Positions 1-63,704 of a stretch of 63,704 nucleotides of DNA are shown here, piece after piece. The stretch is from Gammaproteobacteria bacterium (GTDB taxonomy: Bacteria; Pseudomonadota; Gammaproteobacteria; UBA1113). The stretch lies in contig JAJNBM010000003.1 in assembly GCA_021156165.1 (NCBI GenBank), positions 67,817 through 131,520 of the forward strand. The letters run 5' to 3'. The notes under the pieces were generated by a model. That model was not told the origin of the DNA. It searched no databases and was given only the letters and a program-made list of their open reading frames with translations. Positions within the stretch are counted from its first letter, which is position 1; each line of letters starts with the position of its first letter. Made by a program: the position numbers and the translations under genes.

Positions 1-2190
1 CGGGTCGTTGGTGTAATCCGTACCCGAAAATAAATACAGTCTAGTATAGCCATCTTGATGCAATAGGTGAGCAATCTCTATTCCTGTTATATTTTCAGTC
101 TTAAATTGGTTATCAATAAGAAATTTGGTATCCTTAGCATAAAGATGCACATTATCTAAAAATTCTTTGGCAGTATAATAGCCGCAAACCTTATAATTTC
201 TATTTACGGAATAGTTAAATATAAAAGTGTCAACAAGTGATTTATAATCATCCACTACAACCAAATCTACAGTTCTTAACTTTTTAACGGCATTGGTTTC
301 GGATGTTTTTATAATTATCTCCACCTCCGATGCCAATGGCTTAGGCAAAATCTTGGTTTCAGTAACTTGGGCTAAATCGCGAATTCTTTGGTTATTATGG
401 TGGCTTGTTACCAAAATAGAACGCTTTACGCCGGTTTGTTTTACTACATCGAGACCATGTAAATTTTGACTCAGTAACTCATAGTCTGTTAACAAAAATA
501 TCTTGTCTTTCTCTTCTGAACTTAAGTGATTCATAAATGAAATGGCCACACGCCCATCTTTAAAATTTTTGCGCTCAATCTCGGGTGCTACTTGATTAAA
601 TCTGGCATCCCAAGCTCCATGGATCGACTCATCATCATCCAGAATGATAATTAAATCATCCTCGCACACTTCAATTTTCTCAGCAATCCAATTCGGCGCT
701 GCAATTTTTGGAAAAGTTAAAATTATTTTTGTTCCAATACCAATAGCAGTTTCTATATTTAAGGTTCCATTATTCTTTGCTAGAGTCGTTCTGATTTGTT
801 CAAACCCAATCCCATGCCCGTCACTTTTGCCAGAGGTCACTGCGGTATTGTTCAAGATATTGGCTTTTACTTCTTCTGGCATACCCTTACCGTTATCTTG
901 TATAATAATTTGCACAGTATTAGCAATTACTTCCAAGGAAGTGATTATTTCACCAATTTTGCCATCAAAAGCCTCTACAGCATTATTAATCAAATTGGAC
1001 ATCATGCGTTTAAATGTCTGCACGTCCACATTTAGAAAAGCGAAATATCCACTTGGACTAATACGAGTTATAAAATCTATCGATAATCGGCTATGTTCAT
1101 ATTTCTTCTCAGTAATAATCTCTAGCAGTTCAGCCGAAATGAGTGTAGAAACAGGAAAAGCTTCATCTGTAGCAACTGCGTCTTTTTTTACTAGTTTAAA
1201 TTGATTCAGTAGATTATTGGCAATATCTAAAATACGTGATGCAGATCTATTTAATGGCACACGCAAGTTTTCCGGTAATTTATTATTACATAATGGTAAA
1301 ATCATCTGTATTGAGGCAATGGGCGAGCGTATATCATGAACGACTTGCTCTACAATCTTTTTGAACTTTTGTTGTTGTTCCTGAACGATTTTATGAGCCT
1401 GATTTTCCAGCGCCAAACGTTCCGCATTCTTACGATCAGTAATATCCATAGATACACCCACGATGCCAATCACATTACCTTTAGAGTCACGAAGCTGACG
1501 TTTAGAAGAAAAAACGTATTTAGTTGTTTCATCTACCGGATTGGTAACAATTTCTTCTCCAGAATAACTTCCATGTTCTAAAACATACTGGTCAACGAGC
1601 TTAAACTTATCCGCTTCTTCTCTAGAGAATATATCATATTCAGTTTTACCGGCAATATCAAAACCCCATATATCTTTTTGGTATTGATTACAGGCAATAT
1701 AAGGCCCATCTTTATGCTTCCAGTAAATGAAGGCAGGAACCAGATCCACTATTTGTGCCGTTTTTAGTTCTTCTTCTCGAATCGCCAGTTGTTTTTCTTG
1801 CTCCATTTTATTTTTTATGTCAGTGATGCGAATCGAGCTTCCAAACACACCAACCACTGCCCCAGTGATATCGAGCAGTCTAGTCTTAGTGCTCAAATAA
1901 TATTCTAGCTGCCCATTGATCGTGGCAGATTCTTCGCCTACAAATGTAGCTTGTTGAATGGCTAGGGCATTGTTTTCTCTCATCTGATCCGCATCTTCTT
2001 TGCTATAAAAATCATAATCCGTTTTGCCTATAACTTGTGACCGATCTGTTAAGCTCAATATTTCAAGATAATGGCGGTTACAGCCCAAATAATGCCCCTC
2101 ACAATCCTTCCAGTAAACCGCAAGATCAATCATATCCAGTAATTGATATACGTCTTCTTTGTCCAGATTTTGCCGTATGACTTGTTGCAT
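1..2190 (-). CDS. Hybrid sensor histidine kinase: PAS-PAS-HisKA-HATPase_c plus two receiver-like domains (3' end runs off the window; absent from the supplied ORF track)
   Basis: My own reverse-strand translation from ATG 2190-2188 stays open for 730 codons to position 1 (MQQVIRQNLDKEDVYQLLDMIDLAVYWKDCEGHYLGCN...). H-box EQVVHDIRSPI (His codon 1338-1336). N-box NLINNAVEAF. G1 QDNGKGMPEE (900-871). G2 GHGIGF. Receiver patterns IIILDDDES..LLTDYEL..ILPKP and LVVVDD..FLIDNQF..LFSG follow. AAGGAG lies 11 nt upstream, inside the NRPS 3' end. Confidence 0.85.
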   Translation of the reverse strand, partial: MQQVIRQNLDKEDVYQLLDMIDLAVYWKDCEGHYLGCNRHYLEILSLTDRSQVIGKTDYDFYSKEDADQMRENNALAIQQATFVGEESATINGQLEYYLSTKTRLLDITGAVVGVFGSSIRITDIKNKMEQEKQLAIREEELKTAQIVDLVPAFIYWKHKDGPYIACNQYQKDIWGFDIAGKTEYDIFSREEADKFKLVDQYVLEHGSYSGEEIVTNPVDETTKYVFSSKRQLRDSKGNVIGIVGVSMDITDRKNAERLALENQAHKIVQEQQQKFKKIVEQVVHDIRSPIASIQMILPLCNNKLPENLRVPLNRSASRILDIANNLLNQFKLVKKDAVATDEAFPVSTLISAELLEIITEKKYEHSRLSIDFITRISPSGYFAFLNVDVQTFKRMMSNLINNAVEAFDGKIGEIITSLEVIANTVQIIIQDNGKGMPEEVKANILNNTAVTSGKSDGHGIGFEQIRTTLAKNNGTLNIETAIGIGTKIILTFPKIAAPNWIAEKIEVCEDDLIIILDDDESIHGAWDARFNQVAPEIERKNFKDGRVAISFMNHLSSEEKDKIFLLTDYELLSQNLHGLDVVKQTGVKRSILVTSHHNNQRIRDLAQVTETKILPKPLASEVEIIIKTSETNAVKKLRTVDLVVVDDYKSLVDTFIFNYSVNRNYKVCGYYTAKEFLDNVHLYAKDTKFLIDNQFKTENITGIEIAHLLHQDGYTRLYLFSGTDYTNDP

Positions 2191-2192
2191 TT

Positions 2193-5100
2193 TTAAACTA
2201 TCTCCTTAAGCAGTTTGCTGGAACTATACCATGAAACAATATTTTTGTATAGTATATCTACTTGATCAAGAAGAGTGAAATGATCTGCTTGCATTTTTAC
2301 TAACTCTATATTGGAAGCATCAATAATTTTATCTATATTATTATAATACAATTCAAGAACATAGTCGCTTTGAAATTTATAATTGTTAAAATATTTCCTC
2401 GTACCATATTGCATGGCTTTAAATAAGATTGCTTCTGAATATAATAATGGAGTGTCGGTAGTCTGTCTGGCTAATTGTATATCACTTGAAATGTTGGTAA
2501 TGATTTTATTAATCAAGTTCTCTTCATAATCTTGGCTTTCCAAAAATTGACGAAACAAAGCATTATCAATTTTTAACATATCGCCATAATAGTAGGATAA
2601 TTGATTATCGGTAAGTGCTGGATCTAGTAGAATGAGCTTAATAGATTGACAACCTTTCCTTTCCAAAATACTGGCCATCTCCAAAGCAATCTGCCCCCCT
2701 AAAGACCAGCCCAACAATAAATACGGTTGTTCAGATTGCTTCGTCATGGCTCTGACTTCATCAATTTCATACAAATAATATAATGCCAACTGATTCAAAT
2801 CTGTCATTTTTTCTTCATGATACAAATTATAATTTTCTATACCATAACAATTAAAGCGACTAGATAATTTGTCCGCTAAGGGTGCATATATTTCAATTCC
2901 CGAAAAAGCCGAGTGTACTATAAATAAATCTGGCTTATTATTATGAACTACACTGAATTTTGTAATCGGTTCAAATTTTGGATTGAAATGAGATACTAGA
3001 TCAGCTATTTTTTCCACTGTCTTTGCTTTAAAGATGTCTGCTATTTTTAACTGCACATCAAAATAAATATTAATTTCATTTAATAACTTAATCGCTGAAA
3101 GACTATCGCCACCTACCATAAAGAAACTATCGTTTTTTCCTACATCAGTTACCGTTTTTTTGCCTAACACCCTTGTGATTATGCTACAAATTTGTTTTTC
3201 ACATTTTGTTACTGGAGCAACATAATGCGCCAATGCTCTTAATTCCATTTTAAGCAAGGCACTTTTATCTAGCTTTCCATTTGTGGTTAAAGGCAAAGAG
3301 CTCAAATACACCAAAATAGTCGGTATCATATATTCAGGTAGTCGTTCATTCAAATAACGGAATAAAGTTGATTCATCTAACTTATAATCAGCGACATAAT
3401 AACCTATAAAATATTTATTACTTTGCCCCTCATCCACTGCCAAAACTACAGCTTGTTTAACTTGCGGATAGCTATAAAGCACAGCTTCAATTTCAGCGAT
3501 TTCCACCCTAAAACCCCGGATTTTTACTTGTGAGTCATTACGACCCATGTATTCTAGATTAAGGTCAGGTCTATAGCGCACTAAATCTCCTGTTTTATAG
3601 AGTCGGTCATTAATATTCTTCTCTTTTTCCTCTTTAGTTTGAAATGGATTTTTTATAAATTTATTTTGAGTTAATTCCGGTAAATTTAAATAACCTCGGG
3701 CTACACCAATGCCACCTATATACAACTCACCCACGGCACCTATGGGTAAAAGACGTCCAACGTCATCTAAAATATAGGCTTTTGTATTTTGAATTGGCTT
3801 ACCTATGAGATGAACTTGCCCATCTATTATTTTACAACCTGAGCAATAGATTGAAGTTTCCGTGGGGCCATAATAGTTAAATAAGTTTTTCTGCGCAGAC
3901 CAATATAAAGCCGTTTCTTTATCACAGGGTTCCCCAGCATAAATCAAATTTATTAAATCTGGATACGCTTGGCGTTTTATTAAAGACAGGATGGCCGGCG
4001 GCAGATAGCATACTTGGATTTTATGACTCAATAAGTAGTCACTTAATAAATTTGCATCTTTTCGTAGTTCATTTGATAATATATGAAGTTCACACCCATT
4101 CAATAAAGTCGCCATCATTTCTGATACTGAAACATCAAATACGTAAGCACAAAAGAATCCCACTTTGCTATTAGGTATTGCTGTATAGATATTTTTTATT
4201 GCAAATACCGTATTTAGAACACCACGGTGTTCAATCGCGACGCCTTTGGGATGGCCGGTAGTACCACTGGTATACATGACATAGGCCAAATGATAACTTT
4301 TCGCCCCTAATTCTGGACTGGCTATTGACTCCTGGCTTAAACAAGCTTGTAGTTTACTATTATCTATCCTTACAACTTCAAGAGACAAATTCCATTCTTT
4401 GAAAAAGGGTGATATCCTTTGCACATGATGTTCATTAGCAATAAGTAGTTTAGTTTTAGTATCTTTTAAAATATAGTGAATTCGCTCCAGAGGATAAGCC
4501 GGATCTATTGGAACATAGGCTGCGCCTGATTTAAGCACAGCAAGAATAGCTATTACCATAGTCTCAGTTCGATCTACACACAAAGCAATTAAGTCTTCTG
4601 GATGAATAGGATGTATGTTTCTTAGATAGTTTGCCAGTTGGTTGGCTTTTGCATTTAATTCCTCGTAAGTTAATTTTATATTTTCATAGACAATTGCAAT
4701 ACGATGAGGTGTTTTTTCCACTTGCTCTTCAAATAACTGCTGAATGGTTTTATCCCTATTACAATCCAGCCTCGGATTATCAAAAGTATAAATTAATTTG
4801 TTAAAGTCTACTTCATCTAAGCGCATTTTGTTTCTGGAATAGATTATATCTTGCAAACTTATTTTTAAATATTTAACAAAATATTCTAAATAGTCCGAAT
4901 CAACATATTCATCACTTACACTAATTTCCAATTTAAAATCATTACCATTTTGACGGTTCACACTTAATACAAAAGGAATATTGGTTTTGACATATTCTTC
5001 CAGTTTAACGATGGCATCTGATCTTTGTTGCAGGACATCAAAATTTGTAAAATTAAATACAAAGCTATATAAATCATGTCCAAGCATAGACTTGATATGT

Positions 5101-8100
5101 CCATAAGGCATATGCTTATATGGGCGTATTTTCACCTTTGTATCAAATGCCAACTGTATCCCAGAATCATTATCCCGTACTTCATTTAATTTAACTCTAA
5201 ATGGAATGGTATTCACAAACAAGCCAAATAATTCTTCACCCCCTTTTTGCTCGGGCCGATTGTTAACAACAAGCCCAATTGTAATATCATCATTATTCAA
5301 TAAAAAAGCTAAGGTTTTTATGTAAGCCCATAAAAAAACGCTGTCTACACTAACCTCGTTTTTATTCGCCAGTCTAAGTATACCTTGGCTCTCTTCCGAA
5401 GATAAACTAAATGACGCGCCAAGCAGTGCATTTTTTGACTTGGCATTTGTAAAATTCCATTTTATATTAGGCGCAGACACTTCATCTAAATATTCTTTCC
5501 AAAAATCAATTGTAAAAGTGTTATTAATTATAGCCAACTCATGTTTTACAAATTGCCCATAACATAAAGAACTTACTAATGGTTTAATAGGTTTATCGTA
5601 AACATAAGCTTGAGCAAATTCGTTTATTAGCATGGTCACACTCCAACCATCATTTATACTATGGTGACTGGAAAAAATGAAAGAGAACTTTTCATTTAAA
5701 TTGTTCACAATTAATCTAAACAATCCTGTCTTAGCACAGTTTACCGGGTTGTTACGTTCTTGATTAACTAATGTCTCAATATCTGCAGCGCGATGAATGA
5801 TAATCTGGATATAGTCTAATTTCTTTTTAACAATGGCGTTATAGCCATCGACCGTGCTTTTCACAAACCTTGCTCTTAACAATTCATGCTTTTGAGTTAA
5901 GTGATTCCAAACCTCTCTAAATTTACTTTCATTAAACGGCTTATTAACCATATAGCAGAATAAATTGTGATAGGTGGTTTTTTCACTGTGTAATTCCGAT
6001 TCTAATAACATGCCGGCTTGCAGATAACTAGCAGGATAAATATCCTCGACATTATCATCCAGCAGAAAATCTTTGTTTAAATTAATCAAGCTAAATTTAA
6101 CATATTCCTCGGGTACCTCTAACCCATCCTTTGAACCAGCAATAAAATCAGACAAATTAGAAACGTTTTTAGCCTCAAAGACGTTTTTAACAGTTATATT
6201 TCTATTAAAATCTGCTTTCAACCTGTTCGCCAACTTAATAGCCAGGATGCTATCTCCCCCTAATTTAAAAAAGCTATCATAAATACTAATTTGCTCGGAG
6301 TTGAGGCTTAACACTTCAGCATAAATCGCACATAACTGAACGTCTAATTCATGTCTCGGTGCGCTATAGGCTACATTACGCTTCAATTTTGGCTCTGGCA
6401 ATGCATTTCTATCAACTTTACCATTCAACGTCAGTGGTAGCTGCTTTAAATTCATTAAAGCAGCCGGAACCATGTAATTGGGAAGTCGTTGCTCCAAATA
6501 GTTTAGAAGGATTTCTTCATTTATTTGAATGTCCGACACATAATAAGCTGCTATATATTTGTTGTTGTGGCTATAAGAGTCAGTTTCATGTGTTTTCGCA
6601 ACAACAATGGCTTGTTTTATGTTCGGATACAGCAACAATATGGCTTCTATTTCGCCAGGTTCAACCCTAAACCCCCGAATTTTTAACTGACCGTCATCCC
6701 TACCAATATATTCTACGTTTCCGTCTGAACTATAACGAACCCAATCACCTGTTTTATAGAGACGATTATTTTTATGCGCAAATCTCTCTTCATCACTTTG
6801 GAAGGGATTATTAATAAATTTTTCTTTAGTTAGATCTGGTAAGTTTAGATAGCCTCGGGCTACTCCAATACCGCCTATATACAATTCACCCGCAGCGCCA
6901 ATAGGTACAGGATTGCCAATACCATCTAAAATATAGGCTTTTGCATTATGAATTGGCTTACCGATGAAATGAATTTGTCCATTCATTATTTTACAGCCTA
7001 AACAATAGATAGATGCCTCCGTTGGCCCATAGTAGTTAAATAAGTTTTTCTGTTTAGACCAGTATAAGCCAGTCTCTTTATCACACGGCTCTCCAGCATA
7101 CATCACATTGATTAAATCTGGGTACTCCTGACGTTTCATTAGGGATAAGAGTGCGGGTGGCAGATAACACACCTGAATTTTGTTAAGCAATAAATAGTCA
7201 CTTAATAGCGACACGTCTTTTCTCAGCTCATTGGATAATATATGGAGCTCACATCCATTCAGTAAAGGCCCCATCATTTCCGCTACTGAAACATCAAATA
7301 CATAAGAACAAAAAAAGGTAGTTTTGCTATTATCCACTACCGTATAGATATTTCTTATTGAGAATATTGTATTAACCACGCTTACATGTTCGACCATGAC
7401 ACCTTTAGGGCTGCCTGTAGTGCCACTGGTATACATGGTATAGGCCAAATGATTGCTTTTGGTACTGGACTGTGGATTCATTATTAACTTTTTAAATAAG
7501 TGTATTTGGGATTCACAATTATCAATCATAAAAATATCAAGAGATAAATCGTATTCTTTGCAAAAAGAAACCATTTTCTGTGCATGACGTTCATTTGTAA
7601 TTAATAGTTTAGGCCTAGTATCTTCCAGAATATAACGGATTCGCTCCATAGGATAATCTGGATCCAAGGGCACATAAGCTGCGCCTGATTTAAGCACGGC
7701 AAGAATAGCTATTATCATAGCCTCCGATCTATCTACGCATAAAGCAATTAAATCATCTGCTTTTATAGTATAGGTACTCTTCAGATAATGGGCTAATTGA
7801 TTTGCTCTTATGTTTAACTCATTATAGGTGAGTTTAATATTTTCATAGACAACAGCAATATTGTTAGGTGTTTTTATGACTTGCTCTTCAAACAATTGGT
7901 GGATGGTTTTATCTGTTGGAGAATCCATCTCAGTTTTATTCCACCCATAAACTATTTTCTGATACTCCGTATCCGTTAGTAGACTAATCGTACTCAAATC
8001 TTCATAGATAATAGGCTTATCCAATAGCACCCCTAAACAGTTGGCAATACTATTTATTTGCAGTTGATATACGCTATTACCACTGATTTTGAGCGCGCGG

Positions 8101-9509
8101 CCTTCTATGTTTATATACATTTTATGTCTATCAATATGCTCATCCGTTCTATGAAATGTTATGGCAATATCGGTCAACAATGATAAATGATGCCTATAAC
8201 CAAAGTCTTTCATTAAAAGATAGCAATTGTCTTTTAGCTGGTTTAAAGAGTCGGTTAACTCAGTAAAAGACTGAGCCAAGGTATTTCGACTAGCCCGTAT
8301 AAAATGACGTTTTTCTACAAGATTTTTCAGGGTTCTAGGTATGGTTTCATCAAAATTATATAAAGACAAAATAAAATCTTCATGAAAAAACCTAACTAAC
8401 ACAATGTAAATGATAGTTAGAGCCATGCTATTGCTAATCGAATCTGCTATAATAATATCTTTTGTATAATCATCTAAAGAATCACTTCCTATCGCATGAT
8501 TAAGAATTAATCTAGACGCATCGGCTTTATCTATAAATTCGCTGATTTGTTGCTTATATTTTGGTTCAAGCATTTTAACATTGGATATATACGACAAATC
8601 ATCCTGGCTTAATCTATATGGTTTTGATAGGAGAGTAGGTGTAATCGCCATATTGGTCTTATGACCATAAATATCTAGAGCAGTATTGAAAACATTTTCT
8701 TTTACATATTCTTTAAATTTACCAGACTTAAATAAGTTTCTATTTGGATCCTCTAGTATATAAAATCTATCATTTACAAAAATCTTAACGCTAGCCACTG
8801 AATTAACATATCCCTCGCCAAAAGTTAATCCCCGCACTAATTTATCTAAAGTAGCTAAGTCCTCGATTCCATTGACAAGTCCGTAATTCTCTGGGATATG
8901 TCTTAATCCATAGTAAGTTCTGTTTAATATATTTTGTTTGAACGTAGACAATGTCCCTGTATTAATCCTATTTATTGCCTCTTGAAATAAAGTGAGGAGG
9001 CTTTCGCTACATTTTAAATTTAATGATATCGTGGTTTCGTTCTCTTCAATTGGAACCGCAGATTGCAACGCGATATCCCCAGCATCAATCGCAGAGGTTA
9101 TGCAATGCAATGTAACTCCATGCGTTTTTTCGCCATTAATAATCGCCCAGGTGGTACTATTCACACCGGCATAGCGAGGCAGTAAGCTATCATGGTAGTT
9201 CAGTGCCAAAGTTATCTTATTTTGCTGAAAAAAGGATTCGGGAATTACATGCGGATTAGCAATACTAAAAAAATAAAACTTATTGTTATTAATTTCGGCT
9301 AAGCTGGCAAAGGGCAAAACCAAAATTGAATTCTGATTGCACCATTTAACAACAGTTCGATCGTTTGATATAACAGAGACTATTTCCCAACTGTTATCCC
9401 TTAATAGATGCTCTATACATTGGATACATAATTTTGTTTCACCTATTATTAATACTTTCTTTTTAAATAGTAATTCTCTAGAAGTATTCATATTAGCTAA
9501 ATACCACAC
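2193..9509 (-). CDS. Non-ribosomal peptide synthetase, F-(linker)-A-T-C-A-T-TE (N-terminal formyltransferase domain, two modules, terminal thioesterase)
   Basis: 2438-aa ORF. Formyltransferase motifs LALNYHDSLLPRYAG and IDAGDI. A1 motifs LAYTMYTSGTTGSPKGV, FNYYGPTE, GELYIGGIGVARGYLN, YKTGDWVRY, LKIRGFRVEPGEIE, NGKVDR. T1 LGGDS (6263-6249). C domain HHSINDGW (5666-5643). A2 LAYVMYTSGTTGHPKGV..NGKLDK. T2 VGGDS (3116-3101). TE GWSLGG (2714-2695) and a late DHF. Start is uncertain: GTG at 9509 or ATG at 9491. Confidence 0.93.
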   Translation of the reverse strand: MWYLANMNTSRELLFKKKVLIIGETKLCIQCIEHLLRDNSWEIVSVISNDRTVVKWCNQNSILVLPFASLAEINNNKFYFFSIANPHVIPESFFQQNKITLALNYHDSLLPRYAGVNSTTWAIINGEKTHGVTLHCITSAIDAGDIALQSAVPIEENETTISLNLKCSESLLTLFQEAINRINTGTLSTFKQNILNRTYYGLRHIPENYGLVNGIEDLATLDKLVRGLTFGEGYVNSVASVKIFVNDRFYILEDPNRNLFKSGKFKEYVKENVFNTALDIYGHKTNMAITPTLLSKPYRLSQDDLSYISNVKMLEPKYKQQISEFIDKADASRLILNHAIGSDSLDDYTKDIIIADSISNSMALTIIYIVLVRFFHEDFILSLYNFDETIPRTLKNLVEKRHFIRASRNTLAQSFTELTDSLNQLKDNCYLLMKDFGYRHHLSLLTDIAITFHRTDEHIDRHKMYINIEGRALKISGNSVYQLQINSIANCLGVLLDKPIIYEDLSTISLLTDTEYQKIVYGWNKTEMDSPTDKTIHQLFEEQVIKTPNNIAVVYENIKLTYNELNIRANQLAHYLKSTYTIKADDLIALCVDRSEAMIIAILAVLKSGAAYVPLDPDYPMERIRYILEDTRPKLLITNERHAQKMVSFCKEYDLSLDIFMIDNCESQIHLFKKLIMNPQSSTKSNHLAYTMYTSGTTGSPKGVMVEHVSVVNTIFSIRNIYTVVDNSKTTFFCSYVFDVSVAEMMGPLLNGCELHILSNELRKDVSLLSDYLLLNKIQVCYLPPALLSLMKRQEYPDLINVMYAGEPCDKETGLYWSKQKNLFNYYGPTEASIYCLGCKIMNGQIHFIGKPIHNAKAYILDGIGNPVPIGAAGELYIGGIGVARGYLNLPDLTKEKFINNPFQSDEERFAHKNNRLYKTGDWVRYSSDGNVEYIGRDDGQLKIRGFRVEPGEIEAILLLYPNIKQAIVVAKTHETDSYSHNNKYIAAYYVSDIQINEEILLNYLEQRLPNYMVPAALMNLKQLPLTLNGKVDRNALPEPKLKRNVAYSAPRHELDVQLCAIYAEVLSLNSEQISIYDSFFKLGGDSILAIKLANRLKADFNRNITVKNVFEAKNVSNLSDFIAGSKDGLEVPEEYVKFSLINLNKDFLLDDNVEDIYPASYLQAGMLLESELHSEKTTYHNLFCYMVNKPFNESKFREVWNHLTQKHELLRARFVKSTVDGYNAIVKKKLDYIQIIIHRAADIETLVNQERNNPVNCAKTGLFRLIVNNLNEKFSFIFSSHHSINDGWSVTMLINEFAQAYVYDKPIKPLVSSLCYGQFVKHELAIINNTFTIDFWKEYLDEVSAPNIKWNFTNAKSKNALLGASFSLSSEESQGILRLANKNEVSVDSVFLWAYIKTLAFLLNNDDITIGLVVNNRPEQKGGEELFGLFVNTIPFRVKLNEVRDNDSGIQLAFDTKVKIRPYKHMPYGHIKSMLGHDLYSFVFNFTNFDVLQQRSDAIVKLEEYVKTNIPFVLSVNRQNGNDFKLEISVSDEYVDSDYLEYFVKYLKISLQDIIYSRNKMRLDEVDFNKLIYTFDNPRLDCNRDKTIQQLFEEQVEKTPHRIAIVYENIKLTYEELNAKANQLANYLRNIHPIHPEDLIALCVDRTETMVIAILAVLKSGAAYVPIDPAYPLERIHYILKDTKTKLLIANEHHVQRISPFFKEWNLSLEVVRIDNSKLQACLSQESIASPELGAKSYHLAYVMYTSGTTGHPKGVAIEHRGVLNTVFAIKNIYTAIPNSKVGFFCAYVFDVSVSEMMATLLNGCELHILSNELRKDANLLSDYLLSHKIQVCYLPPAILSLIKRQAYPDLINLIYAGEPCDKETALYWSAQKNLFNYYGPTETSIYCSGCKIIDGQVHLIGKPIQNTKAYILDDVGRLLPIGAVGELYIGGIGVARGYLNLPELTQNKFIKNPFQTKEEKEKNINDRLYKTGDLVRYRPDLNLEYMGRNDSQVKIRGFRVEIAEIEAVLYSYPQVKQAVVLAVDEGQSNKYFIGYYVADYKLDESTLFRYLNERLPEYMIPTILVYLSSLPLTTNGKLDKSALLKMELRALAHYVAPVTKCEKQICSIITRVLGKKTVTDVGKNDSFFMVGGDSLSAIKLLNEINIYFDVQLKIADIFKAKTVEKIADLVSHFNPKFEPITKFSVVHNNKPDLFIVHSAFSGIEIYAPLADKLSSRFNCYGIENYNLYHEEKMTDLNQLALYYLYEIDEVRAMTKQSEQPYLLLGWSLGGQIALEMASILERKGCQSIKLILLDPALTDNQLSYYYGDMLKIDNALFRQFLESQDYEENLINKIITNISSDIQLARQTTDTPLLYSEAILFKAMQYGTRKYFNNYKFQSDYVLELYYNNIDKIIDASNIELVKMQADHFTLLDQVDILYKNIVSWYSSSKLLKEIV

Positions 9510-9698
9510 TAATAAACATATTACCTACCTTAAACATTATAATTTATTATACTAACTATGATATGCCTTTATCCTAGAACATTTAACTACCATAATAATA
9601 TAAGCGTTAGTAGATAATAATAGCACGATTTACTGCTAATATTCAACTTAATCAGCAGAAACGTGAAGTCTGTCTCGAGCGGGGGTTGGATATAAGCA

Positions 9699-10529
9699 TT
9701 AAAATGGATCTGCTAACTCTTCTGCTGCGGACTCATCCATAACCTCATCCAGCACCAATCCTTTTTCTAATTCTTTAAACGGCCAGAGATCTTTATCCAT
9801 TAACTGACTAGGCCGGATATTCCCTAAAGCACTCAAAGCATTGCTAGGCACTTTAGGATTTTCAGTTGTTAAAGTTTTCATTAACGCCGCTATTTTTTTA
9901 CGCGTTAGTTTTTCTTGTGAACCACATAAGGTGCAAGGAATGATAGGGAAATTTTGTTCGCCCGCATAAGTAATAATATCTTTTTCTTGGCAATAGACCA
10001 TAGGGCGAATTAAGATGTGGCGTTTATCATCGGTTAACAGTTTAGGCGGCATAGAACGAATTTCGCCACTGTACAGTATAGACATTAACAAGGTATTCAC
10101 TAAATCGTCGCGGTGATGTCCTAAAGCAATTTTAGTAAATCCGTTTTCTTTGGCATAAGTGTAAATATTGCCACGGCGTAAGCGCGAGCACAAAGAACAA
10201 TACGTTTTGCCTTCTGGTATTTTTTCTTTGACTATAGAATAGGTATCGCGACGCAATACTTCATAGGAAATACGGCGCTGCTCCATCCATGCCCGCAAAC
10301 CGCTGTCATCCCAACCCGGTTGCGCTTGATCCAAGGTAAAAGAAAACAATTCAAAACGATTATTTGAATTGATGCGGAGTTGTTCCAACAGACACAATAA
10401 AGTAAAAGAATCTTTTCCGCCGGATAAACACACCATAACGCGATCACCTTTTTGGATCATGTTGTAATCGCTGATTGCCTTACCTGTATAATGTAATAAT
10501 TTTTTTTCAATTTTGCTATTTGTAAACAT
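9699..10529 (-). CDS. ttcA: tRNA 2-thiocytidine(32) synthetase TtcA
   Basis: PP-loop [16 protein letters not shown] cysteine motif, and a second CTLCGS cluster. Size (276 aa) is typical. Confidence 0.85.
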
Positions 10530-12006
10530 TTTTTCTCTGAATATATTCTTTCAACCTTCCCACATCTATTTCCTCTGCACACAAACCTAAACGCGTACGC
10601 CGCCATAATAGATCATCCACGCTCTTAACCCATTCTTGTGCCAGTAGATAATCCACTTCCACTTGATAAAGGCCCGCGCCAAAATCTATGCCTAGATCTG
10701 CCAAAATATTTTTGCCTCGGAGCCAAAACAGGCACAGTGTACCATAGCAGCGCAAATAACGCGATAATACTGGCATCGGCATAAAAGAATAATCTTGCCT
10801 AAATTGCACTTCGTCTAATAAATCGCTTCCCGGTAAAGGAATGGTTTCATCCTTTATGGCAGGCCAACATGGCCTTATTTTTTGCAGTAAAATCAATGCA
10901 TCTAGCGCCAAACGTCTATGCGTGGTTAATTTACCCCCCAAAACAGTCAATACGCTATTACCCTTTACACTGGTTTGTAATTGCAATTGATAATCACGTG
11001 ATAATTGATGCGCATTGTGTATCTCATCATCCAATAATGGCCTAATGCCAGAAAAGGTAGTAGCAATATCCTGTCTTTCAAAGGGCGTTTGCATATAGGC
11101 ATTGGCGGCAGCTAACAAATATTCTATTTCTGCTGGCTCTATAGAATGATCGTCTAAAGGTCCGTGATACTCTAATTCGGTTGTTCCCAATAAACAATAC
11201 CCCGGTTCATAAGGCGTTAAAAAAATAACGCGGCCATCCGCACATTCAAATAAATATGCCTTGTTGTCGGGCAATTCTCTTTTTAGCACTAAATGGCTGC
11301 CCTTGACTAAACGCAATTTAGCGGTAGGCCATTCTGCTAAATAGTGCTTTTGAAATTGTTCAACCCAAGGGCCTGTGGCGTTGATTAAAATATTAGCCTT
11401 ATAGGTGCTGCATTGTTGACTAAACTTATCTTCTGTTACCACTTGCCAGCCGCTTCCTGCTTCCGTCAATTCTAGAATGGTATGATACGTTAAGATGGTT
11501 GCCTGATATTGTTTAGCCAATAAGGCCCACTCCACCACTAAACGGCTATCGTGCGTCCAGGCATCACTGTAAATGGCTCCACTTTTAATACTTTTCTTGA
11601 AGAAAGGTCGATATGGCGCAACATTTAAACGGATGCTCTTCGCTTTTTCCAACCCCTTGTGTGCACTTAAATGATCATAAATAAATAAACCTATGCGGAT
11701 CACCAAACGCCGTAAAGCACTTTCTTTATAATACGGAATAATAAATCGCACAGGTTTGATCAAATGCGGTGCCATTTTAATCAATAGACTACGTTCATGC
11801 AGTGCTTTTTTGACTAATGAGAAATAATATTGCTGCAGATAACGCAATCCGCCATGAATGAGTTGCGTGCTTTTGCTAGAGGTTCCCGAGGCTAGGTCGT
11901 TTTGTTCAATCAGAACCACTTTTAAGCCTAAACGCGCCGCTTGCCCGGCTATGGCCACACCATTAATGCCACCGCCTATGATAATGATATCTTTTTTTTC
12001 GACCAT
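10516..12006 (-). CDS. glpD: FAD-dependent glycerol-3-phosphate dehydrogenase
   Basis: N-terminal dinucleotide fold [24 protein letters not shown]; 496 aa. Its start overlaps the stop of the upstream phosphodiesterase gene (TAATG). Confidence 0.8.
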
Positions 12007-12746
12007 TATGAAGCAACCCTAGATAATAATAACGGATCGTCGGAGAAAATACCGTCTACTCCACTTGAAAATAACTCTTCAGCACGTGCTACGCTATTAA
12101 CAGTATAAGCCAAAACACTGTACTTACTTTGTTTTAAAAGACTTAAACGTTTTTGTGTTAAAATCTTTTCATTGCAATGAATGCTAACCGCATTTAAGAA
12201 AACAGCCACCCTTTCCCACTCACTTAACCAACGCGACAACAAAAAACCTAAATCCACTTCAGGGGCATACTGCCTATACCACTTCAAAGCATCTAGTTCA
12301 AAGCTAGATATCAAAATAGGGATATGCTTTAAATAGGGCTCTATCACTTTATAGCTGTATTCGGCCGTTTCCTTGGCATATTCTGGCAATGCAGGCTTAA
12401 TTTCTATGTTGACCCCCCGACCGTACCGTACAGCGAGTTCTAATAATTCTTCTAATTTGGGCACAGAAGTATGAGCATAATCTTTAGAAAAATAACGCCC
12501 TACATTATAGTTTCGCAAATCAGCGTAATTTAATTTATCTATGTCCGCATGTAGGCGCGCGGTACGCCATAGATCTCTATCGTGCAAAATCACTGGCACG
12601 TGATCCGCGGTTAATACTACATCGCATTCCACCCAAGCCGCACCCATTTCATACGCCAAGGCAAATGCAGGCAAAGTATTTTCAGGAGCCAATAAATTAG
12701 CGCCTCTATGTGCAATTAATTTAGGTTTAGTTTGAAAGATAGTCAT
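12006..12746 (-). CDS. ugpQ: Glycerophosphodiester phosphodiesterase (GDPD family)
   Basis: AHRGANLLAPENTLPAF and ECDV motifs typical of the GDPD fold; sits next to glpD. Confidence 0.8.
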   Translation of the reverse strand: MTIFQTKPKLIAHRGANLLAPENTLPAFALAYEMGAAWVECDVVLTADHVPVILHDRDLWRTARLHADIDKLNYADLRNYNVGRYFSKDYAHTSVPKLEELLELAVRYGRGVNIEIKPALPEYAKETAEYSYKVIEPYLKHIPILISSFELDALKWYRQYAPEVDLGFLLSRWLSEWERVAVFLNAVSIHCNEKILTQKRLSLLKQSKYSVLAYTVNSVARAEELFSSGVDGIFSDDPLLLSRVAS

Positions 12747-13230
12747 ATAATTGTCTTAAAGCAAATTCTACACAGGCCCCGCGTACCGCTTGTCTCTCGC
12801 CCGGAAAATGCTTGTTGTACACTTTAACGCCTTTCTCGCCACCAGCAATCGCAAAATACACTGTACCTACGGGCTTATCTACACTACCCCCGCTGGGTCC
12901 GGCAATGCCACTAACGGCCACACTAATATGTGCACAACTCTGCTTTAAAGCCCCTACAGCCATTTCCGCGACTACACTACCACTCACTGCACCGTGTACA
13001 ATTAAAGTATCCGCTTGCACGCCCAACATCTCTATTTTTGCCTCATTGCTGTAAGTCACAAAACCGCGCTCAAACCATTGCGAACTGTTGGCTACCGCCG
13101 TTATTATTTGCGCAATATAACCGCCAGTACAAGATTCTGCCGTAGCCAACATCAGACTGCGATGCTGCAACAACGCCCCTAGTTTTTGTGATAAATCATA
13201 TAATACTTGCTGATTCATGGCTCTATACAC
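12727..13230 (-). CDS. pncC: CinA-family nicotinamide-nucleotide amidohydrolase (PncC-type, C-terminal domain only)
   Basis: ATAESCTGGYIAQ motif, SGIAGPSGG, 167 aa. Confidence 0.8.
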   Translation of the reverse strand: MYRAMNQQVLYDLSQKLGALLQHRSLMLATAESCTGGYIAQIITAVANSSQWFERGFVTYSNEAKIEMLGVQADTLIVHGAVSGSVVAEMAVGALKQSCAHISVAVSGIAGPSGGSVDKPVGTVYFAIAGGEKGVKVYNKHFPGERQAVRGACVEFALRQLYDYLSN

Positions 13231-14455
13231 TTTCTGTTAAATTATACGCGCCACGAAAGCAGTGTAGATTCTGGCTGCGCCATAACATGTATAAGCCCGG
13301 TATACAAATAATCGTACTTACCCAATAAAAATCAGCCCATCCTAGATGCTGCACCAATACGCCCGAGGTCGAACCCACTAAGACTCGGCCTACAGTCGCA
13401 ATAGCCGACAAACTGGCATATTGCATTGCCGTAAATTTGGGGTTACACAGGCTCATTAAAAAAGCAACAAAAGCAGCGCTAGACATACCGCCACAGAAGT
13501 TTTCCGCAAAAATACAAAAACCGGCTAAGATCATATTTTTGCCGACTATCGCCATCACCACAAACAAAATATTGCTTAAAGCCGCTAAAATTCCAAAAGT
13601 TAACAATGAATAAAATAACCCTAAACGCATCATCCACAAACCGCCAACGATGCCGCCTATGATAATAGCGCTTAAACCAACCACTTTGTTCAACAAAGCC
13701 ACTTCGCTTAAAGTAAAATGCAAGCCGCGCAACAAAAAAGGTGTTGTCAGGGATAACGCATAAGCCTCACCTAGTTTATAAAATACAATCACAGCAATAA
13801 GCCACAAGGCATTAGACCTTTTTAAAAAGTCTTGTATAGGCCCAACGAAAGCGTCGCGCAAAGTCGTAGGCTGTTTTAACATCTTAGGTTCGGGCGTGAA
13901 AAAAGTAAGCATGGAACAAGCAAACAGGATTAAGGCCATGATTTTATAAGTATAACCCCAACCTATGCGATCCGCTAATAACAAAGCCATTGCACCGGCA
14001 ATGAGTAAAGCGAAACGGTATCCTGTCACATTCAGTGCCGCACCTAAGCCGCGGTCTTTAGGGGATAAAATTTCTGTACGATAAGCATCTACAGCAATAT
14101 CTTGGGTAGATGAAAAGAACGCTAATATCGCGCCTAAACCCATCAATAAACCTGGGTTTTGTGCGGGATGCAAATAAGACATAGTCCATAATACGACAAT
14201 TAAGGCCAATTGCATGGTGACAATCCAACTTTTACGCCGCCCTAAGGAATATAAAGTTAAACGATCTAATAAAGGGGCCCATAACCATTTCAGTACATAA
14301 GGTAAACCAATGATATTAATAAAGCCCAGTAGAATAATGCCTAAATTTTCTTCGGTAAACCAAGCTTGCAAGGTGCTACTGCACAAGGCTATAGGTAAAC
14401 CAGAAGATATCCCTAATAGAACGACGCTATAATAGTGAGTGCGGGCAGTAGACAT
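13223..14455 (-). CDS. ampG: AmpG-family muropeptide MFS permease
   Basis: LGISSGLPIALCSSTLQAWFTE and multi-TM MFS pattern. The track ORF starts at 14488 inside a repeat. ATG at 14455 has AGGAGA 5 nt upstream (MSTARTHYYS...). Confidence 0.8.
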   Translation of the reverse strand: MSTARTHYYSVVLLGISSGLPIALCSSTLQAWFTEENLGIILLGFINIIGLPYVLKWLWAPLLDRLTLYSLGRRKSWIVTMQLALIVVLWTMSYLHPAQNPGLLMGLGAILAFFSSTQDIAVDAYRTEILSPKDRGLGAALNVTGYRFALLIAGAMALLLADRIGWGYTYKIMALILFACSMLTFFTPEPKMLKQPTTLRDAFVGPIQDFLKRSNALWLIAVIVFYKLGEAYALSLTTPFLLRGLHFTLSEVALLNKVVGLSAIIIGGIVGGLWMMRLGLFYSLLTFGILAALSNILFVVMAIVGKNMILAGFCIFAENFCGGMSSAAFVAFLMSLCNPKFTAMQYASLSAIATVGRVLVGSTSGVLVQHLGWADFYWVSTIICIPGLYMLWRSQNLHCFRGAYNLTESV

Positions 14456-14468
14456 AATTTCTCCTAAC

Positions 14469-14648
14469 CCGTCATTGCGAGCCCACAAGCGCCAGCGAGT
14501 GGGCGTGGCAATCCAGGGTAAAAATCCTATTTCTATGAGGTTTCTAGCTTTTTATTCACCCTCAGCGTAAACAGCAACTCACTTCATCACTTAAGATTTT
14601 CCTGGATTGCCGCGCCTGTTCGCTGCGCTCACGGGCTCGCAATGACGG
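14469..14648. repeat. MITE-like element, family 1 (GTCATTGCGAGC termini), long-TIR variant
   Basis: Left end CCCGTCATTGCGAGCCCACAAGCGCC...GGCAATCCAGGG. Right end CCTGGATTGCCGCGCC...GGGCTCGCAATGACGG. These are imperfect ~48-bp inverted termini; related copies lie at 52403 and 53461. Confidence 0.8.
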
Positions 14649-14703
14649 TACAGTGCGACTCAATACATTAGAGGCGAGTCATACCCGCCTCTTACAAAAA
14701 AAC

Positions 14704-15660
14704 CTAAGCCTTCTTAACCGTTGCCGCCTTCTGGCTCATTGCAGTATTTGCTGGCTTAACATCAATTAAATGAATTTTAAAAATTAATGTTTGGTTAGGG
14801 CCTATAGGGCCGCCCACACCTTGTGCACCATAAGCCAACTGAGATGGCACGTAAATTTCCCAAACATCCCCTACCTTCATGTGGGTTAAGGCTTCCTGCC
14901 AGCCCGGAATCACCTCGGCTACTTTGAAGGAAACCGGTTGCCCTTGCTTATAGGAACTGTCAAACACCGTGCCATCGATCAAACGTCCTTCATAATCCAC
15001 TGTAACGGTGTCATTGCTTGTAGGCATAGCACCCGTACCTGTGGTTAAACTACGATATTGCAAGCCATCCGGCATTGTTTGCACACCCTGCTTGGTTTTA
15101 TTAGCGGCTAAGAATGCAGCCCCCTCTTTAGCATTTTTATCGGCTGCCGCTTTTTGTTGAGCTTCTGCTTGTTGGCGATTTTGAGCTTGTTTGGCATATA
15201 AGACCTTCTTGAAGTCATCTATGGATTGCTTCATTTGCGCGTCGGTTAATAAAAATGGTCCACCTGCCAAGCCATCGGTAATACCGCGGGCAAAGAGTTG
15301 GGGATTCATGGTTAAACTCTGTTCTTTGAGGTTACGGCCCATATCAGCTCCTAAAGTATAGCTGATTTTGTCGTTATCGCTCATTGTAGTCCCTGGAGTA
15401 GCGGATTGTGCCTTTTTTGCAGCTGGCATTGTTGTTGTAGAGACAGTTGCTGCAGGTTGTGGGTTAGCAGCAGGCGCCGTGGGTGCGGTTATAGTTACAG
15501 ACTGCATACCAGCAGGTACTGTTGCCGTGGTTACAGGCATAGATTGTACGTTATTCGTAGCTGGATTGGTTTCATTTTGCGCAGAAGATGACGCCGGTGC
15601 AGCATAAGCCATCCCGCTCACCATGCCGACTAGAACTAGTGCAAGTTGCGTTCGTTTCAT
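14704..15660 (-). CDS. mip: Mip-like FKBP-type peptidyl-prolyl cis-trans isomerase with signal peptide and a Pro/Thr/Ala-rich N-terminal spacer
   Basis: Signal peptide MKRTQLALVLVGMVSGMAYA. Mip-type dimerisation helix (SYTLGADMG..FARGI..). C-terminal FKBP domain (VTVDYEGRLIDGTVFDSS..VIPGWQEAL..LIFKIHLIDV). Confidence 0.88.
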   Translation of the reverse strand: MKRTQLALVLVGMVSGMAYAAPASSSAQNETNPATNNVQSMPVTTATVPAGMQSVTITAPTAPAANPQPAATVSTTTMPAAKKAQSATPGTTMSDNDKISYTLGADMGRNLKEQSLTMNPQLFARGITDGLAGGPFLLTDAQMKQSIDDFKKVLYAKQAQNRQQAEAQQKAAADKNAKEGAAFLAANKTKQGVQTMPDGLQYRSLTTGTGAMPTSNDTVTVDYEGRLIDGTVFDSSYKQGQPVSFKVAEVIPGWQEALTHMKVGDVWEIYVPSQLAYGAQGVGGPIGPNQTLIFKIHLIDVKPANTAMSQKAATVKKA

Positions 15661-15807
15661 TATTCATTCCCCATTTGAGTTAAGTTTAACTGCCTCATCT
15701 TGATACAGTGTATAGGACAGACAATTGTACATCTGACACGCCCATTCTGCACTATTTTAAACAGATTGTGAATCCCCTTTTGTCATTATTTTGATGTATA
15801 CTTTACC

Positions 15808-15969
15808 AGGACCTGTAGCCATTTTGTTTCTCAAAGCGAAAAATGAATAAAGCCAGGCAAAATGTTAGCAAATTTGAGTAGAATATTGGGCAATATTTGA
15901 GGAAAATTAGCTAATATCTGGACTGCTTTATTCATTTTGCAACCGATAAACCAAATGGCTACAGGCCCT
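15808..15969. repeat. MITE-like element, family 3 (TIR GGNCCTGTAGCCATTTKGTTT)
   Basis: AGGACCTGTAGCCATTTTGTTT at the left end and AAACCAAATGGCTACAGGCCCT at the right end are inverted copies. A short relative lies at 23841-23903. Confidence 0.7.
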
Positions 15970-16009
15970 AAACCATAATTATCCAAAATCTAAAGGAGAT
16001 TTTTAGGCG

Positions 16010-17170
16010 ATGCTCACTGGGTTAATACCACCGTTAACAGACGAATTGCGCATGATATTGGACACTGTCACGCAATTTGCCCAAAATGAAATTGCTCCCA
16101 AAGCAGAAGAAATCGACCATAGCGGACACATTCCCCAGGAACTGTGGCGGAAAATGGGCGATTTGGGCTTATTGGGGTTAACGGCAGAAAGTGAATATGG
16201 TGGCAGTGCCATGGGTTATACCGCGCATGTGATCGTTATGGAAGCCTTGAGCCGCGCCAGTGCCTCCGTGGGGTTAAGCTATGGCGCCCATTCAAATCTG
16301 TGTGTCAATCAGCTCACCTTAAACGGCAGCCACGAACAAAAAAAACGCTATCTGCCTAAACTTATCAGCGGCGAGCATATTGGCGCTTTAGCCATGAGTG
16401 AAACCGGTGCTGGCTCTGATGTCATGGCCATGCAATTGCGTGCGGATAAAAAAGGCGATCATTATATTTTGAACGGCCATAAAATGTGGATCACCAATGG
16501 CCCACATGCCCATACCTTTATCGTGTATGCCAGAACCAATCCCACAGCGGGCAAAAAAGGTATCACCGCCTTTATTGTAGAAAAAGATTTTAAGGGCTTT
16601 AGCATCGCGCAAAAACTGGATAAATTAGGCATGCGCGGCTCATCTACGTGTGAACTGGTTTTTAACGATTGTGTAGTGCCTGCAGAAAACATCTTAGGCG
16701 AACTCAATCAAGGCACTACGGTGTTAATGCGTGGTTTAGATTATGAACGTGTTATCCTCGCCGCCGGCCCGGTAGGTATTATGCAAGCTTGTATGGATGT
16801 AGTATTGCCCTATGTGCAGCAACGCAAACAATTTAATAAAGCGATTGGTGAGTTTCAATTGATGCAAGCCAAAATTGCCGATATGTATAGCACCTTGAGC
16901 GCTTGCCGCATTTATTTATATGCCACCGCCGAAGCGTGCGATCGCAAAAAGGTGAATCGCAAAGATGCCGCCAGTGTCATTTTATACACTTCAGAACGCG
17001 CCACTCAAATGGCTTTACAAACTATTCAATGCTTAGGTGGCAATGGGTATATCAATGAATATCCTTGTGGGCGTTTATTGCGCGATGCCAAATTATATGA
17101 AATCGGCGCAGGCACATCGGAAATTCGTCGTATATTAATAGGTCGGGAATTATTTAAAGAACAGGAGTAA
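16010..17170 (+). CDS. ivd: Isovaleryl-CoA dehydrogenase
   Basis: Acyl-CoA dehydrogenase family ([24 protein letters not shown]); first gene of a leucine-catabolism cluster. Confidence 0.85.
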
Positions 17171-17175
17171 ACTGA

Positions 17176-18360
17176 ATGCAAGAGCCCATTGTTATTGTTA
17201 GCGCTATGCGCACCCCTATGGGAAATTTTCAAGGCGAGTTATCATCCTTAACGGCTTCCGATTTAGGTGCTGCAGCTATTCGCGCGGCCCTGAAAAATAT
17301 TGCTTTAGAAAAAGAGGCCGTAGATGAAGTGATTATGGGGTGTGTGCTTCCTGCAGGCCAAGGCCAAGCTCCAGCACGACAAGCCACATTAAAAGCAGGA
17401 TTAGCACAAAGCACACCTGCAACCACAATCAATAAAATGTGTGGCTCCGGCATGAAAGCCATCATGCAAATTCACGATGCTCTAGTCGCTAACAGCATCC
17501 ATATTGGCATCGCTGGCGGTATGGAATCTATGTCATTAGCACCTTACCTATTGCCTAAGGCTCGTCAAGGATATCGTATGGGACATCAAAAAGTGATCGA
17601 TCACATGCTCTACGATGGTCTAGAAGATGCCTATTCCGTAGGAAAATTAATGGGGGTTTTTGCAGAAAACACTGCCAAAGAATATGGTTTTGATCGCCAA
17701 ACCCAAGATGGTTTTGCCATTGGATCTATACAGCGCGCACAAAGAGCAATTGAAAAAGGGTATTTTAAAGATGAAATCACGGCAGTAACCTATACAGGCA
17801 AAAATGGTGACATAACCATTGCAGAAGACGAAGGTCCCAGCAAAGCGAATATCGCGAAAATTCCTACTTTAAAACCCGCTTTTGCTGCGGATGGCACCGT
17901 GACTGCCGCCAATTCTAGTTCCATTTCCGATGGCGCAGCAGCGCTTATTTTAATGCGCCAATCCACTGCCGATGCCTTGCATTTAAAACCCTTGGCACGC
18001 ATCGTTGCACACGCAACGCATGCCCACCAACCCGAATGGTTTAGTACTGCGCCTGTAGAAGCCATCCATAAAGTGTTAAAGAAAGCACAATGGTCGGTAG
18101 CGGATGTGGATTTATTTGAAATTAACGAGGCTTTTGCCGTAGTCACTCTGGTAGCAATGAAACTATTACAATTACCACCCGATAAGGTCAATATTCATGG
18201 CGGCGCCTGTATTTTAGGCCATCCTATAGGCGCTTCCGGCGCACGTATCATGACCACCTTAATTCATGCCTTAAAGACTCATCAAAAAAAGCGCGGTGTA
18301 GCCAGCCTTTGTATAGGCGGGGGTGAGGCCACTGCCATAGCCGTGGAATTATGCCAATGA
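17176..18360 (+). CDS. Acetyl-CoA C-acetyltransferase (thiolase II)
   Basis: Active-site Cys context [39 protein letters not shown]. Confidence 0.88.
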
Positions 18361-19964
18361 TAATTACTTCAAAACTAAATCCACGCAGCGCTGATTTCAA
18401 ACAAAATAGCCTGGCTATGCAAGCCTTAGTAGACGACTTACAAGATAAAATTCAAACGATTGCCTTGGGTGGTGGCGCGGCTGCCTTAGAAAAAATGCGT
18501 ACGAAGGGCAAATTGCCCGTGCGGGAACGCATCGATGCTTTGCTGGACCCCGGAAGTCCTTTTTTAGAATTATCCGCTTTGGCTGCATATGGCGTCTATG
18601 ATGAAATTGATGTGCCTGCAGCGGGCATCGTCACGGGCATTGGCTTGGTATCAGGTCATGAATGTATGATCATCGCCAACGATCCCTCTGTGAAAGGCGG
18701 TACTTATTTCCCGCTCACGGTTAAAAAACATTTACGCGCCCAAGAAATCGCTGAACAAAACCATTTGCCGTGTATTTATTTAGTCGATTCTGGCGGCGCT
18801 TTTTTACCGCTGCAGGAGGAAGTGTTTCCAGACAAATTACACTTCGGCCGCATCTTTTATAATCAAGCGCGTATGTCCGCACTGGGCATCCCGCAAATTG
18901 CAGTGGTGATGGGTTCTTGCACTGCAGGCGGTGCTTACGTTCCCGCAATGGCAGATGAATCGATCATGGTAAAAAATCAAGCCACTATTTTTCTCGCCGG
19001 ACCACCCTTGGTAAAAGCGGCTACGGGCGAAATCGTCACGGCAGAAGAATTGGGAGGTGCGGATGTACATTGCAAAATTTCTGGCGTTGCAGATCATTAT
19101 GCCAATGACGATCCCCATGCGCTACAAATTGCCCGCTCCATTGTGCAACATTATCCTAAGATAAAAAAATTACCTTTTACAGTACAAGCCCCTAAAGCGC
19201 CGCGTTATGCCAGTGAAGAATTGTATGGCCTCATTCCCAGCGATAAGAAAAAGCCTTTTGATGTGCGTGAAGTGATCGCGCGTATCGTAGATGATTCTGC
19301 TTTAGATGAATTTAAACAATTGTATGGCGCTACCCTCATCTGCGGTTTTGCTCATTTAAATGGTTATCCTGTAGGCATTGTAGCCAACAATGGCATACTT
19401 TTTGGGGAATCAGCCGACAAAGGCACGCAATTCATTCAAATTTGTTGCCAACGTAAAATTCCGTTGATTTTTTTACAAAACATCAATGGCTTTATGGTTG
19501 GTAAAAAATACGAAACCCAAGGCATTGCCAAGGCGGGTGCTAAAATGGTCACTGCAGTGAGTTGTGCCGCTGTACCCAAATTCACTGTTATTATCGGTGG
19601 TAGTTTTGGTGCGGGTAATTATGGCATGTGTGGTCGCGCTTTTAATCCGCGTTTTTTATGGATGTGGCCTAATGCACGCATTTCCGTCATGGGTGGCGAA
19701 CAAGCGGCGAATGTGCTGGCGCAAGTGAAGAGGGATCAACTAGAAGCTAAAGGGATGTCGTTGTCAGATGAAGAAGAAAGCGCTTTGAAGAAGCCGATTG
19801 TTGAACAATATGAAACGACTGGGCATCCTTATTATGCTTCGGCCCGTTTATGGGATGATGGCGTGATTGACCCAAAAGACACGCGCCGCGTATTGGCATT
19901 GGCTTTGTCAGCCGCGCTCAATGCCCCTCTAGAGGACACTCATTTTGGTGTGTTTAGGATGTAA
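18351..19964 (+). CDS. mccB: Methylcrotonyl-CoA carboxylase, carboxyltransferase (beta) subunit
   Basis: 537 aa, carboxyl-transferase family ([25 protein letters not shown]). Start overlaps the thiolase stop. Confidence 0.88.
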
Positions 19965-19965
19965 T

Positions 19966-20748
19966 ATGATGAATACCATTTTGTTAGATATAAAAAACAA
20001 CATCGCCAGCGTCACTTTGAACCGTCCCGACGTGCGCCATGCCTTTAATGACGTGATGATCACTGAATTATTAACTGCTTTAAACACTATTGAGGCAGAT
20101 GACAATATACGTATGTTGATATTGCGTTCACAAGGGCCTGTTTTTTGCGCAGGAGCAGATCTGACCTGGATGCAAAAAATGCTGAAGTATAGCTTAGCAG
20201 AAAATGAAGTCGATGCCACACAATTAGCGCAATTGATGTATAGTTTATACACTTTGAATAAGCCTACGATAGCGCTAGTGCAAGGCCATGCTTATGGCGG
20301 CGGGGTAGGTTTAATTGCCTGCTGCGATATTGCCATCGCCAGCAGTAAGGCGCAGTTTTGTTTTTCCGAAGTTAAATTGGGTTTAAGTCCATCAGTGATA
20401 AGCCCCTATGTGATCCGTGCTATAGGCCTAAGGCAAACTCAACGTTATTTTTTAACCGCCGAAAGCTTCGATGCTAAAACAGCACTACAGTTAGGCTTAA
20501 TCCATACCCTCGCCGCCTATGAAGAGGCGCTCAGTACACAAGCACAGAGTCTTATCGAACAACTACTTAAAAATGGTCCTAAGGCTTTGGGCAACACTAA
20601 AAAATTACTGCAATACAATGTGCCGTTGTCTACAGAATTAGTCAACTACACCATAACGGATATTGCCAGGCTGCGTATTTCTGCGGAGGGTCAAGCAGGT
20701 ATTAAAGCTTTTCTAGAGCGAACTCCCCCGGATTGGTTAAGGTCTTAA
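19966..20748 (+). CDS. liuC: Methylglutaconyl-CoA hydratase (enoyl-CoA hydratase family)
   Basis: Crotonase motifs FCAGADL and GHAYGGGVGL. The track ORF (19945) overlaps the mccB end. ATG at 19966 lies 1 nt after the mccB stop. Confidence 0.8.
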   Translation: MMNTILLDIKNNIASVTLNRPDVRHAFNDVMITELLTALNTIEADDNIRMLILRSQGPVFCAGADLTWMQKMLKYSLAENEVDATQLAQLMYSLYTLNKPTIALVQGHAYGGGVGLIACCDIAIASSKAQFCFSEVKLGLSPSVISPYVIRAIGLRQTQRYFLTAESFDAKTALQLGLIHTLAAYEEALSTQAQSLIEQLLKNGPKALGNTKKLLQYNVPLSTELVNYTITDIARLRISAEGQAGIKAFLERTPPDWLRS

Positions 20749-20792
20749 GGAATACTATGTATACTGATTGCAGCTCAAGATATAAATCAATA

Positions 20793-20851
20793 CGTAGGGG
20801 CAACCCCCTGTGGTTGCCCTTATTGGGCAGGCACGGGGGCCTGCCCCTACG
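20793..20851. repeat. GC-rich double-hairpin REP element
   Basis: CGTAGGGGCAACC-CCCTGT-GGTTGCCC-ttatt-GGGCAGGC-ACGGGG-GCCTGCCCCTACG. Two adjacent perfect hairpins bracketed by CGTAGG/CCTACG. Confidence 0.9.
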
Positions 20852-20875
20852 ATTATAAAGGGAAAATAGCCAGTG

Positions 20876-22817
20876 ATGTTTAAAAAAATACTCATTGCCA
20901 ATCGTGGCGAAATTGCTTGCCGCATCATGCGCACGGCGCAACAAATGGGGATCCATTGCATTGCGGTTTATTCTTAGCGTAGACAGCTACCTCTGCGGCG
21001 ATAAAATTATCGCCATCGCAAAAAAAACAGGTGCCGAAGCCATACACCCCGGTTACGGATTTTTATCTGAAAATGCTGGTTTTGCAGCCGCTTGTGAAAA
21101 GGCAAAAATTATTTTTATAGGCCCTACCCCCGCTGCCATTTTAGCCATGGGCAGTAAAAGCCAAGCCAAAGAAATCATGACTAAAGCCAAAGTCCCTTGT
21201 ACTCCTGGTTATCATGGAGAAAGACAAGACATCGACTTTCTATTGCAAGAAGCCAAAAAAATTGGATTTCCAGTATTGATTAAAGCTGCCATGGGTGGCG
21301 GCGGTAAAGGTATGCGTCGCGTTGATGAGGCCAAACACTTTAAAGAAGCTTTGGAAAGCGCACAACGAGAAGCCTTATCCAGCTTTGGCGATAAGCGTGT
21401 TTTATTAGAAAAATATGTATTACACCCACGCCATATTGAAATTCAAGTCATGGCTGATAATCACAATAATGCCATTTATTTGTTTGAACGCGATTGCTCT
21501 ATACAACGTCGACATCAAAAAATTATTGAAGAAGCGCCTGGCTTGGGTATTTCGAACAACTTGCGTCGCAAAATGGGTGAAACAGCGGTAACGGCCGCAA
21601 AAACAATAGGCTATAGAGGAGCAGGGACGATTGAGTTTTTATTGGATAGCAATAACCAATTTTATTTTATGGAAATGAATACGCGCCTGCAAGTAGAACA
21701 TCCCGTCACGGAGATGATCACCGGTTTTGATCTGGTGGCTTGGCAATTACGCATAGCGTATGGTGAACCTTTAGCATATCAACAAAAAAATCTGAAGTGG
21801 CATGGGCACGCCATAGAAGTACGTTTATATGCTGAAGATACCCAAAACGATTTCTTGCCCGCTACTGGGACCATTCATTATCTATCTAGTCCCACAATCA
21901 ATAAACATATACGCATCGACAGCGGCATACAAGAAAAAGACAACATTAACAGTTATTACGACCCCATGATGGCTAAATTGATTGTGCATGCTGAGACGCG
22001 GCTTGATGCAATTACCGAATTAAAAAATGCTTTACAGGAATTGCATGTTATAGGCGTTAAAAATAACCGTGCCTTCTTGCAAAAATTAATTGCCTTGGAC
22101 GATTTTATAGACGGAAAAATAAACACGAGTTTTATTGAAGAGCACGCTATAGTATTGAAAGCGGTTATGAATACCGACAGGGATCCTATTTTATGCGCCG
22201 CAGCGTTATATTTGATATTAGATTCGTCCCAAAATACTGCTGGCAGCGAAGATGTTTTTTCTCCTTGGACTGAACCGGATGGTTTTAGGCTGCAACTGCC
22301 CTATCAGCGCTGTCTGCATTTTAAATACGGCGATGAAAATTATGCTGTTACGGTGATGTATCGCGGCTATTCGGGCGGTTCACGAACCGCCCCTACGGCA
22401 TATACTCTCCAAATCAAAGATAAAGCCTACTCTATTAATATACACGAAAAAACAGGTCCTTCATTGCGCTTTGCCATGAATGACAGCATACAGACTATGC
22501 AGATTATCCAGTATTATCAACAATTGTGGATCATTTGCGATGGCATAGAATATGCATTACAGAGCATAGAGTCTCTGCATACAGACTATGTGGAGCATGA
22601 GCAACGAGGCCACTTAACGGCCCCCATGCCCGGTGCCATTGTAGCCGTGCATGTAAAAGCGGGCGATACCGTACAAAAAGACGATTGTCTCGTGGTGATG
22701 GAAGCGATGAAAATGGAACATTCTATTTATGCGCCTCAAGCAGGCATTGTACGCGAAGTATTTTATACGGCGGGCGATCGTGTGGATGAAGGTGCTGAGT
22801 TATTGGCTTTTGACTAA
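20876..22817 (+). pseudogene. mccA: Methylcrotonyl-CoA carboxylase biotin-carboxylase/BCCP (alpha) subunit, disrupted near the 5' end
   Basis: ATG 20876 gives [33 protein letters not shown], then TAG at 20975. Homology resumes in another frame at SYLCGDKIIAIAKKTGAEAIHPGYGFLSEN (20985 onward). The C-terminal biotinyl motif EAMKMEH is intact. Confidence 0.7.
22372..22396. repeat. Single-hairpin REP-like unit inside the mccA reading frame
   Basis: GGGCGGTTC-ACG-AACCGCCCCTACG, translated in frame as SGGSRTAPT within YRGYSGGSRTAPTAYTLQ. Confidence 0.6.
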
Positions 22818-22837
22818 AAAACAAAAGCGTGACTCAT

Positions 22838-22895
22838 CGTAGGGGCACCTTCCTGTAAATGCCCTTTTAGGGTGACACGGAGGCCTGCCTCTACG
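22838..22895. repeat. Degenerate copy of the double-hairpin REP
   Basis: CGTAGGGGCACCTTCCTGTAAATGCCC..GGTGACACGGAGGCCTGCCTCTACG. Same layout as 20793-20851 with substitutions. Confidence 0.65.
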
Positions 22896-22948
22896 AAAAG
22901 AAGGCTATGTCGTGCAATTTTGAATAGTTACGATTAAAGGAGAATAAA

Positions 22949-23842
22949 ATGTCCTTACCGAAACAGGTGACCTTAGTGGAAGTCAGCCCTCGAGATGGCT
23001 TGCAAAATGAAAGTATATTCATCCCTACTGACGTTAAAATTCGACTCATTGAACAATTGGCGCAAAGCGGCCTAAAATACATAGAACTCACCAGTTTGGT
23101 ATCGCCACAATGGATACCGCAATTAGCCGATCAAGTCGAAGTCATTCAGAAAACGAAAATGTTTCCGGGGGTTGATTACAGCGTATTGGTTCCTAATGAA
23201 CACGGTTATACTCAAGCACAAAATTTAAAAGTACAGCACATAGCCGTATTCACTGCTGCCTCCGATACCTTTTGCCAAAAAAATATTAATCGCACTTTAG
23301 CACAAAGTTTAATAGACTATGAAAAAATAGTGCGTGATGCCAAAACAAAAAAATTGCGTGTGCGTGGCTATATTTCATGTGCTTTGGGTTGTCCTTACGA
23401 AGGCAAGATTGCGCCTCAAGCTGTATTAGAGGTAGCAAAACAACTGCTGGCTATGGGTTGCGATGAATTATCTATAGGCGATACTATTGGTGTAGGCACG
23501 GTACAGGGCGTGCGCAGATTATGTGAATTATTATTGAAACACATACCCGTTCATCAATTGGCCGTGCATTTTCACGATACCTACGGCCAAGCCTTAGCTA
23601 ATATTTATGAGGCGCTACAATTAGGCATACATATCGTAGATGCTTCCGTTGCCGGTTTAGGCGGCTGCCCTTATGCTAAGGGCGCCAGCGGCAACGTGGC
23701 CACCGAAGATGTGTTGTACATGTTAAATGGTTTAGGCATAGAAACAGGTGTCTCCATGAAAAAGCTATTAGAAGCCGATGACTTTATTTGCCAGTACTTA
23801 AATCGCCCTAGTCGTTCGAAGGTGGCAAATGCGCTAAATTAG
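22949..23842 (+). CDS. hmgL: Hydroxymethylglutaryl-CoA lyase
   Basis: EVSPRDGLQNE, HFHDTYGQALAN, GLGGCPYA motifs; AAAGGAG upstream. Confidence 0.88.
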   Translation: MSLPKQVTLVEVSPRDGLQNESIFIPTDVKIRLIEQLAQSGLKYIELTSLVSPQWIPQLADQVEVIQKTKMFPGVDYSVLVPNEHGYTQAQNLKVQHIAVFTAASDTFCQKNINRTLAQSLIDYEKIVRDAKTKKLRVRGYISCALGCPYEGKIAPQAVLEVAKQLLAMGCDELSIGDTIGVGTVQGVRRLCELLLKHIPVHQLAVHFHDTYGQALANIYEALQLGIHIVDASVAGLGGCPYAKGASGNVATEDVLYMLNGLGIETGVSMKKLLEADDFICQYLNRPSRSKVANALN

Positions 23843-23903
23843 GGTTTGTGGCCATTGGGTTTGTCGAAACGAAAAATGGATAAAGCTAATGGCTACAGAC
23901 CCT
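23841..23903. repeat. Short family-3 inverted repeat exactly filling the gap between convergent hmgL and ABC permease genes
   Basis: AGGGTTTGTGGCCATTGGGTTTG ... CTAATGGCTACAGACCCT. The arms can pair, so it may act as a bidirectional terminator. Confidence 0.55.
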
Positions 23904-24666
23904 AAGTCCGCAACCCCTTCCCCCGCTTCAACAACATGTAACACAATACCGCAAAGAAAATGCTGGCAGCAAGGGAAATAAAAAGTCCCGTCCAAGGTGA
24001 AACATCTGCCACTCCCAACATACCATATCTAAAACCATTCATTAAATACAGAATGGGATTGAAATGAGCTACTACGCGCCACCTGGGCGGTAGCGCTTGT
24101 ATAGAATAAAATACCCCGCCCAAATAGGTTAAAGGCGTTAACACAAAATTAGGAATAATGGAAATATCATCGAAAGTATTGGCAAAAAGAGCATTGAAAA
24201 ATCCTGCTAAGGAAAACAACCATGCCGAAATCAACAGAATAGCCAACATGCTAAAAAAATGCTGTATGGGTATATGCGTAAAGAAGGATGCTACCAGCAA
24301 CACCACAGCACCTACCACTAAGCCACGTATAACCCCGCCCAAAGTATAACCCAATAAAATAGTCCATTCCGATACCGGCGCTACCATTAACTCTTGTACA
24401 CTGTGGGTAAACTTAGCAGAAAAGAAAGAGGCGGAAACATTGGCATAGGCATTTAAGATCACTGTCATCATCACCAAGCCGGGAGCAATAAATTGTATGT
24501 AATTATAGCCATCCACTAAGCCTATACGAGAACCAATCACATGGCCAAAGATGACAAAATACAAACTCATGGTAATAGCGGGTGGTAGTAGCGTTTGGGG
24601 CCAAATACGGAATATACGTATACATTCTTTGCGTACTATCGTTTTCAGTGCAACCCAATTTATCAT
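23902..24666 (-). CDS. ABC-2 type transporter permease (YadH-like)
   Basis: 254 aa with six predicted TM segments; directly downstream of an ABC ATPase. Confidence 0.7.
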   Translation of the reverse strand: MINWVALKTIVRKECIRIFRIWPQTLLPPAITMSLYFVIFGHVIGSRIGLVDGYNYIQFIAPGLVMMTVILNAYANVSASFFSAKFTHSVQELMVAPVSEWTILLGYTLGGVIRGLVVGAVVLLVASFFTHIPIQHFFSMLAILLISAWLFSLAGFFNALFANTFDDISIIPNFVLTPLTYLGGVFYSIQALPPRWRVVAHFNPILYLMNGFRYGMLGVADVSPWTGLFISLAASIFFAVLCYMLLKRGKGLRT

Positions 24667-24762
24667 TTAAAGATCCCCTTATCTTTCAAAAAAAGCCCAT
24701 ATTGGGCGCATCTTACCTGTCCCCCAATCTGTGCTTTTGCTATATTCCTGCATCGTAGATAA

Positions 24763-25695
24763 TTAAGAAATACCCTCTACTACCGTATGCCCTGTAAGAC
24801 GTATAAATAATTCTTCCAAACGATTAAATTTATTGCGTAAACTTAAAACACGAATTCCGGCCGCATCCAGTGCTGTGAATAGATTATTTACCGTTTGAGG
24901 CTCGAGCAAATCGACTTCTATGCTATCGGGAGAAACCAATCTACAAGTAAAATGTTCTAATTGAGGCGCTTCAGGAAGAATGCTATCTATATCTAAAATT
25001 AAAGTTTCGCCAGTTAAATCGCCTAGCAGCGAATGCACACTTTTTTCAACTAAGATTTCGCCATTATCGATAATCGCCACATTTTTACATAAAATTTCCA
25101 CTTCTTCCAAATAGTGCGTAGTGAGTAAAATGGTTAAACCTTGTTGGTTTAACTTTTCCAGATACACCCACAATGAACGTCTAAGTTCTATATCCACCCC
25201 CGCCGTGGGTTCATCTAAAATGAGCAGTTTGGGCTGATGCACTAAGGCACGGGCAATCATCAAACGGCGCTTCATACCGCCCGATAAAAAGCGCACCGTT
25301 TCGTTGCGTTTTTCCCATAACCCCAATTGCTGCAAATAATGCTCCGCTTGTTCCTTGGCCTGGCGATAAGGCACGCCATAATAACCGGCTTGCGTTACCA
25401 CCACATCTATGGTTTTGGTAAAAATATTGAAGTTAAACTCTTGCGGCACAATGCCTATCAACTGTTTGGCTTTTAAAATATCATCATCTATGGAATGCTC
25501 AAATACACGCACCGTGCCTGAGGTTTTGGTGACCAATGAGGAAACAATGCCGATAAATGTAGATTTGCCCGCGCCATTAGGGCCCAATAAGGCGAAAAAA
25601 TCACCTTCTGCTATCGCCAAACTGATGCCCTTTAAGGCCATTTTCCCAGATTGATACACTTTGACCAAGTTTTCGACTGTTAACGCTTGACTCAT
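24763..25695 (-). CDS. ABC transporter ATP-binding protein (YadG-like)
   Basis: Walker A GPNGAGKST, signature LSGGMKRR, Walker B LLILDEPT. Confidence 0.85.
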   Translation of the reverse strand: MSQALTVENLVKVYQSGKMALKGISLAIAEGDFFALLGPNGAGKSTFIGIVSSLVTKTSGTVRVFEHSIDDDILKAKQLIGIVPQEFNFNIFTKTIDVVVTQAGYYGVPYRQAKEQAEHYLQQLGLWEKRNETVRFLSGGMKRRLMIARALVHQPKLLILDEPTAGVDIELRRSLWVYLEKLNQQGLTILLTTHYLEEVEILCKNVAIIDNGEILVEKSVHSLLGDLTGETLILDIDSILPEAPQLEHFTCRLVSPDSIEVDLLEPQTVNNLFTALDAAGIRVLSLRNKFNRLEELFIRLTGHTVVEGIS

Positions 25696-25802
25696 TTGCG
25701 CTCCATACTCTGTTGATGAACGCTATGGTAGCATAGTTTGTAGATTGACCCAACTTCTGAAAATAATTTATACTATTGTCTTTTAGAGTAATCAGACAAA
25801 CC

Positions 25803-26174
25803 ATGCAGATCCATCTAGACGACGCCACGACCACTTACCGCATTCAGCGATATGAGCCGAAGAAAATCACTATTAATGATGTGATTTATAATCATAATTT
25901 AATATTGTCTACAGAAAAAATTTGGGCAGATCGGTATATTTCGCATAAAGCCAATAGCGCTGATGAAGAAACGCTCACGTATTTTATCGATTTGAAACCA
26001 CAAATTTTTTTATTTGGCACAGGCGAAACGCAGCAATTTTTATCGCCCTGGCTACAAGCCTTGTTTTATAGTCATCGCATAGGCGTAGAAGCCATGTCTA
26101 CCGCTGCGGCCTGTAGAACCTATAATGTGTTGTTGGCCGAAGGCCGTTATGTGATGGCAAGTTTATTGGTGTAA
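25803..26174 (+). CDS. Mth938-like (DUF498) domain protein
   Basis: MQIHLDD..YRIQRYEPKKITIND..IFLFGTGETQQFL..GVEAMSTAAACRTYNVLLAEGR pattern. The track start 25776 is probably over-extended. Confidence 0.6.
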   Translation: MQIHLDDATTTYRIQRYEPKKITINDVIYNHNLILSTEKIWADRYISHKANSADEETLTYFIDLKPQIFLFGTGETQQFLSPWLQALFYSHRIGVEAMSTAAACRTYNVLLAEGRYVMASLLV

Positions 26175-26188
26175 GGGCTACAGGGCCT

Positions 26189-27460
26189 CTAGCCTTCTTG
26201 AGATTCTTTCTTGGGCAATATCTTAATCAAACTGATCTTATTGCCTTCTACTTCTACAATTTCTAAACGACAACCGCCTAGAGAAAGACAAGTCCCTGCT
26301 TGCGGCATGGCTTCTAAATATTCCGTTACTAAACCGCTTAAAGTTCTAGGGCCTTCGCTGGGAAAATTCACTTGCAAGATGCGATTTAATTCGCGTACAT
26401 GGATGGTAGCATTGACGATATAACCGCCTTCTATTGCAGATTGCACTAACGCTTCTTCACCGCTTTTTTCCATAGCCAATTCACCAACGATTTCATGCAC
26501 GATATTGCCTAAGCTCACTAAGCCCAGAATATCGCCGTATTCATCCACTACAAAAGCATGATTGCGATCTTTTAATTTAAAATGTTTCATCTGCGTAGAC
26601 AATAAGGTTTCTTCCGGTATGAAATACGGTTCTTTCATTAAGGAAAAAATGGTTTTTTTATCGGGATTTGGACCAAAAAATATTTCCAATGCACTGAATA
26701 CGGGCAAAATGCCTTTGATCTCATTAATATCGTCTTGATACACGGGTATATATTTCATATTACAGCTTAACAACTGCTGGCGAATGGTTTCTAAGTCATC
26801 GTCTATATCAATGCTGACAATCCTATTGCGCGGGGTCATCACATCATTCACTGTCATCTTTTCTAAATCTAAAATTCTCAATAACATTTCTTGGTGATGT
26901 GCCGTCATTTTATCCGTGGAATAAGCCACTATGGAACGCAGTTCTTCAGAAGTTAAACGATCACTGTGAGCATGTTGTAATTTAACCCCTAAAAGTCGCA
27001 ATAAGCCATTTGAAATTTTAGTGGCTAACCAAACTATAGGGTAAAGCAGAAAAAAAATGAGCAATAAAGGCCCTGAAATGATGAAGCTAAATTTTTGCGA
27101 ATGGGCAACCGCTACAGTTTTGGGTGCGATCTCGCCTAAAATTAAAATAAGGAGCGTCAATACGACGGTGGCTAAAACCACCCCAATTTCTCCCCAAAAA
27201 TGAATGGCTAACATGGTGGCAATAGCCGAAGCAACGATATTGGCGAAAGTATTGCCGATGAGAATAGTGGCTAATAAGCGATCGGGTCTTTTAAGCAAAA
27301 AAAGAACTCTTCTGGCGGACGGCGCACCCTCCTGGGCTAAATAACGCAACCTATAGCGATTGATGGTCATTAACGCCGTTTCTGATGCTGAAAAAAATGC
27401 CGATACCAGCAATAACCCCACTAAGATAATGCTCGAAGTGACTGCGCTTAAGCTGTGCAA
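26189..27460 (-). CDS. CNNM/HlyC/CorC-family transporter (DUF21-CBS pair-CorC_HlyC)
   Basis: N-terminal four-TM DUF21 (FFSASETALM), central CBS region, C-terminal CorC domain; 423 aa. Confidence 0.8.
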   Translation of the reverse strand: MHSLSAVTSSIILVGLLLVSAFFSASETALMTINRYRLRYLAQEGAPSARRVLFLLKRPDRLLATILIGNTFANIVASAIATMLAIHFWGEIGVVLATVVLTLLILILGEIAPKTVAVAHSQKFSFIISGPLLLIFFLLYPIVWLATKISNGLLRLLGVKLQHAHSDRLTSEELRSIVAYSTDKMTAHHQEMLLRILDLEKMTVNDVMTPRNRIVSIDIDDDLETIRQQLLSCNMKYIPVYQDDINEIKGILPVFSALEIFFGPNPDKKTIFSLMKEPYFIPEETLLSTQMKHFKLKDRNHAFVVDEYGDILGLVSLGNIVHEIVGELAMEKSGEEALVQSAIEGGYIVNATIHVRELNRILQVNFPSEGPRTLSGLVTEYLEAMPQAGTCLSLGGCRLEIVEVEGNKISLIKILPKKESQEG

Positions 27461-27490
27461 ATTTTAGTCTCCTGAATATGGCTGCGTAAA

Positions 27491-27620
27491 ATATACTCAT
27501 AGCAGTTGATTTTTAGGCGAGGCGCTAGCCCTCTAGCACCAGGAGTGACGTACTCCGTCATATACTAGAGCGAGATGGGCGTAGGCAACAAAGCCTAAAA
27601 ATCAAATGCGAAGAGTATAT
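27491..27620. repeat. MITE-like element, family 2 (28-bp TIR ATATACTCWTMGCAKTTGATTTTTAGGC)
   Basis: Begins ATATACTCATAGCAGTTGATTTTTAGGC and ends GCCTAAAAATCAAATGCGAAGAGTATAT. Same core as the copies at 29714, 29939, 30166 and 57646. Confidence 0.85.
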
Positions 27621-27631
27621 TATCCAAGAAC

Positions 27632-27660
27632 TTGTACCCTATAGCAAGGCTCAGTATAAT
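27632..27660 (+). promoter_or_regulatory. Candidate sigma-70 promoter of ffh
   Basis: TTGTAC, 17-nt spacer, TATAAT; 30 nt upstream of the ffh ATG and just downstream of the family-2 element. Confidence 0.45.
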
Positions 27661-27689
27661 GGCCTCATTATAAGCAACGAGATATCATT

Positions 27690-29063
27690 ATGTTCAATTC
27701 TTTAACGGAAAAGCTCAGCGCTACCCTCAATAAATTGACGGGGCAAGGACGCATCACCGAAAAAAATATTACCGATACGCTTAAAGAAATTCGTGAAGCC
27801 CTATTAGATGCAGACGTTGCCTTAAGCGTGGTAAAACATCTGCTCAACGATATTAAAAAGCGCGCTTTAGGGCATGAGGTATTGCGCAGCCTTTCCCCCG
27901 GACAAACCCTAATCAAAATCATTCACGATGAATTGGTTCTGATTATGGGCGAAAAAAATGAAACCCTAGATTTAGCGGTACAACCTCCCGCTATTATTTT
28001 GTTGGCTGGTTTACAAGGCTCTGGTAAAACCACCACCGCCGCTAAATTAGCTAAATTCTTACAAGAAACTCATAAAAAGAAAGTGTTATTAACCAGTGTA
28101 GATGTCTATAGGCCTGCAGCTATACTGCAATTGGAAACCTTAGCGAGCCAAATCGGTGCCGAGTTTCACCCCAGTTCTAATACAGACGCTCCTATTAAAA
28201 TAGCCCAATCTGCTTTATTCGCCGCCAAACAAAAAAGTCTTGATGTGGTCATCATCGACACCGCGGGCCGCTTGCACATCGATGCCGAGATGATGAATGA
28301 AATAGAAAGCCTACACAAAGCCGTATCACCGACTGAAACACTGTTTGTAGTCGACAGTATGACGGGGCAGGATGCCGCTAAAACGGCTCAAGCTTTCCAT
28401 GAAAGGCTACCTTTAACGGGAATCATTCTAACCAAAACCGATGGCGATGCCCGCGGCGGCGCAGCACTTTCGGTGCGTTATCTCACGGGTAAGCCTGTTA
28501 AATTTATGGGTACAGGTGAAAAAATAGAAGCCTTATCGCCCTTTTATCCCGAGCGAATTGTATCCCGTATTTTAGGTCGCGGTGATATTGTCAGTTTAGT
28601 CGAATCGGTACAAAGCACAGTGGATCAAGAAAAAGCTGCTAAAATTGCCAAAAAAATCCACAAAGGCCGCGGTTTTGATTTAGAGGATTTTAAGAGCCAG
28701 CTGCAAGAAATGAAAAAGATGGGCGGTTTGTCGTCGATGATTGATAAGCTACCTGGTGTAGGCGCCGTACCTCAAACAGTAAAAGATAAAATGCTGGGCG
28801 ATAAAAGCTTGATACGTTTTGAAGCCATCATTAATTCTATGACACCTAAAGAGCGTCATTTTCCCGATCTCATTAACGGCTCCCGCAAACGTCGCATTGC
28901 CAAGGGTTCTGGCACCACCATCCAAGACATCAATCAATTGCTTAAACAATTTGAACAAATGCAAAAAATGTTCAAGAAAATGGCCAAAGGCGGCTTAAGC
29001 AAAATGATGCGCCATTTGGGTGGCAATCTACCCGGTGGATTGGGAGGCATGTTCGGCCAATAA
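27690..29063 (+). CDS. ffh: Signal recognition particle protein Ffh
   Basis: N/G domain GLQGSGKTTT, DTAGRL, TKTDGDARGG; Met-rich M domain at the C-terminus. Confidence 0.95.
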   Translation: MFNSLTEKLSATLNKLTGQGRITEKNITDTLKEIREALLDADVALSVVKHLLNDIKKRALGHEVLRSLSPGQTLIKIIHDELVLIMGEKNETLDLAVQPPAIILLAGLQGSGKTTTAAKLAKFLQETHKKKVLLTSVDVYRPAAILQLETLASQIGAEFHPSSNTDAPIKIAQSALFAAKQKSLDVVIIDTAGRLHIDAEMMNEIESLHKAVSPTETLFVVDSMTGQDAAKTAQAFHERLPLTGIILTKTDGDARGGAALSVRYLTGKPVKFMGTGEKIEALSPFYPERIVSRILGRGDIVSLVESVQSTVDQEKAAKIAKKIHKGRGFDLEDFKSQLQEMKKMGGLSSMIDKLPGVGAVPQTVKDKMLGDKSLIRFEAIINSMTPKERHFPDLINGSRKRRIAKGSGTTIQDINQLLKQFEQMQKMFKKMAKGGLSKMMRHLGGNLPGGLGGMFGQ

Positions 29064-29092
29064 AAAAAGGTGCCTCGTAAGACACCTTTTTA
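29064..29092 (+). terminator. Rho-independent terminator after ffh
   Basis: AAAAAGGTG-cctcgtaaga-CACCTTTTT: 9-bp stem with the T-run at the 3' side, immediately after the TAA. Confidence 0.6.
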
Positions 29093-29155
29093 CTTAAAGT
29101 GCTTTTGATAGGGATAGGCCCTAAAAAAGAGCGGATTATTTACCCCAAAAGTCTA

Positions 29156-29183
29156 TTGACTTTGGTTTAGATTCTGTTATTAT
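29156..29183 (+). promoter_or_regulatory. Candidate promoter of tRNA-Leu
   Basis: TTGACT, 16-nt spacer, TATTAT, followed by a GC-rich discriminator GTGCGCC about 20 nt before the tRNA 5' end. Confidence 0.5.
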
Positions 29184-29203
29184 GTGCGCCTCTAGTCCTC
29201 CGT

Positions 29204-29290
29204 GCCGGAGTGGCGAAATTGGTAGACGCGCCGGACTCAAAATCCGGTGGTGGCAACACCGTGTCGGTTCGAGTCCGACCCCCGGCACCA
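29204..29290 (+). tRNA. tRNA-Leu (anticodon CAA)
   Basis: GCCGGAGTGGCGAAATTGGTAGACGCGCCGGACTCAAAATCCGG + long variable arm + GTCGGTTCGAGTCCGAC + CCCCGGCACCA. One A-C mismatch in the acceptor stem; CCA is encoded. Confidence 0.9.
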
Positions 29291-29293
29291 TCT

Positions 29294-29608
29294 CTACTTA
29301 AAAAATACTTTCGCACTTGCTGAAAGTTGTGACCAGTAGGGAATAATGATAAATACCACGCCCAAAATAAAATAAATAATGGGTTTAGAAAGTGTGACCT
29401 GGATAGGATTTTTGCGATGATCCATGTATTGCATCACTGCTCCCATCAAAAAAGCGATACCCGCAATCATACTGATGGCAATTAACATTTTTTGAACCCC
29501 TGTTAAAGGCCCTAGAGCTGCGTGCGAAACATCCCCGAGGGAAGGAGCTGCTTGGGTAATAACCCCATAAAAAGTAAGTGCTAAATAAGTGATTATTTTT
29601 TTATACAT
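29294..29608 (-). CDS. Small secreted/membrane protein (signal peptide plus two TM helices)
   Basis: MYKKIITYLALTFYGVITQAAP.. then MLIAISMIAGIAFLMGAVM and IIYFILGVVFIIIPYW. The track ORF start (29668) overlaps tRNA-His, so the internal ATG at 29608 is preferred. Confidence 0.5.
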   Translation of the reverse strand: MYKKIITYLALTFYGVITQAAPSLGDVSHAALGPLTGVQKMLIAISMIAGIAFLMGAVMQYMDHRKNPIQVTLSKPIIYFILGVVFIIIPYWSQLSASAKVFFK

Positions 29609-29635
29609 GGCTTTTTTATTTAATAATACTAAAGT

Positions 29636-29712
29636 TGGGGTGAACGATGGGGCTCGAACCCACGACAACCGGAATCACAATCCGGGGCTCTACCAACTGA
29701 GCTACGTCCACC
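29636..29712 (-). tRNA. tRNA-His (anticodon GTG)
   Basis: Reverse complement GGTGGACGTAGCTCAGTTGGTAGAGCCCCGGATTGTGATTCCGG..GTGGGTTCGAGCCCCATCGTTCACCCCA. The extra 5' G(-1) typical of tRNA-His is present. Confidence 0.92.
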
Positions 29713-29713
29713 A

Positions 29714-29845
29714 TGGCGCTTTTTGCATTTGACTTTTAGGCTTTGTTAACTTCGCCCCTTTCACAAAAATCATGTATCAGTGCATACACTTCTTTTGCTC
29801 GAAGGCGCCTTGCCTCGCCTAAAACCCACCTGCTATGAGCTCTTC
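29714..29845. repeat. Family-2 MITE-like element (spacer between tRNA-Arg and tRNA-His), most diverged copy
   Basis: ..TTTTGCATTTGACTTTTAGGCTTTGTT..CATGTATCAGTGCATACAC..CGCCTAAAACCCACCTGCTATGAGCTC. Confidence 0.8.
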
Positions 29846-29848
29846 TTT

Positions 29849-29925
29849 TGGTGCGCCCGGCAGGATTCGAACCTGCTACCCTCGGCTTAGAAGGCCGATG
29901 CTCTATCCGAATGAGCTACGGGCGC
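29849..29925 (-). tRNA. tRNA-Arg (anticodon TCT)
   Basis: Reverse complement GCGCCCGTAGCTCATTCGGATAGAGCATCGGCCTTCTAAGCCGAGGGTAGCAGGTTCGAATCCTGCCGGGCGCACCA. Confidence 0.92.
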
Positions 29926-29938
29926 TTTAAAACCTAGT

Positions 29939-30064
29939 TATAGTCTTCGCATTTGGTTTAGGCTTTGTTGGCTGCGTCCATCTCTCCAAAGTCATGTATC
30001 AGTGCATACACTCCTTTGGCTCGAGGACTTGCCACCTCGCCTAAAAATCAACTGCTATGACATA
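29939..30064. repeat. Family-2 MITE-like element (spacer between tRNA-Pro and tRNA-Arg)
   Basis: TATAGTCTTCGCATTTGGTTTAGGC...GCCTAAAAATCAACTGCTATGACATAT. Confidence 0.85.
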
Positions 30065-30088
30065 TATGCGCTAACCGCAAAAAATTGA

Positions 30089-30162
30089 TCGGGGTAGAGG
30101 GATTTGAACCCCCGACATCCTGCTCCCAAAGCAGGCGCGCTACCAGACTGCGCTATACCCCG
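30089..30162 (-). tRNA. tRNA-Pro (anticodon TGG)
   Basis: Reverse complement CGGGGTATAGCGCAGTCTGGTAGCGCGCCTGCTTTGGGAGCAGGATGTCGGGGGTTCAAATCCCTCTACCCCGA. CCA is not encoded. Confidence 0.9.
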
Positions 30163-30165
30163 TTC

Positions 30166-30292
30166 AAATACTCTTCGCATTTGGTTTAGGCTTTGGTGGC
30201 TGCATCCATCTCGCCAAAGTCATGTATCAGTGCCTACACTCCTTTGGCTCGGGACGTGTCGCCTCGCCTAACAGCCAACTGCTGTGAATATT
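30166..30292. repeat. Family-2 MITE-like element immediately upstream of tRNA-Pro
   Basis: AAATACTCTTCGCATTTGGTTTAGGC...GCCTAACAGCCAACTGCTGTGAATATT. Confidence 0.85.
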
Positions 30293-30370
30293 ACGCTTCA
30301 CACAGGACAATGCCCACACAAAGTGGTAGAATGATACCTATACACCAGTGAAAAAGCAAGGGTAATTTCT

Positions 30371-31225
30371 ATGACAGCGCAAATTATTGACGGCAAAAGT
30401 ATTGCGGCACGCTTGCAATGTGAATTATCAGAAATCATTGCTCTTCAAAGAGAAAAAAAACGGCGCGCGCCGGGCTTAGCCGTAGTCTTAGTAGGCAATG
30501 ACCCTGCATCGCATATTTATGTACAAAAAAAGATCGACGCTTGCGCTGCTGTGGGCATTTTGTCTGAAGCGCATCGTTTAGATGAAAATACCAGTCTAGA
30601 GACCCTCCTTGCCTTAATGGATACCCTAAATAAAGCCGAGCACATCGATGGGATTTTGGTACAAGTTCCCCTGCCAGCACACATCAATGCCAATACCATA
30701 TTAGAGCGCATTCATCCGGCTAAAGATGTAGATGGTTTTCATCCTTATAATTTAGGCCGTTTGGCACAACGCCGCCCTTTATTACGTCCGTGTACCCCTT
30801 ATGGCATTATGACCCTGCTGTCTCACCTCAATTTACCTGTTAGAGGTTTGCATGCGGTCGTGGTGGGAGCATCCAATACCGTGGGGCGCCCTATGGCCTT
30901 TGAACTGCTATTAGCAGGCGCTACCGTCACCATTTGCCATCGCTTCACAAAAAATTTAGCACAACATGTAGCTCTTGCCGATATATTGGTCGTAGCCGTG
31001 GGCATACCCGATATTGTACACGCAGAATGGATTAAACCGGGCGCTATCGTCATGGATGTAGGCATGAATCGCATTGAAGGACGTTTACGCGGCGATATAG
31101 ATTTTAATGCTGCCAACGAGCGCGCCGCCTGGATAACGCCCGTACCCGGCGGCGTAGGCCCAATGACTGTATACAGCTTATTGAAAAATACGGTCGATGC
31201 TTATAACAGCGTGCATTCGTATTAG
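30371..31225 (+). CDS. folD: Bifunctional methylenetetrahydrofolate dehydrogenase/methenyl-THF cyclohydrolase
   Basis: [12 protein letters not shown].., [32 protein letters not shown]. Confidence 0.95.
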
Positions 31226-31248
31226 GGCCTGCAGACATTGGGGTTGTT

Positions 31249-31276
31249 GCCTAAAAATCAACTGCTATGAGTATAT
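31249..31276. repeat. Terminal fragment of a family-2 element
   Basis: GCCTAAAAATCAACTGCTATGAGTATAT (one TIR only). It is preceded at 31224-31245 by AGGGCCTGCAGACATTGGGGTT, which resembles a family-3 terminus. Confidence 0.6.
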
Positions 31277-31822
31277 CTACAGACTGTCATTCACTTCACG
31301 CTGATAGCGTTGAATGCTGCGCATCACTTCTTCCTCTGCCTTTTGTGCATTACCCCAACCCTTTACTTTCACCCATTTGCCCTCTTCCAAATCTTTATAA
31401 TGTTCAAAGAAATGTTGAATAATGGCCAATTGATGCGGCGAAATATCTTCTGGTTCATGGATATGGCTGAACATAGGCAGTAGCTTTTTAGTAGGTACCG
31501 CTAAGATTTTAGCATCTCCGCCGGCCTCATCTTCCATATCCAAGATGCCTATAGGACGCACCGTCAATAATGCCCCTGAAATTAAAGGCACGGGCGTAAT
31601 CACCAAAACATCGGCGGGATCGCCATCGTCGCTCAATGAATGCGGAATATAGCCATAATTACAAGGATAAAACATCGCCGTAGTCATAAAGCGATCCACC
31701 ATCATCGCGCCACTTTCTTTATCAATTTCGTATTTAACTGGCCCGGAGTTCGCTGGAATTTCAATGACCACATTCACTTCTTTAGGTACTCTAGCACCAG
31801 GCGATAATTTATCTATATTCAT
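31277..31822 (-). CDS. ppa: Inorganic pyrophosphatase
   Basis: [32 protein letters not shown] motifs; 181 aa. Confidence 0.93.
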
Positions 31823-31907
31823 TCATAGCTCCTATTCTTTTTAGTTAAAGGTGACAAATGCTGCTATCATACCTTATAATCCTTGCCTATTGAAAGTGGA
31901 GTATGTG

Positions 31908-32252
31908 ATGACATCATGCATTTTTTGTAAAATTATAGCGGGCTCTATACCCAGTGCTCCCCTATTCGAGGACGAGCAGTTAATCGTTATAGACGACATT
32001 AACCCCGTCTCTCCTGTACACAAATTGATCATACCTAAGAAACACATCGCCACTTTAAATGATTTAAGCGCTGAGGATACCCTGCTCATGGGGCATTTAC
32101 TGTTAACTGGTTCCAAATTAGCACAAACACTTGGGATTGCCGAAGAGGGCTATCGTCTAGTTGAAAACTGCAATGCGGCAGCGGGTCAAACAGTTTACCA
32201 CATACATATGCATTTACTCGGCGGTAGAACCTTCCGCTGGCCTCCAGGATAA
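31908..32252 (+). CDS. HIT-family (histidine triad) nucleotide hydrolase
   Basis: CIFCKII..., HIHMHLLGG triad. ATG at 31908 has GGAG 7 nt upstream; the track start 31851 is probably over-extended. Confidence 0.85.
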   Translation: MTSCIFCKIIAGSIPSAPLFEDEQLIVIDDINPVSPVHKLIIPKKHIATLNDLSAEDTLLMGHLLLTGSKLAQTLGIAEEGYRLVENCNAAAGQTVYHIHMHLLGGRTFRWPPG

Positions 32253-32258
32253 TACAAC

Positions 32259-32813
32259 ATGCGAACAGTAGATAACTTATATACCGACATACTTACACAA
32301 ATTGGCGAAGATCCCAACCGCGAAGGTTTAATCAAAACTCCGGCCCGTGCTGCACGCGCTTTAAAATTTTTAACAGCAGGTTACGAGCAAAGCGTAGAAG
32401 AAGTCGTTAATGAGGCTTTATTTACCTCCGACATCGACGAAATGGTGGTGTTAAAAAATATTGAAATTTATTCCTTATGCGAACATCATCTCTTGCCTTT
32501 TGTAGGCCAATGCCATATTGCTTATCTACCTAAAGGTAAAGTCTTGGGCATTTCCAAAATTGCCCGTTTAGTAGAAGTTTTCGCCAGACGATTACAAATT
32601 CAAGAAAACCTCACCAAGCAAATTGCAGATACTTTATTGGAGGTTACTGGTGCTCTCGGTGTAGGCGTGTTAATCGAAGCACAGCATTTTTGCATGATGA
32701 TGCGCGGCATACAAAAGCAAAACTCTGTCTTAAGCACTTCCGTCATGTTAGGCGAGTTTCGGAATAATCCGCAAACGCGTCATGAATTTTTGAGTTTGGT
32801 AACGAACAAATAA
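32259..32813 (+). CDS. folE: GTP cyclohydrolase I (type 1)
   Basis: [26 protein letters not shown] motifs; 184 aa. Confidence 0.93.
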
Positions 32814-33004
32814 TAACGGGACGTTTGTTATTATTCTAATAATATATTAGTTTCCAAGCTTGGTTCCTATGATATTATTAAAAAAACATTTAAAAGTGAT
32901 TTATTTTTGTTCGCAACTTCTTCAAGTATAAAATTGAGTGCTTACCGCATTCATTCTACATATTGCACCCTACTGTTTTAAAAATACGTCCCCTAAAATA
33001 TAGG

Positions 33005-33033
33005 TTGATATAATGTATCTTTTAGGCTAGACT
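33005..33033 (+). promoter_or_regulatory. Candidate promoter of the heme-oxygenase-like gene
   Basis: TTGATA, 17-nt spacer, TAGACT; 34 nt before the ATG at 33067, which has AGGAGA upstream. Confidence 0.35.
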
Positions 33034-33066
33034 CACTATCACAGAATGCCTAGACAGGAGAAAAGA

Positions 33067-33822
33067 ATGAAATCATTAATATTGCTAGTCAATACTATTA
33101 AATCACACCAATCGGTTAATAATCAATTCTATGACATCTGGATGAATGAAGAATTATCTGCGCAAGGAATAAGTATATTTGCTAGAAATTATTGGGAGTG
33201 GGCTTACCAATTTCCAATCATATTGGCGGGGCTTATTGCTCGCACGGAAAATATTGCTGCCCGCACAGAATATACAAAGACACTTTTTTCAGAGATGGGC
33301 GATGGCGATGTTAACCGTGTACATTCTACTTTATTTGAAGTGTTTCATGACTGTTTAACAACACAAATGGGGAATCCACAACAAACCTTGGCGAAAATAA
33401 AGCACATAACGCCACTGCTTAATGGAACACAAAAATTAATTAGTTGGCAAAAAGAAGTTTATTCTACAAATCCCGCCGTAGCCGTGGGTGCACAACTTGC
33501 TTTAGAATGGCAAGCCTACACAATGCTTAGTAAGTTATATGAAGGGGCGCGAAATTATATGCACTTATGGAAAAATATGGATGATTTTCATGGGGCATGC
33601 GAATTTTTTTATGCGCACATCGGTGCAGCTGAGAAGGAGCATAAAAAAGAATCTATCAATGCAGCAGAAAGACTTATTCATGAAGGCGCTCCTTTTGCTG
33701 ATATAGAGTTAGGTTTTAATAAAAATTTAGAATTAATCGCTAATTTCTGGGCTGATATTGCCAATGAAGTACGGCCAACAGCCGTTAAGAAAGGCTCTAC
33801 CAGTGAATTAGCTTACTTGTAA
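33067..33822 (+). CDS. Heme-oxygenase-like di-iron (CADD/PqqC/TenA-type, iron-containing redox enzyme) family protein
   Basis: Helical protein with NQFYDIWMNEELS..ARNYWEWAYQFP, TLFSEMGDGDVNRVHSTLFEVF, LALEWQAY and FFYAHIGAAEKEHKKE. This parallels the CADD pattern (FYVKW..; DEENGYPNHIDLW; YSYESQ; EHEEADVRH). The preferred start MKSLILL has a good SD. Confidence 0.65.
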   Translation: MKSLILLVNTIKSHQSVNNQFYDIWMNEELSAQGISIFARNYWEWAYQFPIILAGLIARTENIAARTEYTKTLFSEMGDGDVNRVHSTLFEVFHDCLTTQMGNPQQTLAKIKHITPLLNGTQKLISWQKEVYSTNPAVAVGAQLALEWQAYTMLSKLYEGARNYMHLWKNMDDFHGACEFFYAHIGAAEKEHKKESINAAERLIHEGAPFADIELGFNKNLELIANFWADIANEVRPTAVKKGSTSELAYL

Positions 33823-35210
33823 CTCGTGTTTATTCTCATAAAGGGTATAAGGGCAAAAAGTAACATCGCCACACCTAGGATAGCACTTGCTATCACTAGA
33901 AAGAAAATTTCGAAGTGACTTTCGTTTTGATAAGATATTTGCGCTGTTATTTTGGCAATTAGCCCCGATAAATAGCCCGAAAAAGATAAGAGAAAATAGA
34001 AAATACCCATGAAGAAGTTCCTTTGTCTTACTGGTGCATATTCACTAATTAATGAAATAGAAACTGGAATGATAGATAATTCACCTATAGATAGAAAAAA
34101 ATTTGCGAATAGTATACTCAATATAGCCGCGTGACTCTCGAGAAGATTAATTTTAACACTGACAGCAAACAACATAAAAGCTATAGCCGTCGCAGATAGT
34201 CCAACAGCAATTTTAACATGGGATATTTCTGCGCCATATTTACCCCCCAGCCCCAGCCATTGCCAGACATAAGTAATAGGCGCTGCAACAATAAAAACAG
34301 AAATAGCCTCTATTGAGCTAAACCAAGTCACGGGCAATTTAAATCCAAAAAAAGTCGTATTCACATTTTCATTAATAAAGATGGTCACAGATGAAAAAAC
34401 TTGTAATAAGGCTATGAAAAATAAAATGCTGGCTATCAGTGGAATCCATAGATTTCCTACATTCCTTCTTTCTACAGCCGAATAACCAGCAAATAACTTA
34501 TATAAGTAACCTATAAGAAATAGCGCCGCGGGAGCAAAAATATAAAAAATAGAGACTATTTTAGCTACAACCAAATAGATAATAATCATATAAGGCAGTA
34601 TTAAAGCGGCAGCCGCTCCAACTCTTTTTTCTCCCCTACGCTTAACGATTCTATGTTGCGTGCTATGCAGCATAACCATATTGAGGATTAAAATAAGCGC
34701 GCTCATCCCAAAACCTATCCAATATTTTTGTAAGGAGATACCAATGCCATAAAAAATAGGCCCTAAAATACTACCTATATTCCCTAGAGTATAAAAATAA
34801 ACAAAAAGTTTATTGTTTTTAGACATTTTATTGTGCAAAATACCTACGAGTGTAGAGGTAGCTGGTTTCATTAAACCAATAGCTACAATAATAAGGGTCA
34901 TACCAGCAAAAAATAGATTCATTTTTACAGCATAAATAATAATCAGGTTGCCCATAAACATACAAGTCGTTCCTAAAAAAACAGACTGGTATGGTGCAAG
35001 AAACTTATCGGCAATCATACCCCCTAAAATACAGCTTGCAAAAGTCAATGCCACATATTGGCCATAAACTGTATAACTAAAAGCCGTGCTAACATTAAAA
35101 TGTGCAATCAAATATAGAACTAATAAGGACTGTAATCCATAGTAGTTTAATCTATCACAAAACTCTGAGAAAGAAATTTTTAGAAAGTGAGCCTTTAATG
35201 TTGGCGCCAT
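33813..35210 (-). CDS. POT/PTR2-family (proton-dependent oligopeptide) MFS transporter
   Basis: N-terminal FSEFCDRLNYYGLQSLLVLYL matches the POT ExxERFxYYG signature region; about 12-14 TM segments. ATG at 35210 has AAGGA upstream and lies 4 nt after the stop of the preceding gene. Confidence 0.7.
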   Translation of the reverse strand: MAPTLKAHFLKISFSEFCDRLNYYGLQSLLVLYLIAHFNVSTAFSYTVYGQYVALTFASCILGGMIADKFLAPYQSVFLGTTCMFMGNLIIIYAVKMNLFFAGMTLIIVAIGLMKPATSTLVGILHNKMSKNNKLFVYFYTLGNIGSILGPIFYGIGISLQKYWIGFGMSALILILNMVMLHSTQHRIVKRRGEKRVGAAAALILPYMIIIYLVVAKIVSIFYIFAPAALFLIGYLYKLFAGYSAVERRNVGNLWIPLIASILFFIALLQVFSSVTIFINENVNTTFFGFKLPVTWFSSIEAISVFIVAAPITYVWQWLGLGGKYGAEISHVKIAVGLSATAIAFMLFAVSVKINLLESHAAILSILFANFFLSIGELSIIPVSISLISEYAPVRQRNFFMGIFYFLLSFSGYLSGLIAKITAQISYQNESHFEIFFLVIASAILGVAMLLFALIPFMRINTSYK

Positions 35211-35214
35211 ACTT

Positions 35215-36531
35215 TTAATCCTTACTCTTTTTAGCAATGGCTATGCAACCATTAATAAAAGATGAAAATTCAGGGAAAACACGATCTTCAAAGGAAGCTA
35301 GTATTTTCTGTAAAACAGGATCGTACTCAGCCAAGTGGGTAATCGATAAAATTTCATTATGGGGGTCTTTTTCACTATGGTAAAACTGATAACTCAAGTC
35401 TTTTGCCAATGCAAATAAGGGCGTCTTTTCAACCATTAATGTACCATGAACTATTTCGGAGATAACCGTGTCTAAAATATGCTTTAATTCACGGATATCC
35501 ACCATTTTACTCAAAGCGCGACTGGAACGCGGTGAAAAAACTGTAGTGGTTGGCATGGTTAAAGAATAATAAACGGGGCGATCTTCAGCGCTAGAGAAAT
35601 GGTGTAAATGCATAATGATGGGCGCATATTTTCTTAATTTGTAATCATCCAAGTAAACCTTCTGTAGCCCATCTATAGGCGCTGCAATATTATCTATTGC
35701 TGGTGTAAATCCGGGCATTCCACCCGCCCCTATTCCAAAAAGATGTTTTACTGTATCAGCCAAATAAGGATTCGGTTTCAGATTTCCACTTTTTTGTGCC
35801 AAGGAAAATGCAAAATCAAAAATAAATTGGTTCCGCTTAAAGGTAGAATCTGCCCACGCTTGGTTTAAGATAAGTTCATTGAATCTAGACCAATCGCGAT
35901 CGCCCTTATGTTGAAACCATTCCTTTGAGAAAAAAGCCAATTCAGAATGCCACTTTTGTGTAAAATCTTTATGATTAGCAATTCGTGTAAAAATAGCCCA
36001 ATGGTCATTCAAGGAGGTGGGAGCTGGCAGCCGTAGGTTGTACTTTCGCCTTAATAGTTCATGTCCAGTGTTTTCTGTAATTTTAGGTAACATGCAAATA
36101 GTCCTTGCACCGGAAGATATGCTCCATAATGCCCCCTCTTGATAAGAACAATCTCCTTCTAATACTCGCCACAGTGATACCATACCCCCAGAGGTATAAA
36201 AAGATGAAGGGATAGTACGATTATCGGTGGTAAAAAATGTTTCTATGGAATTTTGTAATACTATAGCCATCGGAATTGTACCAGTATATCCTAAATCTGT
36301 TTTTACTTTTGAATCGATTGTAATATCATTTAGCGGCACTAGAACATTTTTGCTATTAAATACTTGGAATATTCCGGCATTCAGGATAAGTACACCATAA
36401 GGATATTGGCCCAAGTATAAAGTGTGATCTCTAGGGGGCGACAGCTCGTCAATAATTTCACAGAAGTAAGGTTGCACTAATTTGATTTTATCGCGCAACT
36501 CTGCCCAAGAATATTCTTTCAACCCACCCAT
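35215..36531 (-). CDS. Hypothetical protein, 438 aa, no motif recognised
   Basis: Long ORF with GGGAGA SD 7 nt upstream, coupled to the flanking genes. Soluble-looking; notable strings are GIGAGGMPGFTPAIDN and IIMHLHHFSSAEDRPVYYS. Confidence 0.6.
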   Translation of the reverse strand: MGGLKEYSWAELRDKIKLVQPYFCEIIDELSPPRDHTLYLGQYPYGVLILNAGIFQVFNSKNVLVPLNDITIDSKVKTDLGYTGTIPMAIVLQNSIETFFTTDNRTIPSSFYTSGGMVSLWRVLEGDCSYQEGALWSISSGARTICMLPKITENTGHELLRRKYNLRLPAPTSLNDHWAIFTRIANHKDFTQKWHSELAFFSKEWFQHKGDRDWSRFNELILNQAWADSTFKRNQFIFDFAFSLAQKSGNLKPNPYLADTVKHLFGIGAGGMPGFTPAIDNIAAPIDGLQKVYLDDYKLRKYAPIIMHLHHFSSAEDRPVYYSLTMPTTTVFSPRSSRALSKMVDIRELKHILDTVISEIVHGTLMVEKTPLFALAKDLSYQFYHSEKDPHNEILSITHLAEYDPVLQKILASFEDRVFPEFSSFINGCIAIAKKSKD

Positions 36532-36559
36532 ATCACATCTCCCGTTTATGTTGACTACT

Positions 36560-37774
36560 CTAGTAATAACGCCTCTTAAAATATATTACTGGTATTATTT
36601 TATAAAAGCTATAAAATGGGCTAAATAAAATATCATCAGCCCCTAGAACTAGACAATTCACAAAATTTTTGGCCAAAAAAGAACCGATCATAGCATATTC
36701 TGCTGCTTGACTCTTCGCAATAGGAACGTAATGTTCTGCCGATATATCTTTTTCATTATACCAACGACTGTATAAAGCTTTTCTACGCTTAGCTATGTCC
36801 AGAAAAACACCATTGCTTATTTTCGGTTTTCCAAAATAGTCCTTATCAAATTCTGCATGAATATCTTTGGTCTGTTGTAGCCATAATTTTTCACCACCAC
36901 AGAGATCTGCGCACATAAATGTCTCAATTGGTATGACTTGGTTGCTTTCTTCCTGAAAAGCCAGGCGGCTGAGATTAACTCTATATAAGAATTGTTCTTT
37001 AGACAAACCCACTCGTTTCACAGTCTTTTCTGAAAAGGCTTCATAATCTGCAATAGTTGTAATAATAGTTGTTTTTACTTGTATTCTTTCTAAAAACACC
37101 TTAAGGCTGGGTAGTATATTGATAATACGCTTAGCGATTTGTCCAATCTCACAACCCAGACTTGTAAAAGTATGTTTATAGGGGCGTTTCACGTCGAAAG
37201 TTGGCTCCACCGCATAATCAGGGCAAGTATGGATAAATATAGTTGATGGCATATTTGCACGGGCATTATTAATCCAATTAACAATTTGATGCATGCCTTC
37301 TTCGCTAGGCATAATAACGTCTGCATCATGCAAAAAATTTTCTAGAGCATTCCTTACATCACTCTGCAAAGTGCGCGTACAGCCATATTGTAGCCGGGAT
37401 TGGTTAGTACAGATCTGCACCCTATCCAGTAGCAATGACATGAGTGACGGCTGTAAATTATCAATCAGTGGCAATTTGAAATTTACTTTTATTTTATTGT
37501 CATTATAACTCTTTATTTTCCAGCTAATTTGTGGCATTTTATCTGCCAAAATTGTGTAAAAAATAAAGTGCCTAGGTAATGGCTGTTTAGCATGAACTAT
37601 TTCTCGCTTTGCCTCATACAATCTGCGTAAATTTTTTATCTTCTTCAGCGTAATATTATAAATAGACAATAACTTTTCATCGTATCGATCGTTTATTATG
37701 CCATCTAATAGCTTCCGGGAAACCGCACTAGGAATAAGAGCACCATTCTGTAAGACACCGTAAAAATTTTTCAT
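36560..37774 (-). CDS. Hypothetical protein, 404 aa, no motif recognised
   Basis: Long ORF with AAGGAG SD 6 nt upstream. Notable strings are IFIHTCPDYAVEP, TTIADYEAF and CLVLGADDILF. Confidence 0.6.
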   Translation of the reverse strand: MKNFYGVLQNGALIPSAVSRKLLDGIINDRYDEKLLSIYNITLKKIKNLRRLYEAKREIVHAKQPLPRHFIFYTILADKMPQISWKIKSYNDNKIKVNFKLPLIDNLQPSLMSLLLDRVQICTNQSRLQYGCTRTLQSDVRNALENFLHDADVIMPSEEGMHQIVNWINNARANMPSTIFIHTCPDYAVEPTFDVKRPYKHTFTSLGCEIGQIAKRIINILPSLKVFLERIQVKTTIITTIADYEAFSEKTVKRVGLSKEQFLYRVNLSRLAFQEESNQVIPIETFMCADLCGGEKLWLQQTKDIHAEFDKDYFGKPKISNGVFLDIAKRRKALYSRWYNEKDISAEHYVPIAKSQAAEYAMIGSFLAKNFVNCLVLGADDILFSPFYSFYKIIPVIYFKRRYY

Positions 37775-37931
37775 ACTACTCCTTCTGTCTCAATATACCT
37801 ATCATAAAGTAAAATTGTCTTATTGTCCAAATTAAAAGATAAAAATATTTACACCCTATTTGTCCCCCGTCCCAATTGACAGGGGTAGGGTTGCCGGGCA
37901 GGGCAAAAACTGTGGGGTTTCAATCTAATGG

Positions 37932-38147
37932 TTAGACATCATCATTTGCATCTTTATCCATTTCACTACTAGAATTTAACTTCTTTTCGTTCTGAATACG
38001 CAGATAAATTTCAGAGCGGTGTACACTTACATCTTTTGGCGCTTCAATGCCTAGACGAACTTGACCACCTTTAATATCTAATACGGTAATGTGGATATCA
38101 TCACCAATGATCAGAGTTTCTCCAAAATAGCGGGTTAAAACTAGCAT
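37932..38147 (-). CDS. CsrA-family RNA-binding regulator paralogue with acidic C-terminal tail
   Basis: [55 protein letters not shown] aligns along its length with canonical CsrA. R7 is replaced by Tyr, and there is an extra tail [24 protein letters not shown] is present. Confidence 0.85.
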
Positions 38148-38210
38148 CTTCTTATCTCCTATATTTTATTTCAATTTAAATAATACGCGTATAAATTTCC
38201 ACATGCTTTT

Positions 38211-38441
38211 CTACTCTATCAGGTCCTTGTTCTTTATGTATAAAAACAAATAGACAAGTTCATCACCCCCTACGCATTGTCGAATTGTTTCCCAGTTTAC
38301 TTTTTTAGGATGGCTGATCATTAATACCAAAGATTCCAAGATCTCAACTTGTTTTTGACTAGCATCTATACCCATGCGTTCTAGAATTGAAACCGCGGTA
38401 TAGTTTGTTAAAGAAAGTTCTTCTATTAGATCTATGTGCAT
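38211..38441 (-). CDS. Small acidic hypothetical protein (76 aa) directly upstream of the csrA-like gene
   Basis: ORF only; net acidic and helical-looking. Its position matches the small lvrB-type ORF that precedes csrA-like lvrC/csrT genes in Legionella mobile elements. That parallel is from recollection, not from sequence identity. Confidence 0.4.
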   Translation of the reverse strand: MHIDLIEELSLTNYTAVSILERMGIDASQKQVEILESLVLMISHPKKVNWETIRQCVGGDELVYLFLYIKNKDLIE

Positions 38442-38916
38442 CTCTTAAATCTCCTTGTTAGTTAATTGCACTGAGGACTACCCAGCATTCCTTACCTTCG
38501 CTACCACTGATCTTTGAATTCTTATTTTTTTGTACGCAAATGTTCATTTCCATGTATCTAACTGAAAAAACATTGCGTAAAGTAACTCATATAGGATGGC
38601 CTGGTTTTCAAAAAATTGCTATTACTAAATTGATCTTAGAATTTCGATAGGTTAATTCTGGCAGCACAGTGATGTAAGTTGTTCAAACAAAACACTATTT
38701 TGAGGAAATATTGCTGAATCTTTATGGCCATATAATACTTATAATAATATTCAGTTTTAATTTAGCAGCATCCGTGACCGATGGACTTTTCGCTTATCCT
38801 TTAAGCTAATCAATCTTTTCTAAAAGATACAAGTCCTTCTGTAGCCTGTTCACCCTGAATACGCATCCTTATGCTCTATTTCTTCCATGGATGAGTTTGG
38901 TCACGAGCTAAAGAGT

Positions 38917-39333
38917 CTATGATGCCCCGGCTCCTCGTTGCGCGCGCAGGGATCTTGGAACCCATCGGTCCACTATGCCTATAGGCGGAAGTATATTAAT
39001 AGCCTTTAATAAAATAGAACCGTTCTCTCCAACGCTGAGTGAAAATGTGGCTGTTCCATTTTTAGATGCGGCTTCAATATTTCCTTGTTGAGTAGAGAAT
39101 ACGGTGCCTGGGTCGGCACTAATATCTTCCAGAACAGTAAGTTCTATATTACTAAGAACTGTACCTGCATCTCTAAATCTATTCATTGCCTCACATAAAG
39201 CCACTGCGTGTTCAGCAGGATTTTTCCTAATTTCTAATATCTTATTATCCGCTACTTGATTATTTGCGAGTTGGCTATCTGACTTCATAAATTCAACCGA
39301 TCGCTTTTGCGGCTGATCTGGGGGAAAAAACAT
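38917..39333 (-). CDS. Hypothetical protein, 138 aa
   Basis: ORF only; no recognisable motif. The AT-rich body has a GC-rich 3' end (RSLRAQRGAGAS). Confidence 0.35.
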   Translation of the reverse strand: MFFPPDQPQKRSVEFMKSDSQLANNQVADNKILEIRKNPAEHAVALCEAMNRFRDAGTVLSNIELTVLEDISADPGTVFSTQQGNIEAASKNGTATFSLSVGENGSILLKAINILPPIGIVDRWVPRSLRAQRGAGAS

Positions 39334-39571
39334 TTTTGCACCTTTCTATTAAAAATAAAATTTATTTTAAAAAAAGCCTTATAAGAAGTCAACATCGGAT
39401 TCAGTTAACAGCGCCCCAAGTTCAGCTGCCATTCTAAATAAAAATGGACATAAAAGCGTTATTATATTATCATAGTACGTAATATAACGTTATTATTAAC
39501 TTTTCCAATACCACCTTTGGGCTATAAAAATGCCAAATAAAAGAGCCTATTGATCACTCTTACAAATAGCT

Positions 39572-39622
39572 GCGTAGGCTCATGTGGTTCTCATTAGGGC
39601 AGGCCAAGAGCCTGCCCTTAAC
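39572..39622. repeat. Degenerate REP copy upstream of mutS
   Basis: GCGTAGGCTCATGTGGTTCTCATTAGGGCAGGCCAAGAGCCTGCCCTTAACC. The second hairpin is intact; the first has decayed. Confidence 0.5.
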
Positions 39623-39716
39623 CTCTTATAAATAGTTCATTTATTACACGGATCGTCTCAAAACGCTAAATATGCTATCTTATGCCCCATATTCTGATGA
39701 GTAGAGGCAGCGTAAC

Positions 39717-42149
39717 ATGAGCGATAACCATACCCCGATGATGCAACAATATTTGAGCATTAAAGAACAATATAAAGACGTTTTGTTGTTCTACCGCATG
39801 GGCGATTTTTACGAAATGTTTTTTGACGATGCCATAGAGGCAGCTAAGTTACTCAATATTACCTTGACGCAACGCGGCCAATCCGCCGGAAAATCCATTC
39901 CTATGGCGGGTGTGCCCTTCCACGCGGTAGACAATTATTTAGCTAAGCTCGTGCGTTTAGGCCGCAGTGTGGCCATCTGCGAACAAATTGGCGATCCGAG
40001 TAGCGCTAAAGGCCCTATGCAACGGGAAGTCACGCGCATCATCACTCCTGGCACACTAACCGAAGAAGCCTTACTTAACGCCAATGACGATAATATCTTG
40101 CTGGCCTTGCATCACGAAAAAGGTCGTTTTGGCTTAGCTTATTTAGAATTAAGCCGCGGCCAATTTGAAATCAGCGAATTAGATAGCCTAGAGACCGTAC
40201 AAGCTGAATTGGCGCGCTTGCGTCCCGCAGAAATATTAGTCAATGGTGAAATGCCTGTGCCGCAATATCTGAGAGAATTTCATGTCAATAAGCGGCCACC
40301 CTGGGATTTTAATTTAAGCAGCGCCCAAAAAGTGTTGCTGCAACAATTTAAAGTGCAAACATTAAAGGCCTTTGATTGTGACCATTTACCGGCAGCAGTC
40401 ATTGCCGCTGGGGCTTTACTACGCTACGCCTTGCAGACCCAATGCAGCACCTTAGCGCATTTACAATCTTTAAAGGTCGTTTCTAACAAGGACACCGTTA
40501 TCATGGACGCGCATAGTCGCCGTAATCTGGAAATTAGCGTAAGCCTCCACGACAAAGCATCCCATACCCTACGCGCTATATTGGATAAAACCAAAACGCC
40601 TATGGGCAGCCGTTTACTCAACCGCTGGCTAAACCAACCTTTACGTCAGCGCGATATATTAGAACAACGCCTACAAGCAATACAAACTTTGCTGCCTATA
40701 CACAATGCGATTAGAGGATTATTAGATCCCATAGGCGATGTAGAACGTATATTAACGCGAATTTCTTTGCACAGTGCTAGACCACGCGATCTATTAAAAT
40801 TAAAAGAAACCCTATTGGCTTTGCCTGCATTAAAAAACAGTTTAAGGACAAGTGACAGCGAATTATTGAATGCAATCAAAAACAATATAGAATTATTCCC
40901 TGAATTAAGCCAAACCCTTTCTAAAGCCATTACCACCGAACCGGCAGCCTTGATACGAGACGGCGGGGTCATCGCTGAAGGGTACGATGCCCTCTTAGAT
41001 GAATTACGACAACTCAGCACTCACGCCGATTCTTTTTTAATTAAACTAGAAGAAGAAGAAAAACAAAAAACGGGCTTAAGTTCTCTTAAAGTAGGATTTA
41101 ATAAAGTGCATGGCTTTTTCATTGAGATAAGCCGCGTACAAGCAGAACAAGCGCCGCAGCATTATATGCGTAGGCAAACGCTTAAAAATGCCGAGCGCTT
41201 TATCACGCCAGAGCTAAAATCATTTGAAGACAAAGTGTTAAGCGCAGAAGCAAAAGCGCTAACTCATGAGAAAGAATTGTATGAAGCTTTACTAGACACT
41301 ATTAGCGAGCAATTATTACCCTTGCAAAATTTAGCGGATGCCTTAGCGCAATTGGACGTATTAGCCAACCTGGCCGAACGCGCCTACAGCTTAGAATTAG
41401 TACGACCACTATTAAGTGATGAACCCGGCATACTCATCAAACAAGGCCGCCATTTAGTGGTGGAAGCCTATTTAGAAGAACCTTTTATTGCCAACGATAC
41501 CAAACTCATACCGCAAAACCGCATGCAGATCATCACCGGCCCTAATATGGGCGGTAAATCTACTTATATGCGTCAAGTGGCCATCATTGTATTATTAGCG
41601 CAGATCGGTAGTTTTGTGCCCGCACAACAAGCGCATGTAGGGTTAGTCGATCGCATTTTTACCCGCATAGGCGCATCCGATAATCTTACTGAAAAACAAT
41701 CTACCTTTATGTTGGAAATGGTAGAAACCTCCACTATCTTAAGACAAGCAACGGCGCAAAGTTTAGTGCTAATGGACGAAATCGGTCGGGGCACGAGCAC
41801 CTTCGATGGTTTATCACTCGCTTATGCTTGTGCGGAATATTTAGCAACATATAACCAAAGTTTAACCTTATTTGCCACTCATTTTTTTGAATTAACGCAC
41901 TTAAGTGATAATTTAGATTGCGCCATTAATTTACACGTTAGTGCCAGCGATAAAGATGGCTCTATCGTCTTTTTGCATCGTATTGAAGCCGGTCCGGCTA
42001 ATAAAAGTTATGGTCTGCATGTAGCACAACGAGCGGGCATCCCCGATATCGTTATTAACAAGGCTTATAAAAAACTACAACAATTGGAATTGTCCAATTT
42101 AAAAAAAGACATACATGCTATTTTTAAAAATAGTGAGGCTGTGCAATGA
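39717..42149 (+). CDS. mutS: DNA mismatch repair protein MutS
   Basis: [20 protein letters not shown] mismatch-binding motif, Walker [26 protein letters not shown]. Confidence 0.96.
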
Positions 42150-42955
42150 ATGATGCCCTTGCAGCCCCAGGCAGTGATTTATATTACAGCTGGCTATTTT
42201 TAGATGAAGCTAAAAAAGATGCAGTTATTAAATTATATACCTTTTGCGATACTTTATCACAAATGCTCGCTCTGAAAGAAAACGATATTTTTTTAGTTAA
42301 ATGGGCATGGTGGCAGCAAGAAATAGCGCAGATGCTTCTGCAAAAAGCAACGCATCCAGCCGCTAGAGCGCTGCAAAGCGTGATTGCGCAGTATAAATTA
42401 CCGCCTGCCTTGCTACAAGATTATTTAGATGGCATAAAACTCACACGTGAACTTAATCATTGCTGTACCGAGGAAGACTTTAATGCTTATAGCTATAGAA
42501 CTCGAGGTATCAAGCAGAGCTTAGCAGCGTATATTTATGGTTTTAGAGATCCGACTGTATTGCATTATATCCGTGCTATGGCTGTAGCCTTAAGCTTGAT
42601 GGATGAAATATTGCACATAGGCCGTAACATTAAAAAAGATCGTGTGTTTTTACCTTTAACAGTATTGCCTACCTGGCAAAATGTTTCTAATAAAGAAATT
42701 CATGCCATTTTAAACTCGCAGGTTCAAAAAGCATTGGCAGACTATAAAGCCGCATTGCTGTTACTGCCCGCTGCTGAGCACTATACACAACACCCGTCCT
42801 TAATTGAGGCGAAGCTTAAGTCTCAACAACTACTGTTGAATGAAAAAGATTTTTCTGCTTTATTACATAGCTATAGCAAATTAACACCGCTTAGAAAATA
42901 TTTGACCGCATGGCGGTTTAAGAGAAAGTTAAGCCGCTACGATTATTATAAATAA
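42146..42955 (+). CDS. Squalene/phytoene-synthase-fold family protein with degenerate Asp-rich motifs
   Basis: [26 protein letters not shown] resembles the SQS_PSY N-terminal signature. The positions of both DxxxD motifs read DTLSQ and LHIGRN. ATGA overlap with mutS. Confidence 0.55.
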
Positions 42956-43007
42956 TATTGTCCGTAAGTATTGAAATAGTATATTAGATAAGGTTCCTAT
43001 ACTTTTC

Positions 43008-44021
43008 TCAACTTTTTTTACATATGTAATTTTTTTCTTTTTCTATTTGTTCATCCACAGTTTCTTCTTCCATTCGCTCATCATCAATAGCATTATCTAC
43101 ATGTATAGCAGCCTTATCAATCACCTTAAAAAATCTAGCACGTCCCCCAGCAACATAATCTCCAATATGAGCGATAAGCTCTATTGGCAATGTCGATAAT
43201 CTGCTTCCCTGATCTTTGAAGCTTTCGCCCATAGTAATGAGCTGTTCATCTTCTCTTGCTATAAAATTATCTAACCACTCGTCATCCTTTCCATCACGTT
43301 TTTTCAAAATAAAAGTTCTAAAAGCTTCATTTTCTGCATCTTTTATATTATCATCAGCGCCATGTACGTAGATTAATACCCACGCCATGCTGGCCAATAC
43401 GTCATCTTTATCTGAATTTGAGTTTGAATTTCTATTATTAAGCTCTGAATAATTTTGAGATCTATAGGTACAGTGTTGGCTCGATAGAAATTTTGTTAAA
43501 TGCAAAGGTGTGTTACCCTGAGCATCTTTTATATTTACATCTGCCCCCAAAGCGGACAAAATGAATAAAATTTTCTTGCCTAACTCCTTATTATCTATCC
43601 AGGGATAATTTAGAGCCTCGCGAAAAGCAATACGCTCATCTTTCCCTGCTGCTTTATGCATAATCATCTGGTGTTGGAAATAAAAGTAATTTTCTCGATA
43701 TGCTTGAACATCAAAAAGATAATAGTTAAATGCTTTAGAATATTTGATAGCAAAATGGATAGGCGCATCACCATCGCTATTTTTTTGATTTATCAATTTA
43801 GTTGTTGCAGAAATACCCCATGTGTCTATGTAAAACAGAATAATACTGGGCATATCATAAAGAATCGACAAATGCAGTATATTATTGCCTCTTGCATCCG
43901 TCGAAAGATTATTGGACCATACACCATCTATTACTTGCCTATAATTTTTTTCTTTAAAAGCCGCTATAATACTTTCTGAAATTTCTTTTGTTATCATATT
44001 TATTACCTTCAAATGATACAT
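43008..44021 (-). CDS. Ankyrin-repeat protein with C-terminal F-box-like motif (eukaryotic-like, probable secreted effector)
   Basis: ANK-like units GNNILHLSILYDMPSIILFYI, DGDAPIHFAIKY, GADVNIKDAQGNTPLHL, HGADDNIKD. F-box-like LSTLPIELIAHIGDYV (about 43202-43152). Glu-rich tail ERMEEETVDEQIEKEK. An alternative start ATG at 43997 has a better SD. Confidence 0.7.
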   Translation of the reverse strand: MYHLKVINMITKEISESIIAAFKEKNYRQVIDGVWSNNLSTDARGNNILHLSILYDMPSIILFYIDTWGISATTKLINQKNSDGDAPIHFAIKYSKAFNYYLFDVQAYRENYFYFQHQMIMHKAAGKDERIAFREALNYPWIDNKELGKKILFILSALGADVNIKDAQGNTPLHLTKFLSSQHCTYRSQNYSELNNRNSNSNSDKDDVLASMAWVLIYVHGADDNIKDAENEAFRTFILKKRDGKDDEWLDNFIAREDEQLITMGESFKDQGSRLSTLPIELIAHIGDYVAGGRARFFKVIDKAAIHVDNAIDDERMEEETVDEQIEKEKNYICKKS

Positions 44022-44170
44022 TTATATTAAAATTTAATGCCATTGTATAAAGATTACCAGAAAATGTCAAGTCAATATTAATCGCTACATTTTAGCAATA
44101 AAACGTTTTATAGGCTTTTATATAGAGTATTTTGTAGCATAACGCCTGCCCCCCATCTACAAGCAAATCC

Positions 44171-45325
44171 TTATGAACGAACTACAATAGAAGCGTTCAA
44201 CAGCGCAAAGATAGTCTTCGCCGCCGTCTCACTCGCATTGCAACGCAATTGATAGTGAATACGCTGATACGCATCTTTTAAAGCAGCGCTTTTTTGCGGA
44301 TCTTTAAAATAGCTTAGTAAAGCTTCTGCCAACACTTCCGGTTTAGCTTCTTCTTGCAAAATTTCAGGCACTAAGGGTTTATCCGCCAGTAAATTGGGTA
44401 GGCCTATATACTGGACGTGGATTATCTTGCACGCTATCCAAAAGCTAATAGGCGACGCGAGATAAGCGATTACCATCGGCTTTTTATACAATAAAGTCTC
44501 TAAAGTAACCGTGCCGGATTTAACTAACACCACATCGGCTGCAGCTAATACGGAATGTGAATCACCTACTTGCAGCACCACCGGAAAATTGGCCAGTAGA
44601 TCTTCGCAGGTTGCTAAAAATTGTTGCTTTAAATTCTCGTTAGGTAAAGCCACTATAAATTGCAAAGCAGAATCTTGGGCGTAACACAGTTGTGCTGTTT
44701 CTAAAAAAGGTCGCGCCATATATTTAATTTCAGCGCTGCGACTACCGGGGAATAAGGCGATTATCTTTGCTCCGCTCTCTATATTTAAACTACGCCGTGC
44801 TTCATTTACGTCTATATCGAATCCAATCTCATCGGCCAAAGGGTGGCCTACAAATTGCACCTTCATCGCATTCTTTTGATAAAACTGTGCTTCAAAAGGA
44901 AATAAGGTTAATAACAAATCTACAGCGCGTTTGATGCGATGAATGCGCCCAGAGCGCCACGCCCAGACGCTAGGGCTAACATAATGTACTGTTGTTATAG
45001 ATTTCTTTTTAAGCCGCTCTTCCAAGTATAAATTAAAATCGGGGGCGTCAATGCCTATAAAAATGTCTATCTTTTCTTGAATAAATTGGGATAACAAATA
45101 ACGTCGGGCGGATAATAGCTTGGGTAAGTGTTTGATGACTTCTATAAAACCCATATGCGATAAGGCTGAAAATGAATACTGACTTTTAAACCCTACTTTG
45201 GTCATGCGCGGACCACCCACGCCTGTAAAGCGAATATCTGATCGAGTGGCCAACATGGCCTGCATGAGACTAGCACCAAGGATATCAGCAGAGGGTTCTA
45301 AAGCCATAATCCCTATCGTTAGCAT
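44171..45325 (-). CDS. lpxB: Lipid-A-disaccharide synthase
   Basis: 384 aa, N-terminal EPSADILGASL; conserved position after lpxA. Confidence 0.88.
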   Translation of the reverse strand: MLTIGIMALEPSADILGASLMQAMLATRSDIRFTGVGGPRMTKVGFKSQYSFSALSHMGFIEVIKHLPKLLSARRYLLSQFIQEKIDIFIGIDAPDFNLYLEERLKKKSITTVHYVSPSVWAWRSGRIHRIKRAVDLLLTLFPFEAQFYQKNAMKVQFVGHPLADEIGFDIDVNEARRSLNIESGAKIIALFPGSRSAEIKYMARPFLETAQLCYAQDSALQFIVALPNENLKQQFLATCEDLLANFPVVLQVGDSHSVLAAADVVLVKSGTVTLETLLYKKPMVIAYLASPISFWIACKIIHVQYIGLPNLLADKPLVPEILQEEAKPEVLAEALLSYFKDPQKSAALKDAYQRIHYQLRCNASETAAKTIFALLNASIVVRS

Positions 45326-45348
45326 ATTAGAACCTCGTAATTTTGTTT

Positions 45349-45371
45349 GGGGCAGGCCAAGGATCTGCCCC
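45349..45371. repeat. Single-hairpin REP unit between lpxA and lpxB
   Basis: GGGGCAGGCC-AAGGAT-CTGCCCC. Confidence 0.5.
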
Positions 45372-45384
45372 TATACCATTCGTC

Positions 45385-46158
45385 TCAACGGGCAATACCA
45401 CGTGTTGAGGGGTTTTCTAAAGCATGCAACATAAGGGCAATCTCAGGATGGGTCTTCACCATTTCTTTCAGCTTTTCTATCACTTCGACTATTTTTAAGC
45501 CTTGACGGAAAACAATCTTATAGGCCGCTTTGATCGTGGCAATTTGTTCTTCCGTAAAACCACGGCGTTTGATACCCAGTGAATTAATACCAAAGGGCTC
45601 AGCAGGATCGCCCGAAACTAAAACATAAGGTAATACATCTTGACCTACCATGCCTGCATGCGCCACAAAACTGTGTTCGCCTACAATGACAAACTGGTGT
45701 ACAGCGCAAAACCCGCTCAATATAGCGTAATCTCGCACGATCACATGCCCTGCTAAGGTAGCATTATTGGCAAAAATCGTGTGATCGCCTACGATGCAAT
45801 CGTGGGCAATATGGGCATAAGACATTAACAAGTTATGATTGCCTATACGGGTTACATAACCACCCTGTTCAGTGCCGCGATTAATGGTGACAAATTCACG
45901 TATGGAATTGCCATCGCCGATCTCTAAACGGGTTTTACCCCCCTCATATTTTTTGTCTTGGGGATCACCGCCAATGGAGGCATAAGGATGAATATGATTA
46001 TTTTGGCCAAGTGTCGTTGGCCCTTCAATGCACACATGGGGACCTATAATAGTTCCTGCGCCGATTTCAACCTCGGCACCCACATAAGTCCAGGGACCTA
46101 CGGTTACGCTGCTATCGACTTTAGCCGTTTCATGAATGATTGCACTTGGATGTATCAC
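45385..46158 (-). CDS. lpxA: Acyl-ACP--UDP-N-acetylglucosamine O-acyltransferase
   Basis: MIHPSAIIH.., hexapeptide repeats; 257 aa. Confidence 0.93.
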   Translation of the reverse strand: MIHPSAIIHETAKVDSSVTVGPWTYVGAEVEIGAGTIIGPHVCIEGPTTLGQNNHIHPYASIGGDPQDKKYEGGKTRLEIGDGNSIREFVTINRGTEQGGYVTRIGNHNLLMSYAHIAHDCIVGDHTIFANNATLAGHVIVRDYAILSGFCAVHQFVIVGEHSFVAHAGMVGQDVLPYVLVSGDPAEPFGINSLGIKRRGFTEEQIATIKAAYKIVFRQGLKIVEVIEKLKEMVKTHPEIALMLHALENPSTRGIAR

Positions 46159-46619
46159 GTTTTTTGTACCCTAGATCTAATACTCATAATTTCTGCGCTG
46201 CAGGCTTCCTCACCCTCCACACTGGCTACGGCATTTACCTTTAGCACATCCCGTTTTATTTTAGTAATAGTGACTTCTAATCGCAATTGATCACCCGGAA
46301 TAACCACACGGCGAAAACGCGCATTATCAATGCCCGCAAATAAATAAAGTTCTTCACTGGAAACATCATTGCCATTGGTTAAGAATGCCAATATACAACC
46401 CGCTTGTGCCAAAGCTTCAATAATCAATACCCCCGGCATGACAGGATTACCTGGAAAATGTCCAGCGAAAAAAGGTTCATTGAATGTGACATTCTTAATA
46501 GCCACTAAACGCTTTCCTACTTCATATTCCAATACCCTATCTACCAACATAAAAGGAAAACGGTGGGGCAGATAATTTAATATATCTGTTACTTTCAATA
46601 ATTCACTCATGCAACTCAT
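46155..46619 (-). CDS. fabZ: 3-hydroxyacyl-ACP dehydratase FabZ
   Basis: [33 protein letters not shown]. Confidence 0.95.
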
Positions 46620-47643
46620 CCTTCTTTTCTAATTGGGTAACTCGTTTGGCTAGTTCATTTAAGTGTTTGAATTGTATCACATTTCTCGCCCAAGATTCAC
46701 GGGATTCGATCGGAAGCCCTGAAGCATAAATGCCTGGCTCTAAAATAGATTTAGAGACGCCACTCATTCCCAAAATAACGACGCCATCTGTTATTTCTAA
46801 ATGACCCGCAATACCTACCAAGCCCGCAATACGACAATGACGACCTATAGTGGTACTGCCCGCAACCGCGGTGCAACCCGCAATCGCTGTGCCTTGCCCA
46901 ATTTTAACATTATGCCCAATCTGAATTTGGTTATCCAGTTTAACGCCATTGTGTATGATGGTATCCCCCAATGCGCCGCGATCCACCGTGGTATTGGCAC
47001 CAATTTCGACGTCATCGCCTATGAGCACACGCCCTAGTTGTTCTATTTTAATCCATTGTCCTTTCTCAGGCGCAAAACCAAAACCATCCGCACCCAGCAC
47101 TACGCCGCTGTGCAGAACAGCACGTTTACCCACCGCTATATGATGGTATAGGGTTACTCTGGCATGCAAATAACTGTCGTTATCTATACTACTGTGCGCG
47201 CCGATAATGCAACCAGGACCTACAACTACGTTGTCGCCTATGACCACGCCCTCTTCCACTACCACTCCCGCAGCTATATAAGCGCTTTCGGCAATTTTTG
47301 CACTTTTATCTATCACCGCGCTGGGGTGTATTCCGCTAGCACAAGCGGTTCTATAAGCAAATAAATGACTTAATTTTGCATAAGCAAGGTAGGGATCAGC
47401 ATATATCAATACAGCAGTATTATCTGCGACACAGCTCGCAGTCTCTGCAGGGGTAATGACTGCCGCCGCTTGGGTTGTTGCCAAATACTTTTTATATTTA
47501 CTATGACTAATGAAACTTAATTGCTCTGCCGTGGCGGTTTCTAGAGGTGCAAGACCGGTAATACGCCGATCTTGCCAACGATTATCCACCTCACAGCCAA
47601 TAAAGCTGGCAATCTCTGCCAAGCAGTAAGACTTTAGGCTCAT
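46603..47643 (-). CDS. lpxD: UDP-3-O-acylglucosamine N-acyltransferase
   Basis: 346 aa with hexapeptide repeats; conserved position. Confidence 0.92.
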
Positions 47644-47650
47644 GCTACAA

Positions 47651-48223
47651 CTAAGAAGCTGTTTTCATTTGTGCGATCACCGCTTGGGTAATATCCACAC
47701 GTGCACTGTGATAAGCCACATTCTCACGTTGGAAAATAAGATCCAAGTTCTGCTGTTGAGCCACTTTTGCTACTACAGCATCCACCCGTTTTAATACTTT
47801 AGACATGGCTTCATTTTGTGCTGTTTTAGCATCTTGGAAATAATCTTGTTGCATACGTGCTAAATCGCGCTGTTCACGACTTATTTTGTCACTCAATGCA
47901 CTTTTATCCGCCGCGCTCATTACTGAAGCGTTACGAGACATTTTGTCGCTATCTGCTTTTAAACTCGCCTGCAAAGCCGTCATTTTATCCATTCTAGGTT
48001 TAAACTGTGCTTCTAATTGTTTTTTCAAAGCTTGCATTTGTGGATCGGCTTTTAAAACCTGGCCTAATTCAATCACACCAATTTTAGGGGAAGCGGTTAC
48101 CGCCGCTGCTACAGGCGCTGTGTTTGCCGGGGCAGCCGCTGCGGTATTTGCAGCAAAAGTGGTAGTGGCTAAGCCCATGGCCAATGCACCCATCATCGCT
48201 AAGGTTAATTTTTTCATATTCAA
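47651..48223 (-). CDS. skp: Periplasmic chaperone Skp (OmpH family)
   Basis: Signal peptide, coiled-coil OmpH-type sequence; located between bamA and lpxD. Confidence 0.85.
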
Positions 48224-48342
48224 TCGTCTCCTGGTTAATATATAAACATTACTTCATTAAAAATTCTATTTTTTCATCGCGACACGAGAATTTGCTTGTT
48301 AAATTTACCATGTTTTTAAGGGCATAGTCAAACCAATGGTTT

Positions 48343-48399
48343 TTAGAGGCAGGCCCGTGCCGCCCTATACGGGCGGCCACAGGGGGTGTTGCCCCTACG
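48343..48399. repeat. Double-hairpin REP (diverged) between bamA and skp
   Basis: TTAGAGGCAGGCCCGTGCCGCCC-tatac-GGGCGGCCACAGGGGGTGTTGCCCCTACG. Confidence 0.7.
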
Positions 48400-48431
48400 A
48401 CAGAACAGCACTTCGCTTTCCAAATGTTCCC

Positions 48432-50855
48432 TTACAAGAACGAAGTACCCGCTGAGAATTGGAACACCTCGGTGACATCATTTGGTTGCGGATTAATAGG
48501 CTTAGCCAAGCTAAATATGATTTGCCCCATAGGCGTTTGCCATTGTCCTTGCACACCCGCTGAATAGCGTATAGAGCCCGTGCCCGAACCATCCACAGTC
48601 GCCGCAGGCGCACCACCATTCCAGTTATAAACGTTACCGGCATCTACGAAAGTGGTAACGCGGAAGCTGTCTGGCGTTAATGGCGTGGGTATAATTAATT
48701 CAAAACTAGCCACTGTCATGGTATTACCACCAACCGTCTCTGTATCCCCATCGGCGGTCATAGTTCTAGGGCCTATAGAAAAGGCTTCATAACCCCGCAC
48801 AGCGCCTGACACGCCTATACCACCTGCGCCGAAGTTTTGATAGAAAGGCAAATATTGCGTGCCTAAAATACCGTCACCATAACCTACCTCACCGCGCAAC
48901 GATGCAATAAAACCCTTACCCAAGGGTTGGTAGATACGTCCCGTATAATCCAATTTATAATAACTGACACTGGTACCGCCACCAGGCAGCGATACATTGG
49001 CACTCAGCGAATGGGAATAGCCGCGTGTAGGGAAAATGGCCCTATCGTAACCATCGTGTCCCCAAGCAGAGGTTAAATTCACATTATAAATGCTTTCATG
49101 GGTTGGGTAGTCTATAGGCAAGCCCGTGGCTGGATCGATTGCCACTTCATTCACACGCTGCAAAGGCAGAGTCCAGGTATAATTGTCCATGAAGTTAATA
49201 ACCGCATCACTGGCACTGGTACCCGTATTTAATAACGTTGCACCATAGCCTATGCCCGCACTCAGCTTATCCTCCTCACCTACAGGAAAACTGTAAAACA
49301 TTTTAGCGCCGTAGTCATTCATTTGATAAGCGACACTGTCGGTATAGGTGTCGCTGGTATCATAGCGATCCGCATAAGCACTAAATCCTCTCCCTATACC
49401 ATCCATGGTGTAATAGGGATTGAAGTAACTTAAGGATACATTTTGCTCTCCAGTAGCCACTTGTATATTGGCACTTACCGATTTACCCGACCCCAAAAAG
49501 TTGGGTTGTGAATAGGCGGCATTCACCAAAAATCCCAAACTATTGGTATACCCTAGGCCCATGGACATCGTTGCCGATGGCGCTTCGGTTACATTAAAGT
49601 CCAAATCCACTTCATCGTCGCTGCCCGCTACGGCTGTATTATCGACTTTGACGGTTTTAAAATAACCGGTACGATTTAAATTGGTTTCGGATTGCTTAGA
49701 TTTAGATAAGGAATAAGGGGCGCCTTCTTGTTGACGCATGGCTCGGCGCAACACTTGGTCTTGGGTTTTATCGTTGCCATGGAAATTAATATTACGCACA
49801 TAATAACGGTTACCTGGGCTCACCAAGAAAGTTATAAACACTTGTTTCTTAGCGGCATCCACTTCAGGTAAAGGTTCTACATGGGCATACACATAACCGT
49901 CGTTGGCCATAGTGTTATTCATGGCTTGGGTCATATTGGTTATTTTTTTACGATTAAACACTTCATTAGGTTTAAAATGAACGAATTTTTCTAATTTTTC
50001 TTTAGGCTCTACAAAAGTGCCCGCCATCTTGTAGCCGCTCACTGTAAATTGTGAGCCTTCGGTAACATGAATGAGGATCGTTACCTTCTTTTTATCGGGG
50101 CTTAATAATACTTCAGAGCTGTCTACTTTAAATTGCACATAGCCTCTGTCCATGTAAAATGAACGCAAAGTCTCTAAATCGCCATTTAACTTTTCTTGGG
50201 AAAATTTGTCGTTATCTGTTAGAAAAGAAAACATGCCTGTAGTCGACAGACTAAATTGTTTAACCAATTCTTTTTCTTTAAACGCATGATTGCCTATAAT
50301 AGAAATTTCACTGATTTTTGCCAAAGGTCCTTCGTAGACGGTGATGTTAATATCGACGCGGTTACTGGAGGTAGGTGTTACTTTGGTAGTGACGGTGGCA
50401 TTATAGTTACCGCGATTATAATATTCGCGCTGTAAGGAATCGCGTATGCTACCTAATAAAGAAGGATCATACACACGCCCTTCGGCAAAACCTAAATCCG
50501 ATAAAGTCTTGCGCAAAACTTTAGTAGGAATACTCTTATTACCCGAGATTTTAAATTGACCGATAGTGGGCTTTTCTACCACTTTTACAATTAAGGTATT
50601 ACCTTGGTGATCCAAAGTGACATCGCTAAAAAAACCTGTTTTATACAAGACACGTATGATCTTAGCTGTATCGGAAGGCTTAATGGTTTGCCCAATCTGT
50701 ATAGGCAAATAGTTTAATACGGTACCTTCACTAATACGTTTTAAACCCTGAATTTCAATCTTATCGACTGTAAATGATTCTTCTGCGTAGATAGGCGCGC
50801 TTAGACTAGCAAGCAATGCCGTAGAAATCAACGATAATTTAAGTCTGTGTTTCAT
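48432..50855 (-). CDS. bamA: Outer membrane protein assembly factor BamA
   Basis: Signal peptide MKHRLKLSLISTALLASLSAPIYA, POTRA repeats, C-terminal beta-barrel ending ..FQFSAGTSFL. The track start 50930 reads through a REP. ATG at 50855 has AAGGA upstream. Confidence 0.93.
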   Translation of the reverse strand: MKHRLKLSLISTALLASLSAPIYAEESFTVDKIEIQGLKRISEGTVLNYLPIQIGQTIKPSDTAKIIRVLYKTGFFSDVTLDHQGNTLIVKVVEKPTIGQFKISGNKSIPTKVLRKTLSDLGFAEGRVYDPSLLGSIRDSLQREYYNRGNYNATVTTKVTPTSSNRVDINITVYEGPLAKISEISIIGNHAFKEKELVKQFSLSTTGMFSFLTDNDKFSQEKLNGDLETLRSFYMDRGYVQFKVDSSEVLLSPDKKKVTILIHVTEGSQFTVSGYKMAGTFVEPKEKLEKFVHFKPNEVFNRKKITNMTQAMNNTMANDGYVYAHVEPLPEVDAAKKQVFITFLVSPGNRYYVRNINFHGNDKTQDQVLRRAMRQQEGAPYSLSKSKQSETNLNRTGYFKTVKVDNTAVAGSDDEVDLDFNVTEAPSATMSMGLGYTNSLGFLVNAAYSQPNFLGSGKSVSANIQVATGEQNVSLSYFNPYYTMDGIGRGFSAYADRYDTSDTYTDSVAYQMNDYGAKMFYSFPVGEEDKLSAGIGYGATLLNTGTSASDAVINFMDNYTWTLPLQRVNEVAIDPATGLPIDYPTHESIYNVNLTSAWGHDGYDRAIFPTRGYSHSLSANVSLPGGGTSVSYYKLDYTGRIYQPLGKGFIASLRGEVGYGDGILGTQYLPFYQNFGAGGIGVSGAVRGYEAFSIGPRTMTADGDTETVGGNTMTVASFELIIPTPLTPDSFRVTTFVDAGNVYNWNGGAPAATVDGSGTGSIRYSAGVQGQWQTPMGQIIFSLAKPINPQPNDVTEVFQFSAGTSFL

Positions 50856-50891
50856 AATTATCCTTACATACCCATTATGTTTCAAGATGCG

Positions 50892-50951
50892 CGTAGGGGC
50901 AGGCCCCTGTGCCTGCCCTAACAGGGGCAACCACAGGGGGTCGCCCCTACG
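50892..50951. repeat. Double-hairpin REP between rseP and bamA
   Basis: CGTAGGGGCAGGC-CCCTGT-GCCTGCCC-taaca-GGGGCAACC-ACAGGG-GGTCGCCCCTACG. Confidence 0.9.
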
Positions 50952-50978
50952 TATTTATTCGGGCGTAAAATAAGCGCA

Positions 50979-52340
50979 CTACTGTAAAAGACGCATGATA
51001 TCGTTATAAGTGGCTAACAGCAACAGGGCAAGCAGGATTGAGAAGCCTATTTTTATGCCTATTAATTGAACTCTATCCGATAATGGCTTGCCTCGCACTA
51101 TTTCCAGTAAAAAATAGAACAAATATCCACCATCTAACATCGGAATGGGCAATATATTAACAATTCCCAAGCCTATGCTGATTAATCCTAAAAAACCTAA
51201 ATAAGCGGCTAATCCCGAATAAGCTACTATACCCGCGCCCTCCGCAATTCCTATAGGACCTGCTATACCACTCAGCCCTATTTTACCTCTGATCATTTTA
51301 TACATTAAATTAACCGATAAGCTGGTCATGCTCCACATTTCATGCCACGCCATGGGAATAGCGGTCAATGGCCCATATCTTTTAACGACCAATAAGTCTT
51401 TAGGCAAAGGCAATGGCTTAGCCCTAACGCCCAAATAACCGCGTTCTTCGCCTTGGTGATCGATGCGTTTGCCGAGCGCTACACTCAACGTCTCTTCAGT
51501 ATCATTGCGCAGGATGACCAAGCTTACCGTTTTTCCGCCTAAGCCCGTGATATGTTCCAACAGCTGTTGCCAATTGTTTATCGCTTGTCCATTAATACGG
51601 ATAATTTTATCGCCATGCCGCAAACCCAGTGCCGCGGCAGGACTCTTAAGCTCGACTTGATCTACGATCGCTGGAACATCTAATGCAAAGGGAAATAATC
51701 CAAAGTCTTCTAGGATATCGACATTATTTTCATCTAAGCGTATTCCAGATATATTGACCAATATAGAATGCGCCGCCGCATCATTAGGCCCACGCACCCA
51801 TACCAATAGCGGTTTGTCTTCGGCTAGTTTTCCATATAGGGCCATGCGTATATCTTGCCAGGAAGATACTGTATCGTCATCGATAGCCACAATACGTTGC
51901 ATGGGTGAAAAGCCGGCCTTAGCGGCTAAGCTATGAGGTACCACCTCGCCGATGATGGGTTTGATTTGATGTACACCTATCATAAACATAAGCCAAAAGA
52001 CGGCTATGGCAAGTAAAAAATTAAACAAGGGCCCAGCTAAAACAATCAGGATGCGTTTAAAAACAGATTGTCGATTAAAAGCAAAAGGACGATCCGTTAA
52101 GGATACCTTGCCTTCATTTTCATCTAAGAATTTAACATAGCCACCCAAAGGAATCGCCGATACTGCAATTTCTAAACCACTGCGTGTCATTTTACGCCAA
52201 ATAACTTTGCCAAAGCCTATAGAAAAGCGTACCGTTTTCACGCCACAACAGCGCGCAACGATAAAATGTCCCCATTCATGTACAGCGACTAAAATAGAGA
52301 TCGACACTAGAAATAGTAGGATTGATATTATAATTGACAA
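50979..52340 (-). CDS. rseP: Site-2 zinc metalloprotease RseP
   Basis: HEWGHFIVA zinc motif, two PDZ regions, and a C-terminal NILPIPMLDGG motif. Confidence 0.93.
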   Translation of the reverse strand: MSIIISILLFLVSISILVAVHEWGHFIVARCCGVKTVRFSIGFGKVIWRKMTRSGLEIAVSAIPLGGYVKFLDENEGKVSLTDRPFAFNRQSVFKRILIVLAGPLFNFLLAIAVFWLMFMIGVHQIKPIIGEVVPHSLAAKAGFSPMQRIVAIDDDTVSSWQDIRMALYGKLAEDKPLLVWVRGPNDAAAHSILVNISGIRLDENNVDILEDFGLFPFALDVPAIVDQVELKSPAAALGLRHGDKIIRINGQAINNWQQLLEHITGLGGKTVSLVILRNDTEETLSVALGKRIDHQGEERGYLGVRAKPLPLPKDLLVVKRYGPLTAIPMAWHEMWSMTSLSVNLMYKMIRGKIGLSGIAGPIGIAEGAGIVAYSGLAAYLGFLGLISIGLGIVNILPIPMLDGGYLFYFLLEIVRGKPLSDRVQLIGIKIGFSILLALLLLATYNDIMRLLQ

Positions 52341-52402
52341 TTCCTTTTCTCCTGTTTTTTGTAGATAACCTATACATTTCTCATAACTGCTATTGCTCTG
52401 GC

Positions 52403-52548
52403 CCCGTCATTGCGAGCTTGCGAAGCAATCCAGGGTAAAAATCACTGTTTTATAAGTTTCCAGGTTGTTTATTAGCCCCACTGCAAAAGATCTTCCTTTT
52501 CATTACCCCACATTTCCCTGGATTGCTTCGCAAGCTCGCAATGACGGG
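52403..52548. repeat. MITE-like element, family 1, with perfect 32-bp TIRs
   Basis: CCCGTCATTGCGAGCTTGCGAAGCAATCCAGG at the left end is the exact reverse complement of CCTGGATTGCTTCGCAAGCTCGCAATGACGGG at the right end. Confidence 0.9.
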
Positions 52549-52611
52549 TACTGTTATTCCTTGCTATTAGAATCCATTTCATAGGGCCGAGTAGCTACGC
52601 CCTTAACCCCT

Positions 52612-53406
52612 TTACGATAACAGCATCTGCCCGAAAGCAAAACAAACCGTTGCGGCTAGTAAACTGTCTATGCGATCCAAAATGCCGCCATGTCCGGGTA
52701 ATAAATGGCCGCTATCCTTAACGCCATATAGACGCTTTGCCATGCTTTCCACTAAATCGCCCCATACGGACACTACGGCGGTGATTAGAATTAAGAGAAA
52801 CCATGCCCATGATGCGTGTTTATAAGGATTAACCCATAATACCAGCGGTAAAGATAAAACTATTATCACCAGTAATGCCGCTACCAATCCTTCGACGGTT
52901 TTCTTAGGGCTAACTTGCGGCGCCATTAGCCTTTTACCCCATAAGCGTCCGGCAAAATACGCTGCCGAATCCATTATCCACACTATGGCTAACAAAATAA
53001 AAACGAACATAGGTGAGGCTATTTTTAATACCATGAGGCTCGCTAAAAAAGCGATGATCGCAAACAATCCGCAAAAGCCCCTCAGCCACGGCGATTGTTG
53101 CCACAAAACACTACCCTTAGGATAACGGCATAATGCTATTATGAATGCTACCCACAATAGAACGCCGCCTAAAGTAAATAATTCAAAGGGTAAATACCAG
53201 ACTAAAGCACACAACAGTGCTGTTAATATTAGATAGGGTATTTTAATTTTGGGATCTGTAAAATTGGCAAGGAGACACCATTCCCATGTCGCTAAGATAA
53301 CGATGCCGCAGCTCAACAAAAAGAAATAAAATAGCGGTAAAAAGTAAATAGCGGCTAGAACCAGTGGAATGAGTAGTGCTGCTGTGAGTAGTCTCTGTTT
53401 AAGCAT
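52612..53406 (-). CDS. cdsA: Phosphatidate cytidylyltransferase
   Basis: Signature SMAKRLYGVKDSGHLLPGHGGILDRIDS; multi-TM. Confidence 0.93.
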   Translation of the reverse strand: MLKQRLLTAALLIPLVLAAIYFLPLFYFFLLSCGIVILATWEWCLLANFTDPKIKIPYLILTALLCALVWYLPFELFTLGGVLLWVAFIIALCRYPKGSVLWQQSPWLRGFCGLFAIIAFLASLMVLKIASPMFVFILLAIVWIMDSAAYFAGRLWGKRLMAPQVSPKKTVEGLVAALLVIIVLSLPLVLWVNPYKHASWAWFLLILITAVVSVWGDLVESMAKRLYGVKDSGHLLPGHGGILDRIDSLLAATVCFAFGQMLLS

Positions 53407-53460
53407 TGTAACTACTCTCCTCCTAGGAAATAGCTTCGATAGTAAAGGAATGCGAGAACG

Positions 53461-53608
53461 CCGTCATTGCGAGCTTGTGAAGCAATCCAGGCAAAAACTA
53501 TACAGCTAAAAATAACCATGGGTAACAACCTTATGCTTAATAATTGTGCGGCACTCAGAAAAAAGCGATCTTTACCCCTGGATTGATTCGCAAGCTCGCA
53601 ATGACGGG
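53461..53608. repeat. MITE-like element, family 1
   Basis: CCGTCATTGCGAGCTTGTGAAGCAATCCAGG ... CCTGGATTGATTCGCAAGCTCGCAATGACGGG. The 74-aa track ORF 53412-53636 is read-through of this element. Confidence 0.88.
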
Positions 53609-53628
53609 CTAGAGATAATGAGAAGTTA

Positions 53629-54360
53629 TTAGGCATGTTCTGCTCCTATGAGCAACTGTTCGCTGATCTTACCAAAACGCCGTTCCCTTGAAGCATAAAA
53701 TGCGATGGCCTTATCTAATTCAGCTTCATCAAACTCCGGCCAATGTTTATTGGTAAAATAGAGTTCAGCATAACTTAATTGCCATAATAAAAAATTGCTC
53801 AGCCGTTGCTCGCCACTTGTCCGTATAAACAAATCTGGATCAGGCCAGGCGGCTGTGGATAAATGCTGGCTGATACATTCTTCGTTAATGTCAGCAGCGC
53901 TCAATTTATTTGCCGCTACTTTTTCGGCCAATAATTGACAAGCTTGCCCTATATCCCATCGGCCGCTGTAGTTAAAAGCAACGATGAGCGTCATTCGGCT
54001 ATTATCCCGTGTTAAGGATTCGGCTTCTTGCATGTTCTGTATCAGATCGGCATGAACCTGTTGTCTATCGCCAATAAATTGCACTCGTATACCATTTTCG
54101 TGCAAGCGTCCTATATCGCGACGCAAGGCCGTTAGAAATAGATTCATGAGATAATTGACTTCTGCACTTGGACGCAGCCAATTTTCCATACCAAAAGCAA
54201 ATACGGTTAAATAAGATATGCCTCGTTTAGCCGCCGCTTCAATGATTTTTTTAAGGGATTCTAAGCCGGCCTTATGGCCAAAATGCCGCGGTTTAGCACG
54301 TGCCTTAGACCAACGGCCATTGCCATCCATGACTATTGCGATATGCTGCGGTAATTCCAT
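53629..54360 (-). CDS. uppS: Undecaprenyl-diphosphate synthase
   Basis: HIAIVMDGNGRW, FSxENW-type FGMENWLRP, ERRFG. The track start 54426 reads through a REP; ATG at 54360 (MELPQH) is preferred. Confidence 0.92.
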   Translation of the reverse strand: MELPQHIAIVMDGNGRWSKARAKPRHFGHKAGLESLKKIIEAAAKRGISYLTVFAFGMENWLRPSAEVNYLMNLFLTALRRDIGRLHENGIRVQFIGDRQQVHADLIQNMQEAESLTRDNSRMTLIVAFNYSGRWDIGQACQLLAEKVAANKLSAADINEECISQHLSTAAWPDPDLFIRTSGEQRLSNFLLWQLSYAELYFTNKHWPEFDEAELDKAIAFYASRERRFGKISEQLLIGAEHA

Positions 54361-54384
54361 TACAACTACTCGCTCTTTAAAGAT

Positions 54385-54443
54385 CGTAGGGGCAGGCCCC
54401 CGTGCCTGCCCAAAAAGGGCAACCACAGGGGGTTGCCCCTACG
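54385..54443. repeat. Double-hairpin REP between frr and uppS
   Basis: CGTAGGGGCAGGC-CCCCGT-GCCTGCCC-aaaaa-GGGCAACC-ACAGGG-GGTTGCCCCTACG. Confidence 0.9.
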
Positions 54444-54484
54444 TCCGGATGCGCATTTTGAAGTATAGATACCTTCCATTTGAT

Positions 54485-55042
54485 TTATACCTCAAGCAAC
54501 TCAGCTTCCTTGTGGGTGAAAATTTTATCAATTTCTTCTATATACTTGTCAGTTAATTTTTGAATTTTATCTTGTCCTTGGCGTTCGTCATCTTCACTGA
54601 TACTTTTATCTTTTAAGCATTCTTTCAATTGCGCATTGGCATCACGGCGCACATTACGCACGGCAACTTTGCTGTTCTCAGTTTCCAGTTTGACGTGACG
54701 AATCAATTCTTTACGACGCTCTTCGCTCAAAGGAGGTAAAGGTACGCGTATAATGCTGCCTACCGTAACCGGGTTTAAACCCAAATCGGAGGTTAAAATG
54801 GCTTTTTCAACGGCAGCTACCAGATTTTTCTCAAAGGGCGACACACTGATGGTTCGAGAATCAGCCAACGTGATATTGGCTACTTGGTTCAAGGGCGTAT
54901 CAGTACCGTAATACGATACCCTAATGGAATCCAACAAACTGGGGTGGGCGCGCCCTGTACGGACTTTCAATAAAGTGGCATGCAGGTTTTCAATGCATTT
55001 TTTCATGCGAGTAGTGGCATCGGTATAAATAATTTCTAACAT
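54485..55042 (-). CDS. frr: Ribosome recycling factor
   Basis: 185 aa, LKVRTGRAHPSLLD, EERRKEL. Confidence 0.95.
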   Translation of the reverse strand: MLEIIYTDATTRMKKCIENLHATLLKVRTGRAHPSLLDSIRVSYYGTDTPLNQVANITLADSRTISVSPFEKNLVAAVEKAILTSDLGLNPVTVGSIIRVPLPPLSEERRKELIRHVKLETENSKVAVRNVRRDANAQLKECLKDKSISEDDERQGQDKIQKLTDKYIEEIDKIFTHKEAELLEV

Positions 55043-55067
55043 AATAACGGTTCCTTATACAAAAGTA

Positions 55068-55820
55068 TTAAGAGTTTGCCAAAGTAGATTGTGTGGCGTG
55101 GATCAAGGTACCTTCATCCAGCCCTAACATAATGTCTTTTAAAGCATGGGGTTTATTGATATTAAAAACGATAATCGGCAATTGGTGATCCCTACACATA
55201 CAAATTGCAGTTGTATCCATAACACGTAAATCTTTTTCGATAACCTCACGGTAATTGAGCTGACTATAGCGTTTTGCCGCAGGCACTAAAGTAGGATCGT
55301 CGGTATAAACGCCATCCACCTTGGTTCCTTTTAGTAGCACATCAGCACCAATTTCTATGCCACGTAAACTGGCTGCTGAATCGGTGGTAAAAAAAGGATT
55401 ACCGGTACCACCAGAAAAAATAACGACTATGCCATGACGCAGATGGTAATCTGCTTTGCGTATATCCATAGGGTCGACTAACCCGGTCATGGTGATAGCC
55501 GACATCACACGGGTTTCTACACCCGCACGTTCCATGGCATCTCGCAGAGCCAATGCATTCATGGTAGTAGCCAACATACCCATGTGATCCCCTGTGACTC
55601 GCCCTAACCCTACTTTAGCCAAAGCCTCACCACGGAACAGATTACCGCCACCCATCACCAAACCCACTTCAATGCCTAAACTGGCAATTTCAGTGACTTC
55701 GCTGGCAATACGATCTAAAACCACGGGGTCAATTCCAAATTGAGAATTTCCCATCAATATCTCGCCACTCATTTTTAACATGATGCGACCATACTTAGGC
55801 TTTTCACGATTGCCAAACAT
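55068..55820 (-). CDS. pyrH: UMP kinase
   Basis: [31 protein letters not shown]. Confidence 0.95.
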
Positions 55821-55853
55821 ACTAACTCCTCAATCTATCTTCAAATCTCAGCG

Positions 55854-55912
55854 CGTAGGGGCAGACGCCTGTGCCGACCTTAGATGGGCAAGCACAGGGG
55901 GCTGCCCCTACG
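55854..55912. repeat. Double-hairpin REP (diverged) between tsf and pyrH
   Basis: CGTAGGGGCAGACGCCTGTGCCGACC-ttagat-GGGCAAGCACAGGGGGCTGCCCCTACG. Confidence 0.8.
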
Positions 55913-55938
55913 ATTTCGTATTGCGAAATACACCAGCC

Positions 55939-56820
55939 CTATCCTTTAACTTGTGCCATCACTTCACTGGCAAAGTCTACTACTTGTTTCTCTACGCCCT
56001 CACCCACTTCAAAACGCACAAAACTTTCAACTTCAGCTTTTTGAGTAGCAAGTACTTTGTGTACCGATATATTTTGATCTTTAACAAAAGGTTGGCCTAA
56101 GAGGCTGACTTCATCTAAATATTTTTTAATGCGCCCATCAACCATTTTGGCAATGATGTCCGCAGGTTTGCCGCTTTCAGCCGCTTGTACGGTATAAATC
56201 TCGCGTTCTTTTTCAATAAGCTGTGGTGAAATCTCTGTTGGAGAGACCACTAAAGGTTGTAACGCCGCCACATGCATCGCGAGATCTTTTGCTAAGGACA
56301 TATCGCCGCTTTTCATCGCTACCAATACCCCGATGCGATTGCCGTGATTATAGGCACCAATTAACCCATGGCTAGTGACCAAAGCAATCCGGCGAATATT
56401 GATGTTTTCGCCTAATTTGGCGATTAAAGCTTGTCTTTTTGCTTCTACGCTTAAATTTTCGCTCGCATCGAATACCAGATTATTAAGTTGATTGCTATCC
56501 TTTGCATTATGTTCCAAGGCCAATTGAGCCACACGGTGCGTAAATTGGATAAAATCTTCGGCACGTGCCACAAAATCGGTTTCGCAATTGACTTCAACGA
56601 GTGCCGCCTTACGATGATCAGCGCTCACAGCAAACGCAATTAAGCCTTCTGCCGTAATGCGATCCCCTTTCTTAGCAGCTTTAATAGCCCCTTTCTCACG
56701 CAACAATTGGATAGCAGCCTCTATATCCCCTGCTGTTGATGTTAAAGCGTTCTTACAATCCATCATAGCAGCGCCGGTGCGCTCCCGTAATTCTTTGACT
56801 AAACTTGCGGATATATTCAT
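55939..56820 (-). CDS. tsf: Translation elongation factor Ts
   Basis: LVKELRERTGAAMMDCKNAL UBA-like N-terminus; 293 aa. Confidence 0.95.
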   Translation of the reverse strand: MNISASLVKELRERTGAAMMDCKNALTSTAGDIEAAIQLLREKGAIKAAKKGDRITAEGLIAFAVSADHRKAALVEVNCETDFVARAEDFIQFTHRVAQLALEHNAKDSNQLNNLVFDASENLSVEAKRQALIAKLGENINIRRIALVTSHGLIGAYNHGNRIGVLVAMKSGDMSLAKDLAMHVAALQPLVVSPTEISPQLIEKEREIYTVQAAESGKPADIIAKMVDGRIKKYLDEVSLLGQPFVKDQNISVHKVLATQKAEVESFVRFEVGEGVEKQVVDFASEVMAQVKG

Positions 56821-56826
56821 CTTTAA

Positions 56827-57594
56827 TTAAGCCCCTTCTTTGTTATCTGAAACAGTTGGTATGGCAGACTCTACCATTTCAGCTGCCTTATCGCTCAGCA
56901 TCGCTACAGAGGGTGTAGATACCGCTTTGGCCTCTAAGATGACATCGGCAACGGTTTTAGCATAAAAACGAATGGCACGGCTGGCATCATCATTACCTGG
57001 GATAACGTAGTCTATGCCATCTGGAGAATGGTTAGTATCCACTACGCCTATAACAGGGATACCTAAGCGCTGCGCTTCGGTAATGGCAATTTTTTCGTTA
57101 CCTACATCGATAACAAATAGAGCATCGGGTAAGCCGCCCATATCTTTTATGCCGCCTATAGCACGTTCCAATTTATCTATTTCACGTTGAAATTGTAGCG
57201 CTTCTTTTTTAGTGAAATATTCGAAAGAACCATCTTGCTTCATCTTTTCTAGTTCACGATAACGCTTAATCAATTGTCGCATCGTCTTATAGTTGGTGAG
57301 CATGCCGCCTAGCCAGCGGTAATCCACATAGGGCATACCACAGCGTATAGCTTCTTCTTTAATGGCTGCCTGCGCCGAATACTTAGTCCCTACAAATAAA
57401 ATTTTACCGCGGTTGCTCACTTTAGATGAGATAAAATTCAACGCATCGTGAAACAATGGCAATGTTTTTTCTAGGTTAATAATATGAACCTTATTATGTA
57501 CGCCATAAATATAGGCTTCCATTTTAGGATTCCAATAGCGTTTTTGGTGACCGTAATGGACACCCGCTGCTAACATATCTTTCATGTTGATCAT
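56827..57594 (-). CDS. rpsB: 30S ribosomal protein S2
   Basis: [42 protein letters not shown]. Confidence 0.96.
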
Positions 57595-57645
57595 TTAATA
57601 CATTTCTCCAAGGGTTAGGCCTCCACGTGCCCGCACAACAAACCT

Positions 57646-57796
57646 GATATTCTTCGCCTCTGACTTTTATGCTCTTCGCCTTTGACCTTTAGGCTTTGTT
57701 GACTTCACCCATCCGCACCAGTCATGTATGAGTACATACACTCCTGGCGCTCGAGGGTTCGTCGCCTCGCCTAAAAGCCAAATGCTGTGAGCACAT
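57646..57796. repeat. Family-2 MITE-like element in the rpsB upstream region (left terminus partly duplicated)
   Basis: GATATTCTTCGCCTCTGACTTTTATG + CTCTTCGCCTTTGACCTTTAGGC ... GCCTAAAAGCCAAATGCTGTGAGCACAT. Confidence 0.8.
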
Positions 57797-57887
57797 ACAT
57801 CTCAAGCTGAGATGTACCAGGCACCCTGCTGTACGTTATGGCACATGTGTGTTATTTATCCCTATAATATCGAGATACGAATCTGCG

Positions 57888-57919
57888 CGTAGGGGCAACC
57901 ACAGGGGGGTGCCCCTACG
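57888..57919. repeat. Single-hairpin REP unit between rpsB and map
   Basis: CGTAGGGGCAACC-ACAGGG-GGGTGCCCCTACG. Confidence 0.8.
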
Positions 57920-58024
57920 TTTGTCTTCACACCTTCAAAATACTACAGGTACGATTTACCGAAATTTGCATGTTTCGGCAGGACTTTATATCATACTGTA
58001 TAATTAAACTCAACTGAGCAAATA

Positions 58025-58795
58025 GTGAACACATTAATTAAAACACCCGAAGCCATTGAAAAACTGCGTGTTTCGGCACGGCTGGCCGCCGAAGCATTGG
58101 AAATGATAACTCCTTATGTTAAACCAGGGGTCACTACGGACCAGCTCAACCAAATTTGCCACGATTATATCATCAATGAACAACAGGCTTTCCCCTCCTC
58201 ATTAGGTTATAACGGCTTTCCCAAGTCCATGTGTACATCCATTAACCACGTTGTATGTCATGGCATCCCTAGCGATCGCGTCCTAAAAAGCGGTGATATT
58301 TTAAATATCGACATTACCGTATTAAAAGACGGCTATCATGGCGATACCAGTAAAATGTTTTTAATCGGTAAAACCAGTGTCTTGGCAGAGCGCTTGGTTC
58401 GTGTTACGCAAGAATGTCTCTATCGCGGCATTGCCGTTGTTAAACCGGGAGCCACTATAGGCGACATAGGCGCCGCTATTCAAGAACACGCCCATGCCCA
58501 TCGTTTCTCGGTGGTACGCGAATATTGCGGTCATGGCATAGGGCAAAATCTACATGAAGATCCGCAAATTTTACATTATGGTATTGCGGGTCAGGGGATG
58601 GTATTACAAGAAGGAATGACTTTTACCATAGAACCCATGATCAATGCAGGCAAAGCCGCGGTTAAATTATTAAGCGATGATTGGACCGTCGTCACTAAAG
58701 ATCACAGTTTATCCGCGCAATGGGAACATATCGTTTTGGTGACCCAAGATGGCCATGAAGTATTGACCCGCCGCAGCGAAGAACCTTTGCTGTAA
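58025..58795 (+). CDS. map: Type I methionine aminopeptidase
   Basis: GTG start; VCHGIP, DITVLKDGYHGD, GHGIG, FTIEPM, EH metal-ligand pattern. Confidence 0.94.
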   Translation: MNTLIKTPEAIEKLRVSARLAAEALEMITPYVKPGVTTDQLNQICHDYIINEQQAFPSSLGYNGFPKSMCTSINHVVCHGIPSDRVLKSGDILNIDITVLKDGYHGDTSKMFLIGKTSVLAERLVRVTQECLYRGIAVVKPGATIGDIGAAIQEHAHAHRFSVVREYCGHGIGQNLHEDPQILHYGIAGQGMVLQEGMTFTIEPMINAGKAAVKLLSDDWTVVTKDHSLSAQWEHIVLVTQDGHEVLTRRSEEPLL

Positions 58796-58797
58796 TT

Positions 58798-59784
58798 ATG
58801 CAAACTATCAGCGACAATTTGATTAAACTCACTGAGCTGCTCAACGATGGGGAGTATCACGATGGCACCTCCATCGGTGATGCATTACAGATGACGCGCG
58901 CAGGCGTATGGAAACTTATTAAAAAGCTAGAGCAATATGATATCCCCTTAACTTCCGTCAAAGGCAAAGGCTACCGCTTAGACTTACCTCTTATTTTACT
59001 TGACCCCCAAAAAATACTACGCTTATTGGCTAAAAAAGCTGTAAGTGTCGAGGTTTTAGAAAAAGTAGATTCAACCAATCAATATCTTAAATGCTATTTG
59101 CAAGGCAATAAGGACATTAGAGTCTGTATCGCCGAAACGCAAAGCCAAGGGCGAGGGCGCTTAAATAGGCAATGGCATTCCCCTTTTGGCCAAAATGTTT
59201 ATCTATCACTACTCTATCCTTTTCAAAAAGACATCAGTGAATTATCGGGTTTAAGTTTGGTGGTCAGTCTAGCGCTCTGCCACACCATTGAGATCGTTAT
59301 TGGGCAAAAGGAAAAAATGGGGATCAAGTGGCCCAACGATATGGTTGTTTCGGGACAAAAGATAGCGGGCATATTGATAGAAATTCAAGCCGAATCTCAT
59401 GGTTTTTGTCAAACTATTATCGGCATAGGTGTGAATGTGAATACGCAACAAGCCAGTGATAAAGAAATAACGCAGGCCTGGTCATCCCTACAGAAATTAA
59501 GCGGCTATTACATCGATCGCAATGCAATCTGCGCAGAGTTGATTCTGCAACTTTTATTATATTTAGAACGATTTTCTAGCCGCGGTTTAGCCACCTTCCT
59601 AGAAGAATGGCAACAACGCGATGTTTTATACCAACAACCTGTAACCGTGATTTCGGGAAATCAAGAGTACAGCGGCATTGGCCATGGCATAGACGCACAA
59701 GGCCATCTACTGTTAAAAATGGCAGACGGCAGCGTGCAAAGCTTTTCGTCCGGAGACACGACATTAAAGAAGTTATATAGATAG
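58798..59784 (+). CDS. birA: Bifunctional biotin--[acetyl-CoA-carboxylase] ligase / bio operon repressor
   Basis: N-terminal winged-HTH (GTSIGDALQMTRAGVWKLIKKL), ligase motif QSQGRGRLNRQWHS, GIKWPND. Confidence 0.9.
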   Translation: MQTISDNLIKLTELLNDGEYHDGTSIGDALQMTRAGVWKLIKKLEQYDIPLTSVKGKGYRLDLPLILLDPQKILRLLAKKAVSVEVLEKVDSTNQYLKCYLQGNKDIRVCIAETQSQGRGRLNRQWHSPFGQNVYLSLLYPFQKDISELSGLSLVVSLALCHTIEIVIGQKEKMGIKWPNDMVVSGQKIAGILIEIQAESHGFCQTIIGIGVNVNTQQASDKEITQAWSSLQKLSGYYIDRNAICAELILQLLLYLERFSSRGLATFLEEWQQRDVLYQQPVTVISGNQEYSGIGHGIDAQGHLLLKMADGSVQSFSSGDTTLKKLYR

Positions 59785-59805
59785 AATACTACATAGATAG
59801 AATGT

Positions 59806-60438
59806 CTAACTTCTAAACGGCACTACGCCTAAACAAGGTGCATGAATCCATTGCTTTAAGGTTTCGATATTTCCGCTACTAGCCAGTGTGTCTTGTTCTA
59901 TACAATTGGCCACCCAACCCAATAACGGCACTTTCATCTGTACTATATTATGATACGTTAAAATCGCGTGATTCAAACAGCCTAACTTAATTGCCACTAC
60001 TAGAATAGTAGGTATATTCAACTGCAAAATCGCTTCAGAAAAAAGCTCTGTTTCATTTAAAGGTACGCTCCAACCACCTACGCCTTCTATAATATTGATA
60101 TCGGCTTCAGCTTGCACATGAGCAGTAATCGTTTCTGTTAATAAAGCAACCGATAATTTTTTCCCCATTAATTTTGCTGCCAGATGCGGCGCAATAGGCT
60201 CTTTTAAAGCAATAGGATTAATCGCGGGATAAGGTTTAAATATGGAAGCAGCCGCTTGCAAAGCCAATGCGTCTTCATTGACGAAATGATTATTTTCATC
60301 CATTGTGCAACCAGAGGCTATAGGTTTCATAGCAAATGTTTTATAACCTAGTTGTTTTAGTTTCTTCAATAATAAGCAACTTATCGTTGTTTTTCCTACA
60401 GCAGTATCCGTGCCCGTTATAAAGATGCTTTTTGGCAT
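59806..60438 (-). CDS. bioD: Dethiobiotin synthase
   Basis: MPKSIFITGTDTAVGKT P-loop. The track start 60480 overlaps bioC further; ATG at 60438 is preferred. Confidence 0.9.
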   Translation of the reverse strand: MPKSIFITGTDTAVGKTTISCLLLKKLKQLGYKTFAMKPIASGCTMDENNHFVNEDALALQAAASIFKPYPAINPIALKEPIAPHLAAKLMGKKLSVALLTETITAHVQAEADINIIEGVGGWSVPLNETELFSEAILQLNIPTILVVAIKLGCLNHAILTYHNIVQMKVPLLGWVANCIEQDTLASSGNIETLKQWIHAPCLGVVPFRS

Positions 60439-61175
60439 AAATAAATTCCTATACAATAAGTTAGCTGCGGCAGAATACACTCTTCTACAAATACTTCCCG
60501 TACATTTATTTTTTTCAAGCCCCTATTATCATGACGCAACCCGGGCGAGAAATTAGCACCTAATGCTTGCAAAGATTTTAAGGCCTGATAATGGGATTGA
60601 AATGATTGAATATGTTTGTAGCTATAATGATCAACTATTTTAAAGCCACTCTTATTTAAAACGCGAATGATATCTGCAGGCGAAAATAATACAGATTTAA
60701 ATTGCGCTCTTATTTCAGGAAAGTTTCCTGAAACCGGAACAGAAAAAACAAAATATCCACTTTTTGTTAAATAACGATTCAATAATATGAGTGTCTTCTC
60801 TAAAGCCAAAGACCATTGCAGTCCCATATTGCAGAAAACAAGATCTAAAAAATCATCAGGAAAAAGTTTCTCATCAAAATCAGACAAGATACAGTTCACA
60901 GGAAAGAGTAATTTATTTTGGGCAATACTTAATAGCTTATCTGAAAAATCGACAGCATAGCATTTTTCGTGACGTATCTGCTTTATGAGTTTTAAGGTGC
61001 TCTCACCTGTGCCACAAGCAAAATCCGCTATCACTTCAAAATAAGATGAATGCGGCATTAACAATTCAAGCGCACGCTGACTGGCATTATTTTGCACGGT
61101 GCAATATGCGTCATAGGTTTTATATGCCTTATTGAAATGATGTTTTATTTTGCTTTTGGTGATATTATCAGGCAT
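60417..61175 (-). CDS. bioC: Malonyl-ACP O-methyltransferase
   Basis: SAM-binding motif ADFACGTGE; located between bioH and bioD. Confidence 0.8.
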   Translation of the reverse strand: MPDNITKSKIKHHFNKAYKTYDAYCTVQNNASQRALELLMPHSSYFEVIADFACGTGESTLKLIKQIRHEKCYAVDFSDKLLSIAQNKLLFPVNCILSDFDEKLFPDDFLDLVFCNMGLQWSLALEKTLILLNRYLTKSGYFVFSVPVSGNFPEIRAQFKSVLFSPADIIRVLNKSGFKIVDHYSYKHIQSFQSHYQALKSLQALGANFSPGLRHDNRGLKKINVREVFVEECILPQLTYCIGIYLCQKASL

Positions 61176-61860
61176 CTATAAATTCATCCATAACAGAACG
61201 ATACAACTTCGCATGGGTTAAAAAACCACCATGACCTGCCTCAGCTATATGCACAACTGTAATATTGCTATTCGTTTTTCGTAAACATTGCTCATTTTGC
61301 TTTAAAACGGCATCTTTGCCCCCAATAATATGGAGTATTTCTTTCCTTAAATGGCTATACTCATCTCGCAAATCCGCAGAAAAAAACTTCGATAAGTCTT
61401 TTAATTGCCCTGAAAAATTATCTAAAAAATAAGTATTTAAGCTATTTCTATATAGAAAATTTTTATTTGGAAAGTTAACCTCGGAAATGAATTTTTTCTT
61501 AAGCTGAGAAAAGTCTTGACAAGCGCTTTTTATAAATACTTGTATTGTCTTGGGATCAATACCACTATGCCCTATCTCGGCTAGCAATTTAGGCTGGCTC
61601 GCCAGCAATATGAGTTTTTTCACCTTATCGGGAAACAAACTCGCTATTTTAATTGCAAATAAGCCTCCTAAAGACCAAGCGACTATAGTGCCAGGCTTCG
61701 TGATAGCGTTTGATAATTGCAGAGCAATGTCTTCTATAGACATATCGCTATAATTAAAATAATTCATTCCAAAACAGGTATTATCTGCCAACGCTCCATG
61801 GTTGAAAATGTCGGCAGAAAATCCCCAACCTGGAATGGTATAAATAAGTTCATCTTTCAT
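61168..61860 (-). CDS. bioH: Pimeloyl-ACP methyl ester carboxylesterase (alpha/beta hydrolase)
   Basis: Nucleophile elbow VAWSLGG and a late His (EAGHGGF); located in the bio operon. Confidence 0.75.
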   Translation of the reverse strand: MKDELIYTIPGWGFSADIFNHGALADNTCFGMNYFNYSDMSIEDIALQLSNAITKPGTIVAWSLGGLFAIKIASLFPDKVKKLILLASQPKLLAEIGHSGIDPKTIQVFIKSACQDFSQLKKKFISEVNFPNKNFLYRNSLNTYFLDNFSGQLKDLSKFFSADLRDEYSHLRKEILHIIGGKDAVLKQNEQCLRKTNSNITVVHIAEAGHGGFLTHAKLYRSVMDEFIDA

Positions 61861-63005
61861 AAGTAATATTCAACAATTTTATCTAAAAGGAAAATCATCT
61901 CTGCTTTAGTATGTAAACCATTCAATGAAATTCTTAAACGAGCGCTATTCTTTGGCACGGTGGGTGTGCGAATAGCAGCGACATAAACACCCTGTTTCAA
62001 CAACTGTTCTTGTAGCCATACCGTTTTTTGGTTATCCCCTATTATGATTGCTCTAATAGGCGTTTTATCGATCGAAACCAGAGGCAATTTTCTCGCCCGT
62101 GCCTCGGCATTAAAAAAAGCAATATTTTCATTCAATGCCTGTAGGCGCCACGTTTCTTCTTGAATAATTTTTAACGCCGCCCTAAGCGCACCGCATAGGG
62201 CCGGCGGCAAAGCAGTGCTGTAGGTATAGCTCCTGGAAAATTGTAAAATCGATTCTATTATCTCGCCATTCCCTGCAACCATAGCTCCCATGGCATTGAA
62301 AGCTTTTCCCAATGACATCACTACGCACAATAGCTTAGACTGATATTGACTCGTGCCGCGCCCATCACAACCTAATAGACCTATACCATGGGCATCGTCG
62401 ATCACCAATCCGGCTTGGTATTTTTCCGCAACCGCAACAAGATCAGCTATAGGTGCAATATCGCCTTGCATGCTAAAAACACTTTCACTGACAATCATAT
62501 CGGGATTGGCTTTAGCAGCTATTTTTTGCAAATGTGTTACATCATTGTGCTGGTAACGATAATGCTTGGCTCTGGATAATTGTATTCCATCCAATAAGGA
62601 AGCATGGCATAGTTTATCAGAAATAACCGTATCATCCCGGCTTAATAAAGCCGTCATGACCCCCAGATTGGCACTATACCCTGAATTAAATAAAATCGCT
62701 TTATCAAAACCAAGCCATTTGGCAAATTCTCGTTCAATGCTATCGTGTTCATTAAAATATCCTGCCACCATTGCAGATGCGCCACTGCCTATACCATATT
62801 GCTTTATTCCATTGATCATTGCGTTATTAATAACTGGATGCTGAATTAGTCCTAAGTAATCATAGCTGGCAAAGTTAAGGTAATCTTTATCAGCAATAGG
62901 AAGCCTATTATCGCCATAGCGACGGTTACCCATAACATGGCGTTGACGCATCAAATTATTTTTCTGCCAATTGGCCATTCTTTTTTCTAAATTATACTTA
63001 AGCAT
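61857..63005 (-). CDS. bioF: 8-amino-7-oxononanoate synthase
   Basis: PLP-dependent acyl-CoA transferase pattern (DDAHGIG, SLGKAF lysine). Confidence 0.9.
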
Positions 63006-63704
63006 AAGTTTCTTCCGGAAGCTGCATATTGAGTTTTCGCAATAAAACCCTATCTCGATCTAATTCAGGATTTTTTGCCGTTAACAATTTATCCCCTATG
63101 AATATGGAATTAGCACCTGCCATAAAACACCAGGCTTGGGTTTCATTCGTCATATCTTCTCTGCCCGCCGATAAACGGATCCTCGCTTCAGGAAATAAAA
63201 TACGCGTCACAGCAATGGTTCTAATTAACTCAAAAGGATCTAAGGGCGGGGCCTTTTCTAAGGGTGTACCTGGAATGGGGATTAACTGGTTAATGGGAAT
63301 ACTTTTAGGCGCTATAGATAATTCATATAAAGTCAGTAACATTTTAATTCTATCTGCTCTCGTTTCCCCCATCCCCAAAATTCCGCCACAACAAACGTTT
63401 ATTCCTGCGGCCATCACCTGCTTTAAGGTGTTTAATCTGTCTTCATAAGTATGCGTTTGAATAATGGTATTATAGAACTCTGCCGAACTGTCTAAATTAT
63501 GATTATAAAAATCTAAACCTGACTTCTTTAATGCCACAGCATCTTCTGCCTCTAACATCCCGAGCGTAACGCAGGTTTCTAAACCTAAATCTTTTACGGC
63601 GCGGATCATCGCCACCACCTTGGGCAAATCTTTTTGTGAAGGTTTGCGCCAAGCCGCACCCATACAAAATCGTTTGGCACCATTTCGTTTCGCATTGCTT
63701 GCGG
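62998..63704 (-). CDS. bioB: Biotin synthase (5' end beyond the window)
   Basis: [38 protein letters not shown]. The frame stays open upstream of the track Met to the window edge (..[18 protein letters not shown]). Confidence 0.92.

What the first reader, a model, noticed from the sequence alone, without database searches (positions are those of the whole stretch)
1..2210. PAS-PAS hybrid histidine kinase translationally coupled to the NRPS (and missed by the ORF track)
The kinase ATG (2190-2188) lies 2 nt after the NRPS stop codon (2195-2193). An AAGGAG sits inside the NRPS 3' end, so the two genes are almost certainly co-transcribed and coupled. The kinase has two PAS sensor domains, a complete HisKA/HATPase core and two receiver-like domains, and it continues beyond the window. 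A synthetase for a small peptide fused in an operon to a cytoplasmic multi-PAS phosphorelay kinase resembles a signal-producer/sensor pair. I do not know of a described formyl-peptide-based equivalent.
Basis: partly seen in the sequence, partly recalled or inferred. Interest (0 to 1): 0.7.

Follow-up and report, generated by a model that had tools for sequence, protein, structure and literature searches.

The report
Peptide synthetase wired to its sensor kinase
A small peptide-making enzyme and a soluble sensor kinase lie 2 bases apart here. The same kinase family sits directly after, or is fused to, similar small-molecule synthetases in 21 of 46 related uncultured bacterial genomes, which points to an undescribed "make a molecule and sense it" signalling unit.

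Summary
The NRPS (F-A-T-C-A-T-TE, 9491..2193, minus strand) ends in TAA at 2195-2193. The kinase ATG is at 2190-2188. The only AAGGAG in 9.5 kb of coding strand lies 11 nt upstream of that ATG.

The kinase is soluble: PAS-PAS-DHp-CA-REC-REC, 754 aa. Only 24 aa lie beyond the window. A convergent gene follows, and no Hpt or response regulator is nearby.

The pairing is strongly conserved:
- Two orthologous metagenome loci keep the same TAA-AA-ATG junction.
- In 79 genome loci carrying this kinase family, 29 loci (21 of 46 genomes) have an NRPS or NRPS-PKS immediately upstream on the same strand. Two loci have one on any other side.
- In 7 of those loci the synthetase and kinase form one ORF (C-A-T-R::PAS-HK-REC-REC, about 2,100 aa).
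- FeeM-like N-acyl-amino-acid synthase::kinase fusions also exist.
- The PAS domains track the synthetase, while the kinase core does not.
- A close relative lacks the whole 9.9-kb low-GC cassette at this site.

Best reading: a dedicated synthetase-sensor module in which the PAS domains read the enzyme's product. This is inferred and untested. I found no description in the searched literature.

The parts
1..2190 (-). Soluble hybrid histidine kinase gene, codons 1-730 of 754. The last 24 codons and the stop lie left of the window.
   Evidence: Translation; identical full-length protein P0001; locus L003 extends the contig; no TM segment, maximum Kyte-Doolittle 19-residue score 1.52.
1816..2145 (-). 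PAS domain 1 (aa 16-125)
   Evidence: Pfam PAS_4, residues 22-124; AF2 PAS fold, pLDDT above 90.
1426..1758 (-). PAS domain 2 (aa 145-255), next to the DHp helices
   Evidence: Second PAS_4 stretch and PAS_9, residues 159-252; AF2 model; 79-82% identical in the two orthologues, more than any other kinase domain.
1186..1425 (-). DHp (HisKA-like) helices with the phospho-acceptor His285 (codon 1338-1336) in HDIRSP
   Evidence: Weak Pfam HisKA, residues 280-329; H285 invariant in 73 sequences; AF2 helices 251-301 and 307-330.
691..1158 (-). Catalytic ATP-binding (CA, HATPase_c) domain
   Evidence: Pfam HATPase_c, residues 389-495, E = 1.3e-14; N399/N403, D432-G434-G436 and G458-G460-G462 invariant.
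301..678 (-). Receiver-like domain 1 (aa 505-630) with D518/D519, D569 (codon 486-484), T595 and K617
   Evidence: These residues are invariant in 73 homologues; AF2 (beta-alpha)5 order; NCBIfam NahK/ErcS hybrid kinase model spans 278-619; weak PDB hit to the NtrC receiver; many homologues carry PF00072.
1..273 (-). Receiver-like domain 2 (aa 640-754, cut by the window end) with D648, D693 and K741
   Evidence: These residues are conserved in at least 90% of 73 homologues; weak PDB profile hits, all to receiver proteins 3kto and 5tqj; AF2 beta-alpha order with helix 4 missing.
2191..2207 (-). Coupling junction: AAGGAG (2207-2202) inside the NRPS 3' end, NRPS stop TAA (2195-2193), a 2-nt spacer, then the kinase ATG (2190-2188)
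   Evidence: Sequence; the only AAGGAG in 9.5 kb of coding strand, built from minority codons; the same AAGGAG...TAA-AA-ATG arrangement in orthologous loci L084 and L086.
2193..9491 (-). NRPS gene, 2,432 aa, F-A-T-C-A-T-TE. Approximate domain positions: F 8592-9491, A1 6372-7934, T1 6117-6359, C 4827-6059, A2 3252-4754, T2 2982-3224, TE 2196-2939.
   Evidence: Pfam Formyl_trans_N, AMP-binding x2, PP-binding x2, Condensation and Thioesterase; motifs HHxxxDG, GGDS x2 and GWSLG; the JGI gene call starts at the same ATG.
9492..9698 (-). 207-nt AT-rich (30% GC) intergenic region upstream of the NRPS. It holds a promoter-like site (TTGAAT, 18 nt, TG-TATTAT) at 9646-9617 and is the likely start of the two-gene operon.
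   Evidence: Sequence; consensus scan, which finds such sites at chance frequency overall; GC content. Function is not shown.

Best explanation
The NRPS and the kinase form a two-gene operon. This operon is one member of a conserved class of "synthetase plus dedicated sensor kinase" modules.

Proposed mechanism:
1. The NRPS makes a small N-formylated dipeptide. The F domain formylates residue 1. Two 67%-identical A domains with unusual specificity codes load two similar amino acids. The TE domain releases the product.
2. The cytoplasmic PAS domains of the kinase, which is made next to the synthetase, recognise that product. Alternatively they recognise the loaded or releasing end of the synthetase itself.
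3. This recognition controls autophosphorylation at His285 and transfer to Asp569 in REC1. REC2 acts as a second acceptor or a regulatory receiver.
4. The output goes either to an unlinked Hpt/response regulator or directly back onto the synthetase.

Shown here: the gene and domain anatomy, the conserved adjacency and fusions, and the co-variation of PAS with the synthetase. Inferred: the product structure, ligand binding, the direction of control and the output.
For: 1. Tight junction. A 2-nt gap follows a unique, codon-disfavoured AAGGAG. The same junction is kept in two orthologous loci whose NRPS C-termini are 73-79% identical.
2. Family-wide linkage. Of 79 genome loci from 46 species-level genomes, 29 loci in 21 genomes have a thiotemplate synthetase ending directly upstream of the kinase on the same strand. 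Gaps are about 80 nt or less, by a first-ATG heuristic. As an internal control, A or KS domains occur upstream on the same strand in 27 loci, upstream on the opposite strand in 1, and downstream in 2 (1 on each strand), over comparable sequence lengths (635 vs 557 kb).
3. Gene fusions. Seven loci in 4 genomes have a single ORF. Among the top 150 representatives in the 1.84-billion-protein library, six clusters are 2,015-2,401 aa long. Four of these were checked by Pfam and are C-A-T-R-PAS-HATPase proteins carrying the REC-REC tail.
4. Diverse partners, constant kinase. Partners include F-A-T-C-A-T-TE or -R, F-A-T-R, C-A-T-R, NRPS-PKS hybrids and FeeM-like N-acyl amino acid synthase fused to PAS-HK (P0095 and L039). 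All are makers of small capped amino-acid derivatives.
5. The enzyme always sits N-terminal to PAS-DHp, which is the position of an input domain in histidine kinases (established knowledge of kinase architecture).
6. PAS tracks the synthetase. In the two orthologues with the same NRPS, the PAS domains are 68-82% identical, while DHp-CA is 59% and REC2 33-41%. Paralogues with a closer core (L005, 73%; L007, 65%) but a different or absent synthetase have PAS identity of only 34-37%. A Mantel test over 19 pairs gives r = 0.35 (p about 0.001) for last A domain versus adjacent PAS, and r = 0.13 (p = 0.16) for A domain versus kinase core.
7. Gain or loss as a unit. In the close relative Bin_72_2 (L039), a single AAA/DUF4143 ORF replaces the 9.9-kb cassette between the same flanking genes. 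The cassette is 34-37% GC, against about 39-46% in the neighbouring genes and 3-kb blocks.
8. Precedent. RpfS, a soluble kinase, binds the self-made signal DSF through a PAS_4 domain (PMC4504480).
Against: - There are no expression, chemistry or binding data.
- No Hpt or response regulator lies in the window or in the 12 kb to its left, so the output is unknown.
- About 50 of the 79 family loci show no synthetase. Some have tandem kinases or unrelated neighbours, so coupling to an enzyme is frequent but not universal.
- PAS-synthetase co-variation would also arise if PAS merely docks onto its synthetase, or from cassette co-inheritance combined with recombination in the kinase core.
- The Mantel signal is modest and rests on 19 pairs and tblastn-delimited segments.
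- No solved PAS structure is close enough to suggest a ligand.
Confidence: 0.5

Rival explanations
1. The kinase is a regulator of the synthetase and does not read its product. The PAS domains sense an unrelated cellular or host cue such as redox state, oxygen or a metabolite. The REC domains then switch the adjacent or fused synthetase on or off by direct contact, as the RpfC receiver does with the DSF synthase RpfF. Alternatively they act through a distant response regulator.
For: PAS domains often sense general cues (established knowledge). The two receiver domains have no attached output domain, and no Hpt or response regulator is nearby, which fits a protein-protein output. Fusion to the enzyme is natural for an allosteric regulator. 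The RpfC-RpfF precedent is listed in PMC4504480. The Foldseek hits include ShkA, a DHp-CA-REC1-REC2 kinase, which from my own knowledge is controlled through its first, pseudo-receiver domain.
Against: A general cue predicts PAS domains conserved across paralogues. Instead they are the most divergent part between paralogues (26-44% identity) and the most conserved part between orthologues that share the same NRPS (68-82%). The enzyme lies N-terminal to the sensor, in the input position rather than the output position.
Confidence: 0.3
2. The kinase is an ordinary cluster-situated transcriptional regulator. It is one half of a two-component system that controls expression of the NRPS gene, as in many biosynthetic gene clusters, with no direct biochemical link to the enzyme.
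For: Two-component genes are common in biosynthetic clusters (established knowledge; for example the survey PMC10663231, listed, which I did not read). The adjacency alone would fit this.
Against: No DNA-binding response regulator is adjacent here, in the orthologues, or in most paralogous loci. The only recurrent REC-containing protein is present in 7 of 79 loci and at variable distance. The kinase is the last gene of the operon it would be regulating. Recurrent in-frame fusion to the enzyme in at least 4 genomes and 6 protein clusters is not expected for a purely transcriptional regulator.
Confidence: 0.12
3. The adjacency is fortuitous or an assembly artefact, and the two genes have unrelated roles.
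For: Two other assemblies of the same sequence break inside the TE-coding region. One pair of contigs ends at window base 2426 and another contig at 2572.
Against: The junction itself (about 2190) lies inside contigs L003 and L004, which also carry 231 nt of the TE end. The Pfam TE match is continuous across positions 2426-2572. Orthologue L084 carries A-T-TE plus the kinase on one contig. The strong strand and side asymmetry across 79 loci excludes chance.
Confidence: 0.02

Closest known systems
DSF (rpf) quorum sensing in Xanthomonas: synthase RpfF, hybrid kinase RpfC, soluble PAS_4 kinase RpfS
   Same: The signal synthase gene is adjacent to a hybrid sensor kinase. The RpfC receiver domain binds the synthase directly. 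RpfS is a soluble kinase that binds the self-made signal through a PAS_4 domain (PMC4504480). The PAS domains here are of the PAS_4 type, and the kinase is soluble and hybrid.
   Different: The synthase there is a crotonase-family enzyme making a fatty acid, not a thiotemplate enzyme. RpfC is membrane-bound and carries an Hpt domain. An RpfG partner is encoded nearby. I know of no synthase-kinase fusion in that system.
Alpha-hydroxyketone autoinducer systems: CqsA/CqsS (Vibrio) and LqsA/LqsS/LqsT with LqsR (Legionella)
   Same: A dedicated autoinducer synthase gene lies next to its cognate sensor kinase gene in gammaproteobacteria, including relatives of the lineages that carry this family. 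This comparison rests on my own knowledge. A Legionella Lqs paper, PMC8419707, appeared but I did not read it.
   Different: The synthases are PLP-dependent acyltransferases. The sensors are six-TM membrane kinases with no PAS domains. The response regulator LqsR is encoded within that cluster, whereas none is found here. No fusions are known.
Formylating NRPS initiation modules (LgrA of linear gramicidin type)
   Same: An N-terminal formyltransferase domain is followed by A-T. Formyl_trans_N scores 64.5 bits against a cut-off of 26.1, and the SLLPRYAG and IDAGDI motifs are present.
   Different: This is a two-module, TE-terminated enzyme predicted to make only a formyl-dipeptide. Its A-domain codes (DVAAMAYIYK and DVSAIAYIYK) match no code I can recall. 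No kinase partner has been described for LgrA (own knowledge).
ShkA of Caulobacter (DHp-CA-REC1-REC2 hybrid kinase, PDB 6qrj)
   Same: It has the same C-terminal layout of a kinase core followed by two receiver-type domains. It is a Foldseek hit at E = 1.8e-17.
   Different: ShkA has no PAS domains and no enzyme partner. Its REC1 is a degenerate pseudo-receiver that responds to c-di-GMP (own knowledge), whereas REC1 here keeps every phospho-acceptor residue.
NRPS-derived small signals made by reductase-terminated synthetases (PvfC of Pseudomonas; AusA of Staphylococcus)
   Same: These are small one- or two-module synthetases releasing amino-aldehyde-derived molecules that have been proposed as signals (own knowledge). 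AusA is the top NCBIfam match of the NRPS here, though far below its cut-off (934 vs 2500 bits). The commonest partner in this family is C-A-T-R.
   Different: To my knowledge no dedicated receptor kinase is encoded next to, or fused with, those synthetases. The window's enzyme ends in TE, not R.
FeeM-type N-acyl amino acid synthases
   Same: A FeeM-like GNAT domain replaces the NRPS as the N-terminal partner of the same kinase family. This is seen in P0095 (30 bits against a cut-off of 27) and in the close relative L039 (24 bits, below the cut-off).
   Different: FeeM itself is a stand-alone enzyme in a fatty-acid-linked cluster (own knowledge). The window does not contain one.

Membership tests
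Hybrid histidine kinase (two-component phosphorelay sensor) | DHp domain with a conserved phospho-acceptor histidine (H-box) | tested here: met
   HDIRSP with His285 is invariant in 73 homologues. AF2 shows a two-helix DHp. Pfam HisKA is only weak (21.4 bits against a cut-off of 26.9).
Hybrid histidine kinase (two-component phosphorelay sensor) | GHKL ATP-binding domain with N, G1 and G2 boxes | tested here: met
   HATPase_c scores 55 bits against a cut-off of 26.4. N399/N403, DxGxG and GxGxG are invariant.
Hybrid histidine kinase (two-component phosphorelay sensor) | Fused receiver domain with the acidic pair, acceptor Asp, Thr/Ser and Lys | tested here: met
   REC1 has D518/D519, D569, T595 and K617, all invariant, and a (beta-alpha)5 fold. 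REC2 keeps D648, D693 and K741 in at least 90% of sequences. Sequence-profile support is weak.
Hybrid histidine kinase (two-component phosphorelay sensor) | Downstream Hpt domain or protein and a terminal response regulator | tested here: not met
   The protein has no Hpt domain and ends 24 aa beyond the window. No such gene lies in L003 or in the window. One may be encoded elsewhere in the genome.
Hybrid histidine kinase (two-component phosphorelay sensor) | Autophosphorylation and phosphotransfer activity | not testable with these tools
   This needs purified protein and radiolabelled ATP or Phos-tag assays.
NRPS with a formylating initiation module | F-A-T start followed by C-A-T and a release domain, with intact core motifs | tested here: met
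   Pfam architecture. Motifs: FD..(A4), NxYGPTE (A5), GK.D (A10), HHxxxDG, GGDS x2 and GWSLG.
NRPS with a formylating initiation module | Formyl transfer to the first amino acid; identity of the product | not testable with these tools
   This needs heterologous expression and mass spectrometry. The A-domain codes were derived by hand and are unassigned.
Autoinducer synthase / sensor kinase pair (Cqs, Lqs, Rpf type) | Synthase and cognate sensor kinase genes adjacent and co-inherited | tested here: met
   2-nt gap; conserved in orthologues; 29 of 79 family loci; the cassette is absent as a unit in a close relative.
Autoinducer synthase / sensor kinase pair (Cqs, Lqs, Rpf type) | The sensor binds the synthase's product | not testable with these tools
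   Only indirect evidence: PAS co-varies with the synthetase.
Autoinducer synthase / sensor kinase pair (Cqs, Lqs, Rpf type) | The signal is released and accumulates with cell density; membrane receptor (Cqs, Lqs, RpfC) | tested here: not met
   The kinase has no TM segment and no exporter gene is linked. The soluble RpfS is the exception within these systems. Density dependence cannot be tested here.
Autoinducer synthase / sensor kinase pair (Cqs, Lqs, Rpf type) | Synthase of the CqsA/LqsA (PLP) or RpfF (crotonase) family | tested here: not met
   The synthase here is a thiotemplate NRPS.

The most novel reading that the evidence does not exclude
A large, undescribed family of soluble hybrid kinases uses a small-molecule synthetase as its input module. 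The family comprises 218 clusters at 50% identity with E <= 1e-30 to its REC-REC tail. The synthetase may be an NRPS, an NRPS-PKS or a FeeM-like enzyme, and it is either translationally coupled or covalently fused to the kinase. The enzyme makes a capped amino-acid derivative in cis, and the neighbouring PAS domain reads it. Each cassette is therefore a private chemical channel. Several orthogonal cassettes coexist in one genome, with up to three seen so far. This would be a new class of bacterial self-signalling or cell-cell signalling system in uncultured, probably host-associated Gammaproteobacteria. It would also be the first case of an NRPS built into a two-component sensor.
Probability: 0.35. 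Interest if true: 0.88.

Novelty: new variant of a known kind. Interest (0 to 1): 0.78.

Why it matters
1. It would link orphan small NRPS products directly to a receptor. The cognate sensor is encoded next door or in the same polypeptide, which is rare for non-ribosomal peptides.
2. NRPS::histidine-kinase fusion proteins are, as far as I could find, an undescribed architecture. They raise a concrete and testable question: does an assembly line feed its product straight into a PAS pocket?
3. The family is abundant in uncultured gammaproteobacterial lineages, many labelled Legionellales or Coxiellaceae. Signalling in those lineages is known only from the Lqs system of Legionella.
4. The matched synthetase/PAS pairs form a natural library of ligand-sensor pairs that could be mined for biosensors.

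Tried and rejected
- Exact-sequence look-up of the NRPS, with either start codon, found nothing. The contig was extended instead through the PP-loop gene and the kinase.
- Pfam and NCBIfam did not detect receiver domains in the window copy. A PDB profile search gave only weak receiver hits. The receiver call therefore rests on invariant residues, the AF2 fold and PF00072 hits in homologues.
- The promoter/terminator consensus scan was uninformative. It found 51 promoter-like sites against 47 expected, with no terminator at the junction or after the kinase.
- I looked for a third conserved partner by clustering all ORFs in the 79 loci. Only an aldo-keto reductase (6 loci, beside C-A-T-R genes) and a REC-plus-unknown-domain protein (7 loci, variable distance) recur, and neither is in the window.
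- A PDB sequence search with the two PAS domains gave no hit, so no ligand could be suggested by homology.
- A word-indexed search with an R-PAS-HK segment recovered few fusions. The exhaustive search with the REC-REC tail worked better.
- Six literature searches were run; five looked for NRPS or N-acyl-synthase links to histidine kinases or PAS domains and found no description of this pairing or fusion, and the sixth retrieved the Rpf precedent.
- An Ffh search could not place the organism more precisely than an uncultured gammaproteobacterium. Named relatives are about 65% identical or less.
- An assembly chimera was considered and rejected (see rival explanations).

Full report
**Observation.** On the minus strand the sequence reads ...CTT AAG GAG ATA GTT TAA aa ATG CAA CAA....
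- The NRPS stop is at 2195-2193, the kinase ATG at 2190-2188, and AAGGAG at 2207-2202, 11 nt before the ATG.
- AAGGAG occurs only once in the 9,491 nt of coding strand that span both genes.
- It is built from Lys-AAG and Glu-GAG, the minority codons in this AT-rich gene (20% and 32% usage).
- The kinase frame is open from 2190 to base 1 (730 codons). The ORF listing omits it only because it runs off the window end.

**The kinase.** An identical full-length protein (P0001) is 754 aa, so only 24 residues lie beyond the window.
- A metagenome contig identical to window bases 1-2426 (L003) shows what follows the kinase stop: 102 nt, then a convergent uridine-kinase-like gene. No Hpt or response-regulator gene lies in the next 10 kb.
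- Pfam finds PAS_4 twice and HATPase_c. HisKA is below its cut-off, and no receiver is detected.
- In an alignment of 73 homologues, the H-box histidine (H285 in HDIRSP), the N/G1/G2 boxes and the REC1 residues D518/D519, D569, T595 and K617 are invariant.
- D648, D693 and K741 of a second receiver-like domain are conserved in at least 90% of those sequences.
- An AlphaFold2 model (mean pLDDT 90) gives PAS, PAS, DHp, CA and two (beta-alpha)5-type domains. The second lacks helix 4.
- Foldseek matches PAS-kinases (WalK, NifL, LOV-HK) and ShkA, a kinase core followed by two receiver-type domains.
- A PDB profile search with the REC-REC tail gives only weak hits, all to receiver domains.
- There is no transmembrane segment.

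**The NRPS.** It starts at ATG 9491, which is also the JGI gene call. Its architecture is F-A-T-C-A-T-TE, with intact HHxxxDG, GGDS (twice) and GWSLG motifs.
- The two A domains are 67% identical.
- Motif-anchored reading gives the ten-residue codes DVAAMAYIYK and DVSAIAYIYK. I derived these by hand and cannot assign them to a substrate.
- The predicted product is a small N-formyl dipeptide. This is an inference from the domain order.

**Context.** The rest of the window is core chromosome. It includes:
- rpsB-tsf-pyrH-frr-uppS-cdsA-rseP-bamA-skp-lpxD-fabZ-lpxA-lpxB
- mutS and ffh
- leucine catabolism genes
- biotin synthesis genes

None of these encodes a response regulator or an Hpt protein.
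- The cassette is 34-37% GC, against about 39-46% in the neighbouring genes and 3-kb blocks.
- A close relative, Gammaproteobacteria bacterium Bin_72_2 (L039), has a PP-loop protein 92% identical to the window's and collinear flanks at 75-85% nucleotide identity.
- In that relative a single AAA/DUF4143 ORF of about 1.5 kb sits between the uridine-kinase-like gene and the PP-loop gene. The window has the 9.9-kb NRPS-plus-kinase cassette at that position.
- The two genes are therefore present or absent as a unit.
- Ffh places the organism only as an uncultured gammaproteobacterium. Named relatives are about 65% identical or less.

**Orthologues.** The two closest kinases, P0002 (62% identical) and P0003 (60%), come from other metagenomes.
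- Each is preceded by the 3' end of an NRPS gene that is 79% and 73% identical to the window's.
- Each has the same AAGGAG...TAA-AA-ATG junction.

**The family.** A scan of one genome per species returned 79 loci from 46 genomes. All are metagenome-assembled or uncultured gammaproteobacteria or betaproteobacteria-labelled bins, often with several paralogues per genome.
- Mapping NRPS/PKS and kinase domains by tblastn shows a thiotemplate synthetase ending directly upstream of the kinase, on the same strand, in 29 loci from 21 genomes.
- By a first-ATG heuristic, gaps range from an apparent overlap to about 80 nt.
- The flanks serve as an internal control. A or KS domains occur upstream on the same strand in 27 loci, upstream on the opposite strand in 1, and downstream in 2 (1 on each strand), over similar amounts of sequence.
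- In 7 loci from 4 genomes the synthetase and kinase are a single ORF. Four of the seven were confirmed by Pfam. Examples are:
  - C-A-T-R::PAS-HK-REC-REC, 2,109 aa in L011 and 2,401 aa in L027
  - F-A-T-R::PAS-HK-REC-REC, 2,158 aa in L010
- An exhaustive search of 1.84 billion representative proteins with the REC-REC tail finds 218 clusters at E <= 1e-30 and 1,126 at E <= 1e-10.
- Six of the top 150 representatives are 2,015-2,401 aa long. The four I checked are C-A-T-R-PAS-HATPase proteins carrying the REC-REC tail.

**Partners differ while the kinase stays the same.** Besides F-A-T-C-A-T-TE or -R and C-A-T-R, the upstream enzymes include the following:
- NRPS-PKS hybrids: A-T-KS-AT-T, C-A-T-KS-AT-KR-T-TE and C-A(MT)-T-KS-AT-T-TE.
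- A FeeM-like N-acyl amino acid synthase fused to PAS-HK, in P0095 and in the close relative L039.
- In loci without a thiotemplate enzyme, a GNAT acetyltransferase (L064) and an ATP-grasp ligase (L053; its ORF cluster recurs in 4 loci).
- One protein, P0101, has half a condensation domain directly in front of the DHp helices.

All of these enzymes make small, N-capped amino-acid derivatives. All sit N-terminal to the PAS-DHp unit, where kinases carry their input domains.

**PAS follows the synthetase.**
- Against the two orthologues that share the same NRPS, PAS1 and PAS2 are 68-82% identical. This is as conserved as the NRPS itself. DHp-CA is 59% and REC2 33-41%.
- Paralogues with a closer transmitter core but a different or absent synthetase have PAS domains only 34-37% identical. 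L005 has a 73% identical core and an A-T-KS-AT-T partner. L007 has a 65% identical core and no synthetase.
- Over 19 pairs, distances between the last A domains correlate with distances between the adjacent PAS domains (Mantel r = 0.35, p about 0.001). They do not correlate significantly with distances between kinase cores (r = 0.13, p = 0.16).
- A rough NJ tree places the window kinase in a clade where 12 of 13 members are synthetase-linked.

**Interpretation.** The most economical reading is a dedicated synthetase-sensor module. The PAS domains recognise the product of the cognate enzyme, or the enzyme's releasing end. They gate His285 autophosphorylation and transfer to Asp569.
- The output is unknown. 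It may be an unlinked Hpt or response regulator, or direct feedback on the enzyme through the receiver domains, as RpfC does with RpfF.
- RpfS shows that a soluble PAS_4 kinase can bind a self-made signal (PMC4504480).
- The main rival is that the kinase senses something else and controls the synthetase. The PAS divergence pattern argues against a generic cue but does not exclude docking-type specificity.
- A plain cluster-situated transcriptional regulator fits poorly with the fusions and with the absence of a DNA-binding partner.
- Chance adjacency or misassembly is excluded.

**Novelty.** Five of six full-text searches looked for NRPS or N-acyl-synthase links to histidine kinases or PAS domains and returned nothing relevant; the sixth retrieved the Rpf precedent.
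- No source names these proteins beyond generic labels.
- Conceptually this is a synthase/sensor-kinase pair, which is a known kind (Cqs, Lqs, Rpf).
- It differs in three ways: a thiotemplate synthase, a soluble PAS hybrid kinase with two receivers, and recurrent covalent fusion.
- I therefore rate it a new variant of a known kind.

**Limits.**
- All functional statements are inferred from sequence.
- Domain boundaries in related loci come from tblastn with window-derived queries.
- Kinase start sites in related loci were chosen by a first-ATG heuristic.
- Most genomes are MAGs with unreliable taxonomic labels.
- About 50 of the 79 family loci show no synthetase neighbour.

Noticed in passing
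window 2426-2572 (inside the TE-coding part of the NRPS): Two independent assemblies of the same sequence break here. A JGI contig and a Logan contig end at base 2426, and another JGI contig ends at 2572. The window contig bridges the gap with an intact TE reading frame. The cause (coverage dip or strain variation) was not examined.
   Followed up: partly
window 3252-4754 and 6372-7934: The two adenylation domains of the NRPS are 67% identical, with near-identical and unusual specificity codes (DVAAMAYIYK and DVSAIAYIYK). This suggests an internal module duplication and a near-homodipeptide product.
   Followed up: partly
window 33000-38900: A low-GC stretch (about 36%) holds a POT/PTR2 peptide transporter gene (33813-35237) and two ORFs of 438 and 404 aa (35215-36531 and 36560-37774) with no Pfam match. 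About 1.1 kb of sequence with no ORF of 100 aa or more follows.
   Followed up: no
window 43008-44021 (minus strand): A 337-aa protein with an ankyrin-repeat match lies in another low-GC stretch between a squalene/phytoene synthase-like gene and lpxB. This eukaryote-like feature is typical of host-associated bacteria.
   Followed up: no
window 29204-30162: A cluster of four tRNA genes (Leu-CAA, His-GTG, Arg-TCT, Pro-TGG). The ORF listed at 29294-29668 between them is probably spurious.
   Followed up: no
window 644-1204 (plus strand) and 6359-6670 (plus strand): ORFs of 186 and 103 aa listed by the ORF tool lie antisense inside the kinase and NRPS genes. They are almost certainly not genes.
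   Followed up: no
L039 8348-11870 (close relative Bin_72_2): At a different site, between the GDPD and CinA genes, this relative carries its own family kinase. A FeeM-like GNAT::PAS ORF runs into the kinase frame through a frameshift (a pseudogene or a sequencing error). A small HATPase_c-only protein is encoded on the opposite strand just upstream.
   Followed up: partly
L017 6139-12160; also L030, L038, L045, L056, L063: Family kinases also occur as tandem arrays of two or three paralogues without a synthetase between them. In L063 a second kinase follows the synthetase-linked one.
   Followed up: no
L015, L018, L027, L032, L037, L050 (next to C-A-T-R genes): An aldo-keto reductase gene recurs beside reductase-terminated synthetase-kinase cassettes in 6 loci. 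This hints that the released aldehyde is reduced further to an alcohol.
   Followed up: partly
L017, L024, L031, L038, L042, L050, L060: A 336-358-aa protein with an N-terminal receiver-like domain and an unknown C-terminal domain lies within a few kb of family kinases in 7 loci, at variable distance and orientation. It is a candidate downstream partner but is absent from the window.
   Followed up: partly
L087 206-2431 (protein P0101): A 741-aa protein in which the N-terminal half of an NRPS condensation domain (with HHxxxDG) replaces the PAS domains directly in front of DHp-CA-REC-REC. Only 205 nt of upstream sequence are available.
   Followed up: partly
L003 5234-8836: A 1,200-aa ORF with no Pfam hit on record lies about 2.7 kb beyond the kinase end, outside the window.
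   Followed up: no

Follow-up and report, generated by a model that had tools for sequence, protein, structure and literature searches.

What does a nonribosomal peptide synthetase (NRPS) that begins with a formyltransferase domain do for the bacterium that encodes it, and does it work alone? The question is raised by one long gene near the start of the window, i.e. the whole 63,704-nucleotide stretch of DNA analysed here. The answer we favour, at a probability of roughly 55%, is that the gene is one half of a two-gene cassette in which a functional NRPS for an N-formyl dipeptide and a translationally coupled PAS kinase act as one unit. Formylating NRPSs have already been predicted in Legionella by genome mining, and the pairing with a kinase, in places as a fusion, is the main new point.

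The NRPS is encoded by an uninterrupted minus-strand reading frame of 2438 codons, evident from the ORF listing and the translation; a 7.3-kb frame without stops in DNA of 34% GC rules out a chance origin. The true start is likely the ATG at 9491 (Met7, giving 2432 aa) rather than the GTG at 9509, since homologues start at the Met7 position. Pfam identifies Formyl_trans_N (residues 88-169, 64.5 bits against a cut-off of 26.1), two copies each of AMP-binding (510.6 bits), AMP-binding_C and PP-binding, Condensation (1154-1556) and Thioesterase (2194-2425), and TIGR01733 scores 821.5 bits against a cut-off of 317.4. The protein has the features of a modular type I NRPS, namely adenylation (A) core motifs (YTSGTTG(S/H)PKG, YKTGD and NGK(V/L)D), carrier (T) serines, a condensation (C) domain of the HHxxxDG type (here H1282/H1283-D1287-G1288) and a thioesterase (TE) Ser-Asp-His triad, in which the aspartate lies 27 residues past the serine and H2410 is the third member. 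An initial annotation, made from the sequence alone, had described a single 2438-aa NRPS in which both carrier serines, the condensation motif and the GWSLGG nucleophile are intact, and translation, Pfam and motif positions bear this out in full. The architecture is F(N and C subdomains)-C*-A-T-C-A-T-TE, where F is the formyltransferase and C* a condensation lobe (Table 1). An exact copy of the protein in NCBI nr comes from one contig, and the 90% cluster otherwise holds one 73-aa fragment and no near-identical homologue; the best relative is 60% identical across the N-terminal 531 aa.

Table 1. Features of the NRPS-kinase cassette and its visible border, in window coordinates.
Feature	Coordinates	Strand	Basis
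NRPS gene, 2438 codons from GTG 9509	2193..9509	-	ORF listing and translation; Pfam/NCBIfam matches
F domain, catalytic N-terminal subdomain, residues ~15-205	8895..9467	-	Formyl_trans_N; 7n7a/5uij alignment; AF2/Foldseek
F domain, C-terminal subdomain, Fmt/ArnA type, residues ~206-290	8640..8894	-	7n7a/5uij alignments; relatives' Formyl_trans_C
C* domain, relic C-terminal lobe of condensation domain, residues ~291-525	7935..8639	-	AF2/Foldseek; hhalign
A1 adenylation, residues ~529-1040, code DVAYMAYIYK	6390..7925	-	Pfam AMP-binding and AMP-binding_C; TIGR01733
T1 carrier, Ser1087 in FFKLGGDSI	6135..6347	-	Pfam PP-binding, residues 1058-1123; motif
C domain, residues ~1154-1575, SHHSINDG intact	4785..6050	-	Pfam Condensation, 155 bits
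A2 adenylation, residues ~1593-2085, code DVSYIAYIYK	3255..4733	-	Pfam, best stretch 1593-1941
T2 carrier, Ser2136 in FFMVGGDSL	3000..3212	-	Pfam PP-binding, second stretch; motif
TE, residues 2194-2425, S2269 (GWSLGG)/D2296/H2410	2235..2930	-	Pfam Thioesterase, 64 bits
Soluble (predicted) hybrid sensor histidine kinase, PAS-PAS-HisKA-HATPase and receiver-like C-terminal region	1..2190	-	Pfam PAS_4 (two), HisKA, HATPase_c
AT-rich intergenic region ttcA/NRPS	9510..9698	-	Sequence; blastn colinearity

Several lines of evidence identify the F region. N104 and H106 lie in LALNYHDSLLPRYAG and D142 in IDAGDI, accompanied by the folate-site motif HDSLLPRYAG; the three residues, which the initial annotation had singled out as an Fmt-type catalytic set, are invariant in an alignment of ten family members and coincide with the Asn, His and Asp of the solved sugar N-formyltransferase 7n7a. 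The domain aligns with 7n7a and with a second solved sugar N-formyltransferase, 5uij, at 1e-17, and these alignments extend to NRPS residues 246-273. An AF2 model of residues 1-531 (pLDDT 82, pTM 0.74) has a pLDDT of ~90 in its F part, for which the top Foldseek matches are WlaRD, Fmt and ArnA, with alignments that span the whole Fmt and ArnA formyltransferase chains, and Pfam Formyl_trans_C scores at the equivalent place in the relatives P0011 and P0014 and in the L145 ORF. As judged from sequence, the region is a bona fide formyltransferase domain, scoring well above the Pfam threshold. Such domains formylate the T-bound first residue and take the position of a C domain on the A domain (review, PMC10510592). 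The present one does not appear LgrA-like, its relationship being closer to sugar N-formyltransferases, ArnA and Fmt: phmmer gives 67 bits to sugar N-formyltransferases, 56 to ArnA, 44 to Fmt, 41 to PurN and 29 to LgrA, and LgrA is not among the top 50 Foldseek matches of the 1-531 model. These bit scores, together with the start of the A domain (residue ~200 in LgrA, ~529 here) and the lack of a C* lobe in LgrA, make LgrA, which the initial annotation had cited as the textbook case, a poor guide to this F domain.

The initial annotation was right about the order of the domains, but what it called a 230-aa linker is, on the structural model and profile comparisons, the folded C-terminal lobe of a condensation domain (residues 291-525). 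This C* region lacks an HHxxxDG motif, has no Pfam match of its own and terminates in a typical C-A linker, LLTDTEYQKIVYGWNKTE. In the AF2 model its pLDDT is 78, and the Foldseek matches listed down to E ~1e-3 are C-superfamily domains: SrfA-C (8e-6), the RzmA starter C, the LgrA C, PvdL, an X domain, a terminal C_T domain and CmnI. Comparison by hhalign with relatives in which the corresponding stretch matches Pfam Condensation over positions 191-456 of 456 gives a probability of 89.9% (E 1.7e-6, 222 columns). The F-to-A spacer of ~950 nt is kept in more distant relatives, in three of which it gives a Pfam Condensation match that starts at position 190/191 and ends at 342-456. A search of 1.84 billion representative proteins with C* returned just 29 matches; 27 immediately precede the first A domain in a protein of NRPS size or a fragment, with an F domain ahead of them in every case that retains its N-terminus, and the other two cover the last ~40 residues (the C-A linker stretch) in mid-protein. 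A specific descent of C* from starter C domains was undetectable, the last 46 residues alone being alignable. Matches to NRPS residues ~15-531 occur at 19 genome loci, and family members of ~1520-1560 aa with the layout F-C*-A-T-R (R, reductase) were recovered; F-C*-A-T initiation modules are thus found in many Legionellales-type and other genomes, and this NRPS is no lone oddity.

The two modules resemble each other closely, module 2 being 60% identical to module 1 (369/615, BLASTP). Their specificity codes, extracted with MAFFT by a procedure that returned textbook Cys, Thr, Ser, Gly and Val codes from other family members, both begin with D (Asp235) and finish with K (Lys517) but are non-canonical; the closest canonical code, that for Pro, agrees at 6/10 positions, which is under any reliable level. 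Proline would also be an unexpected substrate for formylation, its amine being secondary.

Immediately downstream lies a gene that the earlier reading of the sequence had overlooked. Its 730 visible codons, which continue past the window start, encode the kinase, whose ATG is 2 nt beyond the NRPS stop and whose Shine-Dalgarno sequence (AAGGAG) is within the NRPS 3' end; the kinase is predicted to be translationally coupled to the NRPS. The protein begins directly with a PAS domain and, on reading the sequence, has no hydrophobic N-terminal segment, as would be expected of a soluble kinase without a membrane segment.

An association of this kinase with the NRPS family is evident across genomes. 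The sole gene family common to 13 NRPS loci is the kinase, which follows the NRPS immediately and in the same orientation in L001, L085, L087, L088, L089, L092, L093, L094, L116, L118, L120, L125 and L156. An orthologue follows the NRPS in all eight (8/8) close relatives whose NRPS end lies inside the locus, despite differing downstream modules (C-A-T-TE, C-A-T-R and others), and five Legionella loci, from named species and Legionella sp. metagenome-assembled genomes, have a PAS kinase divergently upstream. A reverse scan starting from the kinase uncovered NRPS domains directly upstream of it, or fused to it, in 13 further contigs. The two genes form a single ORF in at least six loci from four assemblies: L145 (F-A-T-TE-PAS-PAS-HK-REC-Hpt, 2188 aa), L168 (F-A-T-R-PAS-HK, 2165 aa), L169 (C-A-T-R-PAS-HK, 2110 aa), L171 (2021 aa), L196 (a stop-free ORF spanning A, T and kinase matches) and L197 (C-A-T-R-PAS-HK); these are metagenome assemblies, and in any single case a stop codon may have been lost by sequencing error. 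A full N-terminal C domain is found in the kinase-coupled relatives L169, L178 and L197. The pairing is not universal: L097-L103 and the cyanobacterial and Bacteroidales members lack the kinase. Nor is the kinase family exclusive to NRPSs, since six orthologue loci have unrelated upstream genes.

From these features we propose that A1 would load an alpha-amino acid onto T1, and that the F domain would formylate the T1-bound amino group from N10-formyl-tetrahydrofolate, with the C* lobe probably retaining the usual C-A platform and the docking site for T1. The C domain would link this formylated aminoacyl group to another residue of similar kind, which A2 has placed on T2, and the TE would free the N-formyl dipeptide, most simply by hydrolysis since the blocked N-terminus excludes head-to-tail cyclisation. 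A TE-released N-formyl dipeptide was already the product named in the initial annotation, and it remains the straightforward prediction, with hydrolysis assumed. Coupling to a kinase, and fusion elsewhere, suggest a signalling function, as opposed to an isolated toxin or antibiotic gene, and we infer that the PAS domains most likely read the N-formyl product, or the flux through the reactions that make it, and pass the signal to a phosphorelay. A synthase that carries its own receptor would bypass the classic exchange of signals between cells, so the fusions speak for sensing or regulation inside the cell more than for quorum sensing. Oxygen, redox state or light, and not the product of a neighbouring gene, are often what PAS domains detect, which counts against such a link. 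More broadly, and tentatively, the cassette may represent an undescribed signalling class in which an N-capping NRPS or NRPS-like enzyme is hard-wired, by coupling or fusion, to a soluble PAS hybrid kinase whose ligand is its product; the NRPS described here would be a dipeptide-making member, and F on a C lobe would be a second independent recruitment of a formyltransferase besides LgrA. If such a class exists, its capped products would be formyl- or acyl-capped amino acids, aldehydes or short peptides.

A related reading, which we think unlikely, makes the cassette a sensor of metabolic state: the NRPS would turn an intracellular amino acid, ATP and formyl-THF into a short-lived ligand for the attached PAS kinase, and the A domain would set the specificity, e.g. 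for amino-acid or one-carbon availability, governing differentiation in Legionella-type bacteria. The synthetase-kinase fusions suit local product hand-over better than export and re-import, as do a kinase that seems to lack a membrane segment and the absence of any exporter gene conserved near the cassette across the NRPS loci compared. The kinase-coupled modules also have codes for ordinary amino acids (Tyr, Val, Phe, Gln-like, Thr-like and Orn), and several genomes have two or three such cassettes. Against this, the reading is pure inference, a 270-kDa bimodular enzyme would be a costly sensor, and the predicted dipeptide of unusual residues looks more like a dedicated metabolite; we know of no precedent for an NRPS as the enzymatic front end of a kinase sensor.

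The initial annotation had speculated about a ligand of host formyl-peptide receptors, and a wider version, in which the product is aimed at host or competitor (such a ligand, a protease inhibitor or an antimicrobial) and the kinase merely times production, we consider quite unlikely. The organism is Legionellaceae-like, and relatives of the cassette adjoin ankyrin and OTU genes typical of intracellular bacteria, both in keeping with a host-directed product. Potent formyl-peptide-receptor agonists, however, are usually N-formyl-Met peptides of more than two residues, and no feature of the sequence indicates a host target. A reductase domain ends many family members and would give reactive N-capped amino aldehydes, and a mollusc Fmt-A-T-R enzyme is predicted to make N-formyl-tyrosinol, a bursatellin precursor (PMC11869996). 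Yet a kinase acting as a transcriptional switch only would give little reason for its fusion to the synthetase, and no export or self-resistance gene is conserved nearby; the receptor proposal finds no support here, and the conserved bacterial kinase points to bacterial signalling or regulation instead.

The product itself could depart from a plain dipeptide, given that the nearest solved relative of the C domain belongs to a dehydrating clade. By phmmer against the PDB, 8jbr, which from its C-A-T layout we read as the McyA module-2 C domain, leads by a wide margin (2.9e-40, runner-up 4.7e-25). The GGDSI motif, as in T1, is typical of carriers feeding E, DCL or dehydrating domains, and in L085 a homologous C domain (42% identical) comes after a Thr-like A domain (code DVWNIAMIHK). 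These observations would fit a C domain that dehydrates as well as condenses, in the manner of the CmodAA domains, to give an N-formyl dehydroamino-acyl dipeptide. The microcystin C domain has been named as a founding CmodAA member (review, PMC10880069), and the signature of the clade is [K/R]SVLLAAH before motif C5, with His in 48/50 members, and an Arg at the start of C6 (PMC11342130). Here the signature region reads DSVFLWAY (DTIFLEAY in L085), so that the basic residue and the His are both lost, the RR pair at C6 is replaced by KH, leaving no Arg at its start, and the A1 code is neither Ser- nor Thr-like; dehydration is very unlikely on these grounds.

How the cassette came to lie here is suggested by its surroundings. 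The flanking genes are ttcA (393.9 bits, cut-off 272) and glpD (530.4 bits, cut-off 360), and the NRPS is AT-richer than both, as the initial annotation had remarked, by a real but modest amount (GC 0.343 and GC3 0.30, against 0.391/0.365 for ttcA and 0.414/0.382 for glpD); window positions 1-9698 have a GC of 0.347 and the remainder 0.419. Further AT-rich stretches are present elsewhere in the window. Colinearity with L005 and L006 by blastn ends at 9698-9700, the ttcA stop, after which those loci have different genes, and the two closest genomes (TtcA 94% and 92% identical) lack the cassette behind ttcA. The flanks of L085, the nearest homologue, share nothing with the window, and the cassette is AT-rich there as well. 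Deviant composition, absence from the same site in relatives and a different context elsewhere are the marks of a genomic island, so the proposed horizontal acquisition stands as regards composition and absence, while as an insert it is seen from a single edge, the window ending inside the kinase gene. No tRNA lies closer than 29 kb to the cassette. The intergenic region contains a promoter-like TTGAAT-18-TATTAT with a TG (9646-9617) and an 8-codon upstream ORF, although a promoter consensus scan of this region gave no enrichment over shuffles. No phosphopantetheinyl transferase (PPTase) was found among the ORFs scanned, and neither a PPTase nor an exporter adjoins the cassette; Legionella species have a single Sfp-type PPTase elsewhere in the genome (PMC5126622). 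That the gene is silent or decaying after acquisition is hardly credible: it is AT-rich, missing at this site in the nearest relatives, and many metagenome homologues are fragments or split genes, but a 7.3-kb stop-free AT-rich frame with intact motifs, coupled to an intact kinase, argues for selection, and the homologue fragments are explained by short or low-coverage contigs.

Among known systems, LgrA (F-A-T-C-A-T-E) shares with the NRPS an N-terminal formyltransferase fold with the Asn-His-Asp triad before the first A-T, followed by C-A-T, and the expected chemistry, in which the first residue is formylated on its carrier ahead of any condensation (PMC10510592). Its F domain, of ~24 kDa and 193 residues, abuts an A domain that starts at 198-200 (PMC10510592), whereas here ~525 residues, a two-subdomain formyltransferase plus a condensation lobe, precede A1. 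LgrA also passes its product to further synthetases, where our NRPS ends in a TE, and it has no partner kinase.

Closer in taxonomy is cluster C of Legionella (Tobias et al. 2016, PMC5126622), an N-formylating NRPS predicted by genome mining in the same bacterial group, with no known product; its discoverers pointed to a regulator gene in the cluster and proposed that such compounds serve in signalling. After this earlier mining the kind is not new to the group, although none of its products has been characterised. Likened by description, cluster C is monomodular with a reductase, unlike the two modules and TE here, and the paper mentions no kinase or sensor, condensation-lobe relic or fusion. 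The mollusc Fmt-A-T-R bursatellin enzyme (PMC11869996), again likened by description, has a formylation domain-A-T order, ~180 kDa, and a predicted N-formyl amino alcohol product; its T-R fragment alone was assayed successfully, and its authors noted bacterial-like features and a possible ancient transfer. In contrast to our NRPS it is animal-encoded, with one Tyr-activating module, reductive release and no kinase.

AusA, the aureusimine synthetase (A-T-C-A-T-R), is likewise a stand-alone bimodular NRPS for a small dipeptide-derived molecule, and is the top NCBIfam match at 934.7 bits, far under the AusA cut-off of 2500 bits. It has no F domain, and its product leaves as a dipeptide aldehyde and closes into a pyrazinone ring, a step that a formyl-blocked N-terminus makes impossible.

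For the proposed signalling unit the nearest parallels are LqsA-LqsS of Legionella and CqsA-CqsS of Vibrio, in which a small-molecule synthase gene adjoins the gene of a sensor that feeds a phosphorelay. Their synthases are PLP-dependent and their sensors membrane proteins, whereas here an NRPS stands beside what is probably a soluble kinase; synthase-sensor fusions are not known as a feature of those systems, which have no sequence relationship to the cassette, and the resemblance may reflect a possible mode of working rather than family membership. Small signals derived from amino acids are known ligands of PAS domains, as in DPO-VqmA. Finally, the starter-C lipoinitiation modules of RzmA and SrfA-A occupy the site that F-C* takes up here and cap the first residue at its N-terminus, and the RzmA starter C is among the best structural matches of the modelled C* lobe; in the present NRPS the HHxxxDG N-lobe is replaced by a formyltransferase, and the predicted cap is a formyl group from folate rather than an acyl group from CoA or ACP.

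The most interesting feature of the locus is a kinase gene that is hard-wired to the NRPS and lies outside the coordinates of the initial annotation. The kinase is soluble, its ATG stands 2 nt past the NRPS stop, and an AAGGAG sequence lies within the last NRPS codons; judged from sequence, the predicted formylating, bimodular NRPS and this hybrid kinase are intact, co-transcribed and translationally coupled, and they form a conserved, repeatedly fused pair, the cassette. In 13 loci a full-length kinase orthologue, 31-47% identical, immediately follows the NRPS on its strand, and an orthologue is downstream in every close relative with a visible NRPS end (8 of 8). The kinase is the sole gene common to the NRPS neighbourhoods in an all-against-all comparison of the 13 loci, in which no exporter, PPTase, MbtH or regulator was found as a conserved neighbour. 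A reverse scan from the kinase added 13 contigs with NRPS domains immediately upstream; the upstream genes of six kinase orthologues are unrelated to NRPS, so the tie is strong, not absolute. In five Legionella loci, from L. feeleii, L. tunisiensis and Legionella sp. MAGs, a PAS kinase is instead encoded upstream in divergent orientation, and context look-ups of two protein relatives, P0005 and P0008, returned nothing on a kinase. The codes in kinase-coupled modules are those for Tyr, Val, Phe, Gln-like, Thr-like and Orn, plus unassigned ones, and several genomes carry two or three cassettes. The PAS domains diverge faster than the kinase core, but sensor domains generally do, and we therefore give this divergence no weight as a sign of ligand specificity.

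Synthetase and kinase also occur in one stop-free frame, in six loci from four assemblies (see the table); gene fusion is classical evidence of two proteins acting together. The searchable literature yielded no description of NRPS-kinase fusions, nor of F domains with truncated C domains.

Features of the cassette, its relatives and the surrounding window
Feature	Location	Description	Length or score
NRPS gene	window 2193-9509 (-)	single uninterrupted ORF	2438 codons
Kinase gene	window 1-2190 (-)	PAS-PAS-HisKA-HATPase, receiver-like C-terminal region	at least 730 residues
Formyl_trans_N	NRPS residues 88-169	Pfam	64.5 bits
AMP-binding + AMP-binding_C	NRPS	Pfam, twice	
PP-binding	NRPS	Pfam, twice	
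Condensation	NRPS residues 1154-1556	Pfam, once	
Thioesterase	NRPS residues 2194-2425	Pfam	
Formyltransferase triad	N104, H106, D142		
Carrier serines	S1087, S2136		
C-domain motif	H1282, H1283	SHHSINDG	
Thioesterase triad	S2269, D2296, H2410	S2269 in GWSLGG	
Upstream ORF	window 9493-9519 (-)	ATG 9519, MFISVVFS, stop TAA 9495-9493	eight codons
Fusion	L145 9974-16537	F-A-T-TE-PAS-PAS-HisKA-HATPase-REC-Hpt, single ORF	2188 aa
Fusion	L168 5489-11983	F-A-T-R-PAS-HK, single ORF	2165 aa
Fusion	L169 5603-11932	C-A-T-R-PAS-HK, single ORF	2110 aa
Fusion	L171 5798-11860	A-T-R-PAS-HK, N-terminal region without Pfam match, single ORF	2021 aa
Fusion	L196 728-6394	stop-free ORF across A, T and kinase matches, reaches locus end	at least 1889 aa
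Fusion	L197 5516-11359	C-A-T-R-PAS-HK, reaches locus end	at least 1948 aa
Insert in second A domain	L085 ~16170-17500	SAM-methyltransferase motif VLEIGCGNG	~440 aa
F-C*-A-T gene	L099 1578-6392	Fastidiosibacter lacustris NBRC 112274	
52-bp block	window 14596-14647; L006 4536-4587	between Mip-like gene and ampG	96% identical
Dispersed repeat	window 27488-27619 and 57668-57797; L005 9853-9988	intergenic in L005	~135 bp; 82% and 74% identity to L005 copy
tRNA cluster	window 29204-30162	Leu-CAA, His-GTG, Arg-TCT, Pro-TGG	four tRNAs
Second AT-rich stretch	window 33813-37774	POT-family peptide transporter	
Two sizeable ORFs within it	window 35215-36531 and 36560-37774	no Pfam match	
mutS	window 39717-42149		
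Squalene/phytoene-synthase-family ORF	window 42146-42955	overlaps mutS end	four-base overlap
Ankyrin-repeat ORF	window 43008-44021		

The finding is confirmed, and the initial annotation got most of the enzymology right. ORF listing and translation give one continuous NRPS gene, Pfam recovers all of the F, A, T, C and TE domains, the NCBIfam adenylation model TIGR01733 matches above its cut-off, and every motif quoted at the outset is found; no epimerisation domain was detected in the NRPS. Homologues begin at Met7, so ATG 9491 is a more plausible start than GTG 9509. A short upstream ORF, with a good Shine-Dalgarno sequence (AGGTAGG) ahead of it, has a stop that ends 1 nt before ATG 9491; it may encode a leader peptide, may serve re-initiation, or may have arisen by chance. 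A promoter and terminator scan gave counts not above those of shuffled controls, and its predictions are therefore not counted as evidence.

Compared with solved structures, the F domain is closest to the sugar N-formyltransferases 7n7a and 5uij (1e-17, 66-67 bits), followed by ArnA, Fmt and PurN, with LgrA at merely 29 bits. The region thus does score as a formyltransferase, and its catalytic Asn, His and Asp are in register with the solved enzymes in the alignments and invariant in ten family members. An AlphaFold model of NRPS residues 1-531 is confident (pLDDT 82, pTM 0.74), and the best Foldseek matches of its F part (WlaRD, Fmt and ArnA) extend across both subdomains.

What had been described as a linker of ~230 aa is in fact a domain. 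Residues 291-525 have no Pfam match, and an HMMER search through all 1.84 billion representative proteins returned just 29 relatives; in 27 of these the match lies directly upstream of the first A domain, in NRPS-size proteins or N-terminally cut fragments, and the other two matches cover only the last ~40 residues, i.e. the C-A linker, mid-protein in large NRPSs. The region folds with confidence in the predicted structure (pLDDT 78), and its Foldseek matches listed to E ~1e-3 all belong to the condensation-domain superfamily, including SrfA-C, the RzmA starter C, the LgrA C, PvdL, an X domain, a terminal C_T domain and CmnI. In distant relatives, the equivalent region has a Pfam Condensation match from position 190/191, the part after HHxxxDG, ending at 454-456 in two and at 342 in a truncated third, and profile-profile comparison (hhalign) joins residues 291-525 with this Pfam-detectable lobe (89.9% probability, E 1.7e-6, 222 columns). 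Residues 291-525 are therefore a condensation-domain C-terminal lobe (C*) plus the usual C-A linker, and the architecture is therefore F-C*-A-T-C-A-T-TE. An hhalign run against the NRPS's own C domain gave 0.3% probability, a poor test since the C set is mainly N-lobe, and is superseded by the structure search and by the comparison with the relatives. Descent of C* from the starter C of kinase-coupled C-A-T-R proteins was considered and dropped, as only the last 46 residues align. The C* lobe would retain the conserved C-A platform and the docking place of the module's own carrier domain, and the formyltransferase would occupy the former position of the catalytic N-lobe.

The F-on-condensation-lobe design is a common one, shared by Legionellales and other bacteria that are mostly uncultured. 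A single-protein scan of genome contigs for an orthologue gave one irrelevant match, and an alignment-based scan (one genome per species) was needed; it traced the complete F-C* region to 19 loci, among them Legionellales and Coxiellaceae genomes, assemblies labelled Neisseria and Burkholderiales, one Chlamydiales and one Bacteroidales genome, and the cultured Fastidiosibacter lacustris. The gene of the last is 32-40% identical depending on the segment and has no adjoining kinase; it may give experimental access to the F-C* chimera. Further relatives, in Legionella feeleii, L. tunisiensis, Tatlockia, Rickettsiaceae and cyanobacteria among others, retain the formyltransferase and a spacer of equal length ahead of the A domain. 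The modules downstream of F-C*-A-T vary widely: a reductase only, as in the metagenomic proteins P0125, P0130, P0131 and P0136 (F-C*-A-T-R, 1520-1560 aa); C-A-T-R; PKS modules; or A(Cys)-T after a stretch without a domain match that may be Cy. The exact NRPS protein is found in NCBI nr in one contig of 131.5 kb, and the other member of its 90% cluster is only a 73-aa fragment, so no near-identical homologue with a characterised product exists there. The best relative, L085, is 60% identical and reads F-C*-A-T-C-A(methyltransferase insert)-T-TE; its insert, missing from the window NRPS, probably N-methylates the second residue.

Ten-residue A-domain specificity codes were extracted by alignment, a procedure that is sound since, applied to other members of the family, it gave their textbook codes (Cys DLYNLSLIWK, Thr DFWNIGMVHK, Ser DVWHFSLIDK, Gly DILQLGLIWK, Val DAFWLGGTFK). 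The NRPS codes are DVAYMAYIYK (A1) and DVSYIAYIYK (A2), a type also present in L085 A2, L091 A1, P0123, P0137 and L169; neither code, nor the close variants tried, turned up in the searchable literature. By our comparison the nearest canonical codes are those of Pro (6/10) and Tyr (5/10), too weak for a substrate call. Modules 1 and 2 are 60% identical, which suggests that the two residues are probably the same or similar. The closest solved relative of the C domain is, by a wide margin, that of McyA module 2 (PDB 8jbr, the module as we read its C-A-T layout), which raised the possibility of dehydration, the microcystin C domain being one of the founding members of the dehydrating CmodAA clade (PMC10880069). 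Dehydration is not supported, because the position of the published signature [K/R]SVLLAAH (PMC11342130) reads DSVFLWAY in the NRPS and DTIFLEAY in L085, i.e. the clade residues are missing. A formyl-blocked N-terminus would make head-to-tail cyclisation impossible. The default prediction remains an N-formyl dipeptide freed by hydrolysis, which the NRPS would make from two similar residues.

The flanking genes are TtcA and GlpD, as first named, both above curated cut-offs; they are followed by a glycerophosphodiesterase, PncC, AmpG and a Mip-like FKBP. TtcA is ~70-74% identical to that of named Legionella species, and 94% and 92% identical to that of the uncultured 'Proteobacteria' genomes BP5.bin43 and BP9.bin76, respectively. 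Both of their contigs are colinear with the window from 18200 down to 9698, a colinearity that breaks precisely where ttcA stops, and no NRPS is present there in either contig. GC content is 0.347 over window 1-9698 versus 0.419 for the remainder, and GC3 is 0.30 for the NRPS versus 0.37-0.38 for ttcA and glpD; the L085 cassette repeats the GC contrast (0.343 versus 0.406), and its flanks have nothing in common with the window. Absence after ttcA in the two genomes, low GC and the different flanks of L085 make it well supported that the cassette was acquired, as first proposed from the AT-richness of the NRPS, or is at least mobile. The window has no tRNA gene closer than 29 kb. The far boundary of the cassette is outside the window, and the four-tRNA cluster, being distant from the cassette, is not its integration site.

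Elsewhere in the window, a dispersed repeat is shared with L005, and a 52-bp block with L006 (loci of the two genomes closest by TtcA); the block far exceeds the identity of its surrounding genes (~75-87%) and may represent a conserved terminator or a small RNA. The second AT-rich stretch and the ankyrin-repeat ORF are effector-like in content, as is typical for intracellular bacteria. The last bases of mutS are shared with a squalene/phytoene-synthase-family ORF.

We infer that the NRPS product, or the act of its synthesis, would be read by the PAS domains of the kinase. The pair may serve intracellular sensing, to which the solubility of the kinase, its fusions to the synthetase and the absence of a conserved exporter point, or cell-to-cell signalling, as a dedicated, unusual dipeptide would suit a secreted signal. 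A role at host formyl-peptide receptors is pure speculation. A monomodular NRPS with N-formylation, 'cluster C', had earlier been predicted for Legionella by Tobias et al., who remarked on an adjacent regulator gene and proposed signalling compounds (PMC5126622). The formylating kind was thus known before in this group from Legionella genome mining. Coupling and fusion to a kinase make testable the idea, proposed in 2016, that small non-ribosomal products serve as signals in Legionella-type bacteria; if the link is true, each cassette would be a paired signal or sensor unit in a family whose specificity is set by the adenylation domain.

To our knowledge, all structural knowledge on NRPS F domains comes from LgrA, the enzyme to which the NRPS was first compared. 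The comparison holds at the level of fold and fails beyond it: in LgrA the F domain has 193 residues and the A domain begins at about residue 200 (PMC10510592), whereas about 525 residues precede A1 here, and the NRPS is built differently. It represents a second design beside LgrA, a full sugar-formyltransferase-like enzyme grafted on a condensation C-terminal lobe, and suggests a natural recipe for NRPS engineering in which an N-acyl cap is exchanged for a formyl cap with the C-A platform kept. The chemistry is rare: a 2022 review counts no more than three peptides with an F-domain-derived formyl cap, i.e. linear gramicidin, anabaenopeptilides and kolossin A (PMC8949500). The Fmt-A-T-R protein of the mollusc bursatellin pathway (~180 kDa; PMC11869996) has the domain order, and nearly the size, of the four metagenomic F-C*-A-T-R proteins, and, judged by domain order and size, the mollusc gene may derive from this bacterial family.

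Follow-up and report, generated by a model that had tools for sequence, protein, structure and literature searches.

A conserved four-gene locus of Legionella-like bacteria and its possible role in making a small modified amino acid or peptide

Three adjacent minus-strand genes in a 63,704-nucleotide stretch of gammaproteobacterial DNA (hereafter the window) raise the question of what two large proteins devoid of recognisable motifs could do together with a peptide transporter. A sequence-only reading had described them as an orphan operon converging on the gene of a di-iron oxidase. We checked the gene structures, and its gene calls, Shine-Dalgarno sites, gaps, 3' overlap and AT-richness were all confirmed from the sequence. 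The three genes are referred to here as g1, g2 and POT, and the convergent oxidase gene as HDO:

33046..33822, plus strand: HDO, heme-oxygenase-like di-iron oxidase/oxygenase, 258 aa (PF14518)
33813..35210, minus strand: POT/PTR2 proton-coupled oligopeptide transporter, 465 aa, ATG at 35210 with TAAGGA upstream
36531..35215, minus strand: g2, 438 aa, large uncharacterised family, GGGAGA upstream
37774..36560, minus strand: g1, 404 aa, small uncharacterised family, GAAGGAG 7 nt upstream of the ATG

The mechanically called POT frame runs to a TTG at 35237 (474 aa). Gaps of 28 nt (g1–g2) and 4 nt (g2–POT) separate the genes, and the 3' end of POT overlaps that of HDO by 10 nt.

Recurrence of the four genes

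HDO, g1, g2 and POT co-occur in at least nine other contigs, either as the full set (L001, L004, L062, L063, L147, L148) or in part (L005, L066, L149). The proposal that the three minus-strand genes form one unit is supported, and the outcome that the sequence-only reading had named as telling against it, that they never occur together outside this genome, is not what was found. The term orphan was mistaken: g1 has 28 homologue clusters beyond its own entry, and g2 has 114 by word-indexed search and at least 1573 representatives by exhaustive search (E ≤ 1e-3), a lower bound counted in clusters at 50% identity. Elsewhere, the commonest arrangement is four co-directional genes in the order HDO, g1, g2, POT. 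In L004, L005, L060, L062, L147 and L148, HDO immediately precedes g1 in the same orientation; the two genes overlap by 4 nt in L005 and are 2 nt apart in L062 and L148 and 1 nt apart in L060. Since the four genes recur together amid flanking genes that are unrelated from locus to locus, HDO is a member of the module; its convergence on POT is real in the window, but it is not the mere neighbour that it had been taken for. Small ORFs adjoining the type-A clusters are not conserved. The module was found in uncultured Legionella-like bacteria.

POT adjoins g2 in eight type-A loci (L001, L004, L062, L063, L065, L147, L148, L149), the two genes overlapping in L001, L063 and L148, and also in L002, L006, L007, L009, L010, L014, L027 and L044, where both occur without g1. 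Conversely, HDO and g1 are found without g2 in L060/L061. A whole series of Legionellales peptide clusters has g2 as its conserved hallmark, and a peptide or MFS transporter nearly always accompanies it.

Predicted properties of the four proteins

HDO belongs to its family by profile (PF14518, 45.8 bits for a cut-off of 28.9) and by its ligand set of three histidines and three carboxylates on a helical bundle. In the family alignment (A3), H93, E154, H191, E196 and H199 are invariant, and E83 is conserved in the clade of the window type. Its nearest characterised relatives are CADD/CT610 (TIGR04305, E = 2.3e-12; PDB 8va9/1rcw, E = 0.07). A CADD-type pABA synthase was rejected as an assignment, because the TIGR04305 score of 47 bits is far below the cut-off of 200 and the PDB match to CADD covers residues 18–87 only. 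Characterised HDOs oxidatively modify amino acids or aminoacyl/peptidyl intermediates. The earlier assignment of the transporter holds: POT scores above cut-off with Pfam PTR2 (83.7 bits for 27, E = 1.6e-23) and TIGR00924 (147.9 for 130.2), and its EFCDRLNYYG motif is a conservative variant of ExxERFxYY with Asp for Glu at the second acid, so that the proton-coupling motif is kept.

No Pfam, NCBIfam or PDB sequence match was obtained for g1, and no Pfam family matched more than one of 27 members of its family at E ≤ 10; as judged from its sequence, g1 is outside every characterised family. The AlphaFold (AF2) model (pLDDT 90.7) has a family-specific N-terminal domain (residues ~1–170) followed by a Rossmann domain like those of class-I aminoacyl-tRNA synthetases (aaRS) and cyclodipeptide synthases (CDPS; residues ~175–404). 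The sequence-only reading had found no motif in either large protein and suggested a structural search of both. In sequence its statement stands for g1, whereas at the level of the fold it is no longer valid, because Foldseek matched the model to the CDPS 6ztu with E = 1e-4 and a probability of 1.0. Further matches were to the CDPSs 6y4b, 3oqh, 5ocd and 6ez3 (probability 0.9–1.0, TMt ~0.5), to TyrRS (6bqy_A, TMt 0.62) and TrpRS, to the isonitrile synthase PIsnA with L-Tyr (9dh4_B, E = 2.4e-3, TMq 0.35, 16% identity, the highest among the matches listed) and to MshC (3c8z); TM-scores to the CDPS and aaRS structures range from 0.3 to 0.6. On the strength of the predicted structure, we assign the C-terminal 230 residues of g1 to the class-I aaRS/CDPS fold.

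CDPSs (AlbC, Rv2275, YvmC), which are class-Ic aaRS-like and aminoacyl-tRNA-dependent, are the best structural matches of this domain. Like them, g1 lacks HIGH and KMSKS; it carries a conserved residue of putative nucleophile type immediately behind the first Rossmann strand, and a conserved helix bearing Glu and Tyr ahead of the fourth. The invariant residues of g1 are C184-P-D-Y187, E245, R331, Q356, Y360, D380, Y398 and Y403; Cys184 directly follows strand 177–183, Q356, E359 and Y360 lie in a helix and D380 comes after the next strand. We take the CDPS catalytic residues to be, in AlbC, S37 after the first strand together with Y178, E182 and Y202. The spacing of Cys184 fits that of S37 if a 20-residue hairpin is counted as an insertion and, from its strand position and this spacing, Cys184 may be the counterpart of the catalytic Ser; TyrRS, too, has a Cys in a similar position, where it is not a nucleophile. 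Unlike CDPSs, g1 has Cys at the presumed place of the Ser, the 20-residue beta-hairpin, an extra 170-residue N-terminal domain and HDO and a transporter as partners, and it shows no similarity in sequence or profile: its profile found nothing significant among CDPS and TyrRS sequences, a PDB profile search returned no CDPS, and hhalign of the g1 alignment (A1) with four CDPS sequences gave a probability of 0.15%. Membership of the CDPS family at sequence level was rejected on these grounds. Typical CDPS clusters are paired with cyclodipeptide oxidases or P450s, neither of which was seen at the window module. A class-I aminoacyl-tRNA synthetase was likewise rejected, since HIGH, KMSKS and a C-terminal/anticodon-binding domain are all absent; the HIGH region reads CPDY...SLGxGIGQ, and the protein terminates at YFKRRYY, where KMSKS would start.

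The statement that g2 has no motif was borne out. The protein has no Pfam, NCBIfam or PDB sequence match, no family emerged consistently when 67 members were scanned against Pfam at E ≤ 10, and Foldseek returned no significant PDB match for a model of high confidence (AF2, pLDDT 93.8, pTM 0.92). The model comprises an N-terminal jelly-roll/cNMP-binding-like barrel (residues ~38–147) and a C-terminal alpha/beta region that has no structural match. Its best PDB match, to CRP/Vfr, is weak (E = 2.6e-3, TMq 0.24), and BFVD gave a similar picture. A CRP/FNR-type cNMP-binding regulator was rejected as an assignment on account of this weak similarity and of the absence of Pfam cNMP_binding or HTH domains among the 67 members; a phosphate-binding cassette, with His or as Arg-Ser/Thr-Ala, is also absent at the expected spacing. 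The most conserved motif of the family is NLKPNPYLADTVKHL, and the invariant residues include S323 and H385.

Sibling clusters and proposed function

The company kept by the two families elsewhere speaks, as the earlier reading did, for a role of the locus in the metabolism of small molecules or peptides and against secreted effectors. Clusters of the g2 family in L007, L010 and L044 contain HDO and an ATP-grasp L-amino-acid ligase, with a LAL_C2 domain in L007. L064 combines g1, directly followed by a 2OG-Fe(II) oxygenase, with HDO and a LysE exporter; in L058, from Pseudomonas, g1 is accompanied by a membrane desaturase-like protein, a 2OG oxygenase two genes downstream, LysE and a class IV aminotransferase. 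The LysE-family exporters of these g1-only clusters speak for export of the product from the cell. One HDO subfamily (43% identity, E = 1e-69) stands beside a g1-like gene in L064 and beside the ATP-grasp ligase in L007. The argument that one enzyme displaces the other applies directly only to this L064/L007 pair, because identity between window-type HDOs and those of the ATP-grasp-cluster type is just 16–19%. By analogy, we propose that g1 stands in for the ATP-grasp ligase of the sibling clusters.

Mangotoxin is one of the short modified peptides made by clusters of HDO and L-amino-acid ligase, of which at least 25 types exist (PMC13185094). Like the mangotoxin operon mboABCDEF, the window locus is compact and combines an HDO predicted to act on an amino acid or peptide, a putative amide-forming enzyme and a transporter (PMC13185094). 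Unlike clusters of this type, it has g1 of aaRS/CDPS fold instead of the ATP-grasp ligase, no dedicated reductase or deiminase, the additional g2 and a transporter of the POT family. SbzA and MshC, to which g1 is likened by its predicted fold, reuse the class-I aaRS-like Rossmann core for amide formation outside translation. SbzA still has the architecture of a canonical IleRS with its editing and tRNA-binding domains (PMC12945691), whereas g1 lacks both signature motifs and an anticodon-binding domain and shows no detectable homology in sequence.

The g2 family also adjoins a borosin-type N-methyltransferase and a 60–70-aa precursor in 23 loci, and methyltransferase/precursor/MFS operons of the Legionellales split-borosin type in about 28 fetched loci, among them Legionella anisa, L. 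longbeachae and L. bozemanae. As g2 is on the opposite strand in the methyltransferase clusters, this link is one of conserved adjacency. Passages of two preprints describe Legionellales split borosins whose N-methyltransferase lacks the borosin-binding domain (10.1101/2021.12.24.474128; 10.1101/2024.01.09.574750), and the keyword-matched passages of these bioRxiv texts make no mention of a g2-like protein. The window cluster differs in having neither methyltransferase nor precursor peptide. Its assignment as a borosin or thioamide RiPP cluster was rejected, because the precursor HMM built from the 23 loci found no match in the window and the island encodes no TP_methylase or YcaO. Other g2 genes lie beside YcaO-TfuA-ThiS/ThiF with a short precursor-like ORF.

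We read the four-gene locus, with a probability of about one half, as a horizontally mobile module for the biosynthesis of a small metabolite, an oxidised amino acid or short peptide; the compound made or handled is most likely a modified amino acid or peptide of small size that is not yet characterised. The steps that we infer fall into two sub-modules, HDO with g1 and g2 with POT. HDO would oxidatively modify an amino acid or an aminoacyl/peptidyl intermediate, and g1 would transfer an activated aminoacyl group, most likely from aminoacyl-tRNA and perhaps via an acyl-enzyme on Cys184, to an amine acceptor, forming an amide bond. A common peptide-handling step, either maturation/cleavage or scaffold formation, would fall to g2, and POT would move the product, or a peptide precursor of it, across the inner membrane. 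More tentatively, g1 could found a new family of aaRS-fold amide synthases, tRNA-dependent or otherwise non-canonical, that use a Cys acyl-enzyme and work with HDO, and g2 could be a new enzyme fold at the core of an unrecognised class of small-peptide pathways spanning Legionellales and related intracellular bacteria, the Legionella 'BBD-less borosin' and YcaO-TfuA clusters included; we regard this combination as possible, with the odds against it.

The same genes could serve an intracellular bacterium for nutrient uptake or salvage instead of secondary metabolism, POT importing a di- or tripeptide from the host or the environment, g2 cleaving or converting it in the cytoplasm, and HDO and g1 transforming the amino acid set free for the cell's own use. 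To our knowledge, every POT protein characterised so far is a proton-coupled importer; as the window protein keeps E-x-x-D-R-x-x-Y-Y-G, it fits uptake better than export. The pairing of g2 with POT is also the most persistent one, retained in L002 without a biosynthetic partner, and the hosts are Legionellales-like, with an ankyrin-repeat protein encoded in the window; Legionellales-like intracellular bacteria depend on host amino acids. We nonetheless consider uptake rather unlikely, given the anabolic partners of the family (amino-acid ligases, N-methyltransferase with precursor, YcaO-TfuA with precursor), the pairing of the g1–oxygenase sub-module with LysE exporters and the lack of a recognisable peptidase fold or motif in g2. 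More doubtful is an isonitrile product, with g1 as an IsnA/PvcA-like synthase that would turn the alpha-amino group of an amino acid into an isonitrile, and HDO in the oxidative decarboxylase/desaturase role of IsnB/PvcB. Those pairs likewise couple an enzyme of aaRS-like fold to a non-heme iron oxygenase with an amino-acid substrate, as predicted for g1 and HDO, PIsnA is among the top Foldseek matches, and g1 always adjoins an oxygenase, the 2OG arrangement of L064 and L058 recalling isnA-isnB. However, Pfam DIT1_PvcA (PF05141) matches none of 27 g1 members even at E ≤ 10, TyrRS and CDPS matches score equally well or better than PIsnA, HDO is of another oxygenase family, and the 2OG oxygenases are PF13640 and not of the TauD type, to which we take IsnB/PvcB to belong.

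For g2, a ligand-binding regulator or immunity protein, whose CRP-like barrel would sense the peptide product, control the transporter or sequester the product, appears very unlikely. CRP/FNR-family regulators are the only structural similarity that was found, but the matches exceed E = 1e-3, high conservation extends over some 290 further residues and includes invariant polar positions of the kind expected in an active site, and g2 is translationally coupled within an operon of enzymes and a transporter. We give the least credence, and very little of it, to a folate/pABA pathway in which HDO would be a CADD-like self-sacrificing pABA synthase and g1, g2 and POT would handle pABA-glutamate-like compounds. 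The kinship with CADD/CT610 and the position of folE, which abuts the island in the window and lies ~8 kb from the cluster in L066, speak for it. Against it stand the low TIGR04305 score, the absence of folate genes near the module among the Pfam-annotated genes of L062, L147 and L148, and the lack of a BLASTP match to the window folE in L004 or L005; the conserved N-terminal F-Y motif of HDO is, we presume, generic for the superfamily.

If the biosynthetic module is as we propose, two unannotated families with confident predicted folds, one of them with more than 1000 sequence clusters, gain a testable role, and the four genes are few enough for heterologous expression. Should g1 form amide bonds, the few natural-product enzymes that derive from aaRS would gain another branch. 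As a genomic marker, g2 connects peptide-modifying gene sets of at least four kinds in Legionella, Coxiellaceae and their uncultured relatives; the secondary metabolism of these bacteria is, as far as we know, still little explored. The protein may also provide the missing maturation step of the borosin-like clusters of Legionellales.

The low-G+C region around the module

The surroundings of the four genes contain the following additional features:

32814..39600, no strand: low-G+C variable region carrying the module, between folE and mutS
37801..37829, minus strand: sigma-70-like promoter candidate for g1-g2-POT, TGGACA-17-TATGAT, 10/12 positions
37932..38147, minus strand: module-associated CsrA-family paralogue, 71 aa
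38211..38441, minus strand: conserved acidic protein, 76 aa, paired with the CsrA paralogue

The G+C content is 0.364 across 33046–38441, compared with 0.43 and 0.42 in the flanks, and 0.35–0.38 per gene in the variable region, compared with 0.41 for folE and 0.43 for mutS. HDO, g1, g2 and POT are the only genes that this region has in common with L001, L004 and L005. An imperfect 20-nt direct repeat (32791–32810 and 38892–38911, 17/20 identical) brackets most of the region, and matches of such quality are expected by chance. The sigma-70-like site ends 27 nt upstream of the g1 ATG and is given as a candidate, because such sites are not more numerous in the region than in shuffled sequence. 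The 76-aa acidic protein matches neither Pfam nor the precursor-peptide profile, and ORFs 41–42% identical to it adjoin CsrA in L001 and L066. In the window and in L001, L003, L005, L011, L012, L020, L048 and L066, no more than a few kb separate g2 from a CsrA homologue, and the paralogue may have a regulatory role for the module.

The four-gene block and its recurrence in other genomes

The block is made up of three minus-strand genes and of a converging plus-strand gene encoding a heme-oxygenase-like di-iron protein (HDO).

37774..36560, minus strand: g1, 404 aa, GAAGGAG ahead of the ATG
36531..35215, minus strand: g2, 438 aa, GGGAGA ahead of the ATG
ATG at 35210, end at 33813, minus strand: POT/PTR2 transporter (POT), 465 aa, Pfam and NCBIfam scores above curated cut-offs
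33046..33822, plus strand: HDO, 258 aa, PF14518 score above cut-off

Both the ORF list and the sequence of the reverse strand bear out the layout proposed in the sequence-only reading, with Shine-Dalgarno sites ahead of the three genes, gaps of 28 nt between g1 and g2 and of 4 nt between g2 and POT, and a 10-nt overlap between the POT gene and the 3' end of the HDO gene. The family scores uphold the naming of the transporter and of the di-iron protein, and the AT-rich island is recovered as a block with a G+C content of 0.364 against 0.42-0.43 in both flanks.

The operon had also been called an orphan, which does not hold: g1 has 28 homologue clusters besides its own entry; for g2, 114 were found, and an exhaustive profile search gave 1573 representatives at 50% identity. 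All named homologues of both proteins are annotated 'hypothetical protein'. We retrieved 57 genomic loci surrounding relatives of g2, plus further contigs around g1 relatives (L numbers hereafter), and the complete set was found outside this genome, as in the window in L001, in the co-directional order HDO, g1, g2, POT in L004, L062, L147 and L148, and in the order g2, POT, PolF-type HDO, g1 in L063. Incomplete sets occur in L005, L066 and L149. The only genes common to the window, L001, L004 and L005 are HDO, g1, g2 and POT, which argues that the module is mobile and that HDO is a member of it. The proposed three-gene operon stands, with the oxidase as a further member of the unit. The MutS protein of the window, from an uncultured gammaproteobacterium, shares at most 56% identity with any species representative, its best matches being unclassified gammaproteobacterial MAGs that include the carrier of L004.

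The genes are also tightly spaced elsewhere: HDO and g1 overlap by 4 nt in L005 and are separated by 2 nt in L062 and L148 and by 1 nt in L060, while g2 and POT overlap in L001, L063 and L148. The two halves of the module can occur apart, as HDO and g1 alone (L060/L061) or as g2 and POT without g1 (eight loci). In L064, g1 is accompanied by a 2OG oxygenase, HDO and a LysE exporter. A distinct g1-centred cluster is found in L058, from the isolate Pseudomonas sp. 6D_7.1_Bac1, with a membrane desaturase-like protein, a 2OG oxygenase, LysE and a class IV aminotransferase. The 426-aa membrane protein encoded there after the g1 homologue (L058, 9193-10473) was considered as a g2 relative and ruled out; it carries fatty-acid-desaturase-type His boxes.

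Predicted folds and conserved residues of g1 and g2

Both proteins had been described as devoid of any recognisable motif. For g1, this is true of the sequence libraries, with no match in Pfam, NCBIfam or the PDB and nothing consistent among all 27 members searched against Pfam at E<=10, but the predicted structure has a recognisable fold. Its AlphaFold model (pLDDT 90.7) was matched by Foldseek in the PDB to cyclodipeptide synthases (CDPSs; 6ztu, E 1e-4, and many others), to TyrRS (6bqy_A, TMt 0.62), TrpRS, MetRS and MshC, and to the isonitrile synthase PIsnA (E 2.4e-3), all matches covering the C-terminal ~250 residues. This part of the model is predicted to be a class-I aminoacyl-tRNA synthetase (aaRS)-type Rossmann domain, an assignment of fold and not of family; by the features tested, g1 is not a member of the CDPS, aaRS and IsnA families. 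The HIGH motif is absent and the sequence ends where KMSKS would begin. The invariant residues (C184-P-D-Y187, D243/E245, R331, Q356/E359/Y360, D380, Y398 and Y403) are concentrated at the ends of strands and along a single helix. Comparison of the g1 profile by hhalign with four CDPS sequences (that of AlbC confirmed against the PDB) and with E. coli TyrRS gave no significance; the low-stringency register, statistically insignificant, agrees with that predicted by the fold and places Cys184 at the position of the CDPS catalytic Ser. We infer that Cys184 could be the counterpart of this Ser; TyrRS, too, has a Cys near this position, a non-catalytic one.

For g2, the earlier description stands. 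The sequence libraries returned no match, Pfam at E<=10 on 67 family members gave nothing consistent, and a PDB sequence search with the g1 and g2 family profiles found nothing. The AlphaFold model (pLDDT 93.8, pTM 0.92) has no Foldseek match reaching E<=1e-3 in the PDB and BFVD; the best ones are weak, to CRP/FNR regulators over the N-terminal jelly-roll barrel. Conservation is strongest in the ~290 residues outside the barrel (NLKPNPYLADTVKHL, a YYS323 motif and H385...D389), a pattern that suggests an active site. The locus contains two undescribed protein families, g1 and g2.

Neighbourhoods of g2 and proposed role of the module

Clustering of neighbouring ORFs together with Pfam searches defined four recurrent g2 contexts.

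Recurrent neighbourhoods of g2
Type A: HDO, g1, g2, POT; the kind found in the window
Type B: POT, g2, an HDO of another kind, ATP-grasp L-amino-acid ligase; L007, L010, L044
Type B variant: two ATP-grasp ligases and an alanine-dehydrogenase-like gene; L017, L043
Type C: g2 beside an MFS transporter and a borosin-kind N-methyltransferase (TP_methylase); ~28 loci, including cultured Legionella species
Type D: POT, g2, ThiS-like carrier, ThiF-rhodanese, YcaO, TfuA; L014, L027, and partially L006, where the ThiS-like ORF lies at the contig end

All four associate a peptide-forming or peptide-modifying system with a peptide-type transporter. Type C loci are the 'BBD-less' Legionellales borosin clusters (BBD, borosin-binding domain) noted in two preprints (bioRxiv 10.1101/2021.12.24.474128 and 10.1101/2024.01.09.574750). 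In 23 of the ~28, a 60-70-aa ORF precedes the methyltransferase (for example L034, 11329-11517, minus strand); these ORFs are probably the precursor peptides. This ORF family, in L022-L055, shares a conserved N-terminal 'LLEQLA' leader, with short C-terminal cores such as ADRTTIFDL and ANESHVFQI. In type D, a 44-54-aa ORF directly follows g2 in L014 (9396-9560) and L006 (9352-9486), with the common motif PYSM(N/T)K(V/I)TLIP, and is a candidate thioamide RiPP precursor. A PEARL-like scaffold or RiPP precursor was also considered for the window cluster and rejected, the type C precursor HMM finding nothing in the window; among type A clusters the flanking small ORFs are not mutually homologous and include no conserved precursor-like ORF.

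Operons pairing an HDO with an L-amino-acid ligase are known to produce short oxidised peptides such as mangotoxin, and come in at least 25 cluster types (PMC13185094). One HDO subfamily (43% identical) adjoins a g1-like gene in L064 and an ATP-grasp ligase in L007; this pairing, together with the operon precedent, points to a ligase role for g1. We thus propose, with a probability of about 0.5, that the block is a peptide-type biosynthetic module. In this module g1 would act as the ligase through aminoacyl transfer, HDO would oxidise either the amino acid or the peptide so formed, g2 would perform a step common to all g2-associated pathways, and POT would transport the product or a precursor. 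The locus would resemble the HDO and amino-acid-ligase clusters in its working and differs from them in having an aaRS-fold family (g1) in place of the ATP-grasp ligase, an added conserved protein of unassigned fold (g2) and a POT transporter. A literature search on IsnA structures and on the HDO/g1/g2/POT combination returned nothing directly relevant.

As to the direction of transport, POT proteins have importer character and the coupling motif is retained, which favours uptake, while the LysE exporters of g1-only clusters favour export; POT may work either way. Another explanation, that the genes serve the uptake and processing of peptides, we regard as unlikely. An IsnA-like isonitrile chemistry with HDO in the role of IsnB, to be set beside the PIsnA fold match and the features that set g1 apart from the IsnA family, appears rather improbable; a sensing or immunity function of g2, to be set beside the regulator matches of its barrel and the conservation outside it, still more so. 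Least credible is a CADD-like role in pABA/folate metabolism, prompted by folE adjoining the module in the window: the CADD model score is far under its cut-off, and folE adjacency is confined to the window and L066 (~8 kb away), L062, L147 and L148 having no nearby folate genes. The folate link was rejected as not conserved across loci and, by the features tested, the locus belongs to neither the CADD nor the RiPP families.

Island borders and other loci in the window

Directly upstream of g1, at 37932-38441 (minus strand), are genes for a paralogue of CsrA and for a conserved acidic partner protein of 76 aa. The 76-aa ORF was considered as a precursor and set aside as the conserved partner of CsrA. 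Both genes are again found next to the cluster in L001 and L066 and, the window included, at least nine loci have a CsrA paralogue near g2; these paralogues may be dedicated post-transcriptional regulators or mobile-element markers. The last 20 nt of folE (32791-32810) are repeated with 17/20 identities at 38892-38911, ~6.1 kb away on the opposite side of the low-G+C block; the repeat resembles an att-site duplication, its 17/20 quality being within chance expectation for a region of this size. Neither tRNA nor integrase was found at the island borders; a cluster of tRNA genes for Leu, His, Arg and Pro lies ~3 kb from the island, at 29204-30162. The 138-aa ORF at 38917-39333 (minus strand) matches no family and has no homologues among the loci retrieved; it is perhaps not a genuine gene.

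A second secondary-metabolite locus of the window, in another low-G+C stretch, is a 2438-aa two-module NRPS (2193-9509, minus strand), in which a formyltransferase domain occupies the N-terminus (domain order Formyl_trans_N, A, T, C, A, T, TE). An ankyrin-repeat protein is encoded in a low-G+C patch at 43008-44021 (minus strand), as expected of the eukaryote-interacting effectors that intracellular bacteria have. Three genes at 59806-61860 encode AAA_26/CbiA, methyltransferase and alpha/beta-hydrolase domains and possibly form a bioD/bioC/bioH set for biotin.
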